Part shown: one piece after another, positions 1-64,000 of the stretch
Layout: the number at the start of each line of letters is the position of its first letter
Numbering within the stretch: position 1 is the stretch's first letter
Virus record (IMG/VR): IMGVR_UViG_3300031964_000008
Source: a virus
Length of the DNA: 64,000 bases
Strand: one strand, 5' to 3'
Made by a program: the position numbers and the translations under genes
The notes under the pieces: model-generated
What the model saw: the letters and a program-made list of their open reading frames with translations, nothing else
What the model was told of the DNA's origin: nothing
Database searches by the model: none

Positions 1-1
1 C

Positions 2-628
2 CAAGCCCACGCCACCACATCAACAAACCAAAAAACAAAGGCTAAGCCTGCAGCAAAAACAGTGGCCCGCAAAGGACTACCTACGTTCCAGGCACCAGCG
101 GATTTCAAACCGCATTTTCTTGAAGTCACGGTCCGTACCGAAAAAGATGGACTCTTGGGTAACGCCGTTCGCGCCATTCGCTATCAAGGTCGTTATGATG
201 TCAACGCAGCGGACAACAAGAAAGCAGATTTGGGATCCTATGATCCACGTACATTGAATGGCTTGATGGCTCGTATCTCGGGACCTTTGTTCAAGGCAAC
301 CAATGACAAGAAATTTCCAACTCAAATTAAAGGTCGTACCGAGGTCAAGGGCGCAATGCGACTTCCTGCCAACACCGTATTTCGTCTGATCCTGCGCGTC
401 AACCGCAAGGCCGCTGATGGTTCATTGTCTGTGCTCTTCAAGTACATTCAGCAAATCACGAAGAATGAAAAAACGGGACGTCCCGTCATTGTTGACCTGG
501 AAAAAAGTGATCCGGTTTATCGCTCTTTCCGTAAGTCCTCGCGCACGTTGCCCGCTGCATTCAAGGACGTATTGATGCCACCGAAGCGCACACGCGGACA
601 AAATGCTGAGACTCAAGAAGCAGAGTAA
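2..628 (+). CDS. hypothetical basic protein, 5'-truncated by window edge
   Basis: Frame is open from position 2 (QAHATTSTNQKTKAKPAAKTVARKG...), so the GTG at 62 is probably internal; TAA at 626-628. Confidence 0.75.
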   Translation, partial: QAHATTSTNQKTKAKPAAKTVARKGLPTFQAPADFKPHFLEVTVRTEKDGLLGNAVRAIRYQGRYDVNAADNKKADLGSYDPRTLNGLMARISGPLFKATNDKKFPTQIKGRTEVKGAMRLPANTVFRLILRVNRKAADGSLSVLFKYIQQITKNEKTGRPVIVDLEKSDPVYRSFRKSSRTLPAAFKDVLMPPKRTRGQNAETQEAE

Positions 629-657
629 ATAGCTAGTTGTGAGCTTTTAATTTCAAG

Positions 658-667
658 CTAGTAAATA
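658..667 (+). promoter_or_regulatory. putative late promoter CTAGTAAATA
   Basis: Recurrent intergenic motif resembling the T4 late promoter TATAAATA, just upstream of a gene start. Confidence 0.55.
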
Positions 668-702
668 CATGTCAACAACACCCTTTGAGGTTCCATACAG
701 CC

Positions 703-1302
703 ATGACAGCCAAAGTTGAACGGTTCACTAGCCTTGTTTTTATACCAAAAGTGTTGGAGTTCGGAAAAGACCAGGAATTTGAAGTTCATGAACTCCAGCT
801 TGCGTCCTTGGAGGCTAATCGCAAGACACAGAAACAGACATTGACCCCAGGTTATACGATCAGTGACGACGGTACCTTATTTGTGTTTCCCTTAGTAGAA
901 GGATCAACAAAGCCAACATTAAACGGATTAGTTGAATCAAAAGCCCCGATCTTGGTACCCAGCTATAATCTTCGTAGGACAGACACCAACGTAAAAGAAG
1001 TACGAAATGAGGACTCAGGTTTGATCTCGTTTCAATTCAAGTCCACGGCACTTATCACACGCAGACTGCACAGCGTATTGCCTATGTTAGGTATTTTGTC
1101 TAAGTCTCAATTAGCGTTGGTGCTTAAACATTTAGGGTCTCTCAAACAGAAAGAAATCAAAGAGAACCAAAAGGCATCAGCCTTGGAGACCTTGGACTAT
1201 ATGTTGGTCAACGAGCAAGTAACACCTGACGATCTGCATATCATTGCAAGAGCCTACGAGACTGAACTAATAGCTCAAGGGGAAAGTCTGTTCGAAAATT
1301 AA
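703..1302 (+). CDS. hypothetical protein
   Basis: Long ORF; GAGG at 687-690 precedes ATG 703 (the track starts at TTG 685). Confidence 0.75.
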   Translation: MTAKVERFTSLVFIPKVLEFGKDQEFEVHELQLASLEANRKTQKQTLTPGYTISDDGTLFVFPLVEGSTKPTLNGLVESKAPILVPSYNLRRTDTNVKEVRNEDSGLISFQFKSTALITRRLHSVLPMLGILSKSQLALVLKHLGSLKQKEIKENQKASALETLDYMLVNEQVTPDDLHIIARAYETELIAQGESLFEN

Positions 1303-1306
1303 GACC

Positions 1307-1316
1307 CTAGTAAATA
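1307..1316 (+). promoter_or_regulatory. putative late promoter CTAGTAAATA
   Basis: Exact motif copy in the intergenic gap upstream of the 1407 gene. Confidence 0.55.
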
Positions 1317-1406
1317 AGAAGTGAAGAAACGGTTTATGTGGGTGTCCGTCACAACACCAACTAGTTATAACTAATTAATTAACGCGTTAAACAAAGGATT
1401 TCAAAA

Positions 1407-2405
1407 ATGGCAATTCAGAAAAAAGTCGGACGTCCTGCGGCTCAACAACAGCAACAACGCCGAGGCCCGAAACCTCAAGAGCAGGTCCAGAAGAAAGTGA
1501 ACCCTGCAGTTCTGGCTAAGCGCAAGGCCGAAGCCCTGGCTCAAGAAAAAGCAGATGCGCTGGCAGCGCGTAAGGCTCAGGCCAATAAGGCCAAAGCTAA
1601 ACCAGGGCGTCCGAAGGCCCAGCCGGAACCTGAAGTCAAGCGTCGTGGTCCGAAGCCTGGTGCCAAGGCCGCACGTCAGGCACAGGCCCAAGCCCAGTCC
1701 ACGCCAAAGGCTAAGCCTGGTCGTCCGAAGGCTAGCACCCAGTCTGTTGTAGCTGAGGCCCTTAAAACGGGTTCTCAAGTGTTTATCCGGGTGATTACGA
1801 CTACTGTAGCCTCGGGCAAGCCTTCAAAAGTTGCGTACTTCGGTGCCGGTGGATTGGTTATTCCGCGCTCAACGGTAAAGGCAGTTGTCGGCAACCTGAT
1901 CTATCACGAAATTTTGCAACAAGTGGGTACGATTGACGATGTGCAATTGCAAGACGGTATTTTCATCTACGTCACAAAGGCAGGACCGGTAATTGCCCTG
2001 GATCCTAATTATGTGTTCGTCAGCGGTGTTGCAGCAGCTGCGGATGACGAACAGAATCAGGATTCGGATAGTGAGGACGATGACTCGGATGACAGCGACG
2101 ACGAAGATCAGGTCGATTTAGACAACGACGATTCGGATGACGCTGATGATTACTCAGACGACGATTCGGATGATACCGCCGATGACGAAGATGAACTGGA
2201 TGTGTCCTCGGATGACGATGACGACGATAGCTCGGATGACGATGAACTAGCGCCGGACGATGACGAAGATCAAGATTACGATGACTCTGACAATGACGAT
2301 TCTGATAACGACGAGGACTCGGATTCGGAGTACGATGACGATGATTCGGATTCCGGCGATGATAGCGATGATACCGAAGAAGATTTGTTTGATACCGATG
2401 ATTAA
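1407..2405 (+). CDS. bipartite charged protein: K/A/P-rich N-terminus with AT-hook-like GRP repeats, about 120-aa Asp-rich C-terminal tail
   Basis: Strong SD (AAAGGA); KKVGRP, KPGRPK x2 and RRGPKP x2 motifs; D/E/S tract encoded at 2043-2402. Confidence 0.85.
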   Translation: MAIQKKVGRPAAQQQQQRRGPKPQEQVQKKVNPAVLAKRKAEALAQEKADALAARKAQANKAKAKPGRPKAQPEPEVKRRGPKPGAKAARQAQAQAQSTPKAKPGRPKASTQSVVAEALKTGSQVFIRVITTTVASGKPSKVAYFGAGGLVIPRSTVKAVVGNLIYHEILQQVGTIDDVQLQDGIFIYVTKAGPVIALDPNYVFVSGVAAAADDEQNQDSDSEDDDSDDSDDEDQVDLDNDDSDDADDYSDDDSDDTADDEDELDVSSDDDDDDSSDDDELAPDDDEDQDYDDSDNDDSDNDEDSDSEYDDDDSDSGDDSDDTEEDLFDTDD

Positions 2406-2430
2406 TTTGTTGCCATTTTAGAGTAAACTT

Positions 2431-2462
2431 AGGGTTGGGGTCTTTTTGTAGATCCTAGCCCT
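2431..2462 (+). terminator. stem-loop after the acidic protein gene
   Basis: AGGGTTGGGGTCT / AGATCCTAGCCCT stem with G-U pairs. Confidence 0.5.
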
Positions 2463-2493
2463 ATCTTCATTTGTTATACTTAAAGTAGGGGTA

Positions 2494-2805
2494 ATGGTGG
2501 ACACTAGAGATCACCTCGCGCTGTATTCAGTAAATTGCAAGAAATGTGGACACCTTGACCCTGCTGAGTCTAAAAAGTGGAGTTCGTGCCATCACACAAA
2601 AGGCAATCCTTACTGTCCAGCTAAAGAAGTTCAGATCGTTGTTGTGGGTAAGGCCTATCGTTTGGCCGAACAAATAAAGAAAGCGCGTAATGCACGTGAT
2701 GCTGTAAGTGAGGCTCGTATCTTAGCCTTTGTTGTGACCCAAACAGAGGCCTTCAAAGAACGCTTCTATTCAGCTATTGAGACAACACCGGAGACGCCCG
2801 AGTGA
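2494..2805 (+). CDS. small Cys-rich (possible Zn-binding) protein
   Basis: CKKC...C..H...C pattern; SD-like AGGGG. Confidence 0.75.
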   Translation: MVDTRDHLALYSVNCKKCGHLDPAESKKWSSCHHTKGNPYCPAKEVQIVVVGKAYRLAEQIKKARNARDAVSEARILAFVVTQTEAFKERFYSAIETTPETPE

Positions 2806-3632
2806 ATATCCCATCTGGAGTTACGAAAGCTCCATCCCAAGCCCCCAATTCCTTAGATACTGACCTCGACGCTGACGATAGCGACGACACGTCGGAGCCT
2901 AGCGTCCAGCCAGCGTCAAAGACTGGACACAAAAAGCAGCCAGTCAGGCTTACGCGTATCAAGCAGTGGTACTTGCCTGCCGATGCTGAGTCGTACACCG
3001 CGCTCAAGGAAATTGGACTACCCTTGACACGTATCCACATTAACTTTATGCCAGCGGTAAAGTTGTTGGCCAACAAGCATAAACTGCGAGGTACCGAGGT
3101 TTCGTTCAAAGACGAAATTCTGGATCCGTTCTTAGACAAGGTGGGGACCGCCTGGAACAGTAAAGAATTTTTTAAAGCCTCGATTGGGAACCGAACAATG
3201 AAGTTCGAGACCCTGAAACCGGAAGTGTTGGACAAGGCCAAGCGCTGGGTGCCCCAAATGGAGGAAAAGCTGCGTGCGTTCTTTCAGCGTTGGGGCTACA
3301 GTTCGACCTTTGACTACAGCGAAAGTCGTGGTCGTTGTAAATTAAATGTAGAGTACTGGTATGATAGCCAGAAGCTACCCATCGTGGTCTTGGAAGAAGA
3401 ACCTAAACCGCTACCCAAGATCCAGCTTAAGCTTGGATTCACGAGAATTACCCTGCAGTTCGGGACCAAGTACATTGATACTGCGATTGAGATCAGCCAA
3501 GGTGGTAATTTTACACCGCTGCATACGACGCGCTGTCTCTATAGCCAGGTATCGAGTGTTAGGCCTATGCTGAATGCCTTGATGTCGGTCTTGGACAAAG
3601 ACGAGCATAATTTCGACAACACTGCTGACTGA
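2802..3632 (+). CDS. hypothetical protein
   Basis: 276-aa ORF, GTGA overlap with the upstream stop. Confidence 0.75.
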   Translation: MNIPSGVTKAPSQAPNSLDTDLDADDSDDTSEPSVQPASKTGHKKQPVRLTRIKQWYLPADAESYTALKEIGLPLTRIHINFMPAVKLLANKHKLRGTEVSFKDEILDPFLDKVGTAWNSKEFFKASIGNRTMKFETLKPEVLDKAKRWVPQMEEKLRAFFQRWGYSSTFDYSESRGRCKLNVEYWYDSQKLPIVVLEEEPKPLPKIQLKLGFTRITLQFGTKYIDTAIEISQGGNFTPLHTTRCLYSQVSSVRPMLNALMSVLDKDEHNFDNTAD

Positions 3633-3650
3633 TAGACAGGAGAACCTAAC

Positions 3651-4262
3651 ATGGGCTGCGATGTTGCGTCTGCTGCATATCTACTCGACTTGGGTCTAGG
3701 TAAGGCTAATGCCGAAGGTCATCTTGCGTTTAATGCAGCTGAGCTCCAGCGTTTCCGTAAAGACTATAAATTGTTGAGCACCAACTATTTTAACGGGAAC
3801 AAGTTCGAGGAATTCAGTTTAGCCCACAACGAAGTCTATTTGATACACTCGACGGAAGAACCCTATTGCGATCCAGAGATACGTTGGTTAGTCCACATGC
3901 TGGTCTTGCGTAATACCGTGCTACCTAGAATAGCCATTCAGGTAGAAGTATGGCGGGAACTCATTGCTGATCTGGGAGGACCCACTAGCCCCAATGATTG
4001 GTTTATTCGTGAGCTGTTGAAAACTGGTAATTACGTGTGTTCGAGTCTAAGACTATCATCGGATGCTAATGGTATGTATTTCTGGGGAGACCGACTTGCA
4101 CATCAAACTGATGCAGGACACAGAGTTGGAGTACTAGTGGATAACGTTCTTGACTTGTGGGGACCAACCGCTAGAGACGTTCATACTCAATTTATAGCTT
4201 TCGAATCCAAACTAGAGAAAGCAATTACACCATTTACCTATCGTTTCGTAATCGCTGCCTAA
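3651..4262 (+). CDS. hypothetical protein
   Basis: 203-aa ORF with AGGAGA SD. Confidence 0.75.
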   Translation: MGCDVASAAYLLDLGLGKANAEGHLAFNAAELQRFRKDYKLLSTNYFNGNKFEEFSLAHNEVYLIHSTEEPYCDPEIRWLVHMLVLRNTVLPRIAIQVEVWRELIADLGGPTSPNDWFIRELLKTGNYVCSSLRLSSDANGMYFWGDRLAHQTDAGHRVGVLVDNVLDLWGPTARDVHTQFIAFESKLEKAITPFTYRFVIAA

Positions 4263-4275
4263 CTTAATAAAGACC

Positions 4276-7200
4276 ATGGCCCTTACACCAAATACAAAAG
4301 CAAATCCAGCGTTAAAGAAAGTAGCAGCCTACACCAGTAAAAATATTGAAACTCTTGTTTGGCCTGACACTATTCGCAAAAACGCAAGTCAATACATTGG
4401 GGGTACTGATTCGTCGGGATTGTGGTTAGTTGTACGTGAGCTTATGGACAACGGGTTGGACGAAGGGCTGGCCGGTCGTAACGATGCAGTATTGTTGCAC
4501 GTAGATAGCGACGGTAGTTTTTGGGTACTGGATAGGGGCCACGGCATCCCTCAAGGCGTGACCAAAACTCACATTCATGTGAATGGCAAGGATGTCGTCA
4601 ACAAAATGGACACGATGCAGGCGGCTTTTGGTGCCTTGCACACGTCAGGTAAGTATGATAGCGAAGCCTACGAGGTGTCGATTGGTTGCTTTGTTGGTTC
4701 AACACAAGTCAGAATAGCTAAAGGAAACACCGTAGCCTTCAAAGAACTATACGAACGTTGGACCACGAATAAAGAACCAATTCCTATCGTTGCTTGGGAC
4801 GTTGATAATGATGTCCAGGCACAGTCTTTCATATCACATGTACAACTAACCAAATACGTTGATGAATTGGTGCGCGTAACCCTAAGCGATGGTTCGGTTA
4901 TTGAGAATACTCCCGACCATCCGTACTACGTTCGCACTGATTACTGGACGTTGAAAGTTCAGGCCCAACAGTTGGAACCTGGACAAATGCTGATCACGCC
5001 GTATACGCACAGTGAGCTCACGGTCATTAGTGTGGAAACTTTCCACACAACAGAACCCGTGCCTGTTTACGGCATGACTGTTGACAACCAACATACTTAT
5101 TTTATTGAACCCGGAGTGCTGGTATCAAATACTCATGGTATTGGCGCTAAAGGAACTAATGCTACCGCCGAATTCTTTGATGTTCATACTTTCTACGAGA
5201 ACCAATGGTACTCGGTAGGTTTCAAGAAAGGTAAGCTAACATCCCCCGTTGCAAAATGTAAGGCTCCGAAAGGTCCGGACGGCACACTGGTCAAGAAGGG
5301 TACGGTTATTCATTTCAAGCCCGATGCTTCAATTTTCTCGACCAACAAGTTCCCTGGGGCACTAGCACTTGAATGGGCTGAAATCATGGCTTATTTCAAT
5401 CCAGGTTTCGCCATCATTATTTCCACCCCCAGGGGCAAGCGTCAGTTCTTGTCAAAGACAGGTGTCGCTGAGTATGTTCAAGCACGCTTAGACAAGTTTA
5501 AAGTTGGTGCCGAATCAAAATATTTCGAGTATAAATCAGAACCCGGTGATCCGAATGCAGCAGACGTAGTTGTGTCGTTCTCCAATTACGATGGATGTGA
5601 TCTCAGGGGGTTCACCAACGGGCTACCCAATAGCCAGGGTGGCAAGCACGTTGATAGCGTTGTCAGCGCCCTATACGCGGGTTTAAAGCCCCATATCAAG
5701 ACCCGAACGGTCAAAGGAAAAGTAATTCTGCCTTTCCGTGAATCGGATTTCAAAGAAGGCTTGGTTGGCCTAGTCAACGCAAAATTGCATAAAGCCAAGT
5801 TCAATTCCCAGGATAAGGTAAAACTTAGCGATGAGCGCATGGGTCCTGAATTTCAAAAGAAATTAACGGTAGCCACCATAGAATTCTTCAAGGCTAATAA
5901 AGCATTGGCTTCACGCTTATGTGAAAGAGCGACTAAGCTCAATGAGTTGAAGACCAAATTCACGATGTCGAAAAAGGCAGCAGCCACGTTGAATGCTGTG
6001 AAGCGCAATGGACTGCCCGCCAAATATGCTTCATTTGATATGCGTACCAAAGTTGCGGATCGTGAACTCTTTATCGTAGAAGGGGAATCGGCAGGCGGCT
6101 CGGCCAAAGAGGCCAGGTTCCCCTACCAGGCTGTACTGCCATTAAAAGGCAAAGTCAAAAATGCACTAAAAAAGGATAAAAAAGGTACAACACTGGAAAG
6201 TGAAGAAATTGTTAATATTCTGGCAGCTATTGGATATGACGCAAAGGCCGTAGACCCTTGTGCAAAACTCACGGTTGGCAAAATCATCTGTTTGGCTGAC
6301 CCGGATCCAGATGGCCCATTTATTGGCGACACTCAAATTCGGGTCAGGAGTATGGCCCGCAGCCAGTCAAAATCAGAGGACTTTGTTTGGACTGAGCATA
6401 CGGCAACTATTAGAGGCCTCGCTAATAGTTCTTTAACTCAGGAACGGGGAAACACTGCAGAACAACTAGTGTTTGAGGTGCCTGTATGGCACCACGGAAA
6501 AGAAATCTGGGCACCAGCAACCGCGCAATTGGTCAAAAACGTAGACCGACTAATGGCTTTTGAAATCGGACGTTCGAAATTCAGAGTTGATGAAAATCAT
6601 AAATGGGTGTGTGTAGTAACCCGAGCAATGTATGGTCGTGATACTGAACCACATCCAGAGCATGAAAAACTTGTGTACGTTAAGTCCAAGGATATGAAGG
6701 TCGGTGATCGTGTGTGGTGTCCCTCAAACAATCATCTGAAAGACCAGGCTTTAACAGACAAAGAAAGTGGATTGGGTTACCAAGCGGTATCCAAGCTTAG
6801 AGTTCAAGAACTGAAAGAGCCGGTGCCCGTCTATTGTTTGACAGTCCCACGCTATCATTCGTTCGTCCTGCCGTCAGGAGTCGTGTCCAGCAATTGTCAC
6901 ATCAACTCTTTGCTCCTATCTCTGTTTTATAAGTATCTGCCGGACCTGTTCACCCGAGGTTTGATCTACGTGGCTAACAGCCCTGAGTTTTATGCTATTC
7001 ATAAGGACCAATTAGTGTGCGGTGAGACCTTAAGTCAAGTTCAGGTTAAGCTCAAGAAAATTAAAGCCCCATCATCAACGCTAATAAATCACGTTAAAGG
7101 GTACGGTGAGATTGATGTAGACTTGATGCGTATCATGGCTATGGATCCAGCTACTAGATCCCTGATAAAAATCAAGGCTCTTGAGTCCGAGGACCACGTT

Positions 7201-7299
7201 GATTTTGTCAGACTCATGAATGAAGACGTAGCTTATCGCAGGGACATGTTAGGCTTGCCCGCAAATGCTACGGGTGGAAACTGTGATAGCGAGGGCTAA
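4276..7299 (+). CDS. gyrB: type IIA DNA topoisomerase subunit B (GyrB/ParE-like) with two inteins
   Basis: GHKL motifs ELMDNGLDE, DRGHGIP, LHTSGKY, G|THGIG; TOPRIM motifs IVEGESAGG, PLKGK, DPDPDG|CH; GYGE. About 666 aa after removing the inteins. Confidence 0.95.
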   Translation: MALTPNTKANPALKKVAAYTSKNIETLVWPDTIRKNASQYIGGTDSSGLWLVVRELMDNGLDEGLAGRNDAVLLHVDSDGSFWVLDRGHGIPQGVTKTHIHVNGKDVVNKMDTMQAAFGALHTSGKYDSEAYEVSIGCFVGSTQVRIAKGNTVAFKELYERWTTNKEPIPIVAWDVDNDVQAQSFISHVQLTKYVDELVRVTLSDGSVIENTPDHPYYVRTDYWTLKVQAQQLEPGQMLITPYTHSELTVISVETFHTTEPVPVYGMTVDNQHTYFIEPGVLVSNTHGIGAKGTNATAEFFDVHTFYENQWYSVGFKKGKLTSPVAKCKAPKGPDGTLVKKGTVIHFKPDASIFSTNKFPGALALEWAEIMAYFNPGFAIIISTPRGKRQFLSKTGVAEYVQARLDKFKVGAESKYFEYKSEPGDPNAADVVVSFSNYDGCDLRGFTNGLPNSQGGKHVDSVVSALYAGLKPHIKTRTVKGKVILPFRESDFKEGLVGLVNAKLHKAKFNSQDKVKLSDERMGPEFQKKLTVATIEFFKANKALASRLCERATKLNELKTKFTMSKKAAATLNAVKRNGLPAKYASFDMRTKVADRELFIVEGESAGGSAKEARFPYQAVLPLKGKVKNALKKDKKGTTLESEEIVNILAAIGYDAKAVDPCAKLTVGKIICLADPDPDGPFIGDTQIRVRSMARSQSKSEDFVWTEHTATIRGLANSSLTQERGNTAEQLVFEVPVWHHGKEIWAPATAQLVKNVDRLMAFEIGRSKFRVDENHKWVCVVTRAMYGRDTEPHPEHEKLVYVKSKDMKVGDRVWCPSNNHLKDQALTDKESGLGYQAVSKLRVQELKEPVPVYCLTVPRYHSFVLPSGVVSSNCHINSLLLSLFYKYLPDLFTRGLIYVANSPEFYAIHKDQLVCGETLSQVQVKLKKIKAPSSTLINHVKGYGEIDVDLMRIMAMDPATRSLIKIKALESEDHVDFVRLMNEDVAYRRDMLGLPANATGGNCDSEG
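4687..5130 (+). mobile_element. mini-intein 1 (148 aa, class 1, no homing endonuclease)
   Basis: Starts CFVGSTQV; block B TPDH; block F VPVYGMTV; ends GVLVSN followed by Thr+1. Excision restores SIG-THGIG. Confidence 0.9.
6316..6894 (+). mobile_element. mini-intein 2 (193 aa, class 3-like, Pro1)
   Basis: Starts PFIGDT; block B ENHKW; block F VYCLTV; ends GVVSSN followed by Cys+1. Excision restores DPDG-CHI. Confidence 0.88.
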
Positions 7300-7351
7300 G
7301 TCTGCTGACTGATTGAAGTTCAAGCCCCAGCCCAAATCAACAAGGAATAAG

Positions 7352-8881
7352 ATGATAGCCAAACGTCGAATTACGACGAAATCACGTAAAACCGTAAGTT
7401 CTGCAGATTTGGTGCCCACAAAAGACAATGACATTAAATCTTCCACGTTAAGAGATTTTGGTCGTAGTCGTATGACTACCTATGCAATCTCTGTTAATCT
7501 AGACCGCTCTGTACCTGATATGTATGACGGGCTTAAACCTGTACAGCGCCGCAATATGTATGGGACGGCAAAGGAAGCTTTTTCATCGTTTGAAAAGACA
7601 GCTCGTATTGTAGGCGTTGTACTAGGTCGATATCATCCACATGGCGACAAGTCAATTAGCGATGCTATAACCACCATGGTCAACCACCCAACTTCTGTGT
7701 TCTACGGAAAAGGTAACTGGGGTAACATGGTTGATGGTGCGGCGGCCATGCGCTACACGAACATGCAATTATCAGCATACGGGCAAACATTCTTTGATCC
7801 CAATTACCTACATGCATCCGTCACTAGCTTTGTACCTAACTACGATAACAAAGAAGTGGAGCCTGTAACACTACCCGCTCAATTGCCTAATGTAATTCTT
7901 AATGGTGGCGAAGGAATTGGCGTTGGCATCACGACATTGATTCCTACTTTTACCCCGGACTCCGTAATTCTGATTCTAGAACGCATGCTCAAAGGTGAAG
8001 TGCTGGCCCCAACGGATTATGCACGAACCCTGAAGTTTGCGCACAAATGGGGTGGTCAATTACTCAAGACTCCGGAGAACAAAAAAGGGTGGATGGGGCT
8101 TTTCACCGGCAGCGAGACCCAAGTTAAGTTCGAGTCCGAACTTCAAGTAGAACTAGACCGCAAGAAACTGATAATCAATGACTGGCCTCCGGGCACCAAC
8201 CTACAGAAATTTGTAGAGAAGGTTCGGGCTATGCCTGAGACTCTACGATGCTTCAATTCGAAGGGTTCAGCCACGCTTACCATTGAATGCAAACCGGCGT
8301 ACAATCTGACGCAGTTTGAGAAATATGTGGAAAAGATTAGGCTGGCTACCCGCAAGAGCGTGAGTTTCAAACTCAATGTGACGAAACGTAAGGCCCAGAT
8401 CCTGGATGGCGTCACCACGTTCAAGACTGAGTTTCTTGCACTGTCTGTACCTGAGTTGCTTAAGCAGTGGCTGGTAATGCGTATCGAGTTGGAACGCAAG
8501 AGTTTGGCCTACAGGCAGACTAAGCAACGAGCAGCTATTGCTTATTCGGAACTCTTGATTTATGCCTGTGATAAACTTGATATCATAGTCAAGGCCCTGC
8601 GAGCAAAGGACCCTGATATGTTCCTCACCAAGAATCTAGAAATCGATGGGGATCAGGCAAAGCAGATTCTTGAACTCAGGGTCAGGCAACTTTCAAAACT
8701 GGATCAAGAGGTACTTAAGCTCAAGCTGAAAGAACAGCGATTAGTTTTGAAGCAACTGGATGAATGGCTTAAACGACCCCGATCCAAGGTCCTGCTGGAC
8801 TTGGCTGAGGTAAAGGCAGCGATTCTAAAAGATCGTTCGTTCCAGGCCAACAAGGATACACGTAAGCTCAAAGTTATTTAA
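7352..8881 (+). CDS. gyrA: type IIA DNA topoisomerase subunit A (GyrA/ParC-like, no C-terminal pinwheel domain)
   Basis: DGLKPVQRR, YHPHGD and catalytic AAMRYT motifs; ATG 7352 follows AAGGA (the track starts at TTG 7313). Confidence 0.93.
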   Translation: MIAKRRITTKSRKTVSSADLVPTKDNDIKSSTLRDFGRSRMTTYAISVNLDRSVPDMYDGLKPVQRRNMYGTAKEAFSSFEKTARIVGVVLGRYHPHGDKSISDAITTMVNHPTSVFYGKGNWGNMVDGAAAMRYTNMQLSAYGQTFFDPNYLHASVTSFVPNYDNKEVEPVTLPAQLPNVILNGGEGIGVGITTLIPTFTPDSVILILERMLKGEVLAPTDYARTLKFAHKWGGQLLKTPENKKGWMGLFTGSETQVKFESELQVELDRKKLIINDWPPGTNLQKFVEKVRAMPETLRCFNSKGSATLTIECKPAYNLTQFEKYVEKIRLATRKSVSFKLNVTKRKAQILDGVTTFKTEFLALSVPELLKQWLVMRIELERKSLAYRQTKQRAAIAYSELLIYACDKLDIIVKALRAKDPDMFLTKNLEIDGDQAKQILELRVRQLSKLDQEVLKLKLKEQRLVLKQLDEWLKRPRSKVLLDLAEVKAAILKDRSFQANKDTRKLKVI

Positions 8882-8889
8882 ATCTGGAT

Positions 8890-8922
8890 GGGGTTGCTTT
8901 ATAGGTCACGAAAAGCAACCCC
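8890..8922 (+). terminator. hairpin after the topoisomerase operon
   Basis: GGGGTTGCTTT / AAAGCAACCCC inverted repeat. Confidence 0.6.
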
Positions 8923-8945
8923 CTGTTGGGGCCAACATTAAAGTC

Positions 8946-8974
8946 TTGCTAGTGGAAAAGTCTTAGTATAGGAT
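8946..8974 (+). promoter_or_regulatory. putative sigma70-type promoter
   Basis: TTGCTA-N17-TAGGAT upstream of 9013. Confidence 0.4.
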
Positions 8975-9012
8975 AGAGTCAAATAGTTAGTGGCTAAGTC
9001 CCAGTCAAAGGA

Positions 9013-9519
9013 ATGAAAATGAGCAAGCATGAAATATTTGGTATGTCGAATCTGGCCCAACAGCATACAGGATTGCCTCTTGCTGTGATGGTTCGCGCAG
9101 CACCTCAAAATAAGAAAGACCCTAGCGTCAAGATCGCACACTCCACTGACGGCTTAGTCGACAAAGGCCCGAATTTTTCATTGTCTATTAGTCTTGAGCC
9201 TAAAAAATTGATGGACCCACCTGTAGGCATAAAGTTTAAAGCTAGCGACGTTAGAAAAGTTGCGAATTGGGTTGTGTCGAATCGCTCGCTACTCCTGAAA
9301 TATTGGTATGGTATAACCACGGACAGCATTACTGTACAGAATTTGCTTATTTCGAACAAAGACTACGGTGTGCCCTTTGACACTACCTTAGACCTGTTAC
9401 GTACTGCGTGGAACCTATCTTTGACGCCGCAGGCCCGGGCAGCTTTAGCTAAAATAAATATTCAGGCTGTTGAGCTTATCGTTAAACGAAATCGAGCTTT
9501 GTTTCCTGTTCGTAAATAA
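9013..9519 (+). CDS. MxxL..TGLP-family protein (DUF4160-like), tandem paralog 1
   Basis: MSNLAQQHTGLP...KIA...W...NRSLLLKYW; clearly similar to 9539 and 34425. Confidence 0.75.
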   Translation: MKMSKHEIFGMSNLAQQHTGLPLAVMVRAAPQNKKDPSVKIAHSTDGLVDKGPNFSLSISLEPKKLMDPPVGIKFKASDVRKVANWVVSNRSLLLKYWYGITTDSITVQNLLISNKDYGVPFDTTLDLLRTAWNLSLTPQARAALAKINIQAVELIVKRNRALFPVRK

Positions 9520-9538
9520 CTGGTGTGCGGAAAATAAA

Positions 9539-10033
9539 ATGAGCAAACATGAAATAACCGGCATGTCCAGACTATCAAGAAATGATACGGGTCTGCCCTT
9601 GGCTGTTATGATCAGTGACGCACCATCAAACAAAAAGGTACCGCGTATTAAGGTTGCACAAGCTACGACAGATTTCAAAAACAATAGTCTGAACATGTCG
9701 TTGTCCATAGCACCACATCCAGAAGCCTTAACTAAAATCCCAAAAGGTATGTCGCATCAGGACTTAGCATCTGTTGCTGAGTGGGTAAGTACCAACCGGT
9801 CCATGCTTCTAAAATATTGGTATGGTATTGAGACTGAAACACGTAAGGTAGAACAGCATCTGATTGATGGTAAAGACCAAGGCAAAACCTTTGACCAAAT
9901 CATAGGCCGTATGCGTTCTATGTGGGTTTCTCAAGCAACCAAACAAGAAATCAGCACGCAAATGGAAGTCCCAGTAGACGCAGTCGACCTAATTATTGAT
10001 ACTAATTCCAAGCTGTTTCCTGATCGTAAATAA
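9539..10033 (+). CDS. MxxL..TGLP-family protein (DUF4160-like), tandem paralog 2
   Basis: MSKHEITGMSRLSRNDTGLP...NRSMLLKYWYGI...LFPDRK; aligns end to end with 9013 from ATG 9539. Confidence 0.8.
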   Translation: MSKHEITGMSRLSRNDTGLPLAVMISDAPSNKKVPRIKVAQATTDFKNNSLNMSLSIAPHPEALTKIPKGMSHQDLASVAEWVSTNRSMLLKYWYGIETETRKVEQHLIDGKDQGKTFDQIIGRMRSMWVSQATKQEISTQMEVPVDAVDLIIDTNSKLFPDRK

Positions 10034-10163
10034 GACTGACGGATCTTTAATTTAGGCTCCAACATTAAATATCTGTCAGTGGAAAGACTTGGTGTACACT
10101 AGACCAAGTTAAGTAATTAAAACTAGCAGTAAAAATACTCCGATCACTAAATAGAGGATTATT

Positions 10164-11387
10164 ATGCAACAGAACGAAGTTTATGAGCAAATGTTTGGCG
10201 GTAAAATCAAACTGTGGACGGGCAATATGCCCGTGGAACAGACGGCCCTTGATCAATTACGCAACGTGTCAAACCTGCCTATTCTTGGTGGACACGTTGC
10301 GGTGATGCCTGATGTACACTTTGGTATGGGTGCAACTGTTGGTTCCGTTATACCTCTGACTGGGGCAGTTATACCCGCAGCTGTTGGAGTCGACATCGGA
10401 TGCGGCATGTGTGCTGTACAGACGTCACTTAAGGCCTCTGACCTTCCTGATAGTTTGGTTGGTGTCCGTCATCAAATCGAACGCGATGTACCTGTAGGTT
10501 TTAGCTACCATCAACGGGATATTCACCTGCGTCATCAAGGTTTAGTCGGCATGGAACTCAGCCGTCGTCGTGCGGAACTGTTATCTAGATTTCCCTCAAT
10601 TCGTATCATGAAACGTATCAAACGTTTTGACGAAGCTCGTATGAACATGCAGTTAGGTACTTTGGGTGGTGGCAATCATTTCATCGAGTTGTGCGTGGAT
10701 GAAAACCAAAATGTGTGGGTGATGTTGCATTCGGGTAGTCGTAATGTTGGCAAGACCGTGGGTGAGGCCGCGACCAACTTGGCAAAAGAAGAGCTGTACA
10801 GGCAGCACGTCAATTTGCCAGACAAGGATCTTTCCTGGTTCGCTGAGGGCACCGAGCTATTTGATGAGTACGTTGAAGCCATGCTGTGGAGCCAAGAATA
10901 CGCGAAGCTGAATCGTGACCTCATGCTGATGCTTGTTTTGTCCGCTGTTGAGCGCACAATTAAACCTTTCACTTTGGTGAACGAAGCCGTAAACTGCCAT
11001 CATAACTTTCTGTCTAAAGAGGAATTTGGTGGACGCCCTCTATGGATCACCCGCAAAGGTGCTGTAGGTGCGTACAAAGGTCAACTGGGTATCATTCCTG
11101 GATCCATGGGTGCCCGTTCTTTCATTGTCTGTGGTAAGGGACATGAAGCAGCTTATTGTTCTTGCAGTCATGGGGCCGGTCGCGTCATGTCTCGCGGGCA
11201 AGCAAAACGTAGTTTTTCGTTAGCCGATATTGCTACACAAACAGCCGGTGTTGAATGCAAAAAAGATAGTAGCGTGTTGGACGAAATTCCAGGTGCTTAT
11301 AAAAATATTGATGATGTTATGGAGGCACAATCGGAATTGGTAGAAATCAAGGCTACGCTGAAACAAGTACTCTGCGTTAAGGGCTGA
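10164..11387 (+). CDS. rtcB: RtcB family RNA-splicing/repair ligase
   Basis: MPDVH.G.G, VGVDIGCG, GTLGGGNHF, HSGSR, CHHN, RKGA, IPGSMG, SHGAGR, DEIPGAYK. Confidence 0.97.
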   Translation: MQQNEVYEQMFGGKIKLWTGNMPVEQTALDQLRNVSNLPILGGHVAVMPDVHFGMGATVGSVIPLTGAVIPAAVGVDIGCGMCAVQTSLKASDLPDSLVGVRHQIERDVPVGFSYHQRDIHLRHQGLVGMELSRRRAELLSRFPSIRIMKRIKRFDEARMNMQLGTLGGGNHFIELCVDENQNVWVMLHSGSRNVGKTVGEAATNLAKEELYRQHVNLPDKDLSWFAEGTELFDEYVEAMLWSQEYAKLNRDLMLMLVLSAVERTIKPFTLVNEAVNCHHNFLSKEEFGGRPLWITRKGAVGAYKGQLGIIPGSMGARSFIVCGKGHEAAYCSCSHGAGRVMSRGQAKRSFSLADIATQTAGVECKKDSSVLDEIPGAYKNIDDVMEAQSELVEIKATLKQVLCVKG

Positions 11388-11477
11388 ACCCCCACTTTCA
11401 TAGCTCGTTGATGAAAATTGGTTACGCAACTTCCTGACAACAATTTCTTGATTTTGATATGCTCGTAAATAATGTAC

Positions 11478-11513
11478 AAGGGCTTAGTCGGGCTCCCTAT
11501 CGAATGTCAGGCA
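11478..11513 (+). repeat. upstream direct repeat, copy 1
   Basis: Shares the exact 20-mer CGGGCTCCCTATCGAATGTC with 11924-11958; lies just 5' of an SD and ATG. Confidence 0.85.
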
Positions 11514-11528
11514 TACCACGGAGTACGA

Positions 11529-11912
11529 ATGATGCAAAAATACAGGCCAGCAATTCCCACCCGATTACAGAGCATCGGCTTTGAAACCGATGTCGTAGGT
11601 CGGGCCTTTTTGTTAGCCCGAGAAGCCGGGTTACATCCGGTTACCGCATGGCTGCAGAGGGAATCCAACGAATCACGCACACTGGTGTCCGTGGTCGTGG
11701 CAAGCAAACGTTCGAAAGTTATCGCCCGGTTGATGCGAATTAATAAGTATTCAACCAGCAAATGGTGGAAGGGCGGGTTCCCCATCGAACGTAATAAGTG
11801 CGGTGTCTTGGACATAAAGGTCGTAACATTTGGTGACAACCACACAGCTTCTGTTCATAAGTACGGCAAGAATGGGTCCATCATCGTGTTCAGTAATCGT
11901 AAACACGTATAG
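11529..11912 (+). CDS. hypothetical basic protein
   Basis: GGAG SD before ATG 11529. Confidence 0.65.
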   Translation: MMQKYRPAIPTRLQSIGFETDVVGRAFLLAREAGLHPVTAWLQRESNESRTLVSVVVASKRSKVIARLMRINKYSTSKWWKGGFPIERNKCGVLDIKVVTFGDNHTASVHKYGKNGSIIVFSNRKHV

Positions 11913-11923
11913 TCTTAATTTCA

Positions 11924-11958
11924 AAGGGCTAGCCGGGCTCCCTATCGAATGTCCGGCA
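11924..11958 (+). repeat. upstream direct repeat, copy 2
   Basis: See copy 1; GCCGG...CCGGC can form a stem. Confidence 0.85.
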
Positions 11959-11976
11959 ATTGAAGAGTGCAAAAGA

Positions 11977-13380
11977 ATGGCAAAATCTAATGTTGTGCAA
12001 GATACTGATCGTAGTTCTAAACTGAAGCCAAAAGGTGGGGATGGGGACAAGCTCACACTGGACACGCAGGCTGTAAGCGATCAACAAAAGCAGGATAAGG
12101 TAAAGGCCCTTGCATTTCAGTTTCCGACCCGCAAGTCTATTGAGGCTGCGAAAAAAGCACAGGCCAAAAATCAACCAGATATTCGCATTATTGCTTGTGC
12201 TTGGTACATTCATCCCAAACGGGGGCCTGGACAGGCGCTATCAGTTCAAGACTGCGATCCTAACCATGCGTGGTTGAGTTTTCTGGATGGGAAATATCTA
12301 GTTGAGATTTCTGATCTTACTCCAGCACTTAGGTCAGATGTCAATAAGGCAGGGAGCGTCGTCAATAATAGTCAGCTTGTAGAATTTCCTGAAAAAGTTA
12401 AACTGCCGGACTTCAGGCCCGGTGATTGGTACAGTCATCCTCAATATGGTACCGGTCAAGTGGTGGAGTTTCCGTTTTCCAGTGATTTGGACATTCGCTT
12501 AAACTTTTCAGATAAGACAAGTTACGTTCTTAAAGAACACTTGAGTTTAGCCACTGATGCTGAAATTGATAAAGCCAAGATCTCTAATCTGTTGTCAAAG
12601 ACTGCTATAAAATCGACCAAGAAAACAAAGAAGAGCCGGTCTAGCGTGGACCAGACTAGTTGCACAGTCACAGTAGCCAACCAGAAACCCGTGATCAGTG
12701 ATGTCGTCTACAAAAACGGCAAGTGCGTGTCCTTGGTCCACAACGGTGTAAAGTTCGCGGTTGATATGGCAGCCAGAGACAAGTCTAGTGGAGAACTTCT
12801 TGGTCTAATTGTTGATCTTGATTTTGATCCTTATTGCGAATGGCACTCAGTTTGGGTTGACGACACTTTTGCTAAATCCGATGAAGACAATGATGCCACT
12901 GAGCATTTGATGTGTGACGTTATACCTGAATCCTGGTGGGCCTCTGGGACCTCCGTCTATCACAAAGTGTTTGGTAATGGTGTAGTAGTTGAAGCTACCC
13001 ATCCGAAAACATTGGTGACCTTGGTAGACTTTGAACAAGTGCTAACTCCTGGCTTAACGTTAGTTCCTTCCTCAGAACTTGAACTAGATGAGGACGGAGA
13101 CGAAAGTTCAGATGAGTGCGAAGCCGAAGCCGAAGAACCAACTCCGAGTCAGGCACAGGCACGCATCAAGTTTAAAGAACTAGAATTCTTCCGCCCATTC
13201 CTTCATGTTGGTTGCACCTGGATCAAGGTCGGTAACTCAACGGGTATTCGCTGCGAGGTCCGTGGTGATAGTCAAGAGCCGTTCGCTATGCTTGCGACAT
13301 TGAGTCACCCAAAGTCCACGACAGCAAAACGTCGTTTCCGTCAGACTGATTTGGTTGGTATCTACCCGTTTCCCGAATAA
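11977..13380 (+). CDS. multidomain protein with three SH3/Tudor-like (UvrD/PcrA C-terminal-like) repeats
   Basis: WYIHPKRGPG, GDWYSHPQYGTGQVVE and GTSVYHKVFGNGVVVE motifs. Confidence 0.75.
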   Translation: MAKSNVVQDTDRSSKLKPKGGDGDKLTLDTQAVSDQQKQDKVKALAFQFPTRKSIEAAKKAQAKNQPDIRIIACAWYIHPKRGPGQALSVQDCDPNHAWLSFLDGKYLVEISDLTPALRSDVNKAGSVVNNSQLVEFPEKVKLPDFRPGDWYSHPQYGTGQVVEFPFSSDLDIRLNFSDKTSYVLKEHLSLATDAEIDKAKISNLLSKTAIKSTKKTKKSRSSVDQTSCTVTVANQKPVISDVVYKNGKCVSLVHNGVKFAVDMAARDKSSGELLGLIVDLDFDPYCEWHSVWVDDTFAKSDEDNDATEHLMCDVIPESWWASGTSVYHKVFGNGVVVEATHPKTLVTLVDFEQVLTPGLTLVPSSELELDEDGDESSDECEAEAEEPTPSQAQARIKFKELEFFRPFLHVGCTWIKVGNSTGIRCEVRGDSQEPFAMLATLSHPKSTTAKRRFRQTDLVGIYPFPE

Positions 13381-13457
13381 TGCACAAACCGTAATTTAAT
13401 GATTCAGTTCGAGGATTTAAAAACAAATTTATTTTCTCGAACAACATTGTTTGTCTT

Positions 13458-13467
13458 GTAGTAAATA
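13458..13467 (+). promoter_or_regulatory. putative late promoter GTAGTAAATA
   Basis: Motif copy upstream of 13530. Confidence 0.5.
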
Positions 13468-13529
13468 CTATGTGTGCATTACAATAAACGTGCATGCAAT
13501 TAAAACCCCTCCCTCAAAGGAAATTCAAA

Positions 13530-13955
13530 ATGGCAACGTCTCAAGAAAACGTAGTGCAACAAGCAAAGAACATTGCGGCAGTAGTCGCAAATCTGAGTCG
13601 TGAAAATGCAAAGCTGACAGCTCAGAATGAAAAGCTGTCGGAACGCATTGAAAACATCAAGGCTCGCGCTGCAGCTGCTAAGGAAAAGGCTGAAGCTAAG
13701 GGCACGACCCAAGGTAAGAAGCTGGGTGCCCCGAAGGGTCCGCGTGCCAAGCGTGCAGCTGAGGAAGATGACGAGCCGGTACGTAAGGTTCGTGCTAACG
13801 CCAAAGTCCAAGCTGCCCCGGCACCGAAGGCTAAAGTAGCCAACACCAAGGGTAAAGTTGAGAATAAGATCCGTCCGCAAGCAACAAAGCCGGGTCCGAA
13901 AGTTCCGGCGCAAACCAAGGTCAAGAAAATCAGCAAGGACGATTTCTTGATTTAA
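13530..13955 (+). CDS. K/A-rich histone-like basic protein with N-terminal coiled coil
   Basis: Composition; SD and start context AAAGGAAATTCAAAATGGCAA almost identical to that of the 1407 gene. Confidence 0.75.
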   Translation: MATSQENVVQQAKNIAAVVANLSRENAKLTAQNEKLSERIENIKARAAAAKEKAEAKGTTQGKKLGAPKGPRAKRAAEEDDEPVRKVRANAKVQAAPAPKAKVANTKGKVENKIRPQATKPGPKVPAQTKVKKISKDDFLI

Positions 13956-13993
13956 TAGCTGAATCAGTATACGTTTGGTAACTGAAGGAAACA

Positions 13994-14038
13994 AAAGAAT
14001 GGGGCTTACTCAAGGTCAAGAGTTCGGCCCCATTCTTT
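13994..14038 (+). terminator. 12-bp stem hairpin
   Basis: AAAGAATGGGGC / GCCCCATTCTTT inverted repeat after the basic protein gene. Confidence 0.55.
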
Positions 14039-14078
14039 ATTTGGAATTCAATTTTAGTACAAGCCACTAGAGAAACGT

Positions 14079-15074
14079 ATGAAAAACGCGACACGGGTTG
14101 TTGACTCAAATTTTGATCGTTATCAAGCACGACAAGGCTTATCAGCAAAGAACCAATCGCAGTTGACGAAACTCATACCTTTACTCCAAGTCGGGTCCAA
14201 GGCCGGACCCGATGACGCACAGATAGGGACCAAATTAGAACGTAGAGTTTCAGCACTAACCGACTTGAGATTTGAACTGCGAAAATCCGCAGCCAGTCTG
14301 GCGGCATTACCAGTTGTAGCTAAAGAATTAAAGCTCAAGAAGTTAACGATTGCTAGGCGTAAGCTTGAGCTCCTATTCAAGGCTCCGGTCCCCCACGGAC
14401 TAGGCAAGGTCCTGAAATCATATATGAATGAACTCACAACACTCAGAGAAGGTGTGTTCATAGGTGACATAGAAGAGTCTATGCTTGAAGTGACTGAGTT
14501 GCCGAAGGCCTTAGTAGAAATCGACAAACAATTGGTTAAGGCTAAAGCCAGTTTAGCAAAGCACCAACGATTATTATTGGGTGAAGACGCCGATCCCCTG
14601 TTTTCTGTTGATGCCGCATCAATTATTGAACGTCTTTCTAAAGACAGCAAGAACCTAGAATCGCTGAAGGATAAAGACTTTGTAATCTCCAGAATTCCTG
14701 TTATACCGATTGCTCTAAAGTCCATGCACTATGAAACACTCAAGGCCAATGGGTTTAACGTTGACTCGATTGGTGGCTACCCTGTGGTTCACGGCCAGCT
14801 TGTGATAGGCATCAACCCCAAGTCTGTGAAGCTCAGCAAACGCCATGCTGACGGGCAGGAAGTGCCTAGGGACAAATGGCTACAAGTGGCGTTCGCGGTG
14901 AAAAAATTAATTGAACTCCAGCTCAAAACTAAGCTATCATTTGTGGAAGAAAAGCCCTGTGGTATGGCTGGTGGAGCCTGGTTCTGGGTCATGCCTAGTT
15001 CTGAGGTCACGCTGTTTGCCAAGGCCTTCCCAGGATCACATATACTGTTGAAATCCTGGGGGCCAGCCTTTTAA
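14079..15074 (+). CDS. hypothetical protein
   Basis: 331-aa ORF in operon context. Confidence 0.8.
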   Translation: MKNATRVVDSNFDRYQARQGLSAKNQSQLTKLIPLLQVGSKAGPDDAQIGTKLERRVSALTDLRFELRKSAASLAALPVVAKELKLKKLTIARRKLELLFKAPVPHGLGKVLKSYMNELTTLREGVFIGDIEESMLEVTELPKALVEIDKQLVKAKASLAKHQRLLLGEDADPLFSVDAASIIERLSKDSKNLESLKDKDFVISRIPVIPIALKSMHYETLKANGFNVDSIGGYPVVHGQLVIGINPKSVKLSKRHADGQEVPRDKWLQVAFAVKKLIELQLKTKLSFVEEKPCGMAGGAWFWVMPSSEVTLFAKAFPGSHILLKSWGPAF

Positions 15075-15093
15075 TGTTTGATTAGGAAAAATC

Positions 15094-15675
15094 ATGGAAG
15101 AGCATCTTGCAACTCAGTTAATAGAACCACTTGACGACTCCCTAGTGGAGTATGTTAAGAAATTGCTTGTCTCCAGAATAAGAGAGAAGAAGGCGAAGCC
15201 AACAACAAAATATCATGGAGCCGACGTTTATTTTCTCGGCGACAAACAGAACGGCTACTCTATTCTTGCACGTGATAACGAAATCTTGTACTTCGTTAGA
15301 TATGAAGCCGTGAAGCACAACAGGCTTGAGCTGGGGCGTCAGGTTTTGGTGTGGTCCAACAAAACCGATCCCGCTTCTGCTGGGTTTGCGGCCCACATCT
15401 TCTTTGACTATTTGCTGCCAAAGTACAAGGCACTTATTGCAGACAAGCAGCAGACCTCACAAGGCCAAAGATTTTGGACCTACGCTATTAATCGTGCACT
15501 GGAAAGCAATTTGCGGGTTTATTTCTTAAACCGAAGGACATCACCAAACAAACTGATAGAGCTTCGTTCTATAGAAGATGCGGTTCAACATCGTAAGGAT
15601 TTATGGGGCACTGAAGCGGGACATTTGAGGACGTTCGCAGCTATCAGCCAAATTCCTTTGCAGATCAAAACTTGA
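15094..15675 (+). CDS. hypothetical protein, possible GNAT-like fold
   Basis: LIADKQQTSQGQRFW resembles the sD..Qs..g..lW motif of phage GNAT-like proteins. Confidence 0.6.
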   Translation: MEEHLATQLIEPLDDSLVEYVKKLLVSRIREKKAKPTTKYHGADVYFLGDKQNGYSILARDNEILYFVRYEAVKHNRLELGRQVLVWSNKTDPASAGFAAHIFFDYLLPKYKALIADKQQTSQGQRFWTYAINRALESNLRVYFLNRRTSPNKLIELRSIEDAVQHRKDLWGTEAGHLRTFAAISQIPLQIKT

Positions 15676-15683
15676 GGCATCAA

Positions 15684-16187
15684 ATGTTAGTCTATCAATT
15701 ATTGGTTTTACCATCCAAAGAAACATTGAGCTATTTGTCGAATGTTTTTAGCGGCTGTCCATTTGACTTGAACTTGAACCAAACCTTTGTTGAAATCAAT
15801 TCTTCGGCGCATGAAATGGAAGTTGATCAAGAGGCATTCTATGAGGCTCAGGCTGGCACGGCCAAAGTATATTTTGACACCTCGACTATGACATCGTCCT
15901 TGTTACTTCCGTTGACCAGTAGATCGCTAACTGACCGTTGTCTTGAAGTCCGCGAGCACGCACCATCTGCTTTCTACGGTGATCACTATTTTCCGCATTT
16001 AGTGATCAAAACAGATATGCCCTCGTTGAGCCGGTCTTACCGCAGCTTTATTATCAGTATTTCGAACAGCCTGCAGGGTTCTTATCAACCCCTTACTTTT
16101 GACGCTGAGCTTATTTCAGCATCTGACTTTCATTCGGTGCCTCAAGCAGATTTTTATGCATCAATGATGGCTGAGACTCAACGCTAA
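15684..16187 (+). CDS. hypothetical protein
   Basis: GAGG SD before ATG 15684. Confidence 0.7.
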   Translation: MLVYQLLVLPSKETLSYLSNVFSGCPFDLNLNQTFVEINSSAHEMEVDQEAFYEAQAGTAKVYFDTSTMTSSLLLPLTSRSLTDRCLEVREHAPSAFYGDHYFPHLVIKTDMPSLSRSYRSFIISISNSLQGSYQPLTFDAELISASDFHSVPQADFYASMMAETQR

Positions 16188-16200
16188 AACTTAAAGCTAG

Positions 16201-16210
16201 CTAGTAAATA
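16201..16210 (+). promoter_or_regulatory. putative late promoter CTAGTAAATA
   Basis: Exact motif copy in an intergenic gap. Confidence 0.55.
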
Positions 16211-16270
16211 CACTATAGTTTCACACATACCAAATTCATCTAAGCTATCGAAAAGGCTATCTGGCAGTTC

Positions 16271-16675
16271 TTGCCCCCAACCCAATCCCAAATAAATTCA
16301 AAGTTAAAATTAATCGTGACTCAAATCAGCTTAAGTCTAGCAAAACCAAAAATGGGTGAATCCTGTAATGGTTGCGGTTATTGCTGTTCTGTCGAACCTT
16401 GTATGTTGGCTCAAGAATTCCTGGGCTGTATTACTGGTCCTTGTATAGCTCTGGAGAGAACAGAAACCAAATTTATTTGCGGACTAGTCCGCGACCCTCT
16501 CGGCTATTTATTCAAAGCTGCACATCCAAATGCTGAGGTTTCTGTCCTAGAAGCACCCAGAAGTGCTGTTGGTGACGAACTAGCCAATGAGATTGCAGCT
16601 GCTCTAGGTATTGGTCTTGGCTGTGACTCTGACGATAGTGACCAGGCTGCTGACTGGTTAGCAACCATGTCTTAA
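16271..16675 (+). CDS. Cys-cluster (CxxCxxCC, YkgJ-like) metal-binding protein
   Basis: CNGCGYCCSVEPC...GPC...C; start uncertain. Confidence 0.65.
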   Translation: MPPTQSQINSKLKLIVTQISLSLAKPKMGESCNGCGYCCSVEPCMLAQEFLGCITGPCIALERTETKFICGLVRDPLGYLFKAAHPNAEVSVLEAPRSAVGDELANEIAAALGIGLGCDSDDSDQAADWLATMS

Positions 16676-16698
16676 CTTGTAACCAACTGGAGTTAATC

Positions 16699-17145
16699 AT
16701 GGACTCAATAGTTCTTGACCACTGTTGGGTGTGTCGTTCTAAGTTCGTAGGCTGCGGTGGCTCGGCCAACAGAGAGGAACATCATATAGTCCCCCGTGCA
16801 GCTGGCGGCTCTGACGGGCCCACGGTGTCTCTGTGCGATGGACACCATACTTGCCTACACAAAATCGCGCTGAGCATCAAGTCTAAAAAACCCTATTTTC
16901 AACTTTTGCTAGGTGAGCCGGACGAGGCTAAACAGAAAATATTGTGGTTGGCAACACGTGTTTTTAATGCGTTCGAAGCTGTAAAAAATGATCCAAACAA
17001 ACGAGTCGTTGTTATACTAACGCTTGATCGAAAAAAGCAGCATCAGTTAGAAGTACTAAAGAAAGTGTATCCAAGCTTGCGCAGTAGAGAGGCCTTGATT
17101 AATCTAGCCTTAGACAATTTGTACCGTAGACACTTCTCAGACTAA
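16699..17145 (+). CDS. HNH-like nuclease with possible C-terminal ribbon-helix-helix domain
   Basis: CWVC...EEHHIVPRAAGG...LCDGHH..LH; C-terminal VVVILTLD...SREALINLAL. Confidence 0.7.
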   Translation: MDSIVLDHCWVCRSKFVGCGGSANREEHHIVPRAAGGSDGPTVSLCDGHHTCLHKIALSIKSKKPYFQLLLGEPDEAKQKILWLATRVFNAFEAVKNDPNKRVVVILTLDRKKQHQLEVLKKVYPSLRSREALINLALDNLYRRHFSD

Positions 17146-17175
17146 ATCCACAAAGACAACAACGGAGTACGCAAA

Positions 17176-17550
17176 ATGAGTGCGCAAATGAATGACGGCG
17201 ATGTGGTTCTTATCCATCTCAAGACCGGTGTTGTTCTGCTGACCAAGGCCACATTCGAATCAGAACTAAGCGACGAAGAAAGTCCTGGACTGCGGGTTCA
17301 CAGAGCCTTAGAAGTGGTGCCCACACGTAACCCTCAAACGGGGGCACCTGCACTTACATTAAGCCCTTGGCTAAGTCTAGGTGGGTTTCTACCGACCTTA
17401 GAATCATTGGTTCTACCCGATGACCTTGTATTAGTCATGCTGCCCGCGCCACAAGCCTTGGTCAATGACTACATCAAGGCAACGACCAGTATTCAGGTGG
17501 CCCAGTCCCTGCCCCAGACCCAGCAAAATAAATCCAGTATTATTGTGTAG
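17176..17550 (+). CDS. hypothetical protein (possible Sm-like beta fold)
   Basis: VLIHLKTG start motif, L.PW motif; GGAG SD. Confidence 0.7.
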   Translation: MSAQMNDGDVVLIHLKTGVVLLTKATFESELSDEESPGLRVHRALEVVPTRNPQTGAPALTLSPWLSLGGFLPTLESLVLPDDLVLVMLPAPQALVNDYIKATTSIQVAQSLPQTQQNKSSIIV

Positions 17551-17563
17551 TGTAGGCCACGCG

Positions 17564-17603
17564 TAATGTAGCCCATCTATACTTGGGACTCGGGGCTACA
17601 TTA
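17564..17603. other. perfect 11-bp inverted repeat in an intergenic gap
   Basis: TAATGTAGCCC / GGGCTACATTA with an 18-nt loop. Confidence 0.8.
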
Positions 17604-17699
17604 GTTCACAAGGGATCTAGACCTTTGATTAGGGACTAGGCTACACATTAAGGGACTCATACTAGACAGTGTTTGAGGCCTTAACTAGGATCACAGAGC

Positions 17700-18410
17700 A
17701 TGTTGAAAAAAGACTCGCTGGGTACTGCAAGCGCAAAGTCCTTAAGTGAAGCATTTCGCTGCAACGAGTGTCTGCATTACAAACATCATGCACACTCAAG
17801 TAGAGACAAAGTATGTATCGAGGAGGGAGTGAAGGGCGTGGGTATTGCCCCTCGTTGTTTCACCCCTGACGTCACTCAAGTAGCTAAAAATAGCGATCAG
17901 TTTGTACAGATTGCTTCTCTGTTTCAAAATTTCACTACCAAAGAACGTAAGATATTTCTAGGCTTGCTCAGGGACCAGCGCAAGCGTCAATTCGAGATGG
18001 GAACCAAACTCTATTTCAAGGTGGGTCGCGACTTCGTTTCAAACTATCTGGCTGCTTTCGTCATGGGTTATACCTCGGGTGGTCAACTTATACTCATGGG
18101 TAGTCCTGACAAGCGCACACGTGGCTCATCCTTTGTTTCTTATATCAATCAAAATTCAGAAGGACTTATGACGGCCCAGCAGTGGCGAGTCAAGCGCACT
18201 GAACTGCAACTAGCCAACAAGATTCATGATCCCAATAATAAAGTGATTGTACGAAACTCTATTATCGATGCGTATGAACCGCCGACTATCGATACGTTTC
18301 CCCAAATGTTTGATACTAAAGATAAGTCCAAGACTAGCTCTAAGTCCAGGTCCCGGCGAAGTCGCGTTGCCGATGTTGTGGATCAATTGAGTTTCAATAT
18401 CACACGTTGA
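17700..18410 (+). CDS. hypothetical protein with N-terminal Cys motif
   Basis: CNEC...C...C pattern; 236-aa ORF. Confidence 0.75.
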   Translation: MLKKDSLGTASAKSLSEAFRCNECLHYKHHAHSSRDKVCIEEGVKGVGIAPRCFTPDVTQVAKNSDQFVQIASLFQNFTTKERKIFLGLLRDQRKRQFEMGTKLYFKVGRDFVSNYLAAFVMGYTSGGQLILMGSPDKRTRGSSFVSYINQNSEGLMTAQQWRVKRTELQLANKIHDPNNKVIVRNSIIDAYEPPTIDTFPQMFDTKDKSKTSSKSRSRRSRVADVVDQLSFNITR

Positions 18411-18451
18411 ATTGTACTTATACGTATTCAAGACTCGTCGGGGGACTTAAC

Positions 18452-19402
18452 ATGTTGCAAAATAAATTGGGGCTATCCAGTCATGAGATGGCATATGTTG
18501 GCGGTGCTTTATTTGCTTATCTGTTTCACAGACCGGATATTGATCAACGAACACTAGTCAAACTAGTAGGTGACCCTGAGAAGGCCGAACGTGTACTCTC
18601 TATGGTGCGAACAGACGGAGAGGTGTTAAAGAACTGCAAGCTGTATGCTTGGGCCTTCTACAAATCTAGGTTCGGTTCACCTAAGCCAAAGGCCTCTGAC
18701 TTTGGAGTCACTTTAAAAGATGCTAAGTTTCTATCTAGGTTGAATCTGAAACACTTGCCTTTGACTTATCCTGCATACTCGGTGGAGGACTTCGATACCT
18801 TAGTCTCGGACACGATTACTGGTCAGTCCTTGTCCTCGTACATCGGAAAGTTTATCAGCAAGAAGATGACTTTTCTGATCAAGAGTTATGGTGTACGCAG
18901 GGATGATCTGCAAGCCGACATGGAGACAGCAGCAATAAAGGCGTTGTATATGTCGTACCCACGTTTTGAATCGTTGCTGCACTTTGAGAACACGGCAAAA
19001 TCAGCGATTCACAACACAGGACAGACCTTAATTACTTATCACACGAGTCCCGGACGACAACGCTTGTACGTCAACCACGAGGGTATGACCGAGAGCTATC
19101 ATGTACAGGTGGATGAAGTACTGTCTTTGGAGGCCCCTAGCACCTATTTAGCGCATGCTAAGGAGCATCTGGAGGCCCTAGTAAATATATCGCACAGGGT
19201 TCGTGAGGACGCGCAAGAATTTTTGTTGTGTTGTGCCGGACACTTCCATGAAGGATTTTCTGAATTCTTGGGATCCGACAATTCGGTATTAGTTGATAAT
19301 GTAGCATTCAGCAGGTACCAGAAGAAGGCTCAAACTTACTTCGGGTACACGGATAATCAGGTTCAAAAACTATTCACAAGGTTGCAACAACACATAAGAT
19401 AA
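18452..19402 (+). CDS. putative phage sigma70-like transcription factor
   Basis: Region 2-like DDLQADMETAAIKAL...F..TAKSAIHN; region 3.2-like VLSLEAP; region 4-like EHLEAL...AQEFLL and YFGYTDNQVQKLFTRL. GGGGGA SD before ATG 18452. Confidence 0.5.
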   Translation: MLQNKLGLSSHEMAYVGGALFAYLFHRPDIDQRTLVKLVGDPEKAERVLSMVRTDGEVLKNCKLYAWAFYKSRFGSPKPKASDFGVTLKDAKFLSRLNLKHLPLTYPAYSVEDFDTLVSDTITGQSLSSYIGKFISKKMTFLIKSYGVRRDDLQADMETAAIKALYMSYPRFESLLHFENTAKSAIHNTGQTLITYHTSPGRQRLYVNHEGMTESYHVQVDEVLSLEAPSTYLAHAKEHLEALVNISHRVREDAQEFLLCCAGHFHEGFSEFLGSDNSVLVDNVAFSRYQKKAQTYFGYTDNQVQKLFTRLQQHIR

Positions 19403-19747
19403 ATGGAGAGTCCTATGTACGAGCATGAAGCTGGTGACCGTGATCTAGGCGAAATCGAGTTGCAGAATTCGCTACGCGAAAGGCAAGAAGTATTCGCCGC
19501 GAAATTTGGATTAACGTTGGCTCAATTTCTAAAGCTCACACACGTATGTAGGACTGAAGAACTGGTGACGGTCCTTGAACTGCTGAAGGTAAAGAAACAC
19601 AAGACGCAGTTCAGGGCTCGTATGCATTTGCATCTCAAGAATTGGTTGGACAACGATGGCTTCGGCAAGCCCTTCACCAGTTCACAATTCGGTTGGCTTA
19701 AACCGACGTGGCCTATTACATGGCAACTCCCACGTCTTTCATATTGA
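19403..19747 (+). CDS. hypothetical protein
   Basis: ORF in operon; alternative ATG at 19415. Confidence 0.7.
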   Translation: MESPMYEHEAGDRDLGEIELQNSLRERQEVFAAKFGLTLAQFLKLTHVCRTEELVTVLELLKVKKHKTQFRARMHLHLKNWLDNDGFGKPFTSSQFGWLKPTWPITWQLPRLSY

Positions 19748-19755
19748 TATATTAA

Positions 19756-20118
19756 TTGGAGCTTTCTACCATGGTACAAAACGTAAAACGTCGATTCAGC
19801 ACTAGCCCTTTGACTAAGGCAGAGGCTGCAGGATTCAGCGCCAATATTGATTATGCAGATGCCTTGACTAATATTAAAAACGCTGTAAACTCTCTCAGTG
19901 AATGTTTGCCAGACGGGAACTCTGAGTCCTCAGAAATTCAGTTCACTAGGCTTCAGGTTGGTGTTCACAAACTGGGTGCTTTTCTTAGAGCTAAGGGTCT
20001 GAATGTAAGTCCGGTATTAAGCGAGTCAAGGGCTGCTGTAGCTCTGCTGATGGCCCTGAGTCAGGAGCCAGAGTCAGAAGAAACAGAATTGACATCCGAC
20101 ATGACAAATGTAGCCTGA
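19756..20118 (+). CDS. hypothetical protein
   Basis: ORF in operon; alternative ATG at 19771. Confidence 0.65.
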   Translation: MELSTMVQNVKRRFSTSPLTKAEAAGFSANIDYADALTNIKNAVNSLSECLPDGNSESSEIQFTRLQVGVHKLGAFLRAKGLNVSPVLSESRAAVALLMALSQEPESEETELTSDMTNVA

Positions 20119-20119
20119 C

Positions 20120-20329
20120 ATGACAAAAGCTATTTCTGATTTGAAGTGCAAGCGCTATCGTCCGTGCACCAACTATGGACCGCCTGACATAGACCTTCTA
20201 GTGGAAGACGAAACGGGTGACTACGTGAAGGCTATAGACGTGTTTCGAAGCCTGCATCGAATGACTAAGAGCGGACGACTGACCGTAGACACGGCTAATC
20301 GTATAATTCAACAACTAGGCTTAAAATAG
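20120..20329 (+). CDS. hypothetical protein
   Basis: Abuts the upstream stop. Confidence 0.6.
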   Translation: MTKAISDLKCKRYRPCTNYGPPDIDLLVEDETGDYVKAIDVFRSLHRMTKSGRLTVDTANRIIQQLGLK

Positions 20330-20337
20330 AGAATCTA

Positions 20338-20742
20338 ATGTCCGCAACCACAGTGCTAGATTTACAAGGTGAAGTCCAGGCCTTTGCCATACCGAACCTC
20401 AATGTTGAGGGCACGGTTACGCGAAGCTTGATGCCTGTTGCTGCGGATTCAACTAAGCCTATCAAAGACTACATATTTGACGTGAAGTGTAGGGTGGCCT
20501 CTGCATACTACGATTTCATCATCTACAAATCCGGAACAATTTGGCAATCTCGATATTTGTATGTGCGTAATGTCCACGGTTACGTACTGAGCATTCATAC
20601 ATTCGTCATGGAGGCCAAGACAGAAACCAAGTTGTTCGAAATGGCTATTGAAGCCCTAACCATGTTCGTTGACAATGGTGTGCTTCTGACTGAGTCAGTT
20701 CGTGACTTACAAGCGGGTGACCGACATGTTGATGATGAATAA
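20338..20742 (+). CDS. hypothetical protein
   Basis: 134-aa ORF with GAGA SD. Confidence 0.7.
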   Translation: MSATTVLDLQGEVQAFAIPNLNVEGTVTRSLMPVAADSTKPIKDYIFDVKCRVASAYYDFIIYKSGTIWQSRYLYVRNVHGYVLSIHTFVMEAKTETKLFEMAIEALTMFVDNGVLLTESVRDLQAGDRHVDDE

Positions 20743-20897
20743 TCATGAGCCTTGATAAACAATTCAGCGGATATCCCTATAATATATTTGGGATAAGGAA
20801 TAGTTTAGAGCCTATAGTGGCTCTCCGGAATAAGTGGTAGACAACATGATTCCTCCGCACAATAGGAAATCGGATTAACTGGTAGAAAGGAGCTGAT

Positions 20898-21362
20898 ATG
20901 GGTTACACATTTACGGTTGGCAACGCAGTGCCCGTGCATCACAAAGACTATTTCCCACACCTGAGCGCAAGATGGGAGGTGGAGAGCAAGGAACTTGACG
21001 AGGCCCCATCGTTTCCTGGTGACGAGATGACAGGAAAAAGCAATTCACGGAGCCCGACGTATTCCGCGTGGTCAGATTTTTGCCGTGCGACTAGTCTGTA
21101 CGAATTTTTCTACGATGCACGGGGGCACCTTCATGCAGATCATCCTGGCTGTATCGGAATAACGCAAGAAGATGCTGACTTTGTAACTGCTGCGTTGAAT
21201 CGGTACCGGTCGATCTCGACCCTTCCCGCAGGATTTGAGAAGGACTGGACTTACGAGGGGTCCGCGAACTATGACTACCACCTTGCTCGGCTGATGTGGC
21301 TTGAGTTCTGGATGCAGTGGGCAGTGAAGAACTGCGAAACACCAGCCATCCAGAACAATTGA
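20898..21362 (+). CDS. hypothetical protein, GC-richer than flanks (probably recently acquired)
   Basis: AAAGGAG SD; sampled 60-nt line about 55% GC versus about 35% in sampled flanking lines. Confidence 0.8.
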   Translation: MGYTFTVGNAVPVHHKDYFPHLSARWEVESKELDEAPSFPGDEMTGKSNSRSPTYSAWSDFCRATSLYEFFYDARGHLHADHPGCIGITQEDADFVTAALNRYRSISTLPAGFEKDWTYEGSANYDYHLARLMWLEFWMQWAVKNCETPAIQNN

Positions 21363-21369
21363 TAGCCCA

Positions 21370-21483
21370 ATGACGGACATTCTGAGACTTCCGGGCCGGA
21401 CGCCGACCAGCATCAACGAGACCGACGAGGGTATGACTATTCACGCGGTGTACACCTGTGGTCCTGAGGCTTGCCCGACATGA
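21370..21483 (+). pseudogene. 5' stub of an ISL3-family transposase
   Basis: MTDILRLPGRTPTSINETDEGMTIHAVYTCGPEACPT* resembles ISL3 N-termini and stops inside the CxxC motif. Confidence 0.55.
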
Positions 21484-21653
21484 TTAAATCTAAAACGAAA
21501 TTAGCTCAGCTTACTGAAGCTTTAGTGACTCACGTGAAACATAACGGACCTGGTCTCACTACTGGTCGTTTAACTGAGAAAGATAAACAGCGGTTGTTAA
21601 AGGCTCAGGCCAAGCGCGACAGTAAAGCCTTTAAATTGAGGACTAAAGAATGA
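21480..21653 (+). CDS. small basic hypothetical protein
   Basis: ATGA overlap at 21480. Confidence 0.55.
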   Translation: MIKSKTKLAQLTEALVTHVKHNGPGLTTGRLTEKDKQRLLKAQAKRDSKAFKLRTKE

Positions 21654-21994
21654 CCACTTATTCACGGCCCTTCAGTTGTTTATGTGATGGACTAACCGTA
21701 TCTGGTGATATCCAATCAACACGTAACGGCGGCATCTGTGATTATTCTGTGGACGTTCGGAGCCTCAATATGACTTTCACAATGGTACTTGTTTCGACAA
21801 TGCCTGTCTTGTATGCAGTGCCCCAAGTACACAATCTTGAACTCATGGATGGAGCACCTATAAGGGTTGTTGACATACGTAACTTACGACCGAGTCCTAG
21901 ATTAGCAGGACCGCAGGCCTTTGAATACGGAATCCAAGAGTGTGTTAAGTGGCATAAACAGTTAGTGGTGGACCGGAGCCTTAATCATGACTGA
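21650..21994 (+). CDS. hypothetical protein
   Basis: ATGA overlap, GAGG SD. Confidence 0.65.
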   Translation: MTTYSRPFSCLCDGLTVSGDIQSTRNGGICDYSVDVRSLNMTFTMVLVSTMPVLYAVPQVHNLELMDGAPIRVVDIRNLRPSPRLAGPQAFEYGIQECVKWHKQLVVDRSLNHD

Positions 21995-22283
21995 TCCTGA
22001 TTTTCAGACTAAAGCTGACGCCCTTTTGTCTGACGGCTCCTTAGTAGACTTCAAATCAGACATTGACTTTGGTAGCATGGAACTTAACGTGTTCAGGATG
22101 TTGGCTTACCGCGCAGGACGGTCCGGAAAAAGTGAAGCTTTATTAAATGCTTGTTTCTATTGCTTGAAGTCTAGGTTTGGGGATAAGTCCGAGTCCAAAA
22201 CTAAGCCAAAGCCGGTTGAGGCAAAACAAAACTATCTGGCCTTAAACTTGAGTGCCTACGGAAATAAAAAGCGTAAGCGTTAA
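21987..22283 (+). CDS. hypothetical protein
   Basis: GGAG SD. Confidence 0.6.
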   Translation: MTDPDFQTKADALLSDGSLVDFKSDIDFGSMELNVFRMLAYRAGRSGKSEALLNACFYCLKSRFGDKSESKTKPKPVEAKQNYLALNLSAYGNKKRKR

Positions 22284-22324
22284 ATTATTCAAGCTAGTCA
22301 AGCTAGTAACCGAGACTACTGAAT

Positions 22325-22555
22325 ATGAGGCATAAACCTATTTCTGATGTTGAGGCTAAATACAAGGCTAGACTCATGGACAGTAATCAAAAGTATGGTA
22401 CGGGGACCAAGGCTAGTTCAGGTTCACAGGTAGGCTACAAACTAAGGATTGATTTCCTACGTCTGTTAGGCATCGTTTGGTCCATTTCTTACTTCGCGCT
22501 ACCCATGCTTAAGATATTTCGCGTGCCCCTAGTTGTCGATTGGTCTTGGTACTAG
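22325..22555 (+). CDS. small membrane protein
   Basis: C-terminal hydrophobic segment. Confidence 0.55.
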   Translation: MRHKPISDVEAKYKARLMDSNQKYGTGTKASSGSQVGYKLRIDFLRLLGIVWSISYFALPMLKIFRVPLVVDWSWY

Positions 22556-22660
22556 GTGACCTTTCCCTATTGGGGACCCTTCGCCTTGATGCTGGGCGTC
22601 ATTCTGTTCATTTGCGCAGTGTTTTTTGCTAGTCTGTTTCACCATACTGGTAGCATCTAA
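22556..22660 (+). CDS. 34-aa membrane peptide (not in ORF track)
   Basis: GTG immediately after the upstream TAG; MTFPYWGPFALMLGVILFICAVFFASLFHHTGSI*. Confidence 0.45.
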   Translation: MTFPYWGPFALMLGVILFICAVFFASLFHHTGSI

Positions 22661-22690
22661 AGTGCTAAACTTCTAATTTAAGGAATTTTT

Positions 22691-22882
22691 ATGGGTACTC
22701 TAGCGGAGGATCTAGCAGCAGAAGTTAAGTCTCAGGTTGAAGCTGCTGAGCATTTCAAGAATCTTTGGATGCAAGCCAGCGAAGAGTTGGAACGCGTCAA
22801 AGCCGAGCTAGTTGAGGAGAAGATTGCGCACAAGGCCACTACCAGATCTTATGAGCACCATCTTAAATTAATGAGGACCTGA
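22691..22882 (+). CDS. coiled-coil protein, paralog of 41051
   Basis: Shares AEHFKNLWMQA with the 41051 ORF; AAGGA SD. Confidence 0.75.
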   Translation: MGTLAEDLAAEVKSQVEAAEHFKNLWMQASEELERVKAELVEEKIAHKATTRSYEHHLKLMRT

Positions 22883-22884
22883 CC

Positions 22885-23136
22885 ATGCCGCCATCAGGAG
22901 GGGATGGACTTTGTGACTTACCTAATACCGAGGGTGCTCGTAAATACCCGGTACTGTTCACAACAACGACTAGAGGCTTCACGAACGCAGCCAAAAGCCT
23001 CTCGGCCACGTCCTACGTTTACGAATTCGAAACTAAGATTTCAGCTATTCGTGCGTTCAAGCGGACAAGCAAATGTTGGGTAGCATCGCACATACAAGTT
23101 TACGCATCCATGCTATTTGATCCAGATGACGAATAA
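22885..23136 (+). CDS. hypothetical protein
   Basis: GAGGA SD. Confidence 0.55.
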   Translation: MPPSGGDGLCDLPNTEGARKYPVLFTTTTRGFTNAAKSLSATSYVYEFETKISAIRAFKRTSKCWVASHIQVYASMLFDPDDE

Positions 23137-23195
23137 CCGTAAACTCAATCGGCATTTAACGCCAGTTCAGTCAGAATCAACGAACAAGGATTAAA

Positions 23196-23612
23196 ATGAA
23201 AACAGTTTACCAAGCGGCAGACGGCAAAATATTTGAATCGGATACCGAGTGTAGCAACTACGAGTTTTTGATAAATGTAGCACAAGACAAGGTCTTTATT
23301 CAGGCTGTAACTGAGACTTTTGGACCTCTGGTAACAACCATTATTGACGGCGGTGGCGGTTGTGAGTGTGAGTGTGACGATGATGAGCATGCCCAGGACT
23401 ACGATGAATGCGGTTGTGACGGCGACGATGACATCCGAGGTATTCCCGTGGACGGAAAGGTGGATTGGGATAATTTAGCAAGAGCACTAGCCTTGAACTT
23501 TGCAGCCCTAACCAGCGCGTTTCACAGTTCTGGTCAGAACCCGCAAGTCGAAAAAGGCACAAAGAAAGCGCGCAAGACTCGTCATGCTAAACTTATAGAC
23601 GGCGAAGTCTAA
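23196..23612 (+). CDS. hypothetical protein with Cys/acidic insert
   Basis: MKTVYQAADGKIF.S...C..YE start; AAGGA SD. Confidence 0.75.
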   Translation: MKTVYQAADGKIFESDTECSNYEFLINVAQDKVFIQAVTETFGPLVTTIIDGGGGCECECDDDEHAQDYDECGCDGDDDIRGIPVDGKVDWDNLARALALNFAALTSAFHSSGQNPQVEKGTKKARKTRHAKLIDGEV

Positions 23613-23621
23613 ACTATGAAG

Positions 23622-23649
23622 GGCCTATAGAAAATGAAATCTATAGGCC
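23622..23649 (+). terminator. hairpin
   Basis: GGCCTATAGA / TCTATAGGCC inverted repeat. Confidence 0.55.
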
Positions 23650-23694
23650 TAATTCTACATTTAACCTCTCATCCGCATTCGTCGGCTCGTAAAT

Positions 23695-23723
23695 TTCACA
23701 CTTTTAAAAACTTGTGCTATTAT
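23695..23723 (+). promoter_or_regulatory. putative sigma70 promoter
   Basis: TTCACA-N17-TATTAT with TG extension. Confidence 0.5.
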
Positions 23724-23804
23724 ATTTTCATATAAGTTATGTTGTGCTGAACTTAGACTCAGACTTAAACTTATTTACATAGTACATGGAACTAAAAGGC
23801 TGAA

Positions 23805-24698
23805 ATGGCACACATCATATGGACGAAGGAAGAGAAGCACAAGATTGCTCTGGCCGCTTGGCTAACGCGTCAAATTCACCCAGCCCGGAATTTGACGCGA
23901 ATCGTTAGAGACTCTATGGAAGAGCAAATCGTAAGCTCTAGGCACCGAGACATCCGCCAGTCGCAAAGCTACATGTCTTGGTTGATGCCTCTGTGGAAAA
24001 TCTTTGATGCTGGTCTAGCAGCCGAGAATCAAGGCTTATCTACATTTCATCTGGATCCTGACAATCCCGAGTCGGCTTTGCTGCCTGTATCTGCAGCAAG
24101 AGTAGACGCAGCCCCTAGTGAGAAATATCAGGCAATCAAACCAATGGTTGTTCCTGAAGTCGAAAGACAGGCCTTGGCTCAAGCCCACACCCACTCTCAA
24201 TCTCAATGTAGTGCTGCACACTGTATGGAAACTTTTAGCCTAGACGAACTATTGGCAGAAGTAACGGTCCGCATCAAAGACCTTTCTAGTCCGGAACAAC
24301 TGAGGACCCTCATCAGATCGGAAGTTAATGACGTGCTGAATCGTCGACTACCCGGAGTGTTGGCACCAGACGTACCAGAAGAACCAAGGACCGACTTTGA
24401 GGACCCTGTATCTCGTACTCGATTACCTAAAGTATGTGTCATAGGTTTGCTGCCCTCTCAACAAGAATTGTTTAGGCACCAATATGCTAATGTGCTGGAC
24501 CTACATTTTCTTGACGGTAATATTGGATTTAACCGATTAAAGAAAACGGTAGAACTCATGGACTGGACCTACAAAACCAAGTGGGCCAACATTGAGGGTA
24601 AGTTATCGTCTTTGGATAAGATTACCTGCACTATGGGTGGCCTAGAGACCCTTCGTAATCTCATTAACAGGCAGCTCAGTGTTGTCCATAATACGTGA
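23805..24698 (+). CDS. hypothetical protein
   Basis: 297-aa ORF; AAAGG SD. Confidence 0.8.
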   Translation: MAHIIWTKEEKHKIALAAWLTRQIHPARNLTRIVRDSMEEQIVSSRHRDIRQSQSYMSWLMPLWKIFDAGLAAENQGLSTFHLDPDNPESALLPVSAARVDAAPSEKYQAIKPMVVPEVERQALAQAHTHSQSQCSAAHCMETFSLDELLAEVTVRIKDLSSPEQLRTLIRSEVNDVLNRRLPGVLAPDVPEEPRTDFEDPVSRTRLPKVCVIGLLPSQQELFRHQYANVLDLHFLDGNIGFNRLKKTVELMDWTYKTKWANIEGKLSSLDKITCTMGGLETLRNLINRQLSVVHNT

Positions 24699-24711
24699 AC
24701 TGGAGTCTCAA

Positions 24712-25398
24712 ATGTTAAATCAAGTCGTCACGAGCGTGGGCACGGGCACTGATAAATCAGCTAAAAAAGCAATGCGTTTGTTGCTCAGTTCTGTATTTCA
24801 AGAAACGGAAAATGAAACTGATTCTGGATTCAAATCCGAGGCCAAAGGAAAACCTCTGATTGAGTGTGTCTACGATTTCGTGAAGGTCCAACCGGCTGGA
24901 TGTACGATCTTCTACATAGTCAAGAACCAAGAGTCCTTACAATACGGTAAGCGTCCTACGTTTGCCTCAATCAGTTCCTCACTATCTTTGTTGAAGAAAG
25001 CAGGTATTGTTGAGGTCTCAAAGAATAAAGACCAATCGTCAACGTTTAAAGTGGTTGCCGAGTACTCCAAGGACAGGGCTTATACATCAAAGAAAGGTGT
25101 ATCAAGACGAGTACCAAATTATGCACATTTGGATACCAAGTTCTTCATTGTGATTCGAAGCGTGGTCCCGGTGTCCCTTGCTGACTGGAGTGACCAAGGT
25201 CCTACCTATCGACATCTGATTCATTTTTCGGAATCAGATGGTCCCATGTTTGAATCTGAGGACGTCTGTGAACACAATACGGTCATCGTGATTTCTAATG
25301 AGGCTTCCGCACTCCGTCTATACGACCAAATTATAAAATGGTATGCTGAGCACAATCTAGAGACCCCAACAGGATTGCGTATTGCATATGCAGGCTAA
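24712..25398 (+). CDS. hypothetical protein with winged-helix-like segment
   Basis: GGAG SD; ...SISSSLSLLKKAGIVEV...TFKV. Confidence 0.7.
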   Translation: MLNQVVTSVGTGTDKSAKKAMRLLLSSVFQETENETDSGFKSEAKGKPLIECVYDFVKVQPAGCTIFYIVKNQESLQYGKRPTFASISSSLSLLKKAGIVEVSKNKDQSSTFKVVAEYSKDRAYTSKKGVSRRVPNYAHLDTKFFIVIRSVVPVSLADWSDQGPTYRHLIHFSESDGPMFESEDVCEHNTVIVISNEASALRLYDQIIKWYAEHNLETPTGLRIAYAG

Positions 25399-25604
25399 AA
25401 TTATCGGCTATCAGGATTATCCTGTGAAAATAGTTCTTGATCAAAGGCAGTAAAGTTATTCAGGTGGTACGTGTCAAAACGATTGAAGATTTCAATGCAA
25501 AGTTTAATCAGATTTGGGGATCGGCTGCGGCTATGCGTAACATCCGAGTAGCTGTCACCAAAAATCCGCTGTACTTTAGTTGATGCTATATCAGCAAATA
25601 ATTG

Positions 25605-25633
25605 TTGGCACCAACCCTAATTTAGTATATACT
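25605..25633 (+). promoter_or_regulatory. early promoter cassette TTGGCACCA..TATACT
   Basis: TTGGCA-N17-TATACT; one of six copies. Confidence 0.75.
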
Positions 25634-25708
25634 TAGATATAACGAACAACTTTAAGTTGGGTGTCTTTTAACGGGAATAACTAGAAATTATTAAAAGGGA
25701 ATTTCAAA

Positions 25709-26158
25709 GTGAAAATTCTTGCTATGTCACTGAATCGGGGGACCGCATTAAAACATGTTGGAAACTTAGCCCCAAAAATCGCAGAGCACATCATCAAGGT
25801 ATTTTTGTTTCCGCACTGTACCTATACTAAAGGCTGGCTCAAGGAACTTAATGCCTGGTACTCGTCGGTAGCGGATACGGGTAGCAACATAAAGAAGGGC
25901 AAGAAGCTTAATGCTGACGACTACTTCGATATCTTGATTAGACCACTTATGGGCGAGGGCCTTAAAAAGATTTATAAAGGTGTAATCGTGGGAAACCCCG
26001 AACTTAAACTGGAGAGGTTTCCGATTCGAGATCTGCACGTATTAGACAGCATGACAACAGGCCTGTACCTGCACTTGGCTAATTGTCTGGAGGATGATGA
26101 GCCTTGGGAGCACTTCGCTGGGACCCTTAGAAATTATACGCATACGGAAATAAAATGA
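25709..26158 (+). CDS. hypothetical helical protein
   Basis: AAAGGG SD, GTG start; EHIIK...W..E..AW pattern. Confidence 0.75.
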   Translation: MKILAMSLNRGTALKHVGNLAPKIAEHIIKVFLFPHCTYTKGWLKELNAWYSSVADTGSNIKKGKKLNADDYFDILIRPLMGEGLKKIYKGVIVGNPELKLERFPIRDLHVLDSMTTGLYLHLANCLEDDEPWEHFAGTLRNYTHTEIK

Positions 26159-26862
26159 TAGCCAAAAAATATGAGTTTGTAAGCGGGGACGTTATCACTT
26201 ACCAGGGATACGAGCTGTATCGTATCCGTGCCTTAGTAAGTCTTGGCGGCGGTAGCTCTTCTGTCAAGGCCGGAGCGTTAGGCGGATACATACATTCTGA
26301 AGACAATCTCTCACATGAAGGGCAGTGCTGGGTCGGTGGTGAGGCCAAAGCCTGCGGTTATAGTCGTGTTACTGAAGACGCGAAACTCTACGGTACTGCG
26401 TGCATATCAGACCACGCAAGCCTAAGTGGTCACGCACGAGTTCTTGGTAACGCTATACTATTCGATCATGCTCTGGTTACCGACTACACAGTAGCTTCTG
26501 GTAACGCTGTCATGCACGGTCGATCAAAGCTCACAGGAAACGGCGGAATTAGCGACAATGTTGTTATGGAAGACGACGCGCATATTGCAGGTGTTGCTAG
26601 AGTGAGTGGCATGGCTAGACTATTAGGGACTGCTTTCATACAGCACAATGAGGACGTGCAGTGGTACGGCGGCGTAGGGTCTGAGGGTGGGGTACTAACT
26701 GCCTATCGATGCTCTGACCAGTGGGTATGGGTGAACAGAGGATGTTTCGTGGGTAGTCTTTCCGAGTTCAAAGAACGCGTTATTTTCGAGCATCGGGATA
26801 ACAAGTATGGCAAGAACTACCTATTATTAATAGCCGCCATCGAACAATGGTTTTGTTTATGA
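26155..26862 (+). CDS. left-handed beta-helix (hexapeptide repeat) protein
   Basis: LYRIRAL...LGGYI..E.NLS..G.CWV start; repeated A.I/V.G.A hexapeptides. Confidence 0.8.
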   Translation: MIAKKYEFVSGDVITYQGYELYRIRALVSLGGGSSSVKAGALGGYIHSEDNLSHEGQCWVGGEAKACGYSRVTEDAKLYGTACISDHASLSGHARVLGNAILFDHALVTDYTVASGNAVMHGRSKLTGNGGISDNVVMEDDAHIAGVARVSGMARLLGTAFIQHNEDVQWYGGVGSEGGVLTAYRCSDQWVWVNRGCFVGSLSEFKERVIFEHRDNKYGKNYLLLIAAIEQWFCL

Positions 26863-26900
26863 CTACTCAAACCTAAGATCATCAGAATAAGGGACTGAAT

Positions 26901-28832
26901 ATGAAGACCAAAGCAGAACTACTGGCCGAACTGAAACTGGTCTACACGAAGGCCAAGGCCGCGTACTACAGTGCTGACGGCAGCAAGAAAAAACTGTTGA
27001 TGTCCGATGCAGAGTTTGATGCTCTGGAGGACAGGATTCGTAAGCTTGATCCAAAATGGGTAGGACTCAAGAAGACTGGCGTGCAGGTCGAAGATAAGAA
27101 GGTTGAAGCCCCGCTTTTTGAACTGATGCCGTCTCTCAACAAAATGTACGAAGATGGGGTGGACAAGTTCTATAAACGCATGACCATGGTAGGGACACGT
27201 AAATGGATTTGGATGGATAAACTGGATGGTGCAAGCCTACAGGTCGTTTATGAGAAGGGTAAGCCCTACAAATTATTCACACGCGGTGACGGCACACTTG
27301 GTGGCGACGTCAGCTTCTTGCTTCCTGCTCTAGTTAAGTGGGGGCGCATACCGCCACAAATTCCTGTAAACGAAAGCACGGTCTTTCGGCTGGAAGCTTT
27401 GATGCGGGTCAAAACTTTTGAGGCTCGGTGGAGTCGCGAGGCCAAGGGCAAAACGGGGTTTGACAATATACGCAATATGACTAACGGCCTCTTCAACCAG
27501 AAGAAGGCACACCCTGCCCTTGAATTAATTGATATGGTTGTGTTGGGTGTGTACGGCCTGGAGCTTGAATGCGGTTTGGAACTTGCCAAAGATTGGGGAT
27601 TTAAAACAGTGCGCTATTCTGTGGTCGTCGACAGTCGTAGTTCAGCGGCGCACTCCTTACACCTCGCAGCTCATAAGGATAGTTCCAACTACGAGATGGA
27701 CGGTTTAGTAATTGCCCCCGCTAATTTCGTACTGGACTATAAAACAAGCGACAAGCCGAAAGAGTTGGTGGCCTTCAAGTTCAATGACGAGGATAACGCA
27801 CCCCAAGTCAAAGTTGAATCCATTATTTGGCAGAAAACTCGCTTAAAGCGCTGGATAGGTAAGGTTAAGATTCCCCCAACACTAATGGACGGTGCCATGG
27901 TCGAACACGCGACAGCACACAACGCCAAGTGGATGATGGACCGTGGTATAGGGCCTGGAGCTATAATCAAGGTCCTACGTTCAGGTGGTGTCATACCAAA
28001 GATTGTTGGTGTCGTCAAGACCGCGAAATTCGAACCGCCTCCTGGTCCCTACAAAATCGAAGGTGTGCATTTCTTGATGTTAGAAGGTGACAAGGCATCC
28101 GATGTGCGGGGCATCCATCATTTCATGACCACACTGGATGTTGAGTTCCTGGCCGCTAAGACTTTGGAAAAACTATATTATTCGGGACTTGATTCACCTG
28201 AGCAGTATATTGATTTGGTTTACAACTACAATGAATCGGTAGCGACCAATTTTTTGGTTACTGACGGAGGCTTAGGTGAAAAACAATCAGCCAAAATCGT
28301 AGTTGAGTTGTGCCGTGTCCTGAAGTCCAAGATTCCAATCAAGCTTTTGATGGTGGCCTCTGGCTGTTTTGAAAAAGGTGGTATGGGCAAACGTAAACTC
28401 GAACAGCTGGAAGCCGCTGGCTTGTCTATGGGCGAGCTCTTAACTATGTCCCCGGAGACAATACGTAGCGAGGTCCCCAAGATCAAAGGTTTTAATACCA
28501 CAACTGCTGAAATTCTTGTAGCTGGTGTTATTGAGTTTCGCAAGTGGTACAAGCGGGTGAAGACTATGCTGGACGTTGATGGCGAAATACCCAAGAAAAA
28601 AGTTAGGGCTAAGGGCCTGCCCTTGGCGGGACTAAAAGTTGCTTGGACCAGTTATAGATCAAAGGATGAAGAAAAAACCGTAGAAGAAAATGGTGGCGAC
28701 ATCGTGAAATACGGTGCGTCCATGGACATCCTGCTTTACCGCGAAACTGCAAGGTTTATGGACAAAATCGAAAAAGCTGGTGCCAAGGCCATTACCTGGG
28801 ATAAATTCTGTATCAAGTACGGAGTAAAATAA
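26901..28832 (+). CDS. ligA: NAD+-dependent DNA ligase
   Basis: MSDAEFD, M.SL.K, adenylation motif KLDG, TRGDG, MDGLV, ATAHN, SGGVIPK; HhH and BRCT-like C-terminus. Confidence 0.95.
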   Translation: MKTKAELLAELKLVYTKAKAAYYSADGSKKKLLMSDAEFDALEDRIRKLDPKWVGLKKTGVQVEDKKVEAPLFELMPSLNKMYEDGVDKFYKRMTMVGTRKWIWMDKLDGASLQVVYEKGKPYKLFTRGDGTLGGDVSFLLPALVKWGRIPPQIPVNESTVFRLEALMRVKTFEARWSREAKGKTGFDNIRNMTNGLFNQKKAHPALELIDMVVLGVYGLELECGLELAKDWGFKTVRYSVVVDSRSSAAHSLHLAAHKDSSNYEMDGLVIAPANFVLDYKTSDKPKELVAFKFNDEDNAPQVKVESIIWQKTRLKRWIGKVKIPPTLMDGAMVEHATAHNAKWMMDRGIGPGAIIKVLRSGGVIPKIVGVVKTAKFEPPPGPYKIEGVHFLMLEGDKASDVRGIHHFMTTLDVEFLAAKTLEKLYYSGLDSPEQYIDLVYNYNESVATNFLVTDGGLGEKQSAKIVVELCRVLKSKIPIKLLMVASGCFEKGGMGKRKLEQLEAAGLSMGELLTMSPETIRSEVPKIKGFNTTTAEILVAGVIEFRKWYKRVKTMLDVDGEIPKKKVRAKGLPLAGLKVAWTSYRSKDEEKTVEENGGDIVKYGASMDILLYRETARFMDKIEKAGAKAITWDKFCIKYGVK

Positions 28833-29197
28833 TGAGTCCTAAAACTGTGCAAGACTACCCAAAACTTTTGCACTGTGTAAATACAGTTGGTAGAAGTATG
28901 AACTTGGACTTAGACGCTGAAACCTTGGCTACAATTTTGTCACTTCTGATTCGACAATTTACCGAGGCCCGTTCTTTGTCAAAACTGTTGGCTGCTGAGC
29001 GATGGCTAGGCAAACTGAATTTGTCTATTTTAGATTCTATACTAGTGAACAGTCCAAAATTAGAGGCTCACACTATTAGAACGATTTATGCCCAGCAACG
29101 TGGGCCTAGTATAGCTCTGGACATGCCTAGTTCTGTTGAATACGTATTATTCCGCATATACAGGATACTGACACGAGCGTCTAACAAATATACATGA
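28832..29197 (+). CDS. hypothetical protein
   Basis: TAATG overlap with ligA. Confidence 0.65.
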   Translation: MSPKTVQDYPKLLHCVNTVGRSMNLDLDAETLATILSLLIRQFTEARSLSKLLAAERWLGKLNLSILDSILVNSPKLEAHTIRTIYAQQRGPSIALDMPSSVEYVLFRIYRILTRASNKYT

Positions 29198-29206
29198 GGA
29201 ACACAT

Positions 29207-30724
29207 ATGACTAAGAGTCGCAAAGTCAACGACCTGACACAGTTGCCAGAATTGTTTGTTGAGCCAGAGTCAGAGCCGGAACTAGGTTTCGGGCTTATGC
29301 TGGAGGAGGAACAAAATAAACCAGAACCTGTTCAGGATATCCATGATGCTGTATTAGGATTAATGTACAATTATCGCGGATGGACCGTGCATGACGTACA
29401 ATTAAGGCTACCGGATCACCCAGAATGTTATCTGGTGCCAACGATTATGGCTAAATACGCAGCCGATGGTAGACTGGAGGCTGTCCGTGGCGCGAACGGA
29501 ATATTGACATTTACTCTAAAGAAGAAAATCTTGGACACGACAATTACCGCGCATAGGGCTAAACGGGTTCACCGAGAACCGAATGTTAGACTGGCCCCTG
29601 ACCCGAAAGGCGTGATTCGTCCGGAGGAGGGACTAGACATCGGTATCTGGAAAGTGATGTCTGATTACAAGCCACGTACCGCTTATGAAATTCGAAAAAT
29701 TCTAGCTGAATACAAGTTCGATAGCCGGATTACTGACAAACGATTGGACACCCTGATTAGAACCAATCGATGGTTTGAACGCCGGTCACATAAAGGGAGT
29801 GGTACTTCTTATACATTGAGAAAGGATTTCCCGATGCCGTCCTTGCTGAAATCTACTGAAAATTTAGTTGACCAGACACAACCCACTAAGGTCGAGGTTG
29901 ATGCCTATAATCAGAGTCAGGGCCACGAAACAAAGCATAAAGCGCCAACAAATAATCTGGATATGACTCTGGGTTGGAAGCAAGTAGTACAGGAATCAAT
30001 TTCAGTTGAAGGCAGCGCCAGCACTAATTCGCAATTTGTCGATCACTCAGCTTCAATGTCAAAAGATGATCCCTTGATTGTCCTGATATGGAAAGCGATG
30101 TCCGATAGGAAGCCTTATAAATCAGCTGACATCGCGGCATTAATTCAGGCAGTTAGACCCGACTTGAAGGCCCTACGTATTCAGAACACGATGTCAACAA
30201 TGAAAGCCAAGGGCTGGTTCATTACTGAACCTGCAGCGGGCCTGACTAAAGGTGCTGTCGCGGGATTAATGTGGAGACTCAAGCCTGAAATAGTTGATCC
30301 GCATAGCTACACAACAACGGATGCCAACTATAAATACAAAAATATTGACAAGCAAGAACTTGAAAAACAAGTAATGCAAATTGCACCGGAGAAACTTGAA
30401 ATGCCCAGCGTCAACACTAGCCAAAGTCTACAAACACCAGCTTCTAAATCTTTGGTCCAGGTCAGGGTCCACGAATCCTTAGTCCAAGAAGTACCATTGT
30501 TGGACCTAACTGTTCGTATTAAAGGATTGCCCCTCAGCCTAAGCGAGTGCCGCCAACTGGTTCACGAGTTACGGAACTTGGGTTATGGTAAAGTTGTGGC
30601 TCCAGCCCAAAATAGTCTGGTTAACCGGTCGATCACCATTAAAGACACCGATTTTTCTGAACCCGAGTTAGAGACCCTTATCAAAGGCTTAGTCGCAGAA
30701 GGTCTAGTATTGGCAAATAAATAA
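29207..30724 (+). CDS. protein with three winged-helix-like repeats
   Basis: IWKVMSDYKPRT / IWKAMSDRKPYK / VLGLMYNYRGWT repeats; GAGGA SD. Confidence 0.75.
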   Translation: MTKSRKVNDLTQLPELFVEPESEPELGFGLMLEEEQNKPEPVQDIHDAVLGLMYNYRGWTVHDVQLRLPDHPECYLVPTIMAKYAADGRLEAVRGANGILTFTLKKKILDTTITAHRAKRVHREPNVRLAPDPKGVIRPEEGLDIGIWKVMSDYKPRTAYEIRKILAEYKFDSRITDKRLDTLIRTNRWFERRSHKGSGTSYTLRKDFPMPSLLKSTENLVDQTQPTKVEVDAYNQSQGHETKHKAPTNNLDMTLGWKQVVQESISVEGSASTNSQFVDHSASMSKDDPLIVLIWKAMSDRKPYKSADIAALIQAVRPDLKALRIQNTMSTMKAKGWFITEPAAGLTKGAVAGLMWRLKPEIVDPHSYTTTDANYKYKNIDKQELEKQVMQIAPEKLEMPSVNTSQSLQTPASKSLVQVRVHESLVQEVPLLDLTVRIKGLPLSLSECRQLVHELRNLGYGKVVAPAQNSLVNRSITIKDTDFSEPELETLIKGLVAEGLVLANK

Positions 30725-30729
30725 AAGAC

Positions 30730-31056
30730 ATGACCACACCATTTATTAGACGTGAGGGATTCTGGCGAGATAGTGCCGATTCGATCTTACCGATTCCCAG
30801 GACAAAAGCTAAGCCTTGGCCGGGGCACCAACGTTTTCTTGACAAGTTAAAAGACAAAGAGGAAGATGCAGCAACACTATGTACCTCGTACCGTGGTTGG
30901 TCGACGTGCCGCATCTGCAATAAAGGAAATGGTTGTTCACAATATTCGTCTGATGGGTGGACTTGGCCTTCTGGGTTCCGACATTACGTTGAGGTCCATC
31001 TCGTCAGGCCTTCATTGGCCTTTGAGGAATTTATAATTGGGGAGCATCTGAAATGA
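30730..31056 (+). CDS. EGFW...SxCRIC...WP.G..HY family protein, paralog 1
   Basis: Motif-level similarity to 31730. Confidence 0.8.
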   Translation: MTTPFIRREGFWRDSADSILPIPRTKAKPWPGHQRFLDKLKDKEEDAATLCTSYRGWSTCRICNKGNGCSQYSSDGWTWPSGFRHYVEVHLVRPSLAFEEFIIGEHLK

Positions 31057-31370
31057 GTATGATTAATAGCTCTAATTATTTAGAAGCATTGATTCGTGAC
31101 CCCACCGTCATAGGCTTTAGTATTGTAGGTTGTCCAGGACTCACGTATGCGAACTCTGTGCATAGTCCCTCAACAGGTGGGCGCGTAACCAAGACTGTTC
31201 TATTCCTGCATGATGAGCTGCGTAGTGCTGATTCTCTAACACCGACAGAACGTCGACCGCTGATTAGAAAGCTCGTGAGTCTTGGTCACTCCAATGGTGC
31301 CATAGGTAGGATGCTTGGTATTTCGGTTTGGTGTGTTGAGCAGGCGTTGTATAATGATGATTCTGCATGA
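31053..31370 (+). CDS. protein with C-terminal HTH
   Basis: IRKLVSLGHSNGAIGRMLGISVWCVEQAL. Confidence 0.65.
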   Translation: MSMINSSNYLEALIRDPTVIGFSIVGCPGLTYANSVHSPSTGGRVTKTVLFLHDELRSADSLTPTERRPLIRKLVSLGHSNGAIGRMLGISVWCVEQALYNDDSA

Positions 31371-31755
31371 GGACCTATGGTATTTCACAGAGTCTGCCGA
31401 GGGTGAGAAACGGGCAGTCCACGTCATACCGCGCTTGAATGTTAGGGACAAAGGTTTCTATAGAGAAGTAGTAAGTATGGGCGCGTTCGATGAGCGTAAC
31501 GTCGAACGCATATACAACAAGAAGAAAAAGAAGACTGAGCACCTAGGTGGTATTCGGTTTCACCATGCCAGACTTATTGACTTCGAAATTCACCTGAGGT
31601 TCGAGGTTAGAGCTTATGCTCTAACCGCCGATATATCACCATTGCATACGTTTCCTTGGTATGCGCGTCCTAACCTACGGGCCTTCTACACGGCTATAGA
31701 TTACGACTACAAGAGAGGTAGACTTAATCATGGAATCAGCATTGACCAAGCGTGA
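31354..31755 (+). CDS. hypothetical protein
   Basis: ATG 31354/31357 overlapping the upstream stop. Confidence 0.65.
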   Translation: MMILHEDLWYFTESAEGEKRAVHVIPRLNVRDKGFYREVVSMGAFDERNVERIYNKKKKKTEHLGGIRFHHARLIDFEIHLRFEVRAYALTADISPLHTFPWYARPNLRAFYTAIDYDYKRGRLNHGISIDQA

Positions 31756-32209
31756 AGGTTTTTGGTATTCGAAGTACGAACAGGGTCTGCCTCACCCAGT
31801 GAGTGCTAGTGATGGGTGGAACCCTTATCAATTTCTTGCAGTGTTAGTTCCATTCGAGGACAAGTTACTGGCTGAAGCTATGTCCGCCGTTCTAGCGCAC
31901 AACAAGGAGTACGCAGAGTACTATGATACCTGGGGCAGCATTCATCCCGACAACCGACCCCCTCAGCCGCGATACGAAGAAGCGTTAGTCCTTAGTTACA
32001 TGGGGTCGTCTAATTGTCGGATCTGTGATTCGCAGGGTCGTGATATGGGCTACCGCGAATTCCACGTTGGTGACTGGGTGTGGCCCGAAGGTTATCGACA
32101 CTACATCGAGGTGCATAACGTGAAGCCTAGTGACGAGTTCATGGCCTTCATTACGGACGTTGCCACTTGGCTTGACATCAAACCAAAGGAAAGATATGGC
32201 ATTAGTTAA
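31730..32209 (+). CDS. EGFW...SxCRIC...WP.G..HY family protein, paralog 2
   Basis: Motif-level similarity to 30730. Confidence 0.8.
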   Translation: MESALTKREGFWYSKYEQGLPHPVSASDGWNPYQFLAVLVPFEDKLLAEAMSAVLAHNKEYAEYYDTWGSIHPDNRPPQPRYEEALVLSYMGSSNCRICDSQGRDMGYREFHVGDWVWPEGYRHYIEVHNVKPSDEFMAFITDVATWLDIKPKERYGIS

Positions 32210-32516
32210 TCTGAATAGCTATGACGCAGAGTTCGGACGCAGCTTGCAGTTACCTAAATGTAATCGCGATGCTTGTAGTTCAAAATTCGCACCCGTGTTT
32301 AATAAAGCAACTAAAACTTATTACTGTATTCCGTGTGCTAACAGGCTCAACGAATACCCTCACGCGCCCCCGTGCTGTGAGGTATTGACTCCAGAACAGG
32401 AACTAGAAGCACATCAAAAGTTCTTGAACGGTGAACTGTACGTTGGAGTCCAGAGGCTGGAAGCTTGGGAAGCAGCTAACCCGGGCTATAACATACGTTC
32501 AAATGTGCTATCATGA
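32196..32516 (+). CDS. Cys-rich hypothetical protein
   Basis: CNR.AC...YYC..CA..LN; AAAGGA SD. Confidence 0.7.
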   Translation: MALVNLNSYDAEFGRSLQLPKCNRDACSSKFAPVFNKATKTYYCIPCANRLNEYPHAPPCCEVLTPEQELEAHQKFLNGELYVGVQRLEAWEAANPGYNIRSNVLS

Positions 32517-32599
32517 AAATCAAAATACTGAAAGTTCAGGTCAATCACTACTTGCTCAGTCCCAACTAATAGCAATATTATTTAATCTAGGATTTCAAT

Positions 32600-32956
32600 A
32601 TGGGTGGTTGGAAACCTTTTCATGATAGCTGCAGCAGCTCACCTTATGCTGTAGCTAACAGCAATCCGAATCCATATAATTTTAAGATTCTTCAGTCTGT
32701 GGTGACCCGCTATGCTTCTAAAGTTTGTTTAGTTGTTAAAATTCACTATCCAGATGCCAAAAATTTTGAGGGTATAAAAATACTGGTATATTGTGATATA
32801 GACGGTGCTGATAACCTACTGGCTAAACTGAGTAACAAAATCGATCCTCATTTCAATGATTCAGGACCATGTCCTGATGCTAGGTTCCCGCCTACGCAGA
32901 AAGGCTGGCGAAATGCTTTAGCCTTTGCTAAATTACTGGTTAGACTAGAATCTTAA
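32600..32956 (+). CDS. SNP.P.NFKI...DPHF..ARF.PT..GW family protein, paralog 1
   Basis: Full-length similarity to 40692. Confidence 0.8.
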   Translation: MGGWKPFHDSCSSSPYAVANSNPNPYNFKILQSVVTRYASKVCLVVKIHYPDAKNFEGIKILVYCDIDGADNLLAKLSNKIDPHFNDSGPCPDARFPPTQKGWRNALAFAKLLVRLES

Positions 32957-32974
32957 TTAAACTCTAAATAATTG

Positions 32975-33003
32975 TTGACGTTGGCACCAACCTAAACTAT
33001 ACT
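32975..33003 (+). promoter_or_regulatory. early promoter (TTGACG-N17-TATACT) containing TTGGCACCA in the spacer
   Basis: Direct motif match. Confidence 0.75.
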
Positions 33004-33050
33004 GGAATCACTCCACTGAATCAAACAACCCAACGAAAAGGAAGAACAAA

Positions 33051-33272
33051 ATGATCCACGCGCGAATCACCATCACAGCCTTCGGTGGAACTGATTACAG
33101 AACCGGTGCCGACCGTCTTCCTCGTACTTTTGAAGTTTGTGGTTATAACAAAGAAGAATGCAAGTCTAAAGCACTTGACATGTATGGTGACTATAGCCAA
33201 GTCTCCAAGTACGTTGAATTCGATCCTGATTTTCCGCCCCAGTATGCCCACATGGACGAAGAAGATCTATAA
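33051..33272 (+). CDS. hypothetical protein
   Basis: AAAGGA SD, first gene after the promoter. Confidence 0.7.
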   Translation: MIHARITITAFGGTDYRTGADRLPRTFEVCGYNKEECKSKALDMYGDYSQVSKYVEFDPDFPPQYAHMDEEDL

Positions 33273-33287
33273 AATCTAGTGTCAAAT

Positions 33288-33362
33288 CTGCCCTTAGCTC
33301 AACGGATAGAGCAACAGCCTTCTAAGCTGTGGGTCTAGGTTCGATTCCTAGAGGGCAGACCA
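33288..33362 (+). tRNA. tRNA-Arg (anticodon UCU), CCA encoded
   Basis: Acceptor CTGCCCT/AGGGCAG, D-arm AGCTC..GAGC, anticodon arm ACAGC-CTTCTAA-GCTGT, T-arm CTAGG-TTCGATT-CCTAG, 3' ACCA. Confidence 0.97.
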
Positions 33363-33386
33363 ACTATAAACTATTTAAAATAAATG

Positions 33387-33415
33387 TTGGCACCAGCACC
33401 AAATTAGTCTATACT
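33387..33415 (+). promoter_or_regulatory. early promoter cassette
   Basis: TTGGCA-N17-TATACT. Confidence 0.75.
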
Positions 33416-33470
33416 GGGTTCATGGTTAAGTAATAACCGATTCAAAGTCCTAACGAAAAAGGAAAAGATC

Positions 33471-34118
33471 ATGAACTATTCAGTAGACCCCCATATTTTA
33501 GCCCTAATCCTAGTGGCTGTTATTGCTGGTGCCTTGATCGTCGCCTTCTGGCGAATTGCCTTGGTAGCAGCCCTAATTGTTGTTGTACTCGTGTTCATGG
33601 GCCACAGTTCGGATCCGATGACCGGGGTCTCCGATTTCTTAGGTTCAGCCGTTGATGCCTATCATGCGAAGCTGAATCAGAATTTAATCACCATTCCGCC
33701 AGTAACTGTTGGTGACGTCCTGAACAAGGCTACTGACGTAGCCTCGTCTGCCATCTCAAATGCTGATGTGCCTCCGGTTGCGAGCGCGAGTTCCACACCA
33801 GCAGAGACCGACGAGGCTGGGCCAGCAAACGAGTCCAGCAACCCGAATGCACCATCCCCGATGTCACAGGTTGAACACCAGTTTTTGGACCAGTGCATGG
33901 CTCGAAATGATAACAATGCTCGTCAATGCGTGGTCGACTGGTACGCAAAGAATCCTTGGGCTTGGAATAAGAAACAGGCTGAAATCAGTGAACAAGAAAA
34001 GTCTGACGATGAGGATACGGACACGAAAGAAATTGAAGCCGACAACAAGGCCGACAGTTCCAACTCAATCGTCCCCCCAATTCAGAGTACGAAGATCATC
34101 GTACAGGATCAACAGTAA
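33471..34118 (+). CDS. N-terminally membrane-anchored protein with low-complexity linker and two-Cys domain
   Basis: Long hydrophobic N-terminus; C..RNDNNARQC. Confidence 0.8.
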   Translation: MNYSVDPHILALILVAVIAGALIVAFWRIALVAALIVVVLVFMGHSSDPMTGVSDFLGSAVDAYHAKLNQNLITIPPVTVGDVLNKATDVASSAISNADVPPVASASSTPAETDEAGPANESSNPNAPSPMSQVEHQFLDQCMARNDNNARQCVVDWYAKNPWAWNKKQAEISEQEKSDDEDTDTKEIEADNKADSSNSIVPPIQSTKIIVQDQQ

Positions 34119-34127
34119 GGATTTATC

Positions 34128-34298
34128 ATGTCGTTAAAGCAAGCCTTATGTGAACGTTGCCACAAATTTGGATATATTGGTTACGACGAAGAGATGGAAC
34201 AAAGTATATGCGGTAAATGTAGTCTAGACTTTACTGAGTCCATGGAACAGTACGAGATCGACAAGCATCACCGCATTGCCGAAAGCAACGAATATTAA
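34128..34298 (+). CDS. 56-aa CxxC..CxxC zinc-finger protein (not in ORF track)
   Basis: AAGGA SD; CERC...CGKC. Confidence 0.65.
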   Translation: MSLKQALCERCHKFGYIGYDEEMEQSICGKCSLDFTESMEQYEIDKHHRIAESNEY

Positions 34299-34308
34299 GG
34301 ACCCAACA

Positions 34309-34416
34309 ATGTACAAATTTGAACAACAATCCAAGTTAAATTCTACCTTGGGACTGCTTGGTGCCTGTATCCTTGGTATGCTTCTGGCCATCACCATATT
34401 CTTTCAACTTAGCTAG
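34309..34416 (+). CDS. 35-aa membrane peptide (not in ORF track)
   Basis: AAGGA SD; LGLLGACILGMLLAITIFF. Confidence 0.55.
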   Translation: MYKFEQQSKLNSTLGLLGACILGMLLAITIFFQLS

Positions 34417-34424
34417 GACTTGAA

Positions 34425-34778
34425 ATGACACATGTTAAGGCAGCAGAACGATTGATTGCCACGTCCTTCGTTGGGGCTATGGCTAACTTGAATCCGAAGA
34501 CGACGGGCATACCTCATGTTGTCGTGTGGATTTCAAAGAAGGAACCAACACATGCTTGTCGTGTGAAAGTTTCCAATATACGCGGTAAGTTCTCGGGCGA
34601 GGACAATTTTTCAATCGCGCTTCACGATGAGTCTATCGAAGGCGAAGTGAAGGTTTCGCCGAAAGATGTGAAGGCCGTCATCGAATGGATGAACCTGAAC
34701 CGTAAGGTCATTCTGAAATATTGGAATGACCCCGAGTTTGACGTTGCCGAGTTGCTGGCGAAACTCAAAAAGATTTGA
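34425..34778 (+). CDS. MANL..TG[IL]P-family protein (DUF4160-like), paralog 3, with AAERL leader
   Basis: MANLNPKTTGIPHVVVWIS...RVKVS...EWMNLNRKVILKYW. Confidence 0.8.
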   Translation: MTHVKAAERLIATSFVGAMANLNPKTTGIPHVVVWISKKEPTHACRVKVSNIRGKFSGEDNFSIALHDESIEGEVKVSPKDVKAVIEWMNLNRKVILKYWNDPEFDVAELLAKLKKI

Positions 34779-34785
34779 TTAGATG

Positions 34786-34813
34786 TTGGCACCATCTTAA
34801 ATTGTGCTATACT
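34786..34813 (+). promoter_or_regulatory. early promoter cassette
   Basis: TTGGCA-N16-TATACT with TG extension; leader GGAATCACTGCACTGAA. Confidence 0.7.
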
Positions 34814-34860
34814 GGAATCACTGCACTGAAGCAAACAGTCCAACGAAAAGGAAGAATAAA

Positions 34861-35268
34861 ATGGGTACGCGAGCAATCACCAATGTTTTTGAAAACCAAC
34901 AGCCTCTTGTTAGCCTGTACGTTCATAGCGATGGCTATCCTTCGGGCCACGGACTGGCACTGGCAGAATTTCTCAGTACCCAGCGTTTAGTTACCGGGTT
35001 AGGTCCAGCTGATACACAACGAAGTTGTAACGGCGCTGGCTGTTTGGCTGCCCAATTGATTGCTTCACTCAAAACATGCCCCGGCCATATTTATGTTCGG
35101 GCTTATGACGCAGCTGCGACTGAAGAATTCAGATACGATATTCGAGTCGAAACCTGGGTTGGGCTTGAAGCCCCAACTCTGCGCGTTCAAGTTTTTAGTC
35201 GGAAGCCCGAAATGTTGTTCTCGGGTGGTGTCGAGGAATTCCTTAAATGGTGTAAGTCGGAAGCTTGA
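34861..35268 (+). CDS. conserved-type phage hypothetical protein (MGTR...H.DGYP..G...NG.GCLAAQLIA)
   Basis: AAAGGA SD; motif pattern. Confidence 0.8.
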   Translation: MGTRAITNVFENQQPLVSLYVHSDGYPSGHGLALAEFLSTQRLVTGLGPADTQRSCNGAGCLAAQLIASLKTCPGHIYVRAYDAAATEEFRYDIRVETWVGLEAPTLRVQVFSRKPEMLFSGGVEEFLKWCKSEA

Positions 35269-35324
35269 ATCTGAACCGTAAGGTCATTCTCAAGTGTTGG
35301 AACGACCCTGAGTTTGACGCTGCC
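35266..35324 (+). repeat. degenerate copy of the 3' end of the 34425 gene (34690-34748)
   Basis: 52/59 identical; translates to NLNRKVILKCWNDPEFDAA*. Confidence 0.9.
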
Positions 35325-35342
35325 TAGTTTCTAGGGATTACC

Positions 35343-35534
35343 ATGAACGACAAACCCTGTTACGCGAACGCAGACTGCATGTCTGCCGCCTGGAACGATG
35401 GACACACCTATGGTCTAAAAGGTGTGTACGCCCAGAACTACATAGACCTAAATACTCAGGCATGGTTTGATTATGCAGACGGCTGGACGACCGGGTACGC
35501 TGAACGAGACATATATCATGACGACAAAGAATAG
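35343..35534 (+). CDS. hypothetical protein
   Basis: AGGGA SD. Confidence 0.6.
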   Translation: MNDKPCYANADCMSAAWNDGHTYGLKGVYAQNYIDLNTQAWFDYADGWTTGYAERDIYHDDKE

Positions 35535-35931
35535 CAACAAGCAGATAGATAAGGTGATGGCTTTCTTGTGCTCCTTCCTAGGTACGGGCTATGAGTTGGA
35601 ATCTTATTACGGCACGGGACACGGTGTTAGCTGGCCCACGCAGAATATAAATAATCTGGTGATTCAGGTAGATTTGAGTACCTGTGTGGGTGGTCGTCGC
35701 AGTTTCCTACTTGATGTGTGGTTATGGACTGCATACGAGGATACCGACGTAGACGGCGCACGTTTTACCATAAAGTTCAGTACGTTTACGAGCTTCCAAA
35801 AGAGCTGGGAGCGAAAGCTAGGCGAAGTTGTCGAGGACTATCGCGCAGACATACGCAGAATCCAGCTCGGTATAGACGACACCCAAGCCTTTATGTTGAA
35901 GGTAACGCAATTGCCGCTACCTCAGAATTGA
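35518..35931 (+). CDS. hypothetical protein
   Basis: ORF overlapping the upstream stop. Confidence 0.65.
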   Translation: MTTKNSNKQIDKVMAFLCSFLGTGYELESYYGTGHGVSWPTQNINNLVIQVDLSTCVGGRRSFLLDVWLWTAYEDTDVDGARFTIKFSTFTSFQKSWERKLGEVVEDYRADIRRIQLGIDDTQAFMLKVTQLPLPQN

Positions 35932-36022
35932 TTAAGAGACTGACTGACGGGTTGAGTGTGCGTGTGGTATAATTGAAGTGTCACACGCATTCACACCAAT
36001 CAATCTAATTGGGGGATTCACT

Positions 36023-36466
36023 ATGAGCCTCAGATCGAAGGCTAAAGCAGAGAAGAAACGTGAGCAATTAAGACTGCAACGCGAACGAGAGGTTGCAGCA
36101 GTAAATGCACGCGTAGCAGAATTGAAGACTAGGACCGCAGGATTTGCCAGGTCACCGCGCCCGCCAGAAATGGATGAAGCCTATAACCGCGCAAAGATAC
36201 CGGTCTACGCACGACAGAACAAAGTACACCATGTCGGGACTTTGCACTCACGGTTTGATATGTCCGTGACGCCAAAGAAACCCGTGGTTGTTGGTGATGG
36301 TGGTGAGACCTCAGAAGAATTAATGTTGCGCGAGGTGAAGGCCCTAGAGCGCACTCGCGAGATCCAGAAGAGAGTTGACGTCGCCTTTAATAAGGGAGGG
36401 CTTCAACTCCTATCAGAGGGTGAGTTCGAAGCCATGCGTAAAGGTGAGTTAAGGAGACGGTCATGA
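36023..36466 (+). CDS. basic hypothetical protein
   Basis: GGGGGA SD; extended -10 TGGTATAAT at 35965-35973. Confidence 0.75.
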   Translation: MSLRSKAKAEKKREQLRLQREREVAAVNARVAELKTRTAGFARSPRPPEMDEAYNRAKIPVYARQNKVHHVGTLHSRFDMSVTPKKPVVVGDGGETSEELMLREVKALERTREIQKRVDVAFNKGGLQLLSEGEFEAMRKGELRRRS

Positions 36467-36867
36467 AGTTGGAAGTCGGTGACAAGATACATTGGCTAGG
36501 CGGCGACCGATCTGGATTAAAATCGAGGCCGACTAAAGATGGTACCATCATTAGTATAAATCCTGGTGCTAGACGCCCAATGGAGCCTGAGTGGGTTTAT
36601 GTGGCACCTTGGGTCAAAGCGGGGTTCCCAATCTTGATTTTGGTGCGGGACATCGTAAAGGTCAACGGCAAGGATGTTAGAGCTGAAGCCAAAGTAGAGA
36701 AGGATATGCAAGAACACATGCTGCTTGTCTACGAATTCGCGTCGTCTTACAACCGTGACTCACTACGCGACCCAGACGCATACGCAAAAATACACGCCGC
36801 ACTCAAACAGCGGATGCGTGAGCTTTTCCGCAAAGCCAATGCCAACAAAGAAGGGAGCGCCACATGA
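36463..36867 (+). CDS. hypothetical protein (SH3-like N-terminus)
   Basis: LEVGDKI start; ATGA overlap, AGGAG SD. Confidence 0.7.
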   Translation: MKLEVGDKIHWLGGDRSGLKSRPTKDGTIISINPGARRPMEPEWVYVAPWVKAGFPILILVRDIVKVNGKDVRAEAKVEKDMQEHMLLVYEFASSYNRDSLRDPDAYAKIHAALKQRMRELFRKANANKEGSAT

Positions 36868-37307
36868 GCTACATGAATACTGAAGTCCCCGCATCTGGGC
36901 CTAATTTTGATCTTCTGCGTGAAGCCTTTAAAGTTATTGAGGATTCACCTGAAGAGGAAATCAACCTAGATAAATGGGTGTGCGGCACCCAGTTCTGTGC
37001 CGGAGGTAAGCTAACCACGGTTAAGAAATTCCAAGACCTAGGTCTTGGACTCACACCTCTATATGGTGATCGGAGATACCCACCAGATTGGTTGTATCTG
37101 TCTGTGGATGGTAATAACTTTCTGGGATTTAAGGCCCTGTCTAACCTATTCGGTATACCCTATCCCGACGCAGAATTTCTATTCGATAGCGTTATCGATA
37201 ATTACCATGACGAACCACGCAGTGTAGACTGGGAGAAATGTACTGACCGTCAAATCTTCCTGTCCCGTATGCGTGTATACTTTATCAGAGAAGGCCAAAC
37301 TCTTTAA
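36864..37307 (+). CDS. NFDLLR..CGT..CA.G..DRQIFL.R family, paralog 1
   Basis: Similar to 37316 and 48143. Confidence 0.85.
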   Translation: MSYMNTEVPASGPNFDLLREAFKVIEDSPEEEINLDKWVCGTQFCAGGKLTTVKKFQDLGLGLTPLYGDRRYPPDWLYLSVDGNNFLGFKALSNLFGIPYPDAEFLFDSVIDNYHDEPRSVDWEKCTDRQIFLSRMRVYFIREGQTL

Positions 37308-37315
37308 GGACTCAA

Positions 37316-37777
37316 ATGGACTCAGTCTTGAAAGACCAGGGGATCCCAAACTTCGATCTGCTGCGTGCTGCTTACGAAGTGATAAAAGATTCTCCTGACG
37401 AGGAAATCAACCTGGATACCTGGGTGTGCGGAACGCAGTTCTGTGCTGCTGGCAAGTTAACACAGGCAAAGAAATTCAGAGACCTTGGATTACGTCTAGA
37501 ACGTGATAGGCGTTTTTTTGACGACGACCTGACGTACTTCCACCTAGTGTTTAGAACATCAGAAGATGCGGACCCGAGTTATAGTTTTAACGCGCTGTCG
37601 AAATTATTTAATTTTCCTAGGACTTGTTATGACCTTATTGCTAGGGAACTTTTTGACTCAGTAAAAACTAACGAACAAATTGAGGACTATGTAGATTGGT
37701 CTGCCTGTACCGACCGTCAAATATTTTTATCGCGCATGCGTCTATTCTTTACTAAACACAATCAAGTTTTGGTCTAA
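37316..37777 (+). CDS. NFDLLR..CGT..CA.G..DRQIFL.R family, paralog 2
   Basis: Tandem duplicate of 36864. Confidence 0.85.
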   Translation: MDSVLKDQGIPNFDLLRAAYEVIKDSPDEEINLDTWVCGTQFCAAGKLTQAKKFRDLGLRLERDRRFFDDDLTYFHLVFRTSEDADPSYSFNALSKLFNFPRTCYDLIARELFDSVKTNEQIEDYVDWSACTDRQIFLSRMRLFFTKHNQVLV

Positions 37778-37781
37778 GACT

Positions 37782-38102
37782 ATGAACCATAATCCACAAA
37801 TAGTAGCTCTGATTTTTGCTGTGCTTGCCCTAACCCTGAGCTTATTCTCCATATCTTATTCTTGGTTTCGTTGGTATCGAAAAGATTATGTGACTCGCTA
37901 TCTACTCAAGTCAGAGTTGAAACGAATGCAGGTCTTGACCGAAGCCTTCAACAAGGTTTATATTAAGACTTCATCAGCGGCTGATGATGAGGATTGGTTA
38001 GAGGCTGCATTGATTGCCCGACAAATAGTTAAGGCTCTAGGCACCAATGATTTAATAGACGACTCATCATTTTATCAAGTCTACTCAAAAAACATTTCCT
38101 GA
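37782..38102 (+). CDS. membrane-anchored hypothetical protein
   Basis: N-terminal hydrophobic helix. Confidence 0.65.
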   Translation: MNHNPQIVALIFAVLALTLSLFSISYSWFRWYRKDYVTRYLLKSELKRMQVLTEAFNKVYIKTSSAADDEDWLEAALIARQIVKALGTNDLIDDSSFYQVYSKNIS

Positions 38103-38104
38103 TA

Positions 38105-38335
38105 TTGAACAGACAAGCTATGAAAATTCGCATAATTAACCATGGACGTTCGTTCGAAATTGATCCTTATGAAAAATGTGGGTCACCCTCGGTAGGTCGG
38201 GGTCGAACTATGAAAGAAGCGTTAGGCGATTTTCTGATCAGTTATCAGAAAGAGCTGGGGCTTGAAATTGATCTAGATGAAGCAGCACAGAAAACAGAAA
38301 GAAATCGCCGTCGGCGGGAACTAGCTAAACGCTAA
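38105..38335 (+). CDS. hypothetical protein
   Basis: ORF in operon; alternative ATG at 38120. Confidence 0.6.
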   Translation: MNRQAMKIRIINHGRSFEIDPYEKCGSPSVGRGRTMKEALGDFLISYQKELGLEIDLDEAAQKTERNRRRRELAKR

Positions 38336-38346
38336 AGGTAAATAAC

Positions 38347-38571
38347 ATGACTGATCGTTATCATTCTCTTACAGTTGTGCTGGACAAAGACCTACGCGAG
38401 GACGACGCAGAAGTTATAATCTCTGCGATAAAGTGCTTGCGTAGTGTCGTCAGTGTTACCGGCAATGTTAGTGTTGCCGACTACGACCTTCACGTGGCAC
38501 AAGTGCGCGCACGTATGGACATCATCGATAAGTTGAACGAGGCACTATACCCGAAGAACCAAACGAAATGA
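38347..38571 (+). CDS. hypothetical protein
   Basis: MTDRYHSLTVVLDKDLREDDAE..I.AI pattern; AAGG SD. Confidence 0.75.
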   Translation: MTDRYHSLTVVLDKDLREDDAEVIISAIKCLRSVVSVTGNVSVADYDLHVAQVRARMDIIDKLNEALYPKNQTK

Positions 38572-38945
38572 AATACTCCTACAACGAAGTCGAGCTTCGC
38601 GTAGTTGCCTTAAAGCTTAAGGGGCAGGTGACTGCGTACCCTTACGGGTCAGTTCAGGACATTGAGCAGCTGATTCTGAAAGACATGCGGGAAATCATAG
38701 ATGAGAATTACGACGCACTCTCAGAAGGACGTGCTTCGTTCAACATGATGGTCGGTGGTTATTACATTGCGGTCAATAGTTACCCAGCTGACAAGCATAG
38801 ACCAGAGCATGAAGTATGCGTTACGTTCTTGTTGAGTCCTACGCACTTTTTCATAAAGGAGGCTGAAGCACTGTATGGTACAGAGTTAGAAATTTACAGA
38901 GTCATAAATGTTGTTGACGATGACGACGAGGACTACTTACGCTGA
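38568..38945 (+). CDS. hypothetical protein
   Basis: ATGA overlap. Confidence 0.7.
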   Translation: MKYSYNEVELRVVALKLKGQVTAYPYGSVQDIEQLILKDMREIIDENYDALSEGRASFNMMVGGYYIAVNSYPADKHRPEHEVCVTFLLSPTHFFIKEAEALYGTELEIYRVINVVDDDDEDYLR

Positions 38946-39579
38946 AAGCCTGGACTGACTATCCGATAACCCAATTGGGTGACCGCCCGCACGCAGAGGC
39001 ACCCGTGCGCGAAGTCGAGATCATAAGCTACGACCGTAACAAGTATTGCCAAGTATTAGTTGGCGGTGTTATCGAATCGATAAAGCGTGGGTATATATAT
39101 ACCGCAAGCCCGGTCGCTATGGCGAGGTACGCATTGTGGACAGGCGTCGGCTCAGGGACTACCGTGGTAGACACATATGGAAGCTTGAACGCGCTTGGGG
39201 TCACCAGACGAGCTATCATATCTACTCGTATGATCCGCAACAATCGTACCCAGATTTTGAATCTATTTCTGCAGTTAAGGCCTATATAGTTAAGCATCAG
39301 ATCACCGAGGGGGAAGTCTGGAAAGACCATAGCACGTATGGCCATGGCACTTCACGTTTTGACCACGATTTTTGGCGATCCATCAACGACCCCGGTTACA
39401 AACGGCTGGAACCCAATCAGGTGTGCGCCATGTGGGAAGGGCTGGATCCACGCGCTATCGTAGACAGCGGACGGCCGTACAAAGAGTGGGAACCAATGTT
39501 GCGGCAGGCCTTCGCCCGTGCGATTGAGGACCACGTATTGCAGGAACTAACCAATAATGCAACTCAACCTAAAACATAG
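38942..39579 (+). pseudogene. gene split by a 2-nt frameshift in a (TA)5 tract, probable CTG start
   Basis: Frame A: (M)KAWTDYPITQLGD...IKRGYIY; frame B: YIYRKPGRYGEV...; deleting one TA at 39092-39101 gives a 211-aa ORF. Confidence 0.7.
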
Positions 39580-40021
39580 GGCAGTACTCGGGGCCTTCAC
39601 CTTCTACACTAGATGGACCACCTTCAAGGACTTGAGAGGGCTGCAAGCTCGTCACATTCACAAGCTAAGCCCACGGACGTTCGACAACTTGTGGCGTGTG
39701 GGCTATGTAGCACTTGGTATATCCAATACGTGTAAGGCGCTGGTAAAGGCGGGTCTCATGGTGCGCGTCGGTGAAGTCTATAGGCCATGGACCTCACCTA
39801 GAGGAGTGGACTGCGCGTATAAAAGCCCGGTCTTTGCCCCCACTGACTACGGACTGATGCTCATGTTAAATGAGCTGGATCTCGCGTGCCTGCCACTAGA
39901 GAAAGACCTACAAATCTTACGCCTCGACATTAGGAAATCTGAATCTGATAGTTACCACCCACGTTTCGCCATGCATGCACCACGTACCTGGGATATTGAC
40001 TTCCGCCAGCATATTCTATGA
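39557..40021 (+). CDS. hypothetical protein
   Basis: CAGGA SD; 154 aa. Confidence 0.65.
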   Translation: MQLNLKHRAVLGAFTFYTRWTTFKDLRGLQARHIHKLSPRTFDNLWRVGYVALGISNTCKALVKAGLMVRVGEVYRPWTSPRGVDCAYKSPVFAPTDYGLMLMLNELDLACLPLEKDLQILRLDIRKSESDSYHPRFAMHAPRTWDIDFRQHIL

Positions 40022-40095
40022 TATTCTATGGGACCCAACGGAAGCCGATCATTTAAAACTCAGTAGAAATCGTAGACGTCTATTAGGAAATTGAT

Positions 40096-40689
40096 ATGAA
40101 CATCACTGATGCACTTGCAATTCTATGCGCTCCTAACATCAAGCTTGGTCCGGAGCTAGTGGCTGAAGCTAAGCTTACGGTCAACAACCACGTTGTTTCA
40201 AACTTTCTGACACTATCCAAGCCGGATCCCGATCGAACGGCGAACGACAGTGCAGAAGAAGCAGCGAGAGAACTTGAAGACGCATTTAGAGAGCTGGACG
40301 AGATGGGCAGCGAGAAGCCCGATGCGTATATCCATACGATCACTTGGCACGATACTACGATTCGCTGGGTGTCGAAGTGTGATACAGTACCAGCTAAGTA
40401 TAGGCCGTATTTAAGTCCCCGTGATGCCGTTCATACGGCAGAGGCCTTAGTTAAACGTGTAGACTCCAGTGTGTCTTCCCACCAACCACTAAAGAAGGTT
40501 GGTGGGACGAGCAGGGACGCAGTTTCCCGCCTACGTGCCTTCGTCAAAGCCTACAAAGCTGCACCCGGTTGGTATACTTCGCCCAATCCTACGCTGTACA
40601 CCGTCAATAGTGAAAAGGAAGGTCGTCACTCAATTTTATTCGCTGACCTTGAACGGGTTCTTTCCCGTTTCATTCCCTTTGAGGAGTAG
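40096..40689 (+). CDS. hypothetical protein
   Basis: AGGA SD; 197 aa. Confidence 0.7.
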   Translation: MNITDALAILCAPNIKLGPELVAEAKLTVNNHVVSNFLTLSKPDPDRTANDSAEEAARELEDAFRELDEMGSEKPDAYIHTITWHDTTIRWVSKCDTVPAKYRPYLSPRDAVHTAEALVKRVDSSVSSHQPLKKVGGTSRDAVSRLRAFVKAYKAAPGWYTSPNPTLYTVNSEKEGRHSILFADLERVLSRFIPFEE

Positions 40690-40691
40690 TC

Positions 40692-41042
40692 ATGGGACTC
40701 TCACCGCTAAAGAGTTGCTCGTCGTCTCCTTACGCTGCACCCAACAGCAATCCAAGTCCATCGAATTTCAAGATCATCAATTCGCGAACATTCCCAGGCC
40801 TGGACCAAGACGTGTTGGTTCTTCAAGTTCACTACCCCGATGCCAAAAACTATGAAGGGATGAAGACCTTGGTTTATCTTGGTTACTCCTCGGTGGCTGA
40901 ACTTCTGGACCAAGCACAAAACAAATTAGACCCGCACTTCGCGTCCTCCGGGGTTAGTCCAATTGCTCGTTTCCAACCCACTACTAGCGGTTGGTCGAAC
41001 GCCTGCAAATTCGCGAAGATGTTAGTTTCGGCTCAAATCTGA
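40692..41042 (+). CDS. SNP.P.NFKI...DPHF..ARF.PT..GW family protein, paralog 2
   Basis: Full-length similarity to 32600; GAGGAG SD. Confidence 0.8.
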   Translation: MGLSPLKSCSSSPYAAPNSNPSPSNFKIINSRTFPGLDQDVLVLQVHYPDAKNYEGMKTLVYLGYSSVAELLDQAQNKLDPHFASSGVSPIARFQPTTSGWSNACKFAKMLVSAQI

Positions 41043-41050
41043 GGACTACT

Positions 41051-41368
41051 ATGTCAATCGCGGATGACCTATGCAACGGAGTTCGTTCCCAAGCCGCGCT
41101 GGCCGAGCATTTCAAGAATTTGTGGATGCAGGCCAACATCGAGCTTGAAAGCGAGAAAGCTCGCACGGCTGAATTACTGAAGTTGGTGCCTAAGGAAAAA
41201 CTGGGACAACTCAAGCAGTTAATTTATTCAAGCCTGCATATCACAGTGATTATGACCGTCATCCAACTAAAAACGTTCGTTCAATGTCAGACAAACAATT
41301 GTGGTTACATCGTGTGCGCACATTCCTGTCGGAGTACGAGACAACACCCTAAGGATTTTCGTCATTAA
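41051..41368 (+). CDS. coiled-coil paralog of 22691 with a probably adventitious C-terminal read-through
   Basis: AEHFKNLWMQA shared; the tail overlaps an out-of-frame remnant. Confidence 0.65.
   Translation: MSIADDLCNGVRSQAALAEHFKNLWMQANIELESEKARTAELLKLVPKEKLGQLKQLIYSSLHITVIMTVIQLKTFVQCQTNNCGYIVCAHSCRSTRQHPKDFRH
41194..41352 (+). pseudogene. start-less 3' remnant of a fourth NFDLLR/DRQ-family gene
   Basis: QAVNLFKPAY...SMSDKQLWLHRVRTFLSEY* matches the family C-terminus LSDRQVWLNRVEHFF. Confidence 0.65.
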
Positions 41369-41445
41369 AACGGCGGAGTAAATACAAATTGAATCAAACT
41401 GAACACAGAGAGTGTTCTTTTATTAACTGCAAAGGAGATTTGCAA

Positions 41446-42564
41446 ATGTCAAACATCTATGAGTATGAATTCGATATGCTTGTGTTCATTGGTCGATTTC
41501 GCCCCTTACATAATGGCCACAAGCATGTTATTGATGAAGCATTAAAGAAAGCGCGTCATGTACTGGTCTTGACGGGTTCAGCCAACCGCCCTCGTACCCG
41601 AAAGAATCCCTGGACGGCAGTTGAAGTCGAAGAGATGCTATGGCGCACGTACAAGCAGGAAATCAGAGACAGTCGCATCATCGTTCAGTTCTTAGACGAT
41701 CACATGCATGACCACGATTTCCACTGGTGTATGGATGTCCATAAGAAGGTTGCTTACGTTCAGAACAAACTTGCAGATGATGATTGGCCTATACCTAGGA
41801 CTATAGGACTGATTGGTTTCTCTAAGGACCATACCTCGTACTATCTGAAGAAATTCCCGCAGTGGGGTTCAGTCAACGTGCATGGTTACAAGGTACAACA
41901 GTTGGGTATGCCCGGCTTAGGTGTGACTCTAAATGCAACGGATCTACGCGATTCCATTCTGGCCGGTACGTGGAACTATTCACGGCAGCACGTACCTGAA
42001 CCCGTGGCGGAGTATCTTGATACTTGGATTCCACGTAACGTTGAGTTTATAGATGGTTTGCGCGATCAGCGTGACTTTGCTGCTCAGTACAAAATTGAGC
42101 ACCAGTATGCGGGCAACAAACCCTATCGTCCTATAATGACGACTACTGATTCAGTGTTCATTCAGTCATCACACGTACTGCTGGGTAAACGCAAATTGAA
42201 TCCTGGTAAAGGACTGTGGGCGCTACCAGGTGGATTTGCACACGATGACGAAGTGTTAGCTGACAGTTCATTGCGTGAATCTCACGAGGAAACACGCATT
42301 AAGTTACCGCGTTCAATGTTGGACCTGTCATTCAGGTTCAAGCACGTGTTCTCTGATCCGAATCGGTCAGATGACCGGGGACGCATCATCACGCATGCGT
42401 ATCTGTATCTACTGAACGACAATACTTCTTTACCTCTCGTAGAGGCAAACGATGATTTCGAAGAGGTCAAGTGGGTACCGCTCGGGCTACTTCAAGCGCA
42501 TGAGCTATACTCGGATCACTTCTGGATCATCCATAAGATGATTAACTTGATTCCGTGTGATTAA
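41446..42564 (+). CDS. nadM: bifunctional NMN adenylyltransferase / Nudix ADP-ribose pyrophosphatase (NadM-Nudix, NatV-like)
   Basis: IGRFRPLHNGH (HxGH), LNATDLR, KG.WALPGGF...LRESHEET, DPNRS..GRIITHAY, DHFWII. Confidence 0.95.
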   Translation: MSNIYEYEFDMLVFIGRFRPLHNGHKHVIDEALKKARHVLVLTGSANRPRTRKNPWTAVEVEEMLWRTYKQEIRDSRIIVQFLDDHMHDHDFHWCMDVHKKVAYVQNKLADDDWPIPRTIGLIGFSKDHTSYYLKKFPQWGSVNVHGYKVQQLGMPGLGVTLNATDLRDSILAGTWNYSRQHVPEPVAEYLDTWIPRNVEFIDGLRDQRDFAAQYKIEHQYAGNKPYRPIMTTTDSVFIQSSHVLLGKRKLNPGKGLWALPGGFAHDDEVLADSSLRESHEETRIKLPRSMLDLSFRFKHVFSDPNRSDDRGRIITHAYLYLLNDNTSLPLVEANDDFEEVKWVPLGLLQAHELYSDHFWIIHKMINLIPCD

Positions 42565-42646
42565 TAATTCCGTGTTCGGTCGTTTATACTAGACCAAACC
42601 CTAGGCAGAGAGCCTGGGTCTTTAAAAACTGCAAAGGAGATTTGCC

Positions 42647-44038
42647 ATGACTTACGGATTTGCTTTAGGGTCGGACAGCTACAAGTATTCGCATGGACCG
42701 CAGCTGCCCGACGATTTGAAATACGCCAGTAACTATGGTTCAGCTCGTAGTCTGAACATGTACAAGCAGGTACTGTGGTTTGGTCTCCAAAGTTGGAAGC
42801 GGAAGCTGATGAAGAATCCGCTGACAATGGAAAGTGTGGAGTACGCAAACCGTCGTATTGTCGAGCACTGCGGCATCTTTCCATACGAAGAGTTCAAGCG
42901 TATCGTTGAGGTCCATAACGGACTGCCTCCGGTTCGCATTGAAGCTCTTCCCGAGGGGTTGATTGTTCCGGTCGGTGTCCCGTGTTATCAGGTAGTAAGC
43001 ACGGACCCGTTATTGCCGACTCTTGGTTCGTTTCTTGAGACCGAGATTCTGCGTGCTGCATGGTATCAGTCTTCGGTCGCTACACTGAGCTGGCATATCA
43101 AACAGGACTTGCGTAAGTGGTTAGAGCAAACGTGCGATAATCCCGAGGAAGAGCTTGCATTTCGCTTGCATGACTTTGGGGGTCGCGGTGCCAGTTCTGA
43201 AGAATCAGCTGCGCTTGGTGGTATGTCGCATTTGATCAACTTTATGGGCACTGATACTGTCCCAGCCTTAGAGGCCGCAACCGAGTTCTACGATGAATGG
43301 ATGGCGGGGTATTCAATTCCTGCCATGGAACATTTCACCGTGACCGCATGGGGTCGTGAAAGGGAAGCCCAAGCTTACGAACGCATGATTGATGTGTATG
43401 GTGGCGAAGGCAAGAAGTACGCGTGTGTTTGCGATGCTTACGATCAACGTAACTCAGTAGATAACATCTGGGGCAAGCAGTTGAAGGATAAGGTCTTGGC
43501 GAAAGGTGGTACCGCCGTCATCCGTCTTGACTCAGGTAAGCCTATCGCAGAAGTTGTTTACGCGGTTAAGTCTATCGCTAACTCTTACGGTTTCCACACC
43601 AATAAGAAGGGTTACGATGTGGTGAACCCTGCAGCACGCATTATCCAGGGTGACGGCGTAAACCGTACATCCATTAACGGTATCTGTCACGCTTTGGAGC
43701 TTAACAAGCTCTCAATCGAGAATAACGGGTACGGTATGGGTGGTGCGCTGTTGCAAGAAGTTATGCGGGATGACTTAGGTTGGGCGCAGAAGGCTTCAGC
43801 GATTTCCGCTGATGGTGAACATTGGACGGGTATCAACAAGAGTCCGATTACTGCACCTGAGAAAGCGTCGCTGAAGGGTCGTCAGATGGTTGTATATGAC
43901 GCTACAGGCAAAATGATTGCTGTCCCGAAAGGCTCGCGTCCTGAGAGTCAGAATCTTCTGCGTGTTGTGTACGAGAATGGTGTATCGTACAACGACCAGA
44001 CCTTTGCGCAAGTCCGGGCAAATAGCAATCTGAAGTAA
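42647..44038 (+). CDS. nadV: nicotinamide phosphoribosyltransferase (NAMPT)
   Basis: DSYKYSH, LHDFGGRG, GTDT, SIPAMEH, VIRLDSG, IIQGDG, GMGGALLQ, KASLKGR. Confidence 0.96.
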   Translation: MTYGFALGSDSYKYSHGPQLPDDLKYASNYGSARSLNMYKQVLWFGLQSWKRKLMKNPLTMESVEYANRRIVEHCGIFPYEEFKRIVEVHNGLPPVRIEALPEGLIVPVGVPCYQVVSTDPLLPTLGSFLETEILRAAWYQSSVATLSWHIKQDLRKWLEQTCDNPEEELAFRLHDFGGRGASSEESAALGGMSHLINFMGTDTVPALEAATEFYDEWMAGYSIPAMEHFTVTAWGREREAQAYERMIDVYGGEGKKYACVCDAYDQRNSVDNIWGKQLKDKVLAKGGTAVIRLDSGKPIAEVVYAVKSIANSYGFHTNKKGYDVVNPAARIIQGDGVNRTSINGICHALELNKLSIENNGYGMGGALLQEVMRDDLGWAQKASAISADGEHWTGINKSPITAPEKASLKGRQMVVYDATGKMIAVPKGSRPESQNLLRVVYENGVSYNDQTFAQVRANSNLK

Positions 44039-44056
44039 TCACACCTATTATAGCAC

Positions 44057-44066
44057 GTAGTAAATA
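44057..44066 (+). promoter_or_regulatory. putative late promoter GTAGTAAATA
   Basis: Motif copy directly followed by a 12-bp hairpin. Confidence 0.5.
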
Positions 44067-44127
44067 AATGGGGATACTACTCACTGCACTGTTGGTATCC
44101 CCATTTCCCTACCAAAAGGAGATTCGC

Positions 44128-44211
44128 ATGCTTGAGACGCTCTCTGCACTAACGGCCCGAAAGCTCATAGCTGATTTACAATCGGCACTTGCTGCAGTGG
44201 TGACAAAATGA
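44128..44211 (+). CDS. 27-aa peptide (not in ORF track)
   Basis: AAAGGAG SD; MLETLSALTARKLIADLQSALAAVVTK*. Confidence 0.55.
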   Translation: MLETLSALTARKLIADLQSALAAVVTK

Positions 44212-44342
44212 CCCCAGACGAAACCCTTGGGTTTGTAATAGCCCTCTTGTTGATCATGGCTTTCGTGCATTTCTGTTACACGACGAATGCCAATGCTAAA
44301 GCTACTCAAGTTCTAGAGACGCATCTTAGACACTATTTATAG
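44208..44342 (+). CDS. 44-aa membrane peptide (not in ORF track)
   Basis: ATGA overlap; LGFVIALLLIMAFVHF. Confidence 0.55.
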   Translation: MTPDETLGFVIALLLIMAFVHFCYTTNANAKATQVLETHLRHYL

Positions 44343-44348
44343 TCGAAC

Positions 44349-44384
44349 TGCTGGAAAACAGCAAATTGCTGGAAAACAGCAAAT
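44349..44384 (+). repeat. exact tandem 18-bp repeat, each unit a TGCTG-GAAAA-CAGCA hairpin
   Basis: TGCTGGAAAACAGCAAAT x2. Confidence 0.9.
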
Positions 44385-44442
44385 ACTCCTAGCAGACTTG
44401 GAAGCTGTTTTGGATAGCTTCACCGAAACTTAAATATAAATG

Positions 44443-44471
44443 TTGGCACCAGCTTCAATCTTTACTATACT
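44443..44471 (+). promoter_or_regulatory. early promoter cassette
   Basis: TTGGCA-N17-TATACT. Confidence 0.75.
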
Positions 44472-44505
44472 GAATTCATTGAAAGTCCTAACGAAAGGGA
44501 AAATC

Positions 44506-44592
44506 ATGATTCATCAAACTTATTACCTCGGGACCGGGCGCAAAAAACGCGATGTATACCACGCTTACTGCTTGACTACAATTGAGGTATAA
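44506..44592 (+). CDS. 28-aa peptide (not in ORF track)
   Basis: AAAGGGA SD directly after the promoter. Confidence 0.45.
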   Translation: MIHQTYYLGTGRKKRDVYHAYCLTTIEV

Positions 44593-44595
44593 CCC

Positions 44596-44829
44596 ATGAA
44601 GTCCAAACTAATTTACTGTCTGTCTGTTCTATTCTTGACGGCCAGCATCTGCGGTGCTCCAATGTACCCGAAGCTCAGTTTAGTTCTAGCCTTTATGTAT
44701 GGCTTGGGTCAAGCCTCTTTAATAGTGATCTTGTGTTATCCTATGTTCAGGATTTGGCTTAAACTCAAACACCGAACACGAGCAAGCAATCAACAACACA
44801 AGCACAAAGGAAACGAGGAACCTGCATGA
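44596..44829 (+). CDS. small two-TM membrane protein
   Basis: GAGG SD; hydrophobic segments. Confidence 0.65.
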   Translation: MKSKLIYCLSVLFLTASICGAPMYPKLSLVLAFMYGLGQASLIVILCYPMFRIWLKLKHRTRASNQQHKHKGNEEPA

Positions 44830-45278
44830 ACTCAAACAAAGATCCACGAAAGCTCACGGACCAGGAAATCGAGAAACTAGCTAACAATACCACGCGATTC
44901 GCTGGTCACGAACTGGGTTCACCGCCCGAACGTGAGGCTCGTTTCCTAGCTGTCTTGGACGCGTTAGAGAGTCAAGTACCGGTTGACCGGTCGTCACCTA
45001 TAATTGTGGTTGCACCAAGGGCTATGCACAATTTGTGGCGATTCACTGTGAATTCACTGAAGGAACAACGCTTAACCGCTCGTAAAGTTTTGTTTATGAA
45101 CGTGCTGGACTTGAAGCATCACATTCCGAATATGCACATTTCTCACATTCTGTTTATTGATGAAATGTACCCTGATCAGCGACCAGTGTTAAAAGTGACG
45201 TTGAGCCTGATGAACCCTAATCTTAATCACAGAGTGTTCGCGACTCGTCCACCTCTAATGGACGCTGGCGTAATTTAA
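44826..45278 (+). CDS. hypothetical protein
   Basis: ATGA overlap, GAGGA SD. Confidence 0.7.
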   Translation: MNSNKDPRKLTDQEIEKLANNTTRFAGHELGSPPEREARFLAVLDALESQVPVDRSSPIIVVAPRAMHNLWRFTVNSLKEQRLTARKVLFMNVLDLKHHIPNMHISHILFIDEMYPDQRPVLKVTLSLMNPNLNHRVFATRPPLMDAGVI

Positions 45279-45286
45279 AATAATTG

Positions 45287-45315
45287 TTGGCACCAGCTTC
45301 AATCTGTATTATACT
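45287..45315 (+). promoter_or_regulatory. early promoter cassette
   Basis: TTGGCA-N17-TATACT; leader GGAATCACTGCACTGAA. Confidence 0.75.
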
Positions 45316-45367
45316 GGAATCACTGCACTGAAGCGTGAACCAACAACCCAACTAAAGGAACAAGATC

Positions 45368-46060
45368 ATGACCATTCTTTCTTATCAAAACGATCCCAAA
45401 GTAAAAGAAATGTTTCAAGCGCGTTTTGATCAACACCGTGTCGCTGATGAAGTACTCCAAGGTACGGGTTTTTCAGGGGGACGTGGCTGTTTTATCGGCT
45501 GTACAATGAACGAATACAATCATGAATCTTTTGCCAAACAAATCAGGCCTCAATGGCTAGCACATTTGGCTGACTCTATTTTTGAAGGCTTGCCAGCTAT
45601 AGAGGCTCCTCAATTTGGTACTGACTTATTGGAGGCAATCCCCATAGGGAAGGATTTGGAGCCTGTCCAATGGAAATTAGCAGTTGCCCGTCACGAACGG
45701 CAGCTGGAGGCCTTAAAAGATAACAAAGAGGACTACGCTGTCCAGTGTCTAGATGCCCTCCAGTTGATTATCAACTATTGCAGGGCAAAGATTGAGGGAA
45801 CAGCTACGGAGGACCAGCGTAAAGAAGCAGCACATTCAGCACGGGCAGCAGGTTCTTTCGATATCGTCCGGTCAGCAGCAGATTCAGCACTGTCAGCAGC
45901 CTACTGGTCAGTAACAGGTTCAGCAGTATGGTCATCAGCACTTTCAGCCTACTGGTCAGCAGTATGGTCATCAGCAGAGTTAGCACTGTCAGCCAATTCA
46001 GCTGAATCTCATTGGCTCTGGGAGCGCGATACCTTACTGAAGCTGTTGATTGAGGCTTGA
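45368..46060 (+). CDS. GCFIGC-family phage protein with Ser/Ala repeat region
   Basis: GCFIGC, LAD.IFEGLP, AIP.G.DL motifs; repeated TCAGCA units. Confidence 0.8.
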   Translation: MTILSYQNDPKVKEMFQARFDQHRVADEVLQGTGFSGGRGCFIGCTMNEYNHESFAKQIRPQWLAHLADSIFEGLPAIEAPQFGTDLLEAIPIGKDLEPVQWKLAVARHERQLEALKDNKEDYAVQCLDALQLIINYCRAKIEGTATEDQRKEAAHSARAAGSFDIVRSAADSALSAAYWSVTGSAVWSSALSAYWSAVWSSAELALSANSAESHWLWERDTLLKLLIEA

Positions 46061-46130
46061 AATCAAACTAGTCATCATTAGTTTTAGCTGTCTGCTTAGT
46101 TAATACACAACGTAAATAAGGAACAAGATC

Positions 46131-46529
46131 ATGTTTGATATTCCGGTTGACCAAGTTTTATACGAGGCTGAGGAAGAGATTAGTGTTCTCCTCAACATAA
46201 CCCGGAATATCAATAGTTTCTTATTCGACAATCGTAATGTAGAATTAAGTACTGCTGATATTGTTTTTGCATCCGAGACTTTCCAGGAAAATGTAGGACT
46301 TAATCTGACGGAAGTCCAGATGCGAGGTATTATAAGCTTATATCCTCATGCACGAATCAAACTAGCTTATTACGGAGAAGATACAGAGACTGTAGATTGC
46401 TTACTAGATGCTTTTGCTCATTTCTTTCTCGGTTGTCAATGGCCAACTTACGGGGATGATGTAAGCCCAAATGTTTTCCGCCAAGCTATGCATGCCCGTA
46501 TGCGAGCAATGAAGTTCATCAATAACTAG
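46131..46529 (+). CDS. hypothetical protein
   Basis: AAGGA SD with the same AAGGAACAAGATCATG leader as 45368. Confidence 0.75.
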   Translation: MFDIPVDQVLYEAEEEISVLLNITRNINSFLFDNRNVELSTADIVFASETFQENVGLNLTEVQMRGIISLYPHARIKLAYYGEDTETVDCLLDAFAHFFLGCQWPTYGDDVSPNVFRQAMHARMRAMKFINN

Positions 46530-46535
46530 ACAGCT

Positions 46536-46985
46536 ATGATTTCACACACTTCCGAAGTCGTGCAACTATTGAGTAACGAACAGCACGTGATGATACTAGA
46601 TGGATCCGGAGTTCCGGCTATTGTCCATCACTATAGTCTGCCGTATCCGGTAATCAAGCACCTTAACTACATCAAGGTAGTAGAAACAGAACGTGTGTTG
46701 AAGGTGCCTAAGCACCAACAAGATTTTAGGTTTCCCTCATCCGCACCCGAGGCCCAGCCTATTTATGCTCACACCAAATTAGGATTTGACACTTATGGCG
46801 ATCAAGCCTTAGTATGGAACATCGGGTTGAAGGCTTCTAACGGATTTTCCATTCCAAGCACGGCTGTCATTGACTCCTGTTATGTGCTGATTGATGAATC
46901 TTTAGTAAAACAGCGGGCACCTATGGAGACCTTCGGTCGCGAAGCCTACTTGCGACATAGATATAACAACCATATCCTGGTCTGA
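46536..46985 (+). CDS. hypothetical protein
   Basis: 149-aa ORF. Confidence 0.65.
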   Translation: MISHTSEVVQLLSNEQHVMILDGSGVPAIVHHYSLPYPVIKHLNYIKVVETERVLKVPKHQQDFRFPSSAPEAQPIYAHTKLGFDTYGDQALVWNIGLKASNGFSIPSTAVIDSCYVLIDESLVKQRAPMETFGREAYLRHRYNNHILV

Positions 46986-47013
46986 GCATAGCCTCAACGT
47001 TACGGAGAATTTT

Positions 47014-47205
47014 ATGGACAAACCAAGTTGGACTAATGCCCCGAATTGGGCTGAATGGCTATTCCAGTACGACCAGGATAGCTGGTACTGGAGCGAGTAT
47101 GAGCCCATCAGGAACGGTAACTCTTGGGAGTCTCTACCCGGCCGCGCCGAGTACGCGGGACCGGGAGCCTTAAAAGTTAAGGAGCAAAGACCTCCTAACT
47201 CGTAG
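47014..47205 (+). CDS. Trp-rich small phage protein
   Basis: W..AP.WA.WL..D.D.W.W.E.EP pattern; GGAG SD. Confidence 0.7.
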   Translation: MDKPSWTNAPNWAEWLFQYDQDSWYWSEYEPIRNGNSWESLPGRAEYAGPGALKVKEQRPPNS

Positions 47206-47265
47206 GTAAACCTTTAGCTGAGTTCTATCGGGTTTAGTTCAAAATTAGAAATAGAGAAAACAACC

Positions 47266-47517
47266 ATGGCAAAAATACTTGCAATAACGCCGAGTTCGGG
47301 ACTCAGAATCGAGGCCATCAAATTCGAAGATGGATCCAAGCGTATTTCAATCCGCCAAATCTACAAGACTAAGAAAGAACCGGATGACTGGAAAATAGGT
47401 CGTAACGGTATTACCATTCCTTTTGAGAAAGCTGGACGGGTATCTGCAGCAATCAAGAATTTAGTTGACGATCCGGATCTGAATTTCAAACTGATTGAAG
47501 GTAAGGACAAAGACTGA
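47266..47517 (+). CDS. PC4/p15-like ssDNA-binding protein
   Basis: RISIRQIYK......W..G..GITIP pattern. Confidence 0.7.
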   Translation: MAKILAITPSSGLRIEAIKFEDGSKRISIRQIYKTKKEPDDWKIGRNGITIPFEKAGRVSAAIKNLVDDPDLNFKLIEGKDKD

Positions 47518-47519
47518 TC

Positions 47520-47861
47520 ATGTTATCAATTCAGTACACCGATGTTCATCTCATAAAGACTACTGAAAATGGAGTCAACTCGTTTTCTTTAGTTTATGTG
47601 TACTCTAATCCGTCAGAGACCAACTATTCAGAAATCGAGGTCCTGCGTTTTTCTAATTTGTGTCCCGAGAATTATGACTACTCTTTGGACATAACTGGTG
47701 TGGTGACTTCCGGCTTCTACACCGGAGACACAGTTAAAGCTTATGGTATTGCTTGGGACTGGTCGAAAGCGTGGATCGACGTAAAAACAGCAATTATTGA
47801 AGACTGTTATAACGGGTGGGGAAGAAACCCCAGCGTAATAATGACTAAGGAATGGTCATGA
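47520..47861 (+). CDS. hypothetical protein
   Basis: AAGGA SD. Confidence 0.6.
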   Translation: MLSIQYTDVHLIKTTENGVNSFSLVYVYSNPSETNYSEIEVLRFSNLCPENYDYSLDITGVVTSGFYTGDTVKAYGIAWDWSKAWIDVKTAIIEDCYNGWGRNPSVIMTKEWS

Positions 47862-48130
47862 CCAATCAAGAACTTGCAGCCTACGTGTTTGACACCGTGG
47901 CTGGCATAGCATTCGGTGTTTCCGCAGCCACACTGGATTCTACATTCAAGAGTTTGGGTTTGGATGCTCTCCATATTCTGGACCTAGCTCTTACCGTAGA
48001 GCGCGAACTTCAAGTCCCGATTGACGAAAAATTGTTTACTCCGGAATCAAGGGTCAAAGATTTAGTATCCGAGGTGAACAAGCAACTGGTAAACTTACGT
48101 ATCAGAGATTTGAATCTAAATATTGTTTAA
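47858..48130 (+). CDS. acyl-carrier-protein-like protein lacking the phosphopantetheine Ser (LGLDAL)
   Basis: F..LGLDAL..LDL...VE.EL...I...........VKDLV..V matches the ACP pattern; GCT (Ala) at 47966. Confidence 0.7.
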   Translation: MTNQELAAYVFDTVAGIAFGVSAATLDSTFKSLGLDALHILDLALTVERELQVPIDEKLFTPESRVKDLVSEVNKQLVNLRIRDLNLNIV

Positions 48131-48142
48131 AGGATATTTGAC

Positions 48143-48586
48143 ATGAAAGATTATCGCGATACTGAGGACATTGACTGGGATTTGTTTCGAGATGCTTATG
48201 CCCTAATCAAGACTACATCTGACGAGGATATCGACCTAGAGAAATGGTGTCAGCCCCACATGGTTGACCCGTGTCGCACCTTGGCCTGTGCCGCTGGTAC
48301 ACTTGCAGTTAATCCCTTGTTTAATGATCGTGGACTTAAACGACATGTTCGGGGGAAACCTTATTGCATAGTTAATGGTGAGTATTTATCCGGTTTTGAA
48401 GCACTAGCCTGCGTTTTCAAAATAAGTCTAGTAGAGACTACTATTTTGTTTGGTATTCGCGGGATTGCGGGGGAACGAACCGCGATTAAGATTGCCGACA
48501 ACGACCAACCAAATCATTTGTCAGATCGTCAAGTCTGGCTCAACCGCGTAGAGCATTTCTTTGCCAGACATGGACAAATACTATGA
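48143..48586 (+). CDS. NFDLLR/DRQ family, paralog 3
   Basis: DWDLFRDAY.LI......IDLEKW...ACAAGTL...F.AL...SDRQVWLNR. Confidence 0.8.
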   Translation: MKDYRDTEDIDWDLFRDAYALIKTTSDEDIDLEKWCQPHMVDPCRTLACAAGTLAVNPLFNDRGLKRHVRGKPYCIVNGEYLSGFEALACVFKISLVETTILFGIRGIAGERTAIKIADNDQPNHLSDRQVWLNRVEHFFARHGQIL

Positions 48587-48900
48587 TATCCCCGACTATA
48601 ACCGGAGCAGGACTAGCTCAACTTTCAGCCGAATCTGAGTTGAAATCCAAAATGCAAATATCGTTCGATAGCTTGAGCGTCCAGTATCGTCAGTCTGAAG
48701 TTAATGACGAGCCGGTTGTTAACCTTGTATTTTTGAAAGACGGGAAATCTGTAGCCGAAGTTAAGCATTTGAAAATTCAACAACTACAGACCATAACATT
48801 CAGTGGACTTACAGGGACGATTCCAATCCAGATAGGAGGTTTCACCGGCCAGGACCTAGCCGATATGAAGACTGCAGCAACCTGGGTATCGACAGCCTAA
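48583..48900 (+). CDS. hypothetical protein
   Basis: ATGA overlap. Confidence 0.6.
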   Translation: MISPTITGAGLAQLSAESELKSKMQISFDSLSVQYRQSEVNDEPVVNLVFLKDGKSVAEVKHLKIQQLQTITFSGLTGTIPIQIGGFTGQDLADMKTAATWVSTA

Positions 48901-48928
48901 GTGCGAAACTGATTGATGCATAGGACAC

Positions 48929-48938
48929 CTAGTAAATA
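48929..48938 (+). promoter_or_regulatory. putative late promoter CTAGTAAATA
   Basis: Exact motif 22 nt before the ACP start. Confidence 0.6.
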
Positions 48939-48960
48939 AAGTCAACTAAAGGATAAACAA

Positions 48961-49203
48961 ATGGAAACTAGTATTCAGGATCGGGTCATCAACATCGTAG
49001 CTGAACAGCTAGGACTAGCTATCTATGAAGTTCTTCCAACCTCAAACTTCGTCAATGACTTGGGTATCGACAGCCTAGACGAGCTCGAACTTTTGATAGC
49101 TATTGAGGATGAATTCGAACTAGAGGTCAATAACGAGGAGGCAGAAAAGTTCAGTAATGTTCAAGAGGTTATCGACTACGTAACTGCGAATATTCAATCT
49201 TAG
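48961..49203 (+). CDS. acpP: acyl carrier protein
   Basis: IQDRV..IVAEQLG...FVNDLGIDSLD..EL..AIEDEF..E...EEAEK...VQ.VIDYV; Ser at 49072. Confidence 0.92.
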   Translation: METSIQDRVINIVAEQLGLAIYEVLPTSNFVNDLGIDSLDELELLIAIEDEFELEVNNEEAEKFSNVQEVIDYVTANIQS

Positions 49204-49265
49204 TCTTATAACCAGCAGCAAGAAAGTTAGAGTACCAATCACCCTTCCCAACAAGAGAAACAAAG

Positions 49266-50162
49266 ATGACAAACATTAATAGCATGGATCTGAAAACCTA
49301 TCACCACGTCGTTGGCTCGTCGGCCAATGAATTCCAGGCCACCGGTCTGTCTTTCGGCCAGTATTTCCCCTGGTGCATTGTCCGCATGAACACAATGTAC
49401 ACGCTGCCAATCAACGAAAGCCCGACGATCAAGGACGAATACCTGAACGAGCCCCCGGAAGCCAGACTTCAAAAGTTTCTTGGTGTACTTAGCGATGAGA
49501 TCAGCGAGGGTCATGAAATTCTAGCCCTGATGCAGGCCCGTCGTGCATCACATGAAAATGTGGACATCACCGAGCAAGACGTAACTAATTTGGCGACCAG
49601 CAACGGCGTGTCGGCGAAACGTGCTAAGGCCACGGCAGAGACATTCATGAAAGCCTACCTGCATGACAAGAGCACAGGCTTCCAATTCAATGACGATGGC
49701 ACCACAGAAGTCGAGCGCCAGATACTTGTAGCCTTGGGCGATTGGCTCGGTGACATGGTAGTCTACATCCGCAGCGAAAGTCTGAAGTATGGTATTCCTT
49801 TGGAGTCTATGCTGGCCTGTATTATGGGTTCGAACTTTACCAAGCTCGACGAGAACGGGTTGCCTATCAAGAACGAGGCAACAGGCAAAGTCGAGAAAGG
49901 TCCGAATTTCATGCCACCCGAACAGCATATTTATGCCACCTTGTTCGGTACCCAAGAACTGATTACTGAATACGAAGGTGTGTCACAGTTGGTTAATGAT
50001 TTCTCTGTTATCGGTGAAGAATTGCTGTGTAACCCGATGACCGACATTCTTCATGCCGAAGGACTAGATACTGACGAAGATGAAGATGACGAAGCTGCGG
50101 ATGAAGACTATGACGAAGAAGAGGAACTTAAGGTTTGGTCGAAAACGTTGATAAATGAATAA
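49266..50162 (+). CDS. MazG-like/all-alpha NTP pyrophosphohydrolase (DR2231-like)
   Basis: LGD.LGD..VY...YGI.L......SNFTKL...G.PI.....GKV.KGPNF.PP; acidic tail. Confidence 0.85.
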   Translation: MTNINSMDLKTYHHVVGSSANEFQATGLSFGQYFPWCIVRMNTMYTLPINESPTIKDEYLNEPPEARLQKFLGVLSDEISEGHEILALMQARRASHENVDITEQDVTNLATSNGVSAKRAKATAETFMKAYLHDKSTGFQFNDDGTTEVERQILVALGDWLGDMVVYIRSESLKYGIPLESMLACIMGSNFTKLDENGLPIKNEATGKVEKGPNFMPPEQHIYATLFGTQELITEYEGVSQLVNDFSVIGEELLCNPMTDILHAEGLDTDEDEDDEAADEDYDEEEELKVWSKTLINE

Positions 50163-50186
50163 CTCTTAATTATTGTGTGGTAAAGG

Positions 50187-50222
50187 AGGGTGGAACTAAA
50201 AATTCCACCCTTTTTCTTTTTT
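50187..50222 (+). terminator. intrinsic terminator
   Basis: AGGGTGGAA / TTCCACCCT stem followed by a long U-tract. Confidence 0.8.
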
Positions 50223-50276
50223 ATCTCGGGTTCGCAATTTTAGAATAACTAGTTTGGTTGCGCGCTCCCCTGTATT

Positions 50277-50531
50277 TTGGAAGCTAAATACAACAAGTAT
50301 AAGCCTAGGCTTGACCTAATTTCCTGGTTAGAACTCAGGAACCTGAGCTGGATCGAGTGCGGACCTGCGGAGAATAGTGGTTATGTTGACTACATGGGTT
50401 GCATCTACATTGATGTTCCTTTTGATATCGATAATTCAGATTACACCTTGTTAGCTGAGCGTCTAGAAAATAAAGATGGTACGCCGAAAAATCGCAACGT
50501 TCGTTTTCTATATTGTGCGTATAAAGATTAA
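50277..50531 (+). CDS. hypothetical protein, possibly a 5'-truncated fragment
   Basis: WIECGP...Y.G.IYIDVPFD pattern; TTG start with no clear SD. Confidence 0.45.
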   Translation: MEAKYNKYKPRLDLISWLELRNLSWIECGPAENSGYVDYMGCIYIDVPFDIDNSDYTLLAERLENKDGTPKNRNVRFLYCAYKD

Positions 50532-50566
50532 TCAGCGATTTTACTAAGTTGATTGGAGTCTCAACA

Positions 50567-51004
50567 ATGCCCAATAACATAATTAAACATGACGTAAAAC
50601 AAGGCAAAGGTAGCAAGAAAAGTCTTGAACATAAATGGAAGGACGCTGAGGATAAGGCCAAGAAAAGCAGCGGCAAGAAAGAGCCCTATGCTTTGACTAA
50701 TTATATTTATCACAAAATGACAGGTAGCACTAAAGTTGAAGCAGCCTTACGCCTAGTCGCGGTCTCCAAGATGGAAGCAGATGCTTTCGAGGGTTGGGTA
50801 AATACACTGCAGTATGCGTATGAACGTCCGGACAACGAGGACTTCGTGATCGTTGACGCGCCGTTAAAAGACGTTGAGGCCAAGCTTTATGCAAACGACT
50901 GGGCAAAGGCTAGGTCCGCCGAGGTCAATCATTTCAGTAAAGGTGAGCACGAAGTAGAATTAGAGGACATAGGAAATAAAACAAAAATTATCAGCGTTGC
51001 GTGA
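50567..51004 (+). CDS. two-domain hypothetical protein with internal AALRL motif
   Basis: GGAG SD before ATG 50567. Confidence 0.75.
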   Translation: MPNNIIKHDVKQGKGSKKSLEHKWKDAEDKAKKSSGKKEPYALTNYIYHKMTGSTKVEAALRLVAVSKMEADAFEGWVNTLQYAYERPDNEDFVIVDAPLKDVEAKLYANDWAKARSAEVNHFSKGEHEVELEDIGNKTKIISVA

Positions 51005-51035
51005 GCTGAAAGTGAAAGTGCTTAAAAGGATTGAT

Positions 51036-52484
51036 ATGAAGGTTCAAATACACGCTGCACAACGACTGCTGGAGGATCAACACGAAAAACTAGCAACTCA
51101 CAGAGGACATATCCTGGTCCTAGGCTTCGGTGGTGTTGGTCAATCGATTCTCCCCGTAATTCTACGTCACCTCGATGTAAGTCCTAGCGCGGTAGTCGTT
51201 CTGGATAAAGAGGTACGCCCTGAATTTGCTAAATACGAAGATTTGGGTGTAACTTACGTTCATCGTGAAATCGTCAAATCTAATTTGGTGCCAACACTAA
51301 ATGAATTATTGAGTCCCGGTGACTTACTGATTAACGTAAGCTTGAACATAGACGGACTAGAAATCGTTGAGTGGTGCCTACAAAATAATGTGCTCTACAT
51401 TGACACGTCTATCGAACGTTGGGCTACTGAACCCGACGAAATCATTCCGGAACTGGGTGAACGCACGCTCTACACAACGCATCAAGAAATGCGAAGAATG
51501 GCCTCGGCCTATCCTGGGGCCTCTACCTGTGTGGTGACGCATGGAGCTAATCCAGGTCTAGTTTCGCATTTTGTTAAAGCGGCGTTGCTCAAACTCGCAA
51601 AAGATACAGGTCTGAAAACAGGGACCCCTGAGTCCCAAGAGCAATGGGGAATGCTAGCTGAAGCCCTGAATGTGAAAATAATTCAAACGGCTGAGCGCGA
51701 TACACAAATTCTGAAAGAACCCAAGCGTGTTAATGAATTCGTCAACACCTGGAGCTGTGAAGGGTTCTGGGCTGAGGGTCGAGCACCAGCAGAAATGGGG
51801 TGGGGCACGCACGAAAAAGAGATTCCTGCTGACGGTAAAGAACTCGCTGGTGGCTCTGTGCTCTATCTAGAGCAACCGGGTGTGGAGACCACGGTTAAGT
51901 CGTGGGTACCTTTGGGCGGTACATTCAACGGCTATTTGATTCAGCACTCGGAAGCCATCACTATCAGCGAATACTTTAGTACAGAGAATTATCGACCGAC
52001 CTGTTACTATGCGTATCAACCGTGTGATGCTGCAATTGCGTCTGTCCATGAAATGAAGGGACAAGAATTGTGGATGCACAGAAAGACCCGAATTGCTAAA
52101 AATAGTATTCAGAGCGGAATCGATGAACTAGGGGTCTTGCTTCTAGGTCATGAACGGAATGCCCTGTGGTACGGATCGCAACTTTCTATCGAAGAATCAC
52201 GGGAACTGGTAGAAGGGCAAAACGCAACAACATTGCAGGTAGTGGGTTCAATGTTAGGTGCTATTGTTTGGATGCTGGACAATCCTAATCAAGGTTATTG
52301 CGAACCAGAGGACCTACCATTTGAATTCGTGTTAAACATCGCTTCGCCCTTCCTTGGGCCTATTGCTGCGGTCTACAGCGATTGGACGCCCCTAGCCCAT
52401 GCAAATCGTGAACTGTATGACGACGAGCACGACGACTCAGATGTGTGGGCCTTTTCTAATTTTCGAACTGACAGTGGACTATAA
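51036..52484 (+). CDS. hss: homospermidine synthase with N-terminal AAQRL leader
   Basis: Rossmann LGFGGVG, YIDT..E.W, HGANPG.VS.FVK, FVNTWSCEGF..EG..PAE.GWG, H.EA..I, GIDELGVLL, NAT.LQV. Confidence 0.95.
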   Translation: MKVQIHAAQRLLEDQHEKLATHRGHILVLGFGGVGQSILPVILRHLDVSPSAVVVLDKEVRPEFAKYEDLGVTYVHREIVKSNLVPTLNELLSPGDLLINVSLNIDGLEIVEWCLQNNVLYIDTSIERWATEPDEIIPELGERTLYTTHQEMRRMASAYPGASTCVVTHGANPGLVSHFVKAALLKLAKDTGLKTGTPESQEQWGMLAEALNVKIIQTAERDTQILKEPKRVNEFVNTWSCEGFWAEGRAPAEMGWGTHEKEIPADGKELAGGSVLYLEQPGVETTVKSWVPLGGTFNGYLIQHSEAITISEYFSTENYRPTCYYAYQPCDAAIASVHEMKGQELWMHRKTRIAKNSIQSGIDELGVLLLGHERNALWYGSQLSIEESRELVEGQNATTLQVVGSMLGAIVWMLDNPNQGYCEPEDLPFEFVLNIASPFLGPIAAVYSDWTPLAHANRELYDDEHDDSDVWAFSNFRTDSGL

Positions 52485-52485
52485 A

Positions 52486-53061
52486 ATGATAAAAGCAGCG
52501 TCACGACTTATTGCTATAGAGGCGTCTAAGGATAAAGAGAATTGGGGACCCGGCATCAGAGGATATCACCAAGCAGTCGGAGCCTTAGTACTGGCCCTAG
52601 ACACCGGTAACTTTAGTTTCCAGCTACGTGGTCCTCATTCTGATACACCGAATTGCTACGGAACGTGGGGTGGCTCCGTTGACGGCGCAGAAGACTTGGT
52701 CAATGCCCTACGCCGGGAACTCAGAGAAGAGACCGGCTATAACGGTGAGTGGTCTGTAATGCCGCTCAAGGTATCCAGAAATGGAAAAGGCTTTGAGTAC
52801 CACACTTATTTTGTTACTGTCCCCAAGCAGTTCGTAGTCAACCCAGAATCAGAATTCAGGTCAGAATCGACGGCTGCTATTTGGACAGCTTTCAATCAAT
52901 GGCCTCAGCCAATGCATCCAGGACTTAAAGCGGTACTGGATGATCCACATGTGCAATTCGTGTTGGAGCAAGCCTTGAAACGTAGAGCACAGAATTTAAG
53001 CACGGGTGTCAAAGTCAATGCAGCATCCAGATTGGTTAACTCCGAACTTTCGATCCGCTAG
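52486..53061 (+). CDS. Nudix hydrolase flanked by AASRL motifs at both ends
   Basis: Full Nudix box GSVDGAEDLVNALRRELREETGY. Confidence 0.92.
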   Translation: MIKAASRLIAIEASKDKENWGPGIRGYHQAVGALVLALDTGNFSFQLRGPHSDTPNCYGTWGGSVDGAEDLVNALRRELREETGYNGEWSVMPLKVSRNGKGFEYHTYFVTVPKQFVVNPESEFRSESTAAIWTAFNQWPQPMHPGLKAVLDDPHVQFVLEQALKRRAQNLSTGVKVNAASRLVNSELSIR

Positions 53062-53067
53062 TAAATA
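53058..53067 (+). promoter_or_regulatory. putative late promoter CTAGTAAATA
   Basis: Exact motif overlapping the Nudix stop. Confidence 0.55.
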
Positions 53068-53094
53068 GGGTTCATACAACAACTAAATACAATA

Positions 53095-53556
53095 ATGACT
53101 CAGCCTCTAGACGATGACAAAATGTACATGGACTTTGCTAAACGTGCAGCCGAACGAAGTCATGCTCAACGACTTCAAGTAGGCTGCGTAATTGTGAAGG
53201 ATGACTCTGTGGTGTCCTATGGTTGGAACGGCATGCCCCAGGGTTACGACAATACATGTGAACATTCGGTACTGTCAGGATCCGATGTAGGTAACAGCTA
53301 TGTAATGCATTTCGGTTTGAAGACCAACGATGAGGTCAGTCACGCTGAAATGAATGCTTGTGCAAAGTTAGCAGCATCTACGGTAAGCGCTGTTGGTGCC
53401 ACGCTTTATTGTACGCACGCACCCTGTATTGAGTGCGCGAAACTAATTCAAAGAACAGGTATTGCCGAGGTTGTCTTTGCCGATTACTATAGAGACAACA
53501 AAGGTTTGGCGTTGCTCAACAAACGTGGTATTAGAACTAGCCTTTTGATGTACTAA
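53095..53556 (+). CDS. dCMP deaminase
   Basis: VGCVIV, GWNG.P.G..N.C, HAEMNA, PCIECAK. Confidence 0.93.
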   Translation: MTQPLDDDKMYMDFAKRAAERSHAQRLQVGCVIVKDDSVVSYGWNGMPQGYDNTCEHSVLSGSDVGNSYVMHFGLKTNDEVSHAEMNACAKLAASTVSAVGATLYCTHAPCIECAKLIQRTGIAEVVFADYYRDNKGLALLNKRGIRTSLLMY

Positions 53557-53907
53557 ATGAAAAACATGAATTCCAATCCAAATCCCCAGGGCAATACCGA
53601 TCATGTGTTCCACAAGAATCGTGTGTTCACAACCAATGACGCATGGCTAGCTATCAAAGAAAGTGTTGGGGTCTACGAGCTACCTAAAGGTTGGGAACGT
53701 ATTTACGCTGGACGTAGCCTAACTATTGTTAATCCCAAACGATCCTTCATTTTCAAGGTAACGGTCAACCAAGAGCTGTATGTTGACCGGAAAATAAATG
53801 GTGTGTTCCATAGCGAGCACCATCTATGCAAGTCGAATAAAGAACTGACTGACCTAGCAGTCCAAATACTGGATATGGCTGTTCCGAAAGTTCAGAATTT
53901 GCAGTAA
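53557..53907 (+). CDS. hypothetical protein
   Basis: Abuts the upstream stop. Confidence 0.6.
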   Translation: MKNMNSNPNPQGNTDHVFHKNRVFTTNDAWLAIKESVGVYELPKGWERIYAGRSLTIVNPKRSFIFKVTVNQELYVDRKINGVFHSEHHLCKSNKELTDLAVQILDMAVPKVQNLQ

Positions 53908-53910
53908 CCA

Positions 53911-53934
53911 TTTTGTGTCTAGGTTGACACAAAA
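53911..53934 (+). terminator. perfect 9-bp hairpin
   Basis: TTTTGTGTC-TAGGTT-GACACAAAA. Confidence 0.5.
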
Positions 53935-54016
53935 ACCTGGACCCTTAGGTCGATTCTGAGCTAGGGACCAGTCTTTAACCTTGGCAGAGATGCCTAATTA
54001 CTAGGAATAGACAATA

Positions 54017-54277
54017 ATGCTTACATTGAAACTTATGACAGGTGCGGCTATGGCTGACTCAGATGCCGCACACGATTTTATGTTGATTCAAATTAATGAC
54101 GATGAGGAGCTTTCTTTCGAGAGACGTCCGCGTATAGGTGACGATAATAATTCAAGCCCTGTCTTTGCTGTTATCAAAAAGTATGGTGATGACACAGGTA
54201 AGGAATACTGGCTGCAAGGAAATGCCTACGTATTGAATGCGCAAGGTAAAACAATTGCCAGTCGTGCATCATACTAA
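54017..54277 (+). CDS. hypothetical protein
   Basis: AGGA SD; AYVLNAQGKTI C-terminal motif. Confidence 0.75.
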   Translation: MLTLKLMTGAAMADSDAAHDFMLIQINDDEELSFERRPRIGDDNNSSPVFAVIKKYGDDTGKEYWLQGNAYVLNAQGKTIASRASY

Positions 54278-54306
54278 GCTCAGTTTTCAATTAAAGTTTT
54301 AGCATA

Positions 54307-54340
54307 AAAGGCGCAAATTCTTCATCGGGTTTGCGCCTTT
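54307..54340. terminator. 11-bp hairpin, possibly bidirectional
   Basis: AAAGGCGCAAA / TTTGCGCCTTT. Confidence 0.65.
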
Positions 54341-54421
54341 ATTATTAAACCCTCAAATTTAATAGTAACTGGGAGTGAGAGCCAAATCCCACACCAACTA
54401 AAGTTTGAGTGAGGTGATAAA

Positions 54422-55657
54422 TTGCCAATTCGTGAATCAAATAACAACAGGCTACTTCCGGCCAACGCTAGGGCTGCTGATGTTGCTGAACGTATGGTTG
54501 AACACATCATACCTATGCAACAGCGCAGATACTACGATGCTTTTCGTCCGCAGGGCATAACTTGTGTGCACTTCAACAGATTGACGTCCGGTCGTAAATG
54601 CAATTGCCAAGCTAGTGCTAAACAATTAGGTGGAATCCTAGATGAACAGGGTAAGGCCAGCACCGGCACAATCAATAGTCTGATCACGGGCCAAACTCCG
54701 TTATCGTTCAATGTGACGCCCTATAACTTCAATCAGCAAAGGGTAACAGGTTATAACGGAGAATCCAGTCCTAATGCTCCGCAGAACAAAAATCAGGGTG
54801 TGTTCGATGTTGTGACCCTGGGCGAGGATTTCCCCCTAGCTGATATCACAGACGAAGATTCATTTGGGGACAACGGTCCAGTTTCTCCCTTATCGCTTGA
54901 CGACATGGTAGGCGACTTTGATGCCTCAACTATGGGCTTTTCCGATGTAGCGTGCCCCATCTGTTTTGGATCCGGCTTCATTGGCGGATTTGCACCCTAC
55001 CACGCGCATCGTCAGGTGTTTACTGTGCCTGATGTCCAGCTCCCATTAACTGGTGAAATTAATCTGGAGGATAAACCGTGGACGGCCTCAACAGAGACCG
55101 GTTTCAATGTCTTAGTTACGCTGCCCAGAGGGGCTATTGGGGTTGACGTGTTCCGAGTCTGGGACTCAGCAATTCCGGTCCCCGCTAAATTCTCTATTGA
55201 CGGAAATCCGCTGACTGGCATCACGACCTTACTGTCTTATTGCGATGGAAAGCCACATCTAGTTACTGCTACGTTTAACGGACGGTTCACCCATCTAGAA
55301 CTTCAATTCAACTTGACGACAGAGAGCGTGTATTTCGAGTTCCCAAAACGTCCGACTAGCTCTAATACTGCACTGCTGGAACAGATGGAACCGTTCCAAA
55401 TTATACTGAGTCCTAACCTACCCAATATATCGAGCATGGACGTGATCGTTGAATCACAGCTAGGTAAAGTTCTAGTGGTCCAAAACGTCAATCCTTGGCG
55501 TTCCAGATTGCAGAATGTTTTGGGTTGGGAGGTTCAAGTCCGTGTAATTCAGCCTCAAGAATTATTTCGTATCTTGCCCCACAGAGGAAGAGTTGCGACC
55601 AAGGACCGAACTACGTCAATGACCAGAGATAACGTGACAGGCCCCCGTCGCACGTAA
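54422..55657 (+). CDS. probable virion head/neck-associated protein with CxC and CxxCxGxG motifs
   Basis: CNC and CPICFGSGFIGGF; GAGGTG SD with TTG start; function inferred from context. Confidence 0.55.
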   Translation: MPIRESNNNRLLPANARAADVAERMVEHIIPMQQRRYYDAFRPQGITCVHFNRLTSGRKCNCQASAKQLGGILDEQGKASTGTINSLITGQTPLSFNVTPYNFNQQRVTGYNGESSPNAPQNKNQGVFDVVTLGEDFPLADITDEDSFGDNGPVSPLSLDDMVGDFDASTMGFSDVACPICFGSGFIGGFAPYHAHRQVFTVPDVQLPLTGEINLEDKPWTASTETGFNVLVTLPRGAIGVDVFRVWDSAIPVPAKFSIDGNPLTGITTLLSYCDGKPHLVTATFNGRFTHLELQFNLTTESVYFEFPKRPTSSNTALLEQMEPFQIILSPNLPNISSMDVIVESQLGKVLVVQNVNPWRSRLQNVLGWEVQVRVIQPQELFRILPHRGRVATKDRTTSMTRDNVTGPRRT

Positions 55658-55698
55658 TTTAACATCAGACAAGCACAGCCCAGCACATTAGCTTAAGG

Positions 55699-56988
55699 AT
55701 GATCATGGCTACCAATGCAGCCCAGAGATTGAAAGCAAGCACGACTAAAGATAAAACAGGTAACGTTAAAACGTCAAAAAATAAACCAAGAACTCAAGTC
55801 AAGGCAGCTGCTCGTATTTGTGCCTTGGAGCTACCTAAGTTCCGATATATTGACGATGTTGCTCGATTTCTTGACCAGACGGGAAGCACGGTTAAAGAAT
55901 TAAGTCAGCTAAGTGGAGTCCAGCAGCAACAACTAGCAAAATTAAATCAGGCACAAATCCACACTCATCCCTGCCTAGTTAAGGCCAGCGGCTTGAGTCT
56001 AGACGGCGAGACTCAAACTGATCCTGATCATGAGTCCTTGAAGACCTTGGTTCCCAAAATTGAACAGCTGAATACGCAATATGTATTGTCAGAAGACTTG
56101 TACGAGAAATACAGGGCTTTAGAGGCCCTAGAAACGCAGTTGGCTATACAGTTCACGGATAAGCGGGGCGAGCCTTACACGAAGGCCTACGGACTGTTAA
56201 AAGCACTGAAGGACAAGATTGGCTTTCAGTTAAAAAACGTTTTAGAATTCTTGAGCAGCGTGGCCTCACACTACGTACCTAAAGTGTTTCAGAGCTACGT
56301 ATCGACATTAGTCCAAGAGCTTCAAGAGCACGTTATATTCGAGCACAAGGAACAGTTTTTGTACGTCAGTGTCAAAGACGGAGCCCTAATCTTTACGGAT
56401 TACATCTTGCTAAAGAACGTAAAGAATGATGACCTACAGGTAACGCCCCATCTCTACATCAGCCTTCAATGGACTGTGAACCAAGGAATTCAAATTCAGG
56501 TTAATCATGAATTTGACTTACCCAATCTGTTACTAGTTGATGGCGGTTCCGAGGTTAGTTCATTGAACGAAGCCTTAGTGGTGATAGACAAACTTTTGGA
56601 ACAAGAGAACTTCAGTACTAGCCTAGCTGCTATTCCACTGTCTACCAGAATGAAGAATGATCCTTCCAAGTTCAGTGCTTCTATGTTTAACTACTGTGAT
56701 TATATAAAGAAAGTTGACGTTGATGCTAAATGTATATCTTTTAGACTCAAAGCGAATACTACTGTCGAACAGATAGACGAAATTAAGTATCCGCTTTATC
56801 TTGAGGTCAAACGTTTGTTTGCCAATAGTCCGGTCGTAAAACTTAGAGTGAAGATTGGTGCGAAATTCATATCGTTTGAACCTCTAACCTCGGGTATTAA
56901 ATCGGCGGTCATTCCTCATGACGCTGAGGTTTTGGGTTCCAAATTTGGATTCACGGGCCTCCAGATAGCTAAACTATTGCAGTTCTAA
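55699..56988 (+). CDS. hypothetical (probable virion) protein with two AAxR[LI] motifs
   Basis: NAAQRL and KAAARI; AAGGA SD. Confidence 0.7.
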   Translation: MIMATNAAQRLKASTTKDKTGNVKTSKNKPRTQVKAAARICALELPKFRYIDDVARFLDQTGSTVKELSQLSGVQQQQLAKLNQAQIHTHPCLVKASGLSLDGETQTDPDHESLKTLVPKIEQLNTQYVLSEDLYEKYRALEALETQLAIQFTDKRGEPYTKAYGLLKALKDKIGFQLKNVLEFLSSVASHYVPKVFQSYVSTLVQELQEHVIFEHKEQFLYVSVKDGALIFTDYILLKNVKNDDLQVTPHLYISLQWTVNQGIQIQVNHEFDLPNLLLVDGGSEVSSLNEALVVIDKLLEQENFSTSLAAIPLSTRMKNDPSKFSASMFNYCDYIKKVDVDAKCISFRLKANTTVEQIDEIKYPLYLEVKRLFANSPVVKLRVKIGAKFISFEPLTSGIKSAVIPHDAEVLGSKFGFTGLQIAKLLQF

Positions 56989-57008
56989 TTAATCTAATAA
57001 GGCGAGCT

Positions 57009-57779
57009 ATGGAAGGCTTAACTAAAGTTTATGCAGCATCAAGACTGCTGGCCCTCCGTACATTTGAAGGCCCTAATTACGATCATGATGCTGTTATCAA
57101 AGAATGGCTAAGGGTTCAGGCGAAAGGTGAATTACGGATAGTCGAAACAGATAGACCTAATATTTGGCTGACCGTAGCTAGCTTTAATTATAGTTTCTAT
57201 ATTTTTATCCATGACGATTTACTTGATGCTTATCCTCAAGATTCTTTAGTGGGGTTGGTGACTTTTAATAGCATTGGTGCCACACAGTTCAATGGTAAAA
57301 CCATGGAGTTGAAAAGTGCCCTGGGCAACAAGCTATACACGCCTCATGCTGAGATTAATCCCGATCATCAGAAGCAGAAAATAGTATCAAGTATCTATTC
57401 ATGGTTTCTTGAAGCCGGTAATTGTCTGATGACCGGTGACTCACATTCTAGAGCCGCCAACCTGTTGTGGAGGAACCTAGCTTCAGTGTTCCCTACATAT
57501 CTTATTGACCTGATGGGTCTCGAAATATTGTCACCAAAGACTAGAGAAAGAATAGCTAAGTCACATTTGATACGACTTTTGATGCTGGGAACCTCTTTTA
57601 GTTTTGAAGACTTAAAGGACCTCGGTTCTTCAGTTAGTGCCAAACTAGTTGACGAACCTGGGTTCGGTACCACGACAGAGGATTTAAATTCAGAGCCTGA
57701 TTTGTTTGGGGACCACCCTACACGAACAGGTATGGGCGTCAATAATATAATGCTCCCAAGTACACCCGTTCAAGGATAA
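57009..57779 (+). CDS. GNAT-like fold protein with AASRL leader
   Basis: INPDHQKQKIVSSIY and GDSHSRAANLLW patterns. Confidence 0.55.
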   Translation: MEGLTKVYAASRLLALRTFEGPNYDHDAVIKEWLRVQAKGELRIVETDRPNIWLTVASFNYSFYIFIHDDLLDAYPQDSLVGLVTFNSIGATQFNGKTMELKSALGNKLYTPHAEINPDHQKQKIVSSIYSWFLEAGNCLMTGDSHSRAANLLWRNLASVFPTYLIDLMGLEILSPKTRERIAKSHLIRLLMLGTSFSFEDLKDLGSSVSAKLVDEPGFGTTTEDLNSEPDLFGDHPTRTGMGVNNIMLPSTPVQG

Positions 57780-57782
57780 ATC

Positions 57783-59315
57783 ATGGCCGTACCTTATGTT
57801 TATTTTAAGACACCAACAACAGATATAGCCGTTATTGCTGATGTAACCTCAATGTTGATTGGGGCTGAGACAATCACCAGCATCGTTGTAGGTACAGCCA
57901 GTCCCGTCACTAGCACTCCTTTGTCAGCAACAGTCACGACAGGCACTAGCTCGGTAATTGGATTAACGATTACGGGCGGCAATGACGGACTTAGTTATGG
58001 CTTTCAGTTAACAATTACTACTAATGCTCGTGTATTCATCGTCACTGTCGCCACATCAGTTTCACAAGCAGAATTTATTCCTTACACCACTGAAAATCCA
58101 GATGCGTTCCAAGACTTAGTAGACGAAATAGAAGCCGGTAAAGCAGCCGTCGGAACATCCGTATTTGCGTTTCCCCCGCAAATAGACCCTTCCGGTGGTT
58201 TTGTTACCTGGGAATTTCTAGCCTCAGACGGTACTGTTTATGCCGCAGGTAATGCTTTCGACTACACTGTGCAATCAAATGGGTTGGCCAATACTGTAGT
58301 TGCCAAATCTATTATTACGGTGCCCGTTACAGTCCCACCATCATTAGATGGACAAGCCTATCAATTAAGATATACGCTAAGTCTAAGTCAAGAGTATGGA
58401 ACACCACCTGATCCCACAGCAGGGAACCTAGGCCAGAACGTATTTTTTCAATTCGAGAACGTTCGGGTGGTGGGGTTGAACACAGTTCCATTGGGTACCC
58501 AACCATCAGTCGAGCTCCAGGGTGTACCAGCTACTGTTTCAATTGTGTTGGACACGCTATATGATAATGTGACAGTCGAATTATGGGCTGGACCCACTCA
58601 AGTAGTGGCCCCGACCCAGATTCAAGCCTATGAAAGAACTGCTAATGGTTGGTACTTTGCTGGTGTATTAGATACCTCGGGATTAGGCGTATCCCTAGTT
58701 CCCTACCAAATAATTTGGAAATACTGGGCATCAACTAATACGGGAATCATCAATCAGGAAAATGCTGATTTCTTTGTTGTTAATCCGTCGATCATGAGTG
58801 CGGTCAATGACGTTAAAGCCAAGATTAATAAGGCACGGACTACGCTTTATGGAACACCTGATATGTTGTTCCCTGCTTCAACTATTTTAACCTGGCTACG
58901 CCGTGGTGGTGACGCATTCAATATCGCTTATGGACAGTTTACTAATTTCACGTTCACAAATGCACTGGGTGGTATTCGTGAATTTTGGTTACTATGCAGT
59001 GAAGCTGCCGCCTTAGCCAGTGCTTATCTTTCGGAGGCTGAGAAATCCTTTAATTTTCAAGGTGCAGCAATTAGTTTAGACGTAGATAGAACTCAATATT
59101 TAGAGGCTGCTGCAACTGCTATTCAAACCCGATTAGATAACGAATTGAAGCTGATCAAAACCAATCTTATTATCAAGGGAAATACTTCAGGTGATGGATC
59201 GGTCAACGCTGGTCAACTTCAACACGGAGCAATCGGTGCCGTAGGAATTACGATTACGCAGGCCTCAATGTGGGGAGCTTATGCTCCAGGATACTTTGGA
59301 AATCGTGGAATTTAA
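57783..59315 (+). CDS. probable structural (neck/head-tail joining-like) protein
   Basis: T/V/S-rich beta domains; C-terminal FNFQG...LDVDRT segment; context. Confidence 0.55.
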   Translation: MAVPYVYFKTPTTDIAVIADVTSMLIGAETITSIVVGTASPVTSTPLSATVTTGTSSVIGLTITGGNDGLSYGFQLTITTNARVFIVTVATSVSQAEFIPYTTENPDAFQDLVDEIEAGKAAVGTSVFAFPPQIDPSGGFVTWEFLASDGTVYAAGNAFDYTVQSNGLANTVVAKSIITVPVTVPPSLDGQAYQLRYTLSLSQEYGTPPDPTAGNLGQNVFFQFENVRVVGLNTVPLGTQPSVELQGVPATVSIVLDTLYDNVTVELWAGPTQVVAPTQIQAYERTANGWYFAGVLDTSGLGVSLVPYQIIWKYWASTNTGIINQENADFFVVNPSIMSAVNDVKAKINKARTTLYGTPDMLFPASTILTWLRRGGDAFNIAYGQFTNFTFTNALGGIREFWLLCSEAAALASAYLSEAEKSFNFQGAAISLDVDRTQYLEAAATAIQTRLDNELKLIKTNLIIKGNTSGDGSVNAGQLQHGAIGAVGITITQASMWGAYAPGYFGNRGI

Positions 59316-59318
59316 ACT

Positions 59319-59615
59319 ATGAAAACAAATGCACGTCAGCGAATACTGGCCTCAACTACTACGGTTTATGCCGGTGAGGACCTAGAAAAAGAAGGTGGGT
59401 TCAAACTTAAACTGGGCACCAATATTTTCAGATGCAGTTCACCTAAAGATGCTTATGAAAAGGCCGCACGTTTTATTCATAACTTAGAGATCGCAGGTTT
59501 TAGCTACGCAAAGAAGGCATCCGAAGTTGACGGCCTGGACACGTACACCAAAGCCAATCATGAAATCTCTATTGGGGTCCACGGTGGAAACCTGAACTTA
59601 AGTTACTGGCACTAA
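59319..59615 (+). CDS. small protein with ARQRI leader
   Basis: MKTNARQRILAS. Confidence 0.7.
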   Translation: MKTNARQRILASTTTVYAGEDLEKEGGFKLKLGTNIFRCSSPKDAYEKAARFIHNLEIAGFSYAKKASEVDGLDTYTKANHEISIGVHGGNLNLSYWH

Positions 59616-59704
59616 TTTAATAGTAATAGTCTCACAATCACAGTCACAAGCATTCAAAAAATAAACCCATAGTAGATGTAGGTCTAGGCTCACGGAGCTC
59701 ACTC

Positions 59705-60139
59705 ATGTTTAATACCGTACTTTCGTTCATTGTTCAAAATCCCATGGCCTTTGTCCTGTTGGCAATAGTGGTCATTGCCCTAATACTTTTATGGGTAGTA
59801 CAACGAACTAAAGATAATTTAGACCTACGGTCATTAATCGTTGATGAGCAAACCAAGCAACCTTCTATTCATAAACTAGGGCAACTCACGGCTCTAGTCA
59901 TGAGTACTTGGCTCTTGGTGTATTTAGCGCTACAAAATCGAATGGACAGTGTGTACTTCACTACGTACATGGGGATATGGACAGCCGCCCAGGCCATCAA
60001 TCAATGGACGACTAGTCGAGGACGCACGGACTTCAGCTACGGTAGCAACCAAATCCCGGCTAATTCTAATGTGGGTGGAGTGGGAATGGGTGGACCCCAG
60101 GATAATTCAGTTACACCAGCTGGAAATCCACCGCAATAG
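59705..60139 (+). CDS. multi-TM membrane protein, holin-like
   Basis: Two to three hydrophobic helices; GGAG SD. Confidence 0.55.
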   Translation: MFNTVLSFIVQNPMAFVLLAIVVIALILLWVVQRTKDNLDLRSLIVDEQTKQPSIHKLGQLTALVMSTWLLVYLALQNRMDSVYFTTYMGIWTAAQAINQWTTSRGRTDFSYGSNQIPANSNVGGVGMGGPQDNSVTPAGNPPQ

Positions 60140-60175
60140 AATTTATGAGTCAGTTTTGAACTATAAGGATAATTA

Positions 60176-60523
60176 ATGTACGTGCATGCAGCTCAGAGAC
60201 TGAAAGCTATAGAAGATGAAGAACAAAAAGTAGAGGCTCAAATTCACGAAGGTAAAGGTGATGAGCTTCGTAAAATACAGGCCGAGTTGCGCAAGCACGG
60301 CTTAATTTATAAATTCGTACACCCACATTTGATGTTCCACAAGAGCAATCCAGAGGATGTTGGACGTGAGGCCGAAGCCTCTGTTGAAGTTTTGAACCGT
60401 TTAAAGTACGCCATGAATGCAAGCCCTGGAATATTCAAAAGGGTTTCGTTCGCGGTTAAGGGTAACGACGGCGTATGCTTGCAGCGCGTGCAGGTAGCGT
60501 TAAGAATTTTCTTTTCCATTTGA
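60176..60523 (+). CDS. small protein with AAQRL leader
   Basis: AAGGA SD; MYVHAAQRLKAIE. Confidence 0.7.
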   Translation: MYVHAAQRLKAIEDEEQKVEAQIHEGKGDELRKIQAELRKHGLIYKFVHPHLMFHKSNPEDVGREAEASVEVLNRLKYAMNASPGIFKRVSFAVKGNDGVCLQRVQVALRIFFSI

Positions 60524-60531
60524 GGCTAACA

Positions 60532-61020
60532 ATGACTACTGTAAATTACACGAATGCTAAAGCGGCCTTGGTTGCTGCTGGACTACCAACCAGCGCTGGC
60601 TCCAATTGGGAAGGAATTGACCAAGCATCCTACGATAAGTTCGCTGCAGCTGCTACCTACAAAGGTGGTGTTGCATACAGCAAGTATCAAACTAATTACG
60701 GGTTTGCTTATCCATCGATCATGCCTGTATCCGTGTTGGACGCTGTAGAGATCGATGACTATCATGCAACGTTGGCCGGTACTCCATTGACTGGTGCCCA
60801 TGCATCTACACCTGTTACATGGACCCTGACCGAGACCGGAGCTACAGGTACTTCGTATTCTTGGCACCTGGGTGACGGTTCATCCCCGCAGGTTACCACA
60901 GTACCTCACCTGACTTATACCTATAGTGCGGCCGGTACGTTTACAGCTTCGGTGGTCCCGACTGTTGGCGGTAACCAGGTGCCCGCAATTTCCGCTACGG
61001 CTCCGGCTATTCTATCGTAA
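60532..61020 (+). CDS. PKD (Ig-like) domain virion decoration protein
   Basis: YSWHLGDG......H..TY.Y...GTF.AS; GAGG SD. Confidence 0.8.
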   Translation: MTTVNYTNAKAALVAAGLPTSAGSNWEGIDQASYDKFAAAATYKGGVAYSKYQTNYGFAYPSIMPVSVLDAVEIDDYHATLAGTPLTGAHASTPVTWTLTETGATGTSYSWHLGDGSSPQVTTVPHLTYTYSAAGTFTASVVPTVGGNQVPAISATAPAILS

Positions 61021-61033
61021 ATAGGAATTAATT

Positions 61034-61360
61034 ATGCTGGCGCGCAGATCACGACCAAGAGCCCGAAATGTGCATGGCGTAGCCAGCATAAAAAGAGACA
61101 GTTATTCGACGGTCAATGGGTTCACCCAGAACAATTCTTGGTGGGAACTCAGAGCCAAGGCCTATGCTAGGGATAAAGGTGTGTGCCAGGCCTTAATTAG
61201 GGGCACCCGTTGTTTAAAGCCTGGATCTGAGGTTCACCACATACAGCCGTTAAACGCTGGTGGCACCAATAATTTATCTAACTTAATTCTTTTGTGCCAG
61301 GCCTGTCACGACCGTAGGCACCCACATTTAGTTAGAGCAGCACAATTAAAGAAAAGATGA
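61034..61360 (+). CDS. HNH endonuclease
   Basis: W..LR....RD...CQ...C...EVHHI.PL..GG.N..SNL..LC..CH...H. Confidence 0.9.
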   Translation: MLARRSRPRARNVHGVASIKRDSYSTVNGFTQNNSWWELRAKAYARDKGVCQALIRGTRCLKPGSEVHHIQPLNAGGTNNLSNLILLCQACHDRRHPHLVRAAQLKKR

Positions 61361-61388
61361 ACCAACATTAGCTTCTGAAAAGGTAATT

Positions 61389-61769
61389 ATGACCATGATC
61401 ACAGCAGCCCTACGCCTATTGGCAGACGCCGATGAGAAAGGCACCAACATAGAGGCAGGTCCCGAGGACGTGGAAAACGTGCTGACCATTCTAAAAAGAA
61501 TTCTAGGCATTCATTTTCTGCTGGATGATAGATCGTCTACCAACCAGTCTTTGATCTGGCGCACTTCCGAGTATCAAGCGGTCTTGAACTTCAGTACGGT
61601 TGATGAGGACTTAAACTTTTATTTCAAGGCCTCTAAATACAAGTACGAATTAAAGGCCGAAGGCTCGGATGATCAAAGCTTACTGGCTTCAATCGGAAAA
61701 GCAGCAACGGAAGTAAATAAAAAGGTACCTGGACTAGACGAAGTCCTGTCCCAATTGCGTGCCCTATAG
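61389..61769 (+). CDS. small protein with AALRL leader
   Basis: AAGG SD; MITAALRLLADA. Confidence 0.7.
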   Translation: MTMITAALRLLADADEKGTNIEAGPEDVENVLTILKRILGIHFLLDDRSSTNQSLIWRTSEYQAVLNFSTVDEDLNFYFKASKYKYELKAEGSDDQSLLASIGKAATEVNKKVPGLDEVLSQLRAL

Positions 61770-62232
61770 AGAGAAACCTGTCATGGATAATCAAAAACTT
61801 GTAAGCCTAATTGCTTTGTTTCTTCAGATCAATCCTGAACCGTCTGATGCTCAGTTCCACGCGCTGGCTGAGTCCGTTGGTGTTGATCATGAAAGTTTAG
61901 AATCAATTGCTTATGCCATGTTGGCCGACACCAACGAAATTGAACAAGAAGTAGTGGCTGAAATAGTTCAACCACCCCAGACAGAGAGCGAAGAAGTGCT
62001 GGACGGCGAGTACGATCCGAACACAACTAGCGTTGAAGACTTGGTGTTAAATGACGGGGCACCAGCGGGAACTACTAGCCAGCAAGCATTGCAGGATTCA
62101 ACATTAAATGACGGTGTTGGCATCAACGATGTGGGGACCGGAATTGACGGTGACAAAGATGCAATGATTAGTGACGGCGTTGCACCCATGCAACTCAAAG
62201 CCGCTTTACGTCTGACTGAAAGTGCGGGTTAA
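61759..62232 (+). CDS. acidic protein with C-terminal AALRL motif
   Basis: MQLKAALRLTESAG*; start may be ATG 61783. Confidence 0.7.
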   Translation: MPYREKPVMDNQKLVSLIALFLQINPEPSDAQFHALAESVGVDHESLESIAYAMLADTNEIEQEVVAEIVQPPQTESEEVLDGEYDPNTTSVEDLVLNDGAPAGTTSQQALQDSTLNDGVGINDVGTGIDGDKDAMISDGVAPMQLKAALRLTESAG

Positions 62233-62234
62233 TC

Positions 62235-62966
62235 ATGAGTCGTGAACGTGAGGAACAGACGCAGCATCCATTTCTCAGTAACTTGGGAATTCCCGTTCTG
62301 CAGCAAGCACGGAAGCCAACGATTGAAGGATTTCCGTTGGCTTTTAATCAGAACAATCGATTGGCCTGGGCTCAGGCAGTTACTGAATCGGAGGTCACAA
62401 ACAATTCGATTCTTGACTGGTCTGTAGCTATTCGCAGATACGTTGATCTGTGTATGGTTCATGATTTGTTTCCGTTCCAGAACGTTAGCCAGTCACGCAA
62501 TGATCAGATTTCAACGTATTTGACTGAGCGTCGTCGGGCCTTCGTCAAGTTCGTGAATCTAACCGATTTGTTTGGTAACCTATTTATCAAGTCGACTACC
62601 AGAGAGGTCAAAGTAACTGACAAAGGATTCGTGCTAACAGTTAATGCTGATGTCAACGTAAAGGATCCAACGTTTGTTGAATGGTTGAAGCGCACACCCT
62701 ACCCTAAATTCCAGTTAGACACGCTTAACGGACATTACAGGCGTCAATTGATGGACGGACTTACACTATTTGCGTACAACGACTATTCCAGATCAATGGA
62801 TCAACGTTGGCATCTAGGTTACGAAATTGTGTGTCCTATTTTCCCTGATTTGCCTACCAATCAATTGCCGTCAAAGGCAGAAATTGAGAAATTCGTGTTG
62901 GATATTTTATGGCGTCCAGTCATGATGTCAGCACGACCGTTGAAGACCCTACGCCGTCTTATTTAA
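62235..62966 (+). CDS. hypothetical protein
   Basis: 243-aa ORF in operon. Confidence 0.75.
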   Translation: MSREREEQTQHPFLSNLGIPVLQQARKPTIEGFPLAFNQNNRLAWAQAVTESEVTNNSILDWSVAIRRYVDLCMVHDLFPFQNVSQSRNDQISTYLTERRRAFVKFVNLTDLFGNLFIKSTTREVKVTDKGFVLTVNADVNVKDPTFVEWLKRTPYPKFQLDTLNGHYRRQLMDGLTLFAYNDYSRSMDQRWHLGYEIVCPIFPDLPTNQLPSKAEIEKFVLDILWRPVMMSARPLKTLRRLI

Positions 62967-62979
62967 AAGGAAAAAAGAA

Positions 62980-63354
62980 ATGAATGATGTCACCACTATT
63001 GTGAGTGCGGTTGAAACCGCTGTACGCCTGGCTGTTGACGTGCCCTTTCTTTTGATTGGTTTAGTCCTAGGTGTCTTGGTCTACCGCTATTTGTTGCGTA
63101 CCAATCCAACCCTGCTAGGTCACTTCCTGACCACCATCGACACGGACGTGCAGAAAGTAGCTTTAGACGTTGCATCGGCGGTCAAGAAAGAAGCAGCTAA
63201 GACTGAGACCAGTGCTGCGAGTGCGTCAGCTTCTGGTTCCGGTTCCACAAGTTCCGGCTCTATTGTTTCCTCAACTGTAGTTACGGTGCCTAGCGCCGTG
63301 TCTGAAACAACTATCGTTTCAAGTTCGCCGGATACTACGAGCGTTAGTAAATAA
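62980..63354 (+). CDS. single-TM protein with Ser/Thr-rich tail
   Basis: AAAGGA SD; hydrophobic helix at about aa 20-37. Confidence 0.7.
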   Translation: MNDVTTIVSAVETAVRLAVDVPFLLIGLVLGVLVYRYLLRTNPTLLGHFLTTIDTDVQKVALDVASAVKKEAAKTETSAASASASGSGSTSSGSIVSSTVVTVPSAVSETTIVSSSPDTTSVSK

Positions 63355-63380
63355 GAGTAGGCCCTTTCATTTGTCAGTCC

Positions 63381-63413
63381 AGAGCCCATCCCTAATAAGG
63401 TGGGCTCTTTTCT
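63381..63413 (+). terminator. intrinsic terminator
   Basis: AGAGCCCA / TGGGCTCT stem followed by TTTCT. Confidence 0.7.
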
Positions 63414-63507
63414 ATTTGCTGATCAGATTTTGCAATCAGGATTGATAGCTTTGAGAATTGATGTACAATATTAAGTCCATGTCTTACCCTAATTTTTACG
63501 GAAACTT

Positions 63508-64000
63508 ATGCTAAAAGACAAGCTAAGGCCCAAATCGAATTTGGTGGTACCTCAGCACCTGAAGCTCAACCGACGTCTTATGGGTGAGCGCTTCATGCAT
63601 TTCTACACAGAAAAATACAGTGGGAGTCCGTCTTTCTTTCTGACTACTTTGTGGGCGTCAACCTTCTTTCCTTCGATTGTTGCAGACCCACGCCGTGGCT
63701 CCAGTCGATTGTTGGCCGAAAAATTAAGAAAAATAAATCCGAAGACCTATTTATCAATCAACAAAGTAGACGATGCACATATTCCTCATTACGAGGTGTC
63801 ATTGCCGCTGGCATCTTTTAGCAAGGACACGTGGGGTGCGCCATTAGCCTTCTTGAAAGACTGGTTTCTGGGTGAGAAAACGCATGGTCCAGAAGCCAAC
63901 ATGCAGCAGGTTCAAGAGTACAAAGAATTTGCTGAACTTTTGGGTGACGAATCCCTTTCTTTTGTGTCCACAAGAAGTGTCCCGGCAGCTACTGTTATCG
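63508..64000 (+). CDS. hypothetical protein, 3'-truncated by window edge
   Basis: Open from ATG 63508 (MLKDKLRPKS...) to the end; TTGATA-N16-TACAAT upstream. Confidence 0.65.
   Translation, partial: MLKDKLRPKSNLVVPQHLKLNRRLMGERFMHFYTEKYSGSPSFFLTTLWASTFFPSIVADPRRGSSRLLAEKLRKINPKTYLSINKVDDAHIPHYEVSLPLASFSKDTWGAPLAFLKDWFLGEKTHGPEANMQQVQEYKEFAELLGDESLSFVSTRSVPAATVI

Follow-up and report, generated by a model that had tools for sequence, protein, structure and literature searches.

A conserved hypothetical protein of phiRSL1-like jumbo phages with a sigma-like predicted fold, and two classes of promoter-like motif

Gene locus and protein family

The window analysed here, a 64,000-nucleotide stretch of IMG/VR virus record IMGVR_UViG_3300031964_000008, is a section of a 96.8-kb viral contig (~41% complete) whose relatives are Ralstonia phage phiRSL1, the Burkholderia phages BcepSauron, BcepSaruman and BCSR5 and Achromobacter phage Motura. 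An open frame on the + strand (18407/18452–19402 in the ORF list) encodes P0001, a 316-residue protein that is sigma-like in its predicted fold and whose translated gene occupies 18452–19402, stop codon included. The ATG at 18452 is the likely start, because GGGGGA, read from the sequence as Shine-Dalgarno-like (18440–18445, + strand), lies 6 nt upstream and the N-termini of homologues follow the pattern MLxxxLG. The usual upstream neighbour is a gene for a small DNA topoisomerase (17700–18410, + strand; PHROG 17701, E 4e-47), and the gap 5' of that gene (17550–17700) holds no hairpin out of the ordinary (z −1.3).

Homologues of P0001 include phiRSL1 ORF011, BcepSauron gp159, a BCSR5 protein and Motura gp323, with 36–45% identity. 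A near-length search retrieved 125 homologues at E ≤1e-3, on contigs of up to 254 kb, and the family comprises 334 representatives at E ≤1e-3, with remoter members present in Pseudomonas putida and Vibrio jumbo phages. The family is a core gene of the phiRSL1-like jumbo phages. In the phage records, papers and protein sources examined, the ORF011 family has no assigned function, and every record labels it 'hypothetical'. The topoisomerase gene adjoins the P0001 homologue, or stands one gene off, in most relatives, being directly 5' of it in phiRSL1 and Pseudomonas phage Lauda and one gene further away in BcepSauron and Motura.

Sequence searches

The initial annotation had described P0001 as a divergent sigma70-like factor from short segments lying in the order of sigma regions 2, 3.2 and 4. 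These segments are present: the region 2 segment, DDLQADMETAAIKAL...N, spans residues 151–188, SLEAP occupies residues 225–229, and LEAL...FL and FGYTDNQVQKL are found at 240–256 and 297–307, respectively. Profile searches returned no sigma signature around them. P0001 had no Pfam match at E ≤10, including to Sigma70_r2 (PF04542), Sigma70_r4 and r4_2; a six-frame search of the contig gave no Sigma70_r2 (PF04542) match; and the families listed at E ≤1 for 145 diverse relatives of P0001 included no sigma model. PDB sequences searched with P0001-family profiles yielded nothing meaningful, and a PHROG scan of P0001 produced phrog_19229 alone ('unknown function', E 1.6e-5), over residues 130–206 only. 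Comparison with hhalign found no relation between the P0001 family and the ORF224 family, the annotated sigma factors of the same phages described below (probability under 1%), or between the P0001 family and T4 gp55 (probability 0.2%), and the gp55 families PHROG 234 and 12791 are absent from the contig and four relatives and did not match P0001. By sequence, the resemblance of P0001 to sigma factors is not above chance, and the predicted fold is its sole support.

Predicted fold of P0001

The AF2 model of P0001 (pLDDT 89, with values >90 over most of residues 1–200 and 250–310) supports a protein that is sigma-like by fold. An extra N-terminal domain, as had been proposed, is predicted over residues 1–108 (18452–18775) and is helical and basic (pI 9.7, pLDDT 91–98). 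It is followed by a helical domain resembling sigma domain 2 (residues 109–203; 18776–19060), which contains the region 2 segment, an acidic linker of low confidence with SLEAP within it (residues 204–233; 19061–19150; pI 4.6, pLDDT 54–75), and a C-terminal helical domain that weakly resembles sigma domain 4 (residues 234–316; 19151–19399) and carries the LEAL and FGYTDNQVQKL segments, all encoded on the + strand. The sigma70-like reading thus holds for the predicted sigma-2 fold, the linker and the weakly sigma-4-like domain, which occur in the expected order, but not for the sequence.

A VIA-align search of 48,161 representative chains with P0001 placed sigma domain 2 or whole sigma factors in 31 of the 50 best rows (Z 9.2–5.9). 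Residues 109–203 matched sigma28 (6pmj_F, Z 9.2), RpoE (5uxx_C, Z 8.3), FliA (1rp3_A, Z 7.9), the SigE N-domain (8b3z_A, Z 8.4, rmsd 2.8, 79/80 residues aligned) and T4 gp55 (7d7d_F, Z 7.2, rmsd 2.1 over 71 residues), while whole ECF sigmas aligned to residues 109–316 over 143–163 residues. For helical bundles, Z below ~13 in this method may mean a common arrangement, and Z of 8–9 is reachable by chance. Because the values lie in this grey zone, the argument for a sigma-2 domain rests on the dominance of sigma chains among the rows.

Foldseek against the PDB, a check that the initial annotation had suggested, likewise returned sigma chains in almost every one of the top 50 rows for the whole model, from Thermus sigmaA through sigmaB, sigma32, sigmaE and sigmaH, but found no match for the C-terminal domain alone. 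The sigma rows scored poorly (E 0.07–1, TM ~0.2); low scores are to be expected here, since the model is of a free multi-domain protein and the sigma chains are in the extended, holoenzyme-bound form. In BFVD, members of the P0001 family (including a protein of Erwinia phage Y3) were followed by weak rows that are mostly phage sigma factors, and structure neighbours in the ESM Atlas include ECF, SigK and sigma-70 clusters.

The C-terminal domain, folded alone, reached a pLDDT of 86. Sigma region 4 accounts for four of its top seven VIA rows, with weak Z values of 4.2–4.6: sigmaA domain 4 of S. aureus (4g6d_A, Z 4.6, 59/62 aligned), sigma28 region 4 (Z 4.5), SigA region 4 (6ono_B, Z 4.3) and 8dy9_I (Z 4.2). 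Read by eye, the tail pattern of the family, G-[YFV]-[ST]-x3-V-x2-L-F-x2-L-R, resembles region 4.2. The domain is not basic (pI 6.6), and the protein closes with a helix (..LQQHIR) and lacks a hydrophobic-acidic tail.

These comparisons bear on whether the resemblance is a coincidence, that is, whether P0001 shares a common helical-bundle arrangement with sigma factors and has an unrelated function. The grey-zone Z values, the absence of a sequence signal and the similar scores of the non-sigma bundles NttA (Z 7.6) and PG0816 (Z 7.3) in the VIA-align search are all compatible with this. A generic bundle, however, would not let sigma chains dominate the top rows of several searches, nor does it account for the sigma chains that recur among the few leading rows when the C-terminal domain is searched by itself, and we regard a coincidence of fold as highly improbable.

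A further alternative is that P0001 has a sigma-like fold but no role in initiation. It could be a decoy, inhibitor or appropriator that binds host RNA polymerase or a host sigma. Another possibility is a DNA-binding regulator that works through the basic, winged-helix-like N-terminal domain, perhaps together with the adjacent topoisomerase. The distribution of conserved residues is in keeping with such a role: many of them lie in the extra N-terminal domain (FAYLF, NCKLYAWA), whose structural neighbours are weak and of winged-helix-like MarR/DtxR type alone (TM 0.43–0.47), and the helix matching sigma region 2.2 lacks any near-invariant residue. The same holds for the non-basic C-terminal domain and for the position of the gene beside, or one gene from, the small topoisomerase gene from the window through to Lauda. 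On the other hand, the order of sigma-2, acidic linker and sigma-4-like domain is that of a whole ECF sigma, and ECF sigmas align over both domains; two phage-specific promoter classes served by two sigma-like proteins (see below) would also be economical. A protein without a part in initiation therefore seems unlikely to us, and the conserved residues H177, N180, K183, N188 and G190, which all lie in the last helix of the sigma-2-like domain, are considered below under the sigma-like reading.

Class A, a promoter-like motif

The window contains nine copies of the nonamer TAGTAAATA, where 0.47 would be expected; every one is on the + strand, and none of 100 shuffles produced nine or more. Four copies are intergenic (659–667, 1308–1316, 44058–44066 and 48930–48938). 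The others lie 26 nt 5' of ORF 13494 (13459–13467), at the head of the gene block 16271–19402 that includes the P0001 gene (16202–16210), within the P0001 gene itself (19179–19187), 27 nt 5' of a dCMP deaminase gene (53059–53067) and 5' of the gene for a 1552-aa DNA helicase (63345–63353). The variant TCGTAAATA is found, also on the + strand, at 9510–9518 (within an ORF), 10024–10032, 11463–11471 (immediately 5' of ORF 11472), 22938–22946 and 61015–61023 (10 nt 5' of an HNH endonuclease gene). We refer to the common pattern, T[AC]GTAAATA, as class A. Across the 96.8-kb contig it occurs 18 times, and 14 of these 18 copies fall outside ORFs or within the last 12 nt of an ORF, a placement outside coding sequence with P ~4e-10 given a non-coding share of ~9%.

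The motif recurs across the clade, where counts were compared with those of the pattern read backwards in the same genome. Motura has 31 copies (control 0), all of them TCGTAAATA, which is its top over-represented 9-mer; BcepSauron has 17 (control 0), BCSR5 11 (control 1) and phiRSL1 3 (control 1), and the GTAAATA core is present 21 times in Lauda (control 6). This core is nearly invariant across the clade, and no −35 element is conserved upstream of class A in the contig or in Motura. Judged from these sequence patterns, class A is a real, conserved promoter-like element of the −10-only type.

Genes that follow class A copies in the contig encode dCMP deaminase, the 1552-aa helicase, a DNA methyltransferase, a DnaB-like helicase, a DNA polymerase and an NMN adenylyltransferase-like protein, and in BcepSauron and Motura they include SSB and RecA. 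The virion-gene region of Motura (~105–196 kb) contains two class A copies only. The analogy with T4 'late' promoters drawn in the initial annotation does not carry over, because class A precedes DNA-metabolism genes and not virion genes; virion and lysis genes carry a second motif, AATTTnAnn. Class A also stands before the P0001 gene well beyond the window: it lies 1.4–4.4 kb 5' of the P0001 homologue in at least 11 of 20 related viral loci, and heads the block of the homologue in Motura (50265), BCSR5 (52748) and phiRSL1 (CAGTAAATA before ORF008).

The sequence CTAGTAAATA, previously noted inside the P0001 gene, is located there at 19178–19187, and the class A copy at this site covers codons for L-V-N-I. 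The corresponding genes of Motura, BcepSauron, BCSR5 and phiRSL1 lack it. With about 0.2–0.5 chance copies expected in the window, this unconserved internal copy may be accidental, and it is probably due to chance or specific to this lineage.

Class B, a second promoter-like motif, and sigma-70-type cassettes

The second promoter-like motif, AATTTnAnn (class B), stands before head, tail and lysis genes, and its sequence differs between phages. It was identified post hoc and its counts are modest: AATTT[AC]ATA occurs 14 times in Motura (control 2) and AATTTGAYW 10 times in phiRSL1 (control 0). The Motura copies lie mostly 15–50 nt 5' of a ribosome-binding site or start codon and precede the holin gene, two minor-tail genes, a head-module ATPase gene and the gene after the tail sheath gene; those of phiRSL1 precede the holin gene, the gene for the same head-module ATPase, a tail fibre gene and others. 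The window carries class B as AATTTAATAGTAA at 54356 and 59614, in a block with the head-tail connector gene. The first copy, AATTTAATA(GTAA) at 54356–54364 (+ strand), is 5' of the virion-gene block 54422–59315, in which the connector gene occupies 57783–59315, and the second, AATTTAATA(GTAA) at 59614–59622 (+ strand), is 5' of ORF 59705.

Cassettes of sigma-70 type were also found. The window contains six strong cassettes of the form TTGGCA-17-TATACT, between 25.6 and 45.3 kb, all downstream of the P0001 gene, and no early sigma-70-type promoter was found 5' of the P0001 gene in the window. At the 20 related loci, a search for early promoters gave scattered weak matches only. The absence of a visible early-type promoter before the P0001 gene counts against P0001 as the factor for class A. 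Motura has almost no consensus sigma-70 promoters, so under the two-sigma programme proposed below a P0001-type factor might be needed from the start of infection in some members of the group.

A second sigma family and the proposed assignment of promoter classes

The ORF224 family (phiRSL1 ORF224, BcepSauron gp240 and Motura gp034; PHROG 17569), a more canonical sigma encoded by complete relatives, is annotated as 'RNA polymerase sigma factor' and has a weak Pfam Sigma70_r2 match over residues 180–238. Its gene sits in a module with thymidylate synthase, SSB and RecA. The C-terminus of the family, ..LxxF[AV]LE, resembles the T4 gp55 tail SLDFLYE, a likeness that serves as a lead only, and hhalign found no relation between the ORF224 family and T4 gp55. 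The gp55 tail binds the sliding clamp. Mean column identity is 56% in the ORF224 family and 40% in the P0001 family. Both families occur in seven phage records (phiRSL1, BcepSauron, BcepSaruman, BCSR5, Motura, Vibrio phage GR11A and Lauda) and share several large metagenome contigs; the ORF224 family was not found in the 96.8-kb, ~41% complete contig. Since it co-occurs with the P0001 family in most relatives checked, the ORF224 family is an equal candidate for the reader of class A. The phyletic pattern was considered as a means of separating the two candidates and does not discriminate between them, as both families co-occur in the seven phages.

Class B lies directly 5' of the small operon that ends in the ORF224 sigma gene in Motura (23555), BcepSauron and phiRSL1. 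With class A ahead of DNA-metabolism genes and at the head of the P0001 block in the window and several relatives, with class B heading both the ORF224 operon and late genes, and with ORF224 having the look of a replication-module, gp55-like late sigma, a pairing of P0001 with class A is slightly favoured. It is plausible, and slightly favoured, that P0001 is the reader of TAGTAAATA, the role for which the initial annotation had put it forward.

The reverse pairing, in which the ORF224-type sigma reads T[AC]GTAAATA and P0001 reads class B or another, unrecognised promoter class, draws on several of the same observations. Class A looks like the T4 late promoter TATAAATA, the target of a gp55-type sigma, and this points to ORF224 and not to P0001: the two promoters share TAAATA, class A has no −35 box, as would suit a gp55-type reader with sigma-2 only, and the ORF224 family combines Sigma70_r2 similarity with the gp55-like tail. 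The better-conserved ORF224 family would also match the nearly invariant GTAAATA, with class B varying as the P0001 family does, and the location of the P0001 gene downstream of class A would suit a protein that is produced while class A is active and put to use at a later stage. Class A sites also lie upstream of the ORF224 genes in BcepSauron and phiRSL1, and the argument that P0001 lies behind its own promoter is soft because this holds for both genes. Against the reverse pairing, class B is directly 5' of the ORF224 operon in three phages, class A serves DNA-metabolism and not virion genes, and the ORF224 gene lies in a replication module, like the late sigmas of T4 and SPO1, which are middle-expressed. 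We consider the reverse pairing unlikely and slightly favour P0001 as the candidate reader of class A.

Proposed transcriptional programme

Jumbo phages without an RNA polymerase of their own have to redirect that of the host. phiRSL1 lacks genes for an RNA polymerase and is sensitive to rifampicin (PMC5468394), phages of the phiRSL1 group are said to use their own sigma factors and a gp33-like protein (PMC7824862), and a preprint on Matilda, which includes RNA-seq over a time course, mentions one sigma factor (10.64898/2026.10.21.760668). One sigma has been annotated in the phiRSL1 clade so far, and P0001 is a hidden second sigma-like candidate.

From the predicted fold, the conservation of the family, the two motif classes and their positions, we infer that P0001 probably binds RNA polymerase and that each of the two factors is paired with one of the motifs. 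Our best explanation, held tentatively and with somewhat less than even confidence, is that P0001 directs host RNA polymerase as a highly divergent sigma-like specificity factor, with class A as its most likely target. It would be a very divergent, ECF-like two-domain sigma with an added basic N-terminal domain, and these phages, which depend on the host polymerase, would have in it a second specificity subunit of their own making. Residues 109–203 would bind the beta-prime clamp helices, and the conserved polar last helix of this domain (H177, N180, K183, N188) would read a −10-type element. The acidic linker would occupy the active-site or RNA-exit path, and the C-terminal domain would sit on the beta flap, with no −35 box required. 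The targets of P0001 would be the −10-only class A promoters, driving DNA-metabolism ('middle') genes; as class A heads the gene block of P0001 itself, this would amount to positive feedback. The ORF224-type sigma, with its gp55-like C-terminal tail, would be the factor for class B, in front of the head, tail and lysis genes.

Extended to the whole group, the proposal is that phiRSL1-like jumbo phages have two sigmas and two −10-only promoter classes, and that P0001 represents a previously unrecognised sigma lineage (basic N-domain, sigma-2, acidic linker and sigma-4-like domain, in this order), which is invisible to profiles, has T[AC]GTAAATA as its target and exerts feedback on the block of its own gene. 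This general form we hold to be doubtful. A hidden sigma-like protein and two conserved promoter-like motifs nevertheless make a testable model of the temporal programme, and they provide a proposed function for a conserved 'hypothetical' gene of the phiRSL1 lineage. The class A and class B motifs are also useful for operon annotation in phiRSL1-like genomes.

Comparison with known systems

Among known sigma factors, the ECF (group 4) sigmas, such as E. coli sigmaE and M. tuberculosis sigmaH, are built of two helical domains, sigma-2 and sigma-4, joined by a linker of ~30 residues, an arrangement that the sigma-2-like domain, linker and weakly sigma-4-like domain of P0001 resemble. Autoregulated ECF sigma genes lie downstream of their own cognate promoter, and the P0001 gene is similarly downstream of its candidate cognate promoter. 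Unlike ECF sigmas, P0001 has no detectable Sigma70_r2/r4 similarity and its match to sigma-4 is weak, it has an extra conserved basic N-terminal domain of 108 residues, and its candidate promoters lack a −35 element.

The late sigma of T4, gp55, acts with gp33 and the gp45 clamp at the promoter TATAAATA. Both gp55 and P0001 are phage-encoded and very divergent, a sigma and a sigma-like protein for host RNA polymerase, the role of P0001 being a predicted one, and the T4 late promoter and class A are both −10-only with TAAATA in common. They differ in architecture, as gp55, at 185 residues, lacks sigma-4 and carries a tail that binds the clamp whereas P0001 has 316 residues with N- and C-terminal domains, and in the genes served, class A standing before DNA-metabolism genes and not the virion genes of T4 late promoters. 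The ORF224 family is like P0001 in length (~320 residues) and in its occurrence in the same phages, but has a recognisable region 2 and a place in the SSB/RecA module.

Cascades of phage sigmas offer a further parallel. In SPO1, gp28 is followed by gp33/gp34, and gp36 of phiEco32 is ECF-like. In such cascades, as in the programme proposed for phiRSL1-like phages, successive phage sigmas redirect the host polymerase to distinct classes of phage promoter, and the factor for a later class is made under an earlier one. The SPO1 and phiEco32 sigmas are recognisable by sequence, in contrast to P0001, whose sigma-like nature is a prediction from its modelled fold.

Finally, the jumbo phage proteins phiKZ gp68 and AR9 gp226 confer promoter specificity, and their relation to sigma factors is visible in structure only, if at all (PMC13282480). 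They serve phage-encoded polymerases, whereas the phiRSL1-like phages have none, and P0001 would be another candidate promoter-specificity factor that can be found by structure prediction only.

Promoter-like motifs and the annotated sigma factor

Virion and lysis genes are preceded by a second promoter-like motif, AATTTnAnn (class B), in the window and in the Motura and phiRSL1 records, with two copies of the form AATTTAATAGTAA at 54356–54368 and 59614–59626 of the window. The motif lies upstream of both the holin gene and the head-module ATPase gene in Motura and in phiRSL1, and is also found upstream of the operon encoding the annotated sigma factor of the clade (PHROG 17569) in Motura, BcepSauron and phiRSL1, the phiRSL1 gene being located on the minus strand (NC_010811.2, 159775–160749). 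Alignment of this family revealed a conserved hydrophobic-acidic C-terminal tail, ..Q[KR]xxLxxF[AV]LE, and, because it is similar to the C-terminal tail of the T4 late sigma factor gp55 (SLDFLYE), the annotated sigma factor may be a clamp-coupled late sigma factor.

The window also contains six strong, near-identical sigma-70-type promoters (25605, 32975, 33387, 34786, 44443 and 45287), every one downstream of the sigma-like gene (18452–19402), all sharing the layout of an A/T-rich upstream tract, TTGGCA, 17 nt and TATACT. Only four sites with 10/12 consensus matches were present in the 221 kb of Motura.

Genomic neighbourhood and reach of the sigma-like family

A small topoisomerase gene (PHROG 17701; window 17700–18410) adjoins the sigma-like gene on its upstream side in the window, phiRSL1 and Pseudomonas phage Lauda, with one intervening gene in BcepSauron and Motura, and the two genes may be functionally linked. 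The 150-nt gap upstream of the topoisomerase gene holds three GGGACT repeats (17577–17660) and a perfect inverted repeat with 11-bp arms, TAATGTAGCCC...GGGCTACATTA, lacking a T-run (17564–17603), whose predicted fold is unexceptional (z −1.3). An HNH-like pattern rich in Cys and His is present in a 148-aa protein (16699–17145) encoded in the same gene block as the sigma-like protein; its only PHROG matches are weak and are to families of unknown function.

The AF2 model of the sigma-like protein matched an uncharacterised 376-aa protein of Erwinia jumbo phage vB_EamM_Y3 (BFVD A0A2H4IBQ1; Foldseek E-value 2.6e-4, identity 12%), and the family may be wider than sequence searches reveal.

In phiRSL1, the class A promoter-like motif (T[AC]GTAAATA) lies ~80 nt within the annotated 5′ end of the thymidylate synthase gene ORF230 (NC_010811.2, about 164258–164348). 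ORF230 exceeds the BcepSauron gene by ~100 codons, and its start has therefore probably been annotated too far upstream.

Follow-up and report, generated by a model that had tools for sequence, protein, structure and literature searches.

The window, the whole 64,000-nt stretch of DNA analysed here, is part of a 96.8-kb IMG/VR contig that is about 41% complete and collinear with the Ralstonia jumbo phage phiRSL1. It comes from a giant phage, a jumbo myovirus of the phiRSL1 type, and covers part of its genome. An initial annotation had named five genes here (ACP, MazG-like, HSS, Nudix and dCMP deaminase), and all five were recovered in place on the plus strand (Table 1). It had also described them as one cluster. 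The MazG-like, Nudix, HSS and dCMP deaminase genes are kept neighbours in phiRSL1, but ACP is not, and a strong terminator cuts the group, dividing ACP and the MazG-like gene (unit A) from the HSS operon.

Table 1. Features of the homospermidine synthase locus and its surroundings.
Feature	Position	Strand	Evidence
ACP, 80 aa, first gene of unit A	48961..49203	+	PF00550 1.9e-12; phrog_5934 2.8e-17; DSL attachment motif
MazG-like NTP pyrophosphohydrolase candidate, 298 aa, orthologue of phiRSL1 ORF107	49266..50162	+	phrog_671 9.3e-13
Intrinsic terminator closing unit A	50183..50215	+	13-bp stem, 5 GC pairs, T-run
o84, 84-aa ORF, first of HSS transcription unit	50277..50531	+	ORF list
o151, 151-aa protein, orthologue of phiRSL1 ORF112	50549..51004	+	41-45% identity to phiRSL1 ORF112 and G001 homologue
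HSS, 482 aa from probable start ATG 51036, leader MKVQIHAAQRLL	51036..52484	+	PF03435 3.2e-22; PF16653 2.2e-26
Nudix hydrolase, 191 aa	52486..53061	+	PF00293 1.4e-8; phrog_1198 2.2e-20
dCMP deaminase, 153 aa, orthologue of phiRSL1 ORF113	53095..53556	+	PF00383 2.5e-24; phrog_174 1.3e-47
o116, 116-aa ORF, weak orthologue of phiRSL1 ORF114	53557..53907	+	29% identity, E 8e-7
o86, 86-aa ORF, last gene before hairpin	54017..54277	+	phrog_10337
Head-tail connector/portal-type protein	57783..59315	+	phrog_17327 1.6e-81; 57% identity to phiRSL1 ORF118

In unit A, the ACP product also matches NCBIfam ACP models (up to 1.4e-25), and its gene is preceded, at a distance of 32 nt, by a CTAGTAAATA box. A tblastn search of the syntenic phiRSL1 region gives no match to ACP; the phiRSL1 ACP is 16 kb away, so the nearness of ACP to HSS is not conserved. 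The MazG-like assignment is the weakest of the five gene calls because no Pfam match was found for the protein. It matches PDB 3NL9, a 'putative NTP pyrophosphohydrolase', at 1.6e-5 over residues 145-225 (by sequence), it is 45% identical to phiRSL1 ORF107 and 42% to the homologue in a related phage, G001, and it has an acidic C-terminal tail; its AF2 model, of low confidence, is all-helical (all-alpha). The second unit runs o84-o151-HSS-Nudix-dCMP deaminase-o116-o86, which places two more ORFs (84 and 151 aa) between the MazG-like gene and HSS. The o84 product has no match in Pfam, PHROG or NCBIfam. The o151 protein has a basic N-terminal half followed by an internal AALRL motif at residue 65, and its homologue adjoins HSS in three of three phages (the window phage, phiRSL1 and G001). 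The Nudix ORF begins at 52399, with its true start, ATG 52486, 1 nt past the HSS stop; the canonical Nudix box GX5EX7REUXEEXGU, read from the sequence, is intact, and the protein is 47% identical to phiRSL1 ORF109. The dCMP deaminase has the HAE and PCxxC motifs, 51% identity to its phiRSL1 orthologue and another CTAGTAAATA box 37 nt upstream of its gene, and its stop overlaps the o116 start (TAAATG). A terminator-like hairpin, also read from the sequence, follows o86 at about 54305-54345, and the virion module starts directly downstream of the HSS operon, with the connector/portal-type gene.

The HSS ORF spans 50997-52484, and the true start is probably the ATG that follows an AAAGGA Shine-Dalgarno. 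Both the N and C Sacchrp_dh domains are present. Matches to solved structures have E-values from 8e-119 to 1e-107, with PDB 2PH5 at 8e-119 and 4PLP at 9e-111. BvHSS, a bacterial enzyme of solved structure, has eight catalytic and substrate residues (N162, E210, W229, E237, H296, E298, Y323 and D361), and the window's protein keeps every one of them (PMC4725965). As the initial annotation had stated, phiRSL1 has an HSS; this is ORF110, 57.7% identical to the HSS of the window and reported to be biochemically functional (PMC9992855). We conclude that the gene encodes a genuine HSS of bacterial type that is almost certainly active, its predicted activity following from orthology to the assayed phiRSL1 protein.

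The combination of HSS, Nudix and dCMP deaminase in one operon is the already-known phiRSL1 arrangement. phiRSL1 retains the linkage of these three with the MazG-like gene (45-58% amino-acid identity), and G001 retains part of it; the linkage exceeds chance. Across IMG/VR we found HSS at 60 loci. At T4-like loci it stands beside RNR large and small subunits, ThyX, dCMP deaminase, primase, PolB or PhoH, and in about 45 T4-like contigs it lies among nrdA/nrdB, ThyX and dCMP deaminase. Since the same linkage occurs in these unrelated phages, it looks like general module organisation: phages group metabolic genes of the DNA-synthesis phase, a habit that in T4-like phages sets HSS next to dCMP deaminase and ThyX, or with nrdA on one side and nrdB on the other.

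The likely explanation, in our judgement, is that the locus is a conserved auxiliary-metabolism block in which an active HSS supplies free homospermidine, with dCMP deaminase and the MazG-like protein serving a separate hmU pathway. NAD+-dependent HSS, co-transcribed and translationally coupled with the Nudix hydrolase and dCMP deaminase, would condense two host putrescines into sym-homospermidine during infection. The larger free triamine pool would then serve replication, condensation and packaging of genomes of about 230 kb, and translation. Judged from the genes, free homospermidine probably acts as a counter-ion or growth factor. The polyamines of PBCV-1 virions reportedly neutralise only a tiny share of the DNA charge, so a counter-ion role is not a given. 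Another possible use of the enzyme, which we think improbable, is in host takeover or counter-defence: HSS would mainly drain putrescine, or replace the host polyamine with an analogue that escapes acetyltransferases or polyamine-sensing responses. Li et al. propose that homospermidine evades N-acetylation, an advantage for eukaryotic viruses (PMC9992855), and both Motura and phiRSL1 carry gss homologues, either linked to hss or in the same genome. However, the window has no sign of defence, neither gss nor an acetyltransferase was found on the contig, and the repeated placement of HSS among DNA-precursor genes better matches a biosynthetic role.

The separate job of dCMP deaminase, and probably of the MazG-like NTP pyrophosphatase, would be to supply dUMP and remove competing dNTPs for the lineage's dUMP-hydroxymethylase/5-hmdU-kinase pathway, encoded elsewhere. 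The initial annotation had called for a search for the hydroxymethylase, the kinase and a polyamine transferase, and the first two do occur in the lineage. In phiRSL1, a TS-family dUMP hydroxymethylase (ORF230) adjoins a 5-hmdU DNA kinase (5-HMUDK, ORF231; PF18723, 2.5e-39), about 100 kb from hss, and a related phage, G002, encodes both enzymes as well, its kinase copy being 64% identical. ORF230 is the only thymidylate-synthase-family gene of phiRSL1 and ThyX is absent, so the phiRSL1 dCMP deaminase most plausibly feeds ORF230. With both enzymes in the lineage, a pathway of thymidine replacement is a plausible recipient of what dCMP deaminase, and perhaps the MazG-like protein, provide; we infer the link of these two proteins to hmU synthesis from gene content.

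These genes also bear on the proposal that homospermidine is the substrate of a base modification. In Delftia phage PhiW-14, a dUMP hydroxymethylase, the 5-HMUDK gp37 and the putrescine:DNA transferase gp109 produce alpha-putrescinylthymidine, gp109 joining free putrescine to the activated DNA (PMC8989533). By analogy, an unrecognised transferase could attach homospermidine, or putrescine channelled by HSS, to 5-phosphomethyl-dU in the phage DNA, which would yield a PhiW-14-like but new hypermodified thymidine. Besides the hydroxymethylase and kinase, phiRSL1 shares with PhiW-14 a dCMP deaminase and glutathionylspermidine-synthase (gsp) homologues. Nevertheless, searches of G002 and of the complete genome of phiRSL1 for ADDT/aGPT-Pplase, the polyamine/amino-acid:DNA transferase of PhiW-14, gave no match even at E 0.1, and G001 gave none either, while the positive controls were recovered (PhiW-14 and two other 5-HMUDK contigs, with a third by tblastn). 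The phiRSL1 kinase is instead flanked by TAGT glycosyltransferases, of which its cluster has three, together with a sulfotransferase and an APS kinase; the cluster also includes nucleotidyltransferases, and such a gene content suggests that the adduct is a sugar or sulfate. No 5-HMUDK was found in G003, G004 and Motura, all three of them complete genomes of phages with HSS. The roughly 41% of the genome that the window's contig covers has none of the hydroxymethylase, 5-HMUDK and ADDT genes, unlike PhiW-14. The base-modification proposal is thus not borne out, covalent attachment of polyamine to DNA is not supported by any gene found, and we regard an unrecognised transferase as very improbable.

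The AAxRL leader on HSS noted in the initial annotation is real, the protein beginning MKVQIHAAQRLL. Among the plus-strand proteins of the contig, AAxRL occurs 15 times versus 0.69 expected; ten of the 15 are N-terminal, versus 0.11 expected. The leader is present on HSS and Nudix, the latter with motifs at both termini, and is conserved in a relative: it is kept on the orthologous G001 HSS (MIKTQAAWRLLA), on the Nudix proteins of G001 and phiRSL1 (ORF109 begins MKINSAFRLL), and, near the connector gene, on several small proteins. The codons that spell the leader differ, which places the signal in the peptide. Conservation of the leader on HSS in two phages suggests that the enzyme's role is tied to a particular location, something that a plain cytoplasmic enzyme could do without; this counts against free-homospermidine supply. 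The leader is at most compatible with capsid loading, in which AAxRL would be a capsid-targeting or maturation-cleavage signal and HSS and Nudix would be built into the procapsid, either to be delivered with the DNA to the next host or to work at or inside the head while the DNA is being packaged. The contig's proteins include a head maturation protease (phrog_18299 8.4e-83), and the virion module begins immediately past the operon. A precedent is phage T4, in which internal proteins and Alt carry a capsid-targeting sequence (MKTYQEFIAE / LxE). Both phages have a head maturation protease and a short common N-terminal peptide on unrelated proteins, enzymes included, but the sequences are unrelated (AAxRL-x-A vs MKTYQEFIAE / LxE), and AAxRL is also found internally and at C-termini, positions that would suit a site cut by a protease, or a different docking motif, just as well. 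Moreover, the phiRSL1 HSS has no leader, HSS requires putrescine and bound NAD+, and capsids let small cations through, making in-head synthesis unnecessary for polyamine loading. We therefore consider capsid loading unlikely, though a more serious contender than the other alternatives.

Of known systems, phiRSL1 is the closest to the free-homospermidine block proposed here. Its ORF107, ORF109, ORF110, ORF112 and ORF113 are orthologous (41-58% identity) in a collinear genome, with the same HSS type, Nudix and dCMP deaminase less than 3 kb from hss, and the virion module next. The differences are in arrangement and composition. The phiRSL1 order is Nudix-HSS-ORF111-ORF112-dCMP deaminase, whereas the window has o84-o151-HSS-Nudix-dCMP deaminase; phiRSL1 has a topoisomerase IB between MazG and Nudix that the window phage lacks there; the window phage has an ACP inserted upstream, an AAxRL leader on HSS that it shares with G001, and a GC content of 45% vs 58%. 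The HSS-Nudix adjacency persists despite the order inversion, a hint that the two genes are functionally bound more closely than by common timing, and a point against our favoured explanation. More distantly, uncultured T4-like phages from IMG/VR, Achromobacter phage Motura, chlorovirus PBCV-1 and Imitervirales likewise encode a bacterial-type HSS as an auxiliary metabolic gene, often beside DNA-precursor genes (PMC9992855). The T4-like HSS form a clade (SH-aLRT 97) separate from the phiRSL1-like trio and do not carry the AAxRL leader; in Motura hss is linked to gss, and PBCV-1 encodes the entire arginine-to-homospermidine route.

The homospermidine synthase (HSS) gene of the window belongs to a phiRSL1-type phage homospermidine synthase operon, an arrangement that is already known. 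The window spans positions 1048-65047 of one IMG/VR virus contig of 96,856 bp with a CheckV completeness of about 41%, in which the + strand carries nearly all genes. Megablast against 50,697 phage records gives no DNA-level match to the region, so relatives exist at the protein level only. The whole contig is collinear with the Ralstonia jumbo phage phiRSL1 (roughly 0-5 kb, then 32-95 kb of the phiRSL1 genome). The shared genes include those for NAD salvage, the head maturation protease, the tail sheath and tube, and replication, and the major head proteins are 77% identical. Two genes are without a phiRSL1 counterpart in place: an HNH endonuclease gene directly 3' of the major head protein gene (L085:10192-11232, a locus on the same contig), and a DNA methyltransferase gene (L085:17566-18468, phrog_56 7e-55) flanked by the tail tube gene and the gene for a protein of 441 aa that carries the leader.

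The initial annotation described an acyl carrier protein (ACP), a MazG-like pyrophosphatase, HSS, a Nudix hydrolase and a dCMP deaminase as one cluster. All the named genes are there, but the terminator 3' of the MazG-like gene divides them, and with the second hairpin it defines two transcription units. Unit A is ACP and the MazG-like gene, and unit B comprises ORFs of 84 and 151 aa, HSS, Nudix, dCMP deaminase, and ORFs of 116 and 86 aa; the middle genes of unit B are predicted to be translationally coupled. We reject ACP as a module member, as it is not syntenic and the terminator separates it from the HSS operon. The phiRSL1 counterparts are ORF107 (MazG-like, 45% identity), ORF109 (Nudix, 47%), ORF110 (hss, 57.7%), ORF112 (the 151-aa protein, 41%) and ORF113 (dCMP deaminase, 51%), and the adjacency of HSS and Nudix persists despite an inversion of the order. 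In a second phiRSL1-like relative (G001, a 119-kb contig), the MazG-like, HSS, Nudix and 151-aa genes are found together, and no dCMP deaminase was found on that contig. The 10-mer CTAGTAAATA, probably a phage promoter element, occurs on the + strand at window positions 658, 1307, 16201, 19178, 48929 and 53058. Allowing at most one mismatch there are 13 occurrences for 4 expected, almost exclusively on the + strand and often 25-40 nt upstream of start codons, those of ACP and dCMP deaminase included.

Features of the HSS region in the window and of the thymidine-modification cluster in phiRSL1
Feature	Position	Strand	Remarks
ACP	48961-49203	+	PF00550 1.9e-12
MazG-like protein, 298 aa	49266-50162	+	phrog_671, 'nucleotide pyrophosphohydrolase', 9.3e-13; PDB 3NL9 1.6e-5 by sequence; no Pfam or NCBIfam match
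Intrinsic terminator	50183-50215		13-bp stem; 3' of MazG-like gene
Two small ORFs, 84 and 151 aa			between MazG-like gene and HSS
HSS	start corrected to ATG 51036		AAAGGA Shine-Dalgarno in front; from junction reading
Nudix hydrolase	start corrected to ATG 52486		1 base past HSS stop; from junction reading
Second hairpin	about 54305-54345		3' of 86-aa ORF
phiRSL1 modification cluster	AB366653.2 162.4-171.5 kb (L066:12402-21498); also L076:4900-13400	minus	ORF230-238
phiRSL1 ORF230			divergent thymidylate-synthase family, annotated dUMP hydroxymethyltransferase; PF00303 3.9e-22
phiRSL1 ORF231			5-hmdU DNA kinase; PF18723
phiRSL1 ORF232			sulfotransferase
phiRSL1 ORF233, ORF234, ORF237			TET-associated glycosyltransferases (TAGT); best 3.5e-55
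phiRSL1 cluster, further members			two nucleotidyltransferase-like proteins
phiRSL1 ORF238			APS kinase

The HSS is genuine, as had been proposed, and by sequence is of the bacterial type (EC 2.5.1.44). It has both Sacchrp_dh domains (NADP-binding PF03435, 3.2e-22; C-terminal PF16653, 2.2e-26) and a Rossmann GxGxxG motif reading GFGGVGQ, and it matches every solved bacterial HSS over the whole length with E between 8e-119 and 1e-107 (2PH5 8e-119, residues 19-478; 4PLP 9e-111). We checked residues by counting through the alignment to the Blastochloris viridis enzyme (BvHSS, 4PLP; chain index is native + 2). The substrate-binding and catalytic residues reported for BvHSS are Asn162, Glu210, Trp229, Glu237, His296, Glu298, Tyr323 and Asp361 (Krossa et al., PMC4725965), and all eight are identical in the phage enzyme, as are Glu117, Glu232 and Tyr325. 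Asp94 and Tyr123, of the outer ionic slide and loop, are conserved neither in the phage HSS nor in that of Legionella. The phiRSL1 orthologue is cited as biochemically functional (Li et al. 2023, PMC9992855), and from this orthology we infer that the phage enzyme makes sym-homospermidine from putrescine. An NAD+ salvage pair, NMN adenylyltransferase/Nudix and nicotinamide/nicotinate phosphoribosyltransferase (orthologues of phiRSL1 ORF104 and ORF106), lies at window 41389-44038, 7 kb upstream of the gene for HSS, itself an NAD+-dependent enzyme. In Achromobacter phage Motura the gene directly preceding hss encodes a solute-binding protein (L002:7004-10814), and in phiRSL1 ORF101, 7 kb upstream, encodes a TRAP-type solute receptor (L064:1051-2001). 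Both may encode polyamine-binding proteins, and no homologue was found on the contig.

The neighbouring enzymes are intact in their motifs. The Nudix box GX5EX7REUXEEXGU is complete (GSVDGAEDLVNALRRELREETGY; PF00293 1.4e-8); the protein shows weak NUDT18 and NudG similarity, and the ESM Atlas returns generic viral Nudix clusters only. The dCMP deaminase (PF00383 2.5e-24, phrog_174 1.3e-47) keeps its zinc and catalytic motifs SHAEMNA (H-A-E) and APCIEC (P-C-x-x-C). For the MazG-like protein, an AF2 model from a 2-sequence alignment has a pLDDT of 57, and its best Foldseek match is again 3NL9, at a non-significant E of 0.2. The deaminase fits the nucleotide-level arm of a thymidine-modification pathway, and the MazG-like pyrophosphatase plausibly does so too.

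A scan of IMG/VR finds 60 HSS-encoding loci. Apart from G001 and phiRSL1, those with 49-58% identity to the HSS of the window are all in T4-like phages (PolB, primase, SegE, PhoH), in three settings: between the genes for the large and small ribonucleotide reductase subunits, adjoining ThyX, and in the order dCMP deaminase, phrog_10499, HSS (about 13-15 contigs). Examples of uncultured T4-like HSS loci are L009, L011, L046, L048 and L050 (about 7700-13000) and L012, L023, L028 and L038 (about 7500-11400). As HSS sits beside DNA-precursor genes in both the T4-like and the phiRSL1-like groups, it belongs to the DNA-precursor module of two or more phage lineages. This linkage is most simply read as common timing with DNA synthesis rather than common chemistry. 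A quick ML tree places the 40 T4-like HSS in a single clade (SH-aLRT 97) and joins the three from phiRSL1-like phages (89). This separation leads us to reject a single deaminase-HSS cassette common to both groups, but weakly, since bacterial sequences are not included in the tree.

The hydroxymethylase, kinase and transferase that a polyamine-modified base would need had been reported missing from the window, and the whole contig lacks them as well. The part of the genome syntenic to the phiRSL1 copy of the dUMP hydroxymethylase (thymidylate synthase family) is missing from the 96.8-kb contig. Thymidylate synthase, ThyX, gsp and the 5-hmdU DNA kinase are likewise not on it; with about 41% of the genome present, these absences are uninformative for the phage. 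The kinase profile (PF18723) finds its positive control, PhiW-14, and has no match on the contig or on G001. It does match phiRSL1 (1.3e-40 to 2.5e-39) and the IMG/VR contig G002 (4e-40), which has the same type of cluster as phiRSL1, with the kinase 64% and the hydroxymethylase 53% identical. G002 has an equal GC content (45.8%), but assigning it to the same phage is unsupported: the two contigs do not overlap in sequence, and their tetranucleotide frequencies correlate at 0.68, compared with 0.85 for the two halves of our contig. No second thymidylate synthase or ThyX was found in phiRSL1. Judging from these genes, replacement or modification of thymidine is very probable in the phiRSL1-like lineage, and ORF230-238 may encode a hypermodification of thymidine, of glycosyl or sulfo type, that has not been described. 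In the literature searched we found no paper describing the phiRSL1 cluster, so the DNA of phiRSL1 may contain a modified base that is new; nor did we find one linking sulfotransferases to thymidine hypermodification, or a report of a non-canonical thymidine adduct in phiRSL1 virion DNA.

The initial annotation offered homospermidine as a substrate for base modification, and extending the search to relatives brings out part of such a pathway, the hydroxymethylase and the kinase, in phiRSL1 and G002; the transferase is in neither. The putrescine:DNA transferase of PhiW-14 is its gp109 (PMC8989533), which matches the Pfam family ADDT (aGPT-Pplase, PF18724). A profile search for ADDT finds nothing in G001, in G002 or, even at E 0.1, in the complete genome of phiRSL1, and tblastn with gp109 gives no match in any of these or in our contig. 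The same profile search recovers PhiW-14 and two other kinase-bearing contigs (G007 and G008), and tblastn recovers a third. Furthermore, three complete HSS genomes, G003 (235.8 kb), G004 (160 kb) and Motura, have no 5-hmdU DNA kinase, so HSS can be uncoupled from thymidine hypermodification. The gene content of the phiRSL1 cluster argues for an adduct of the sugar or sulfate type. We therefore consider it very improbable that homospermidine is covalently attached to a base of the phage DNA, which saves effort in that direction. In the best-supported mechanism, HSS would convert host putrescine into free homospermidine in the phase of DNA synthesis. The neighbouring deaminase and pyrophosphatases would act on the dNTP pool, probably to serve a 5-hmdU pathway whose genes lie elsewhere.

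The AAxRL leader noted on HSS is real (the protein begins MKVQIHAAQRLL). Among the + strand proteins of the contig the motif occurs 15 times against 0.69 expected from residue shuffles, and 10 times N-terminally against 0.11. It leads the Nudix protein (MIKAASRLIA), where it recurs near the C-terminus, as well as some ten small proteins encoded in the vicinity of the connector and tail genes. The leader usually takes the form A-A-x-R-L-x-A followed by T, S or D (window 55699-62232; L085:15722-19839). The Arg and Leu codons vary, so we reject a DNA- or RNA-level origin and place the signal at the peptide level. In G001 the leader is kept on HSS (MIKTQAAWRLLA), with a looser form on Nudix. phiRSL1 has looser forms on Nudix (MKINSAFRLL), ORF120 and ORF124 and none on its HSS, and T4-like HSS have an N-terminal segment of equal length without AAxRL.

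The leader is similar to the L-x-A|S sites that assemblin-type maturation proteases prefer. Because the contig encodes a head maturation protease (L085:5171-6076, phrog_18299 8.4e-83) and the virion module begins directly 3' of the HSS operon, a capsid targeting or cleavage signal is a fair hypothesis for AAxRL. Against synthesis in the head, as had been suggested for a DNA counter-ion, loading a small cation into the head does not require that it be made there. A broader proposal, which we regard as unlikely though less so than the adduct, is that in phiRSL1-like phages HSS and Nudix are AAxRL-addressed capsid cargo. They would couple local homospermidine supply, or enzyme delivery to the next host, with the packaging of DNA bearing an undescribed thymidine modification derived from 5-hmdU, probably anionic (phospho-, glycosyl- or sulfo-) and made by the hydroxymethylase, kinase, TAGT and sulfotransferase cluster. 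If this were true, the extra negative charge of the modified DNA would explain why the lineage has its own triamine synthase.

The locus bears on why viruses encode polyamine synthases, and it offers three testable handles: the retention of hss in one operon with the Nudix and dCMP deaminase genes in a diverged lineage of jumbo phages, of which phiRSL1 is a cultured member; an HSS leader in two members, which predicts presence in the virion; and the lineage's 5-hmdU kinase cluster with glycosyl- and sulfotransferases. The leads are the leader shared by HSS and Nudix, the adjacency of their genes, and the phiRSL1 modification cluster. Among known systems, the likeness is to the T4-type capsid-targeting and prohead-protease propeptide, in that a common terminal peptide is carried by several unrelated proteins of a phage with a head maturation protease.
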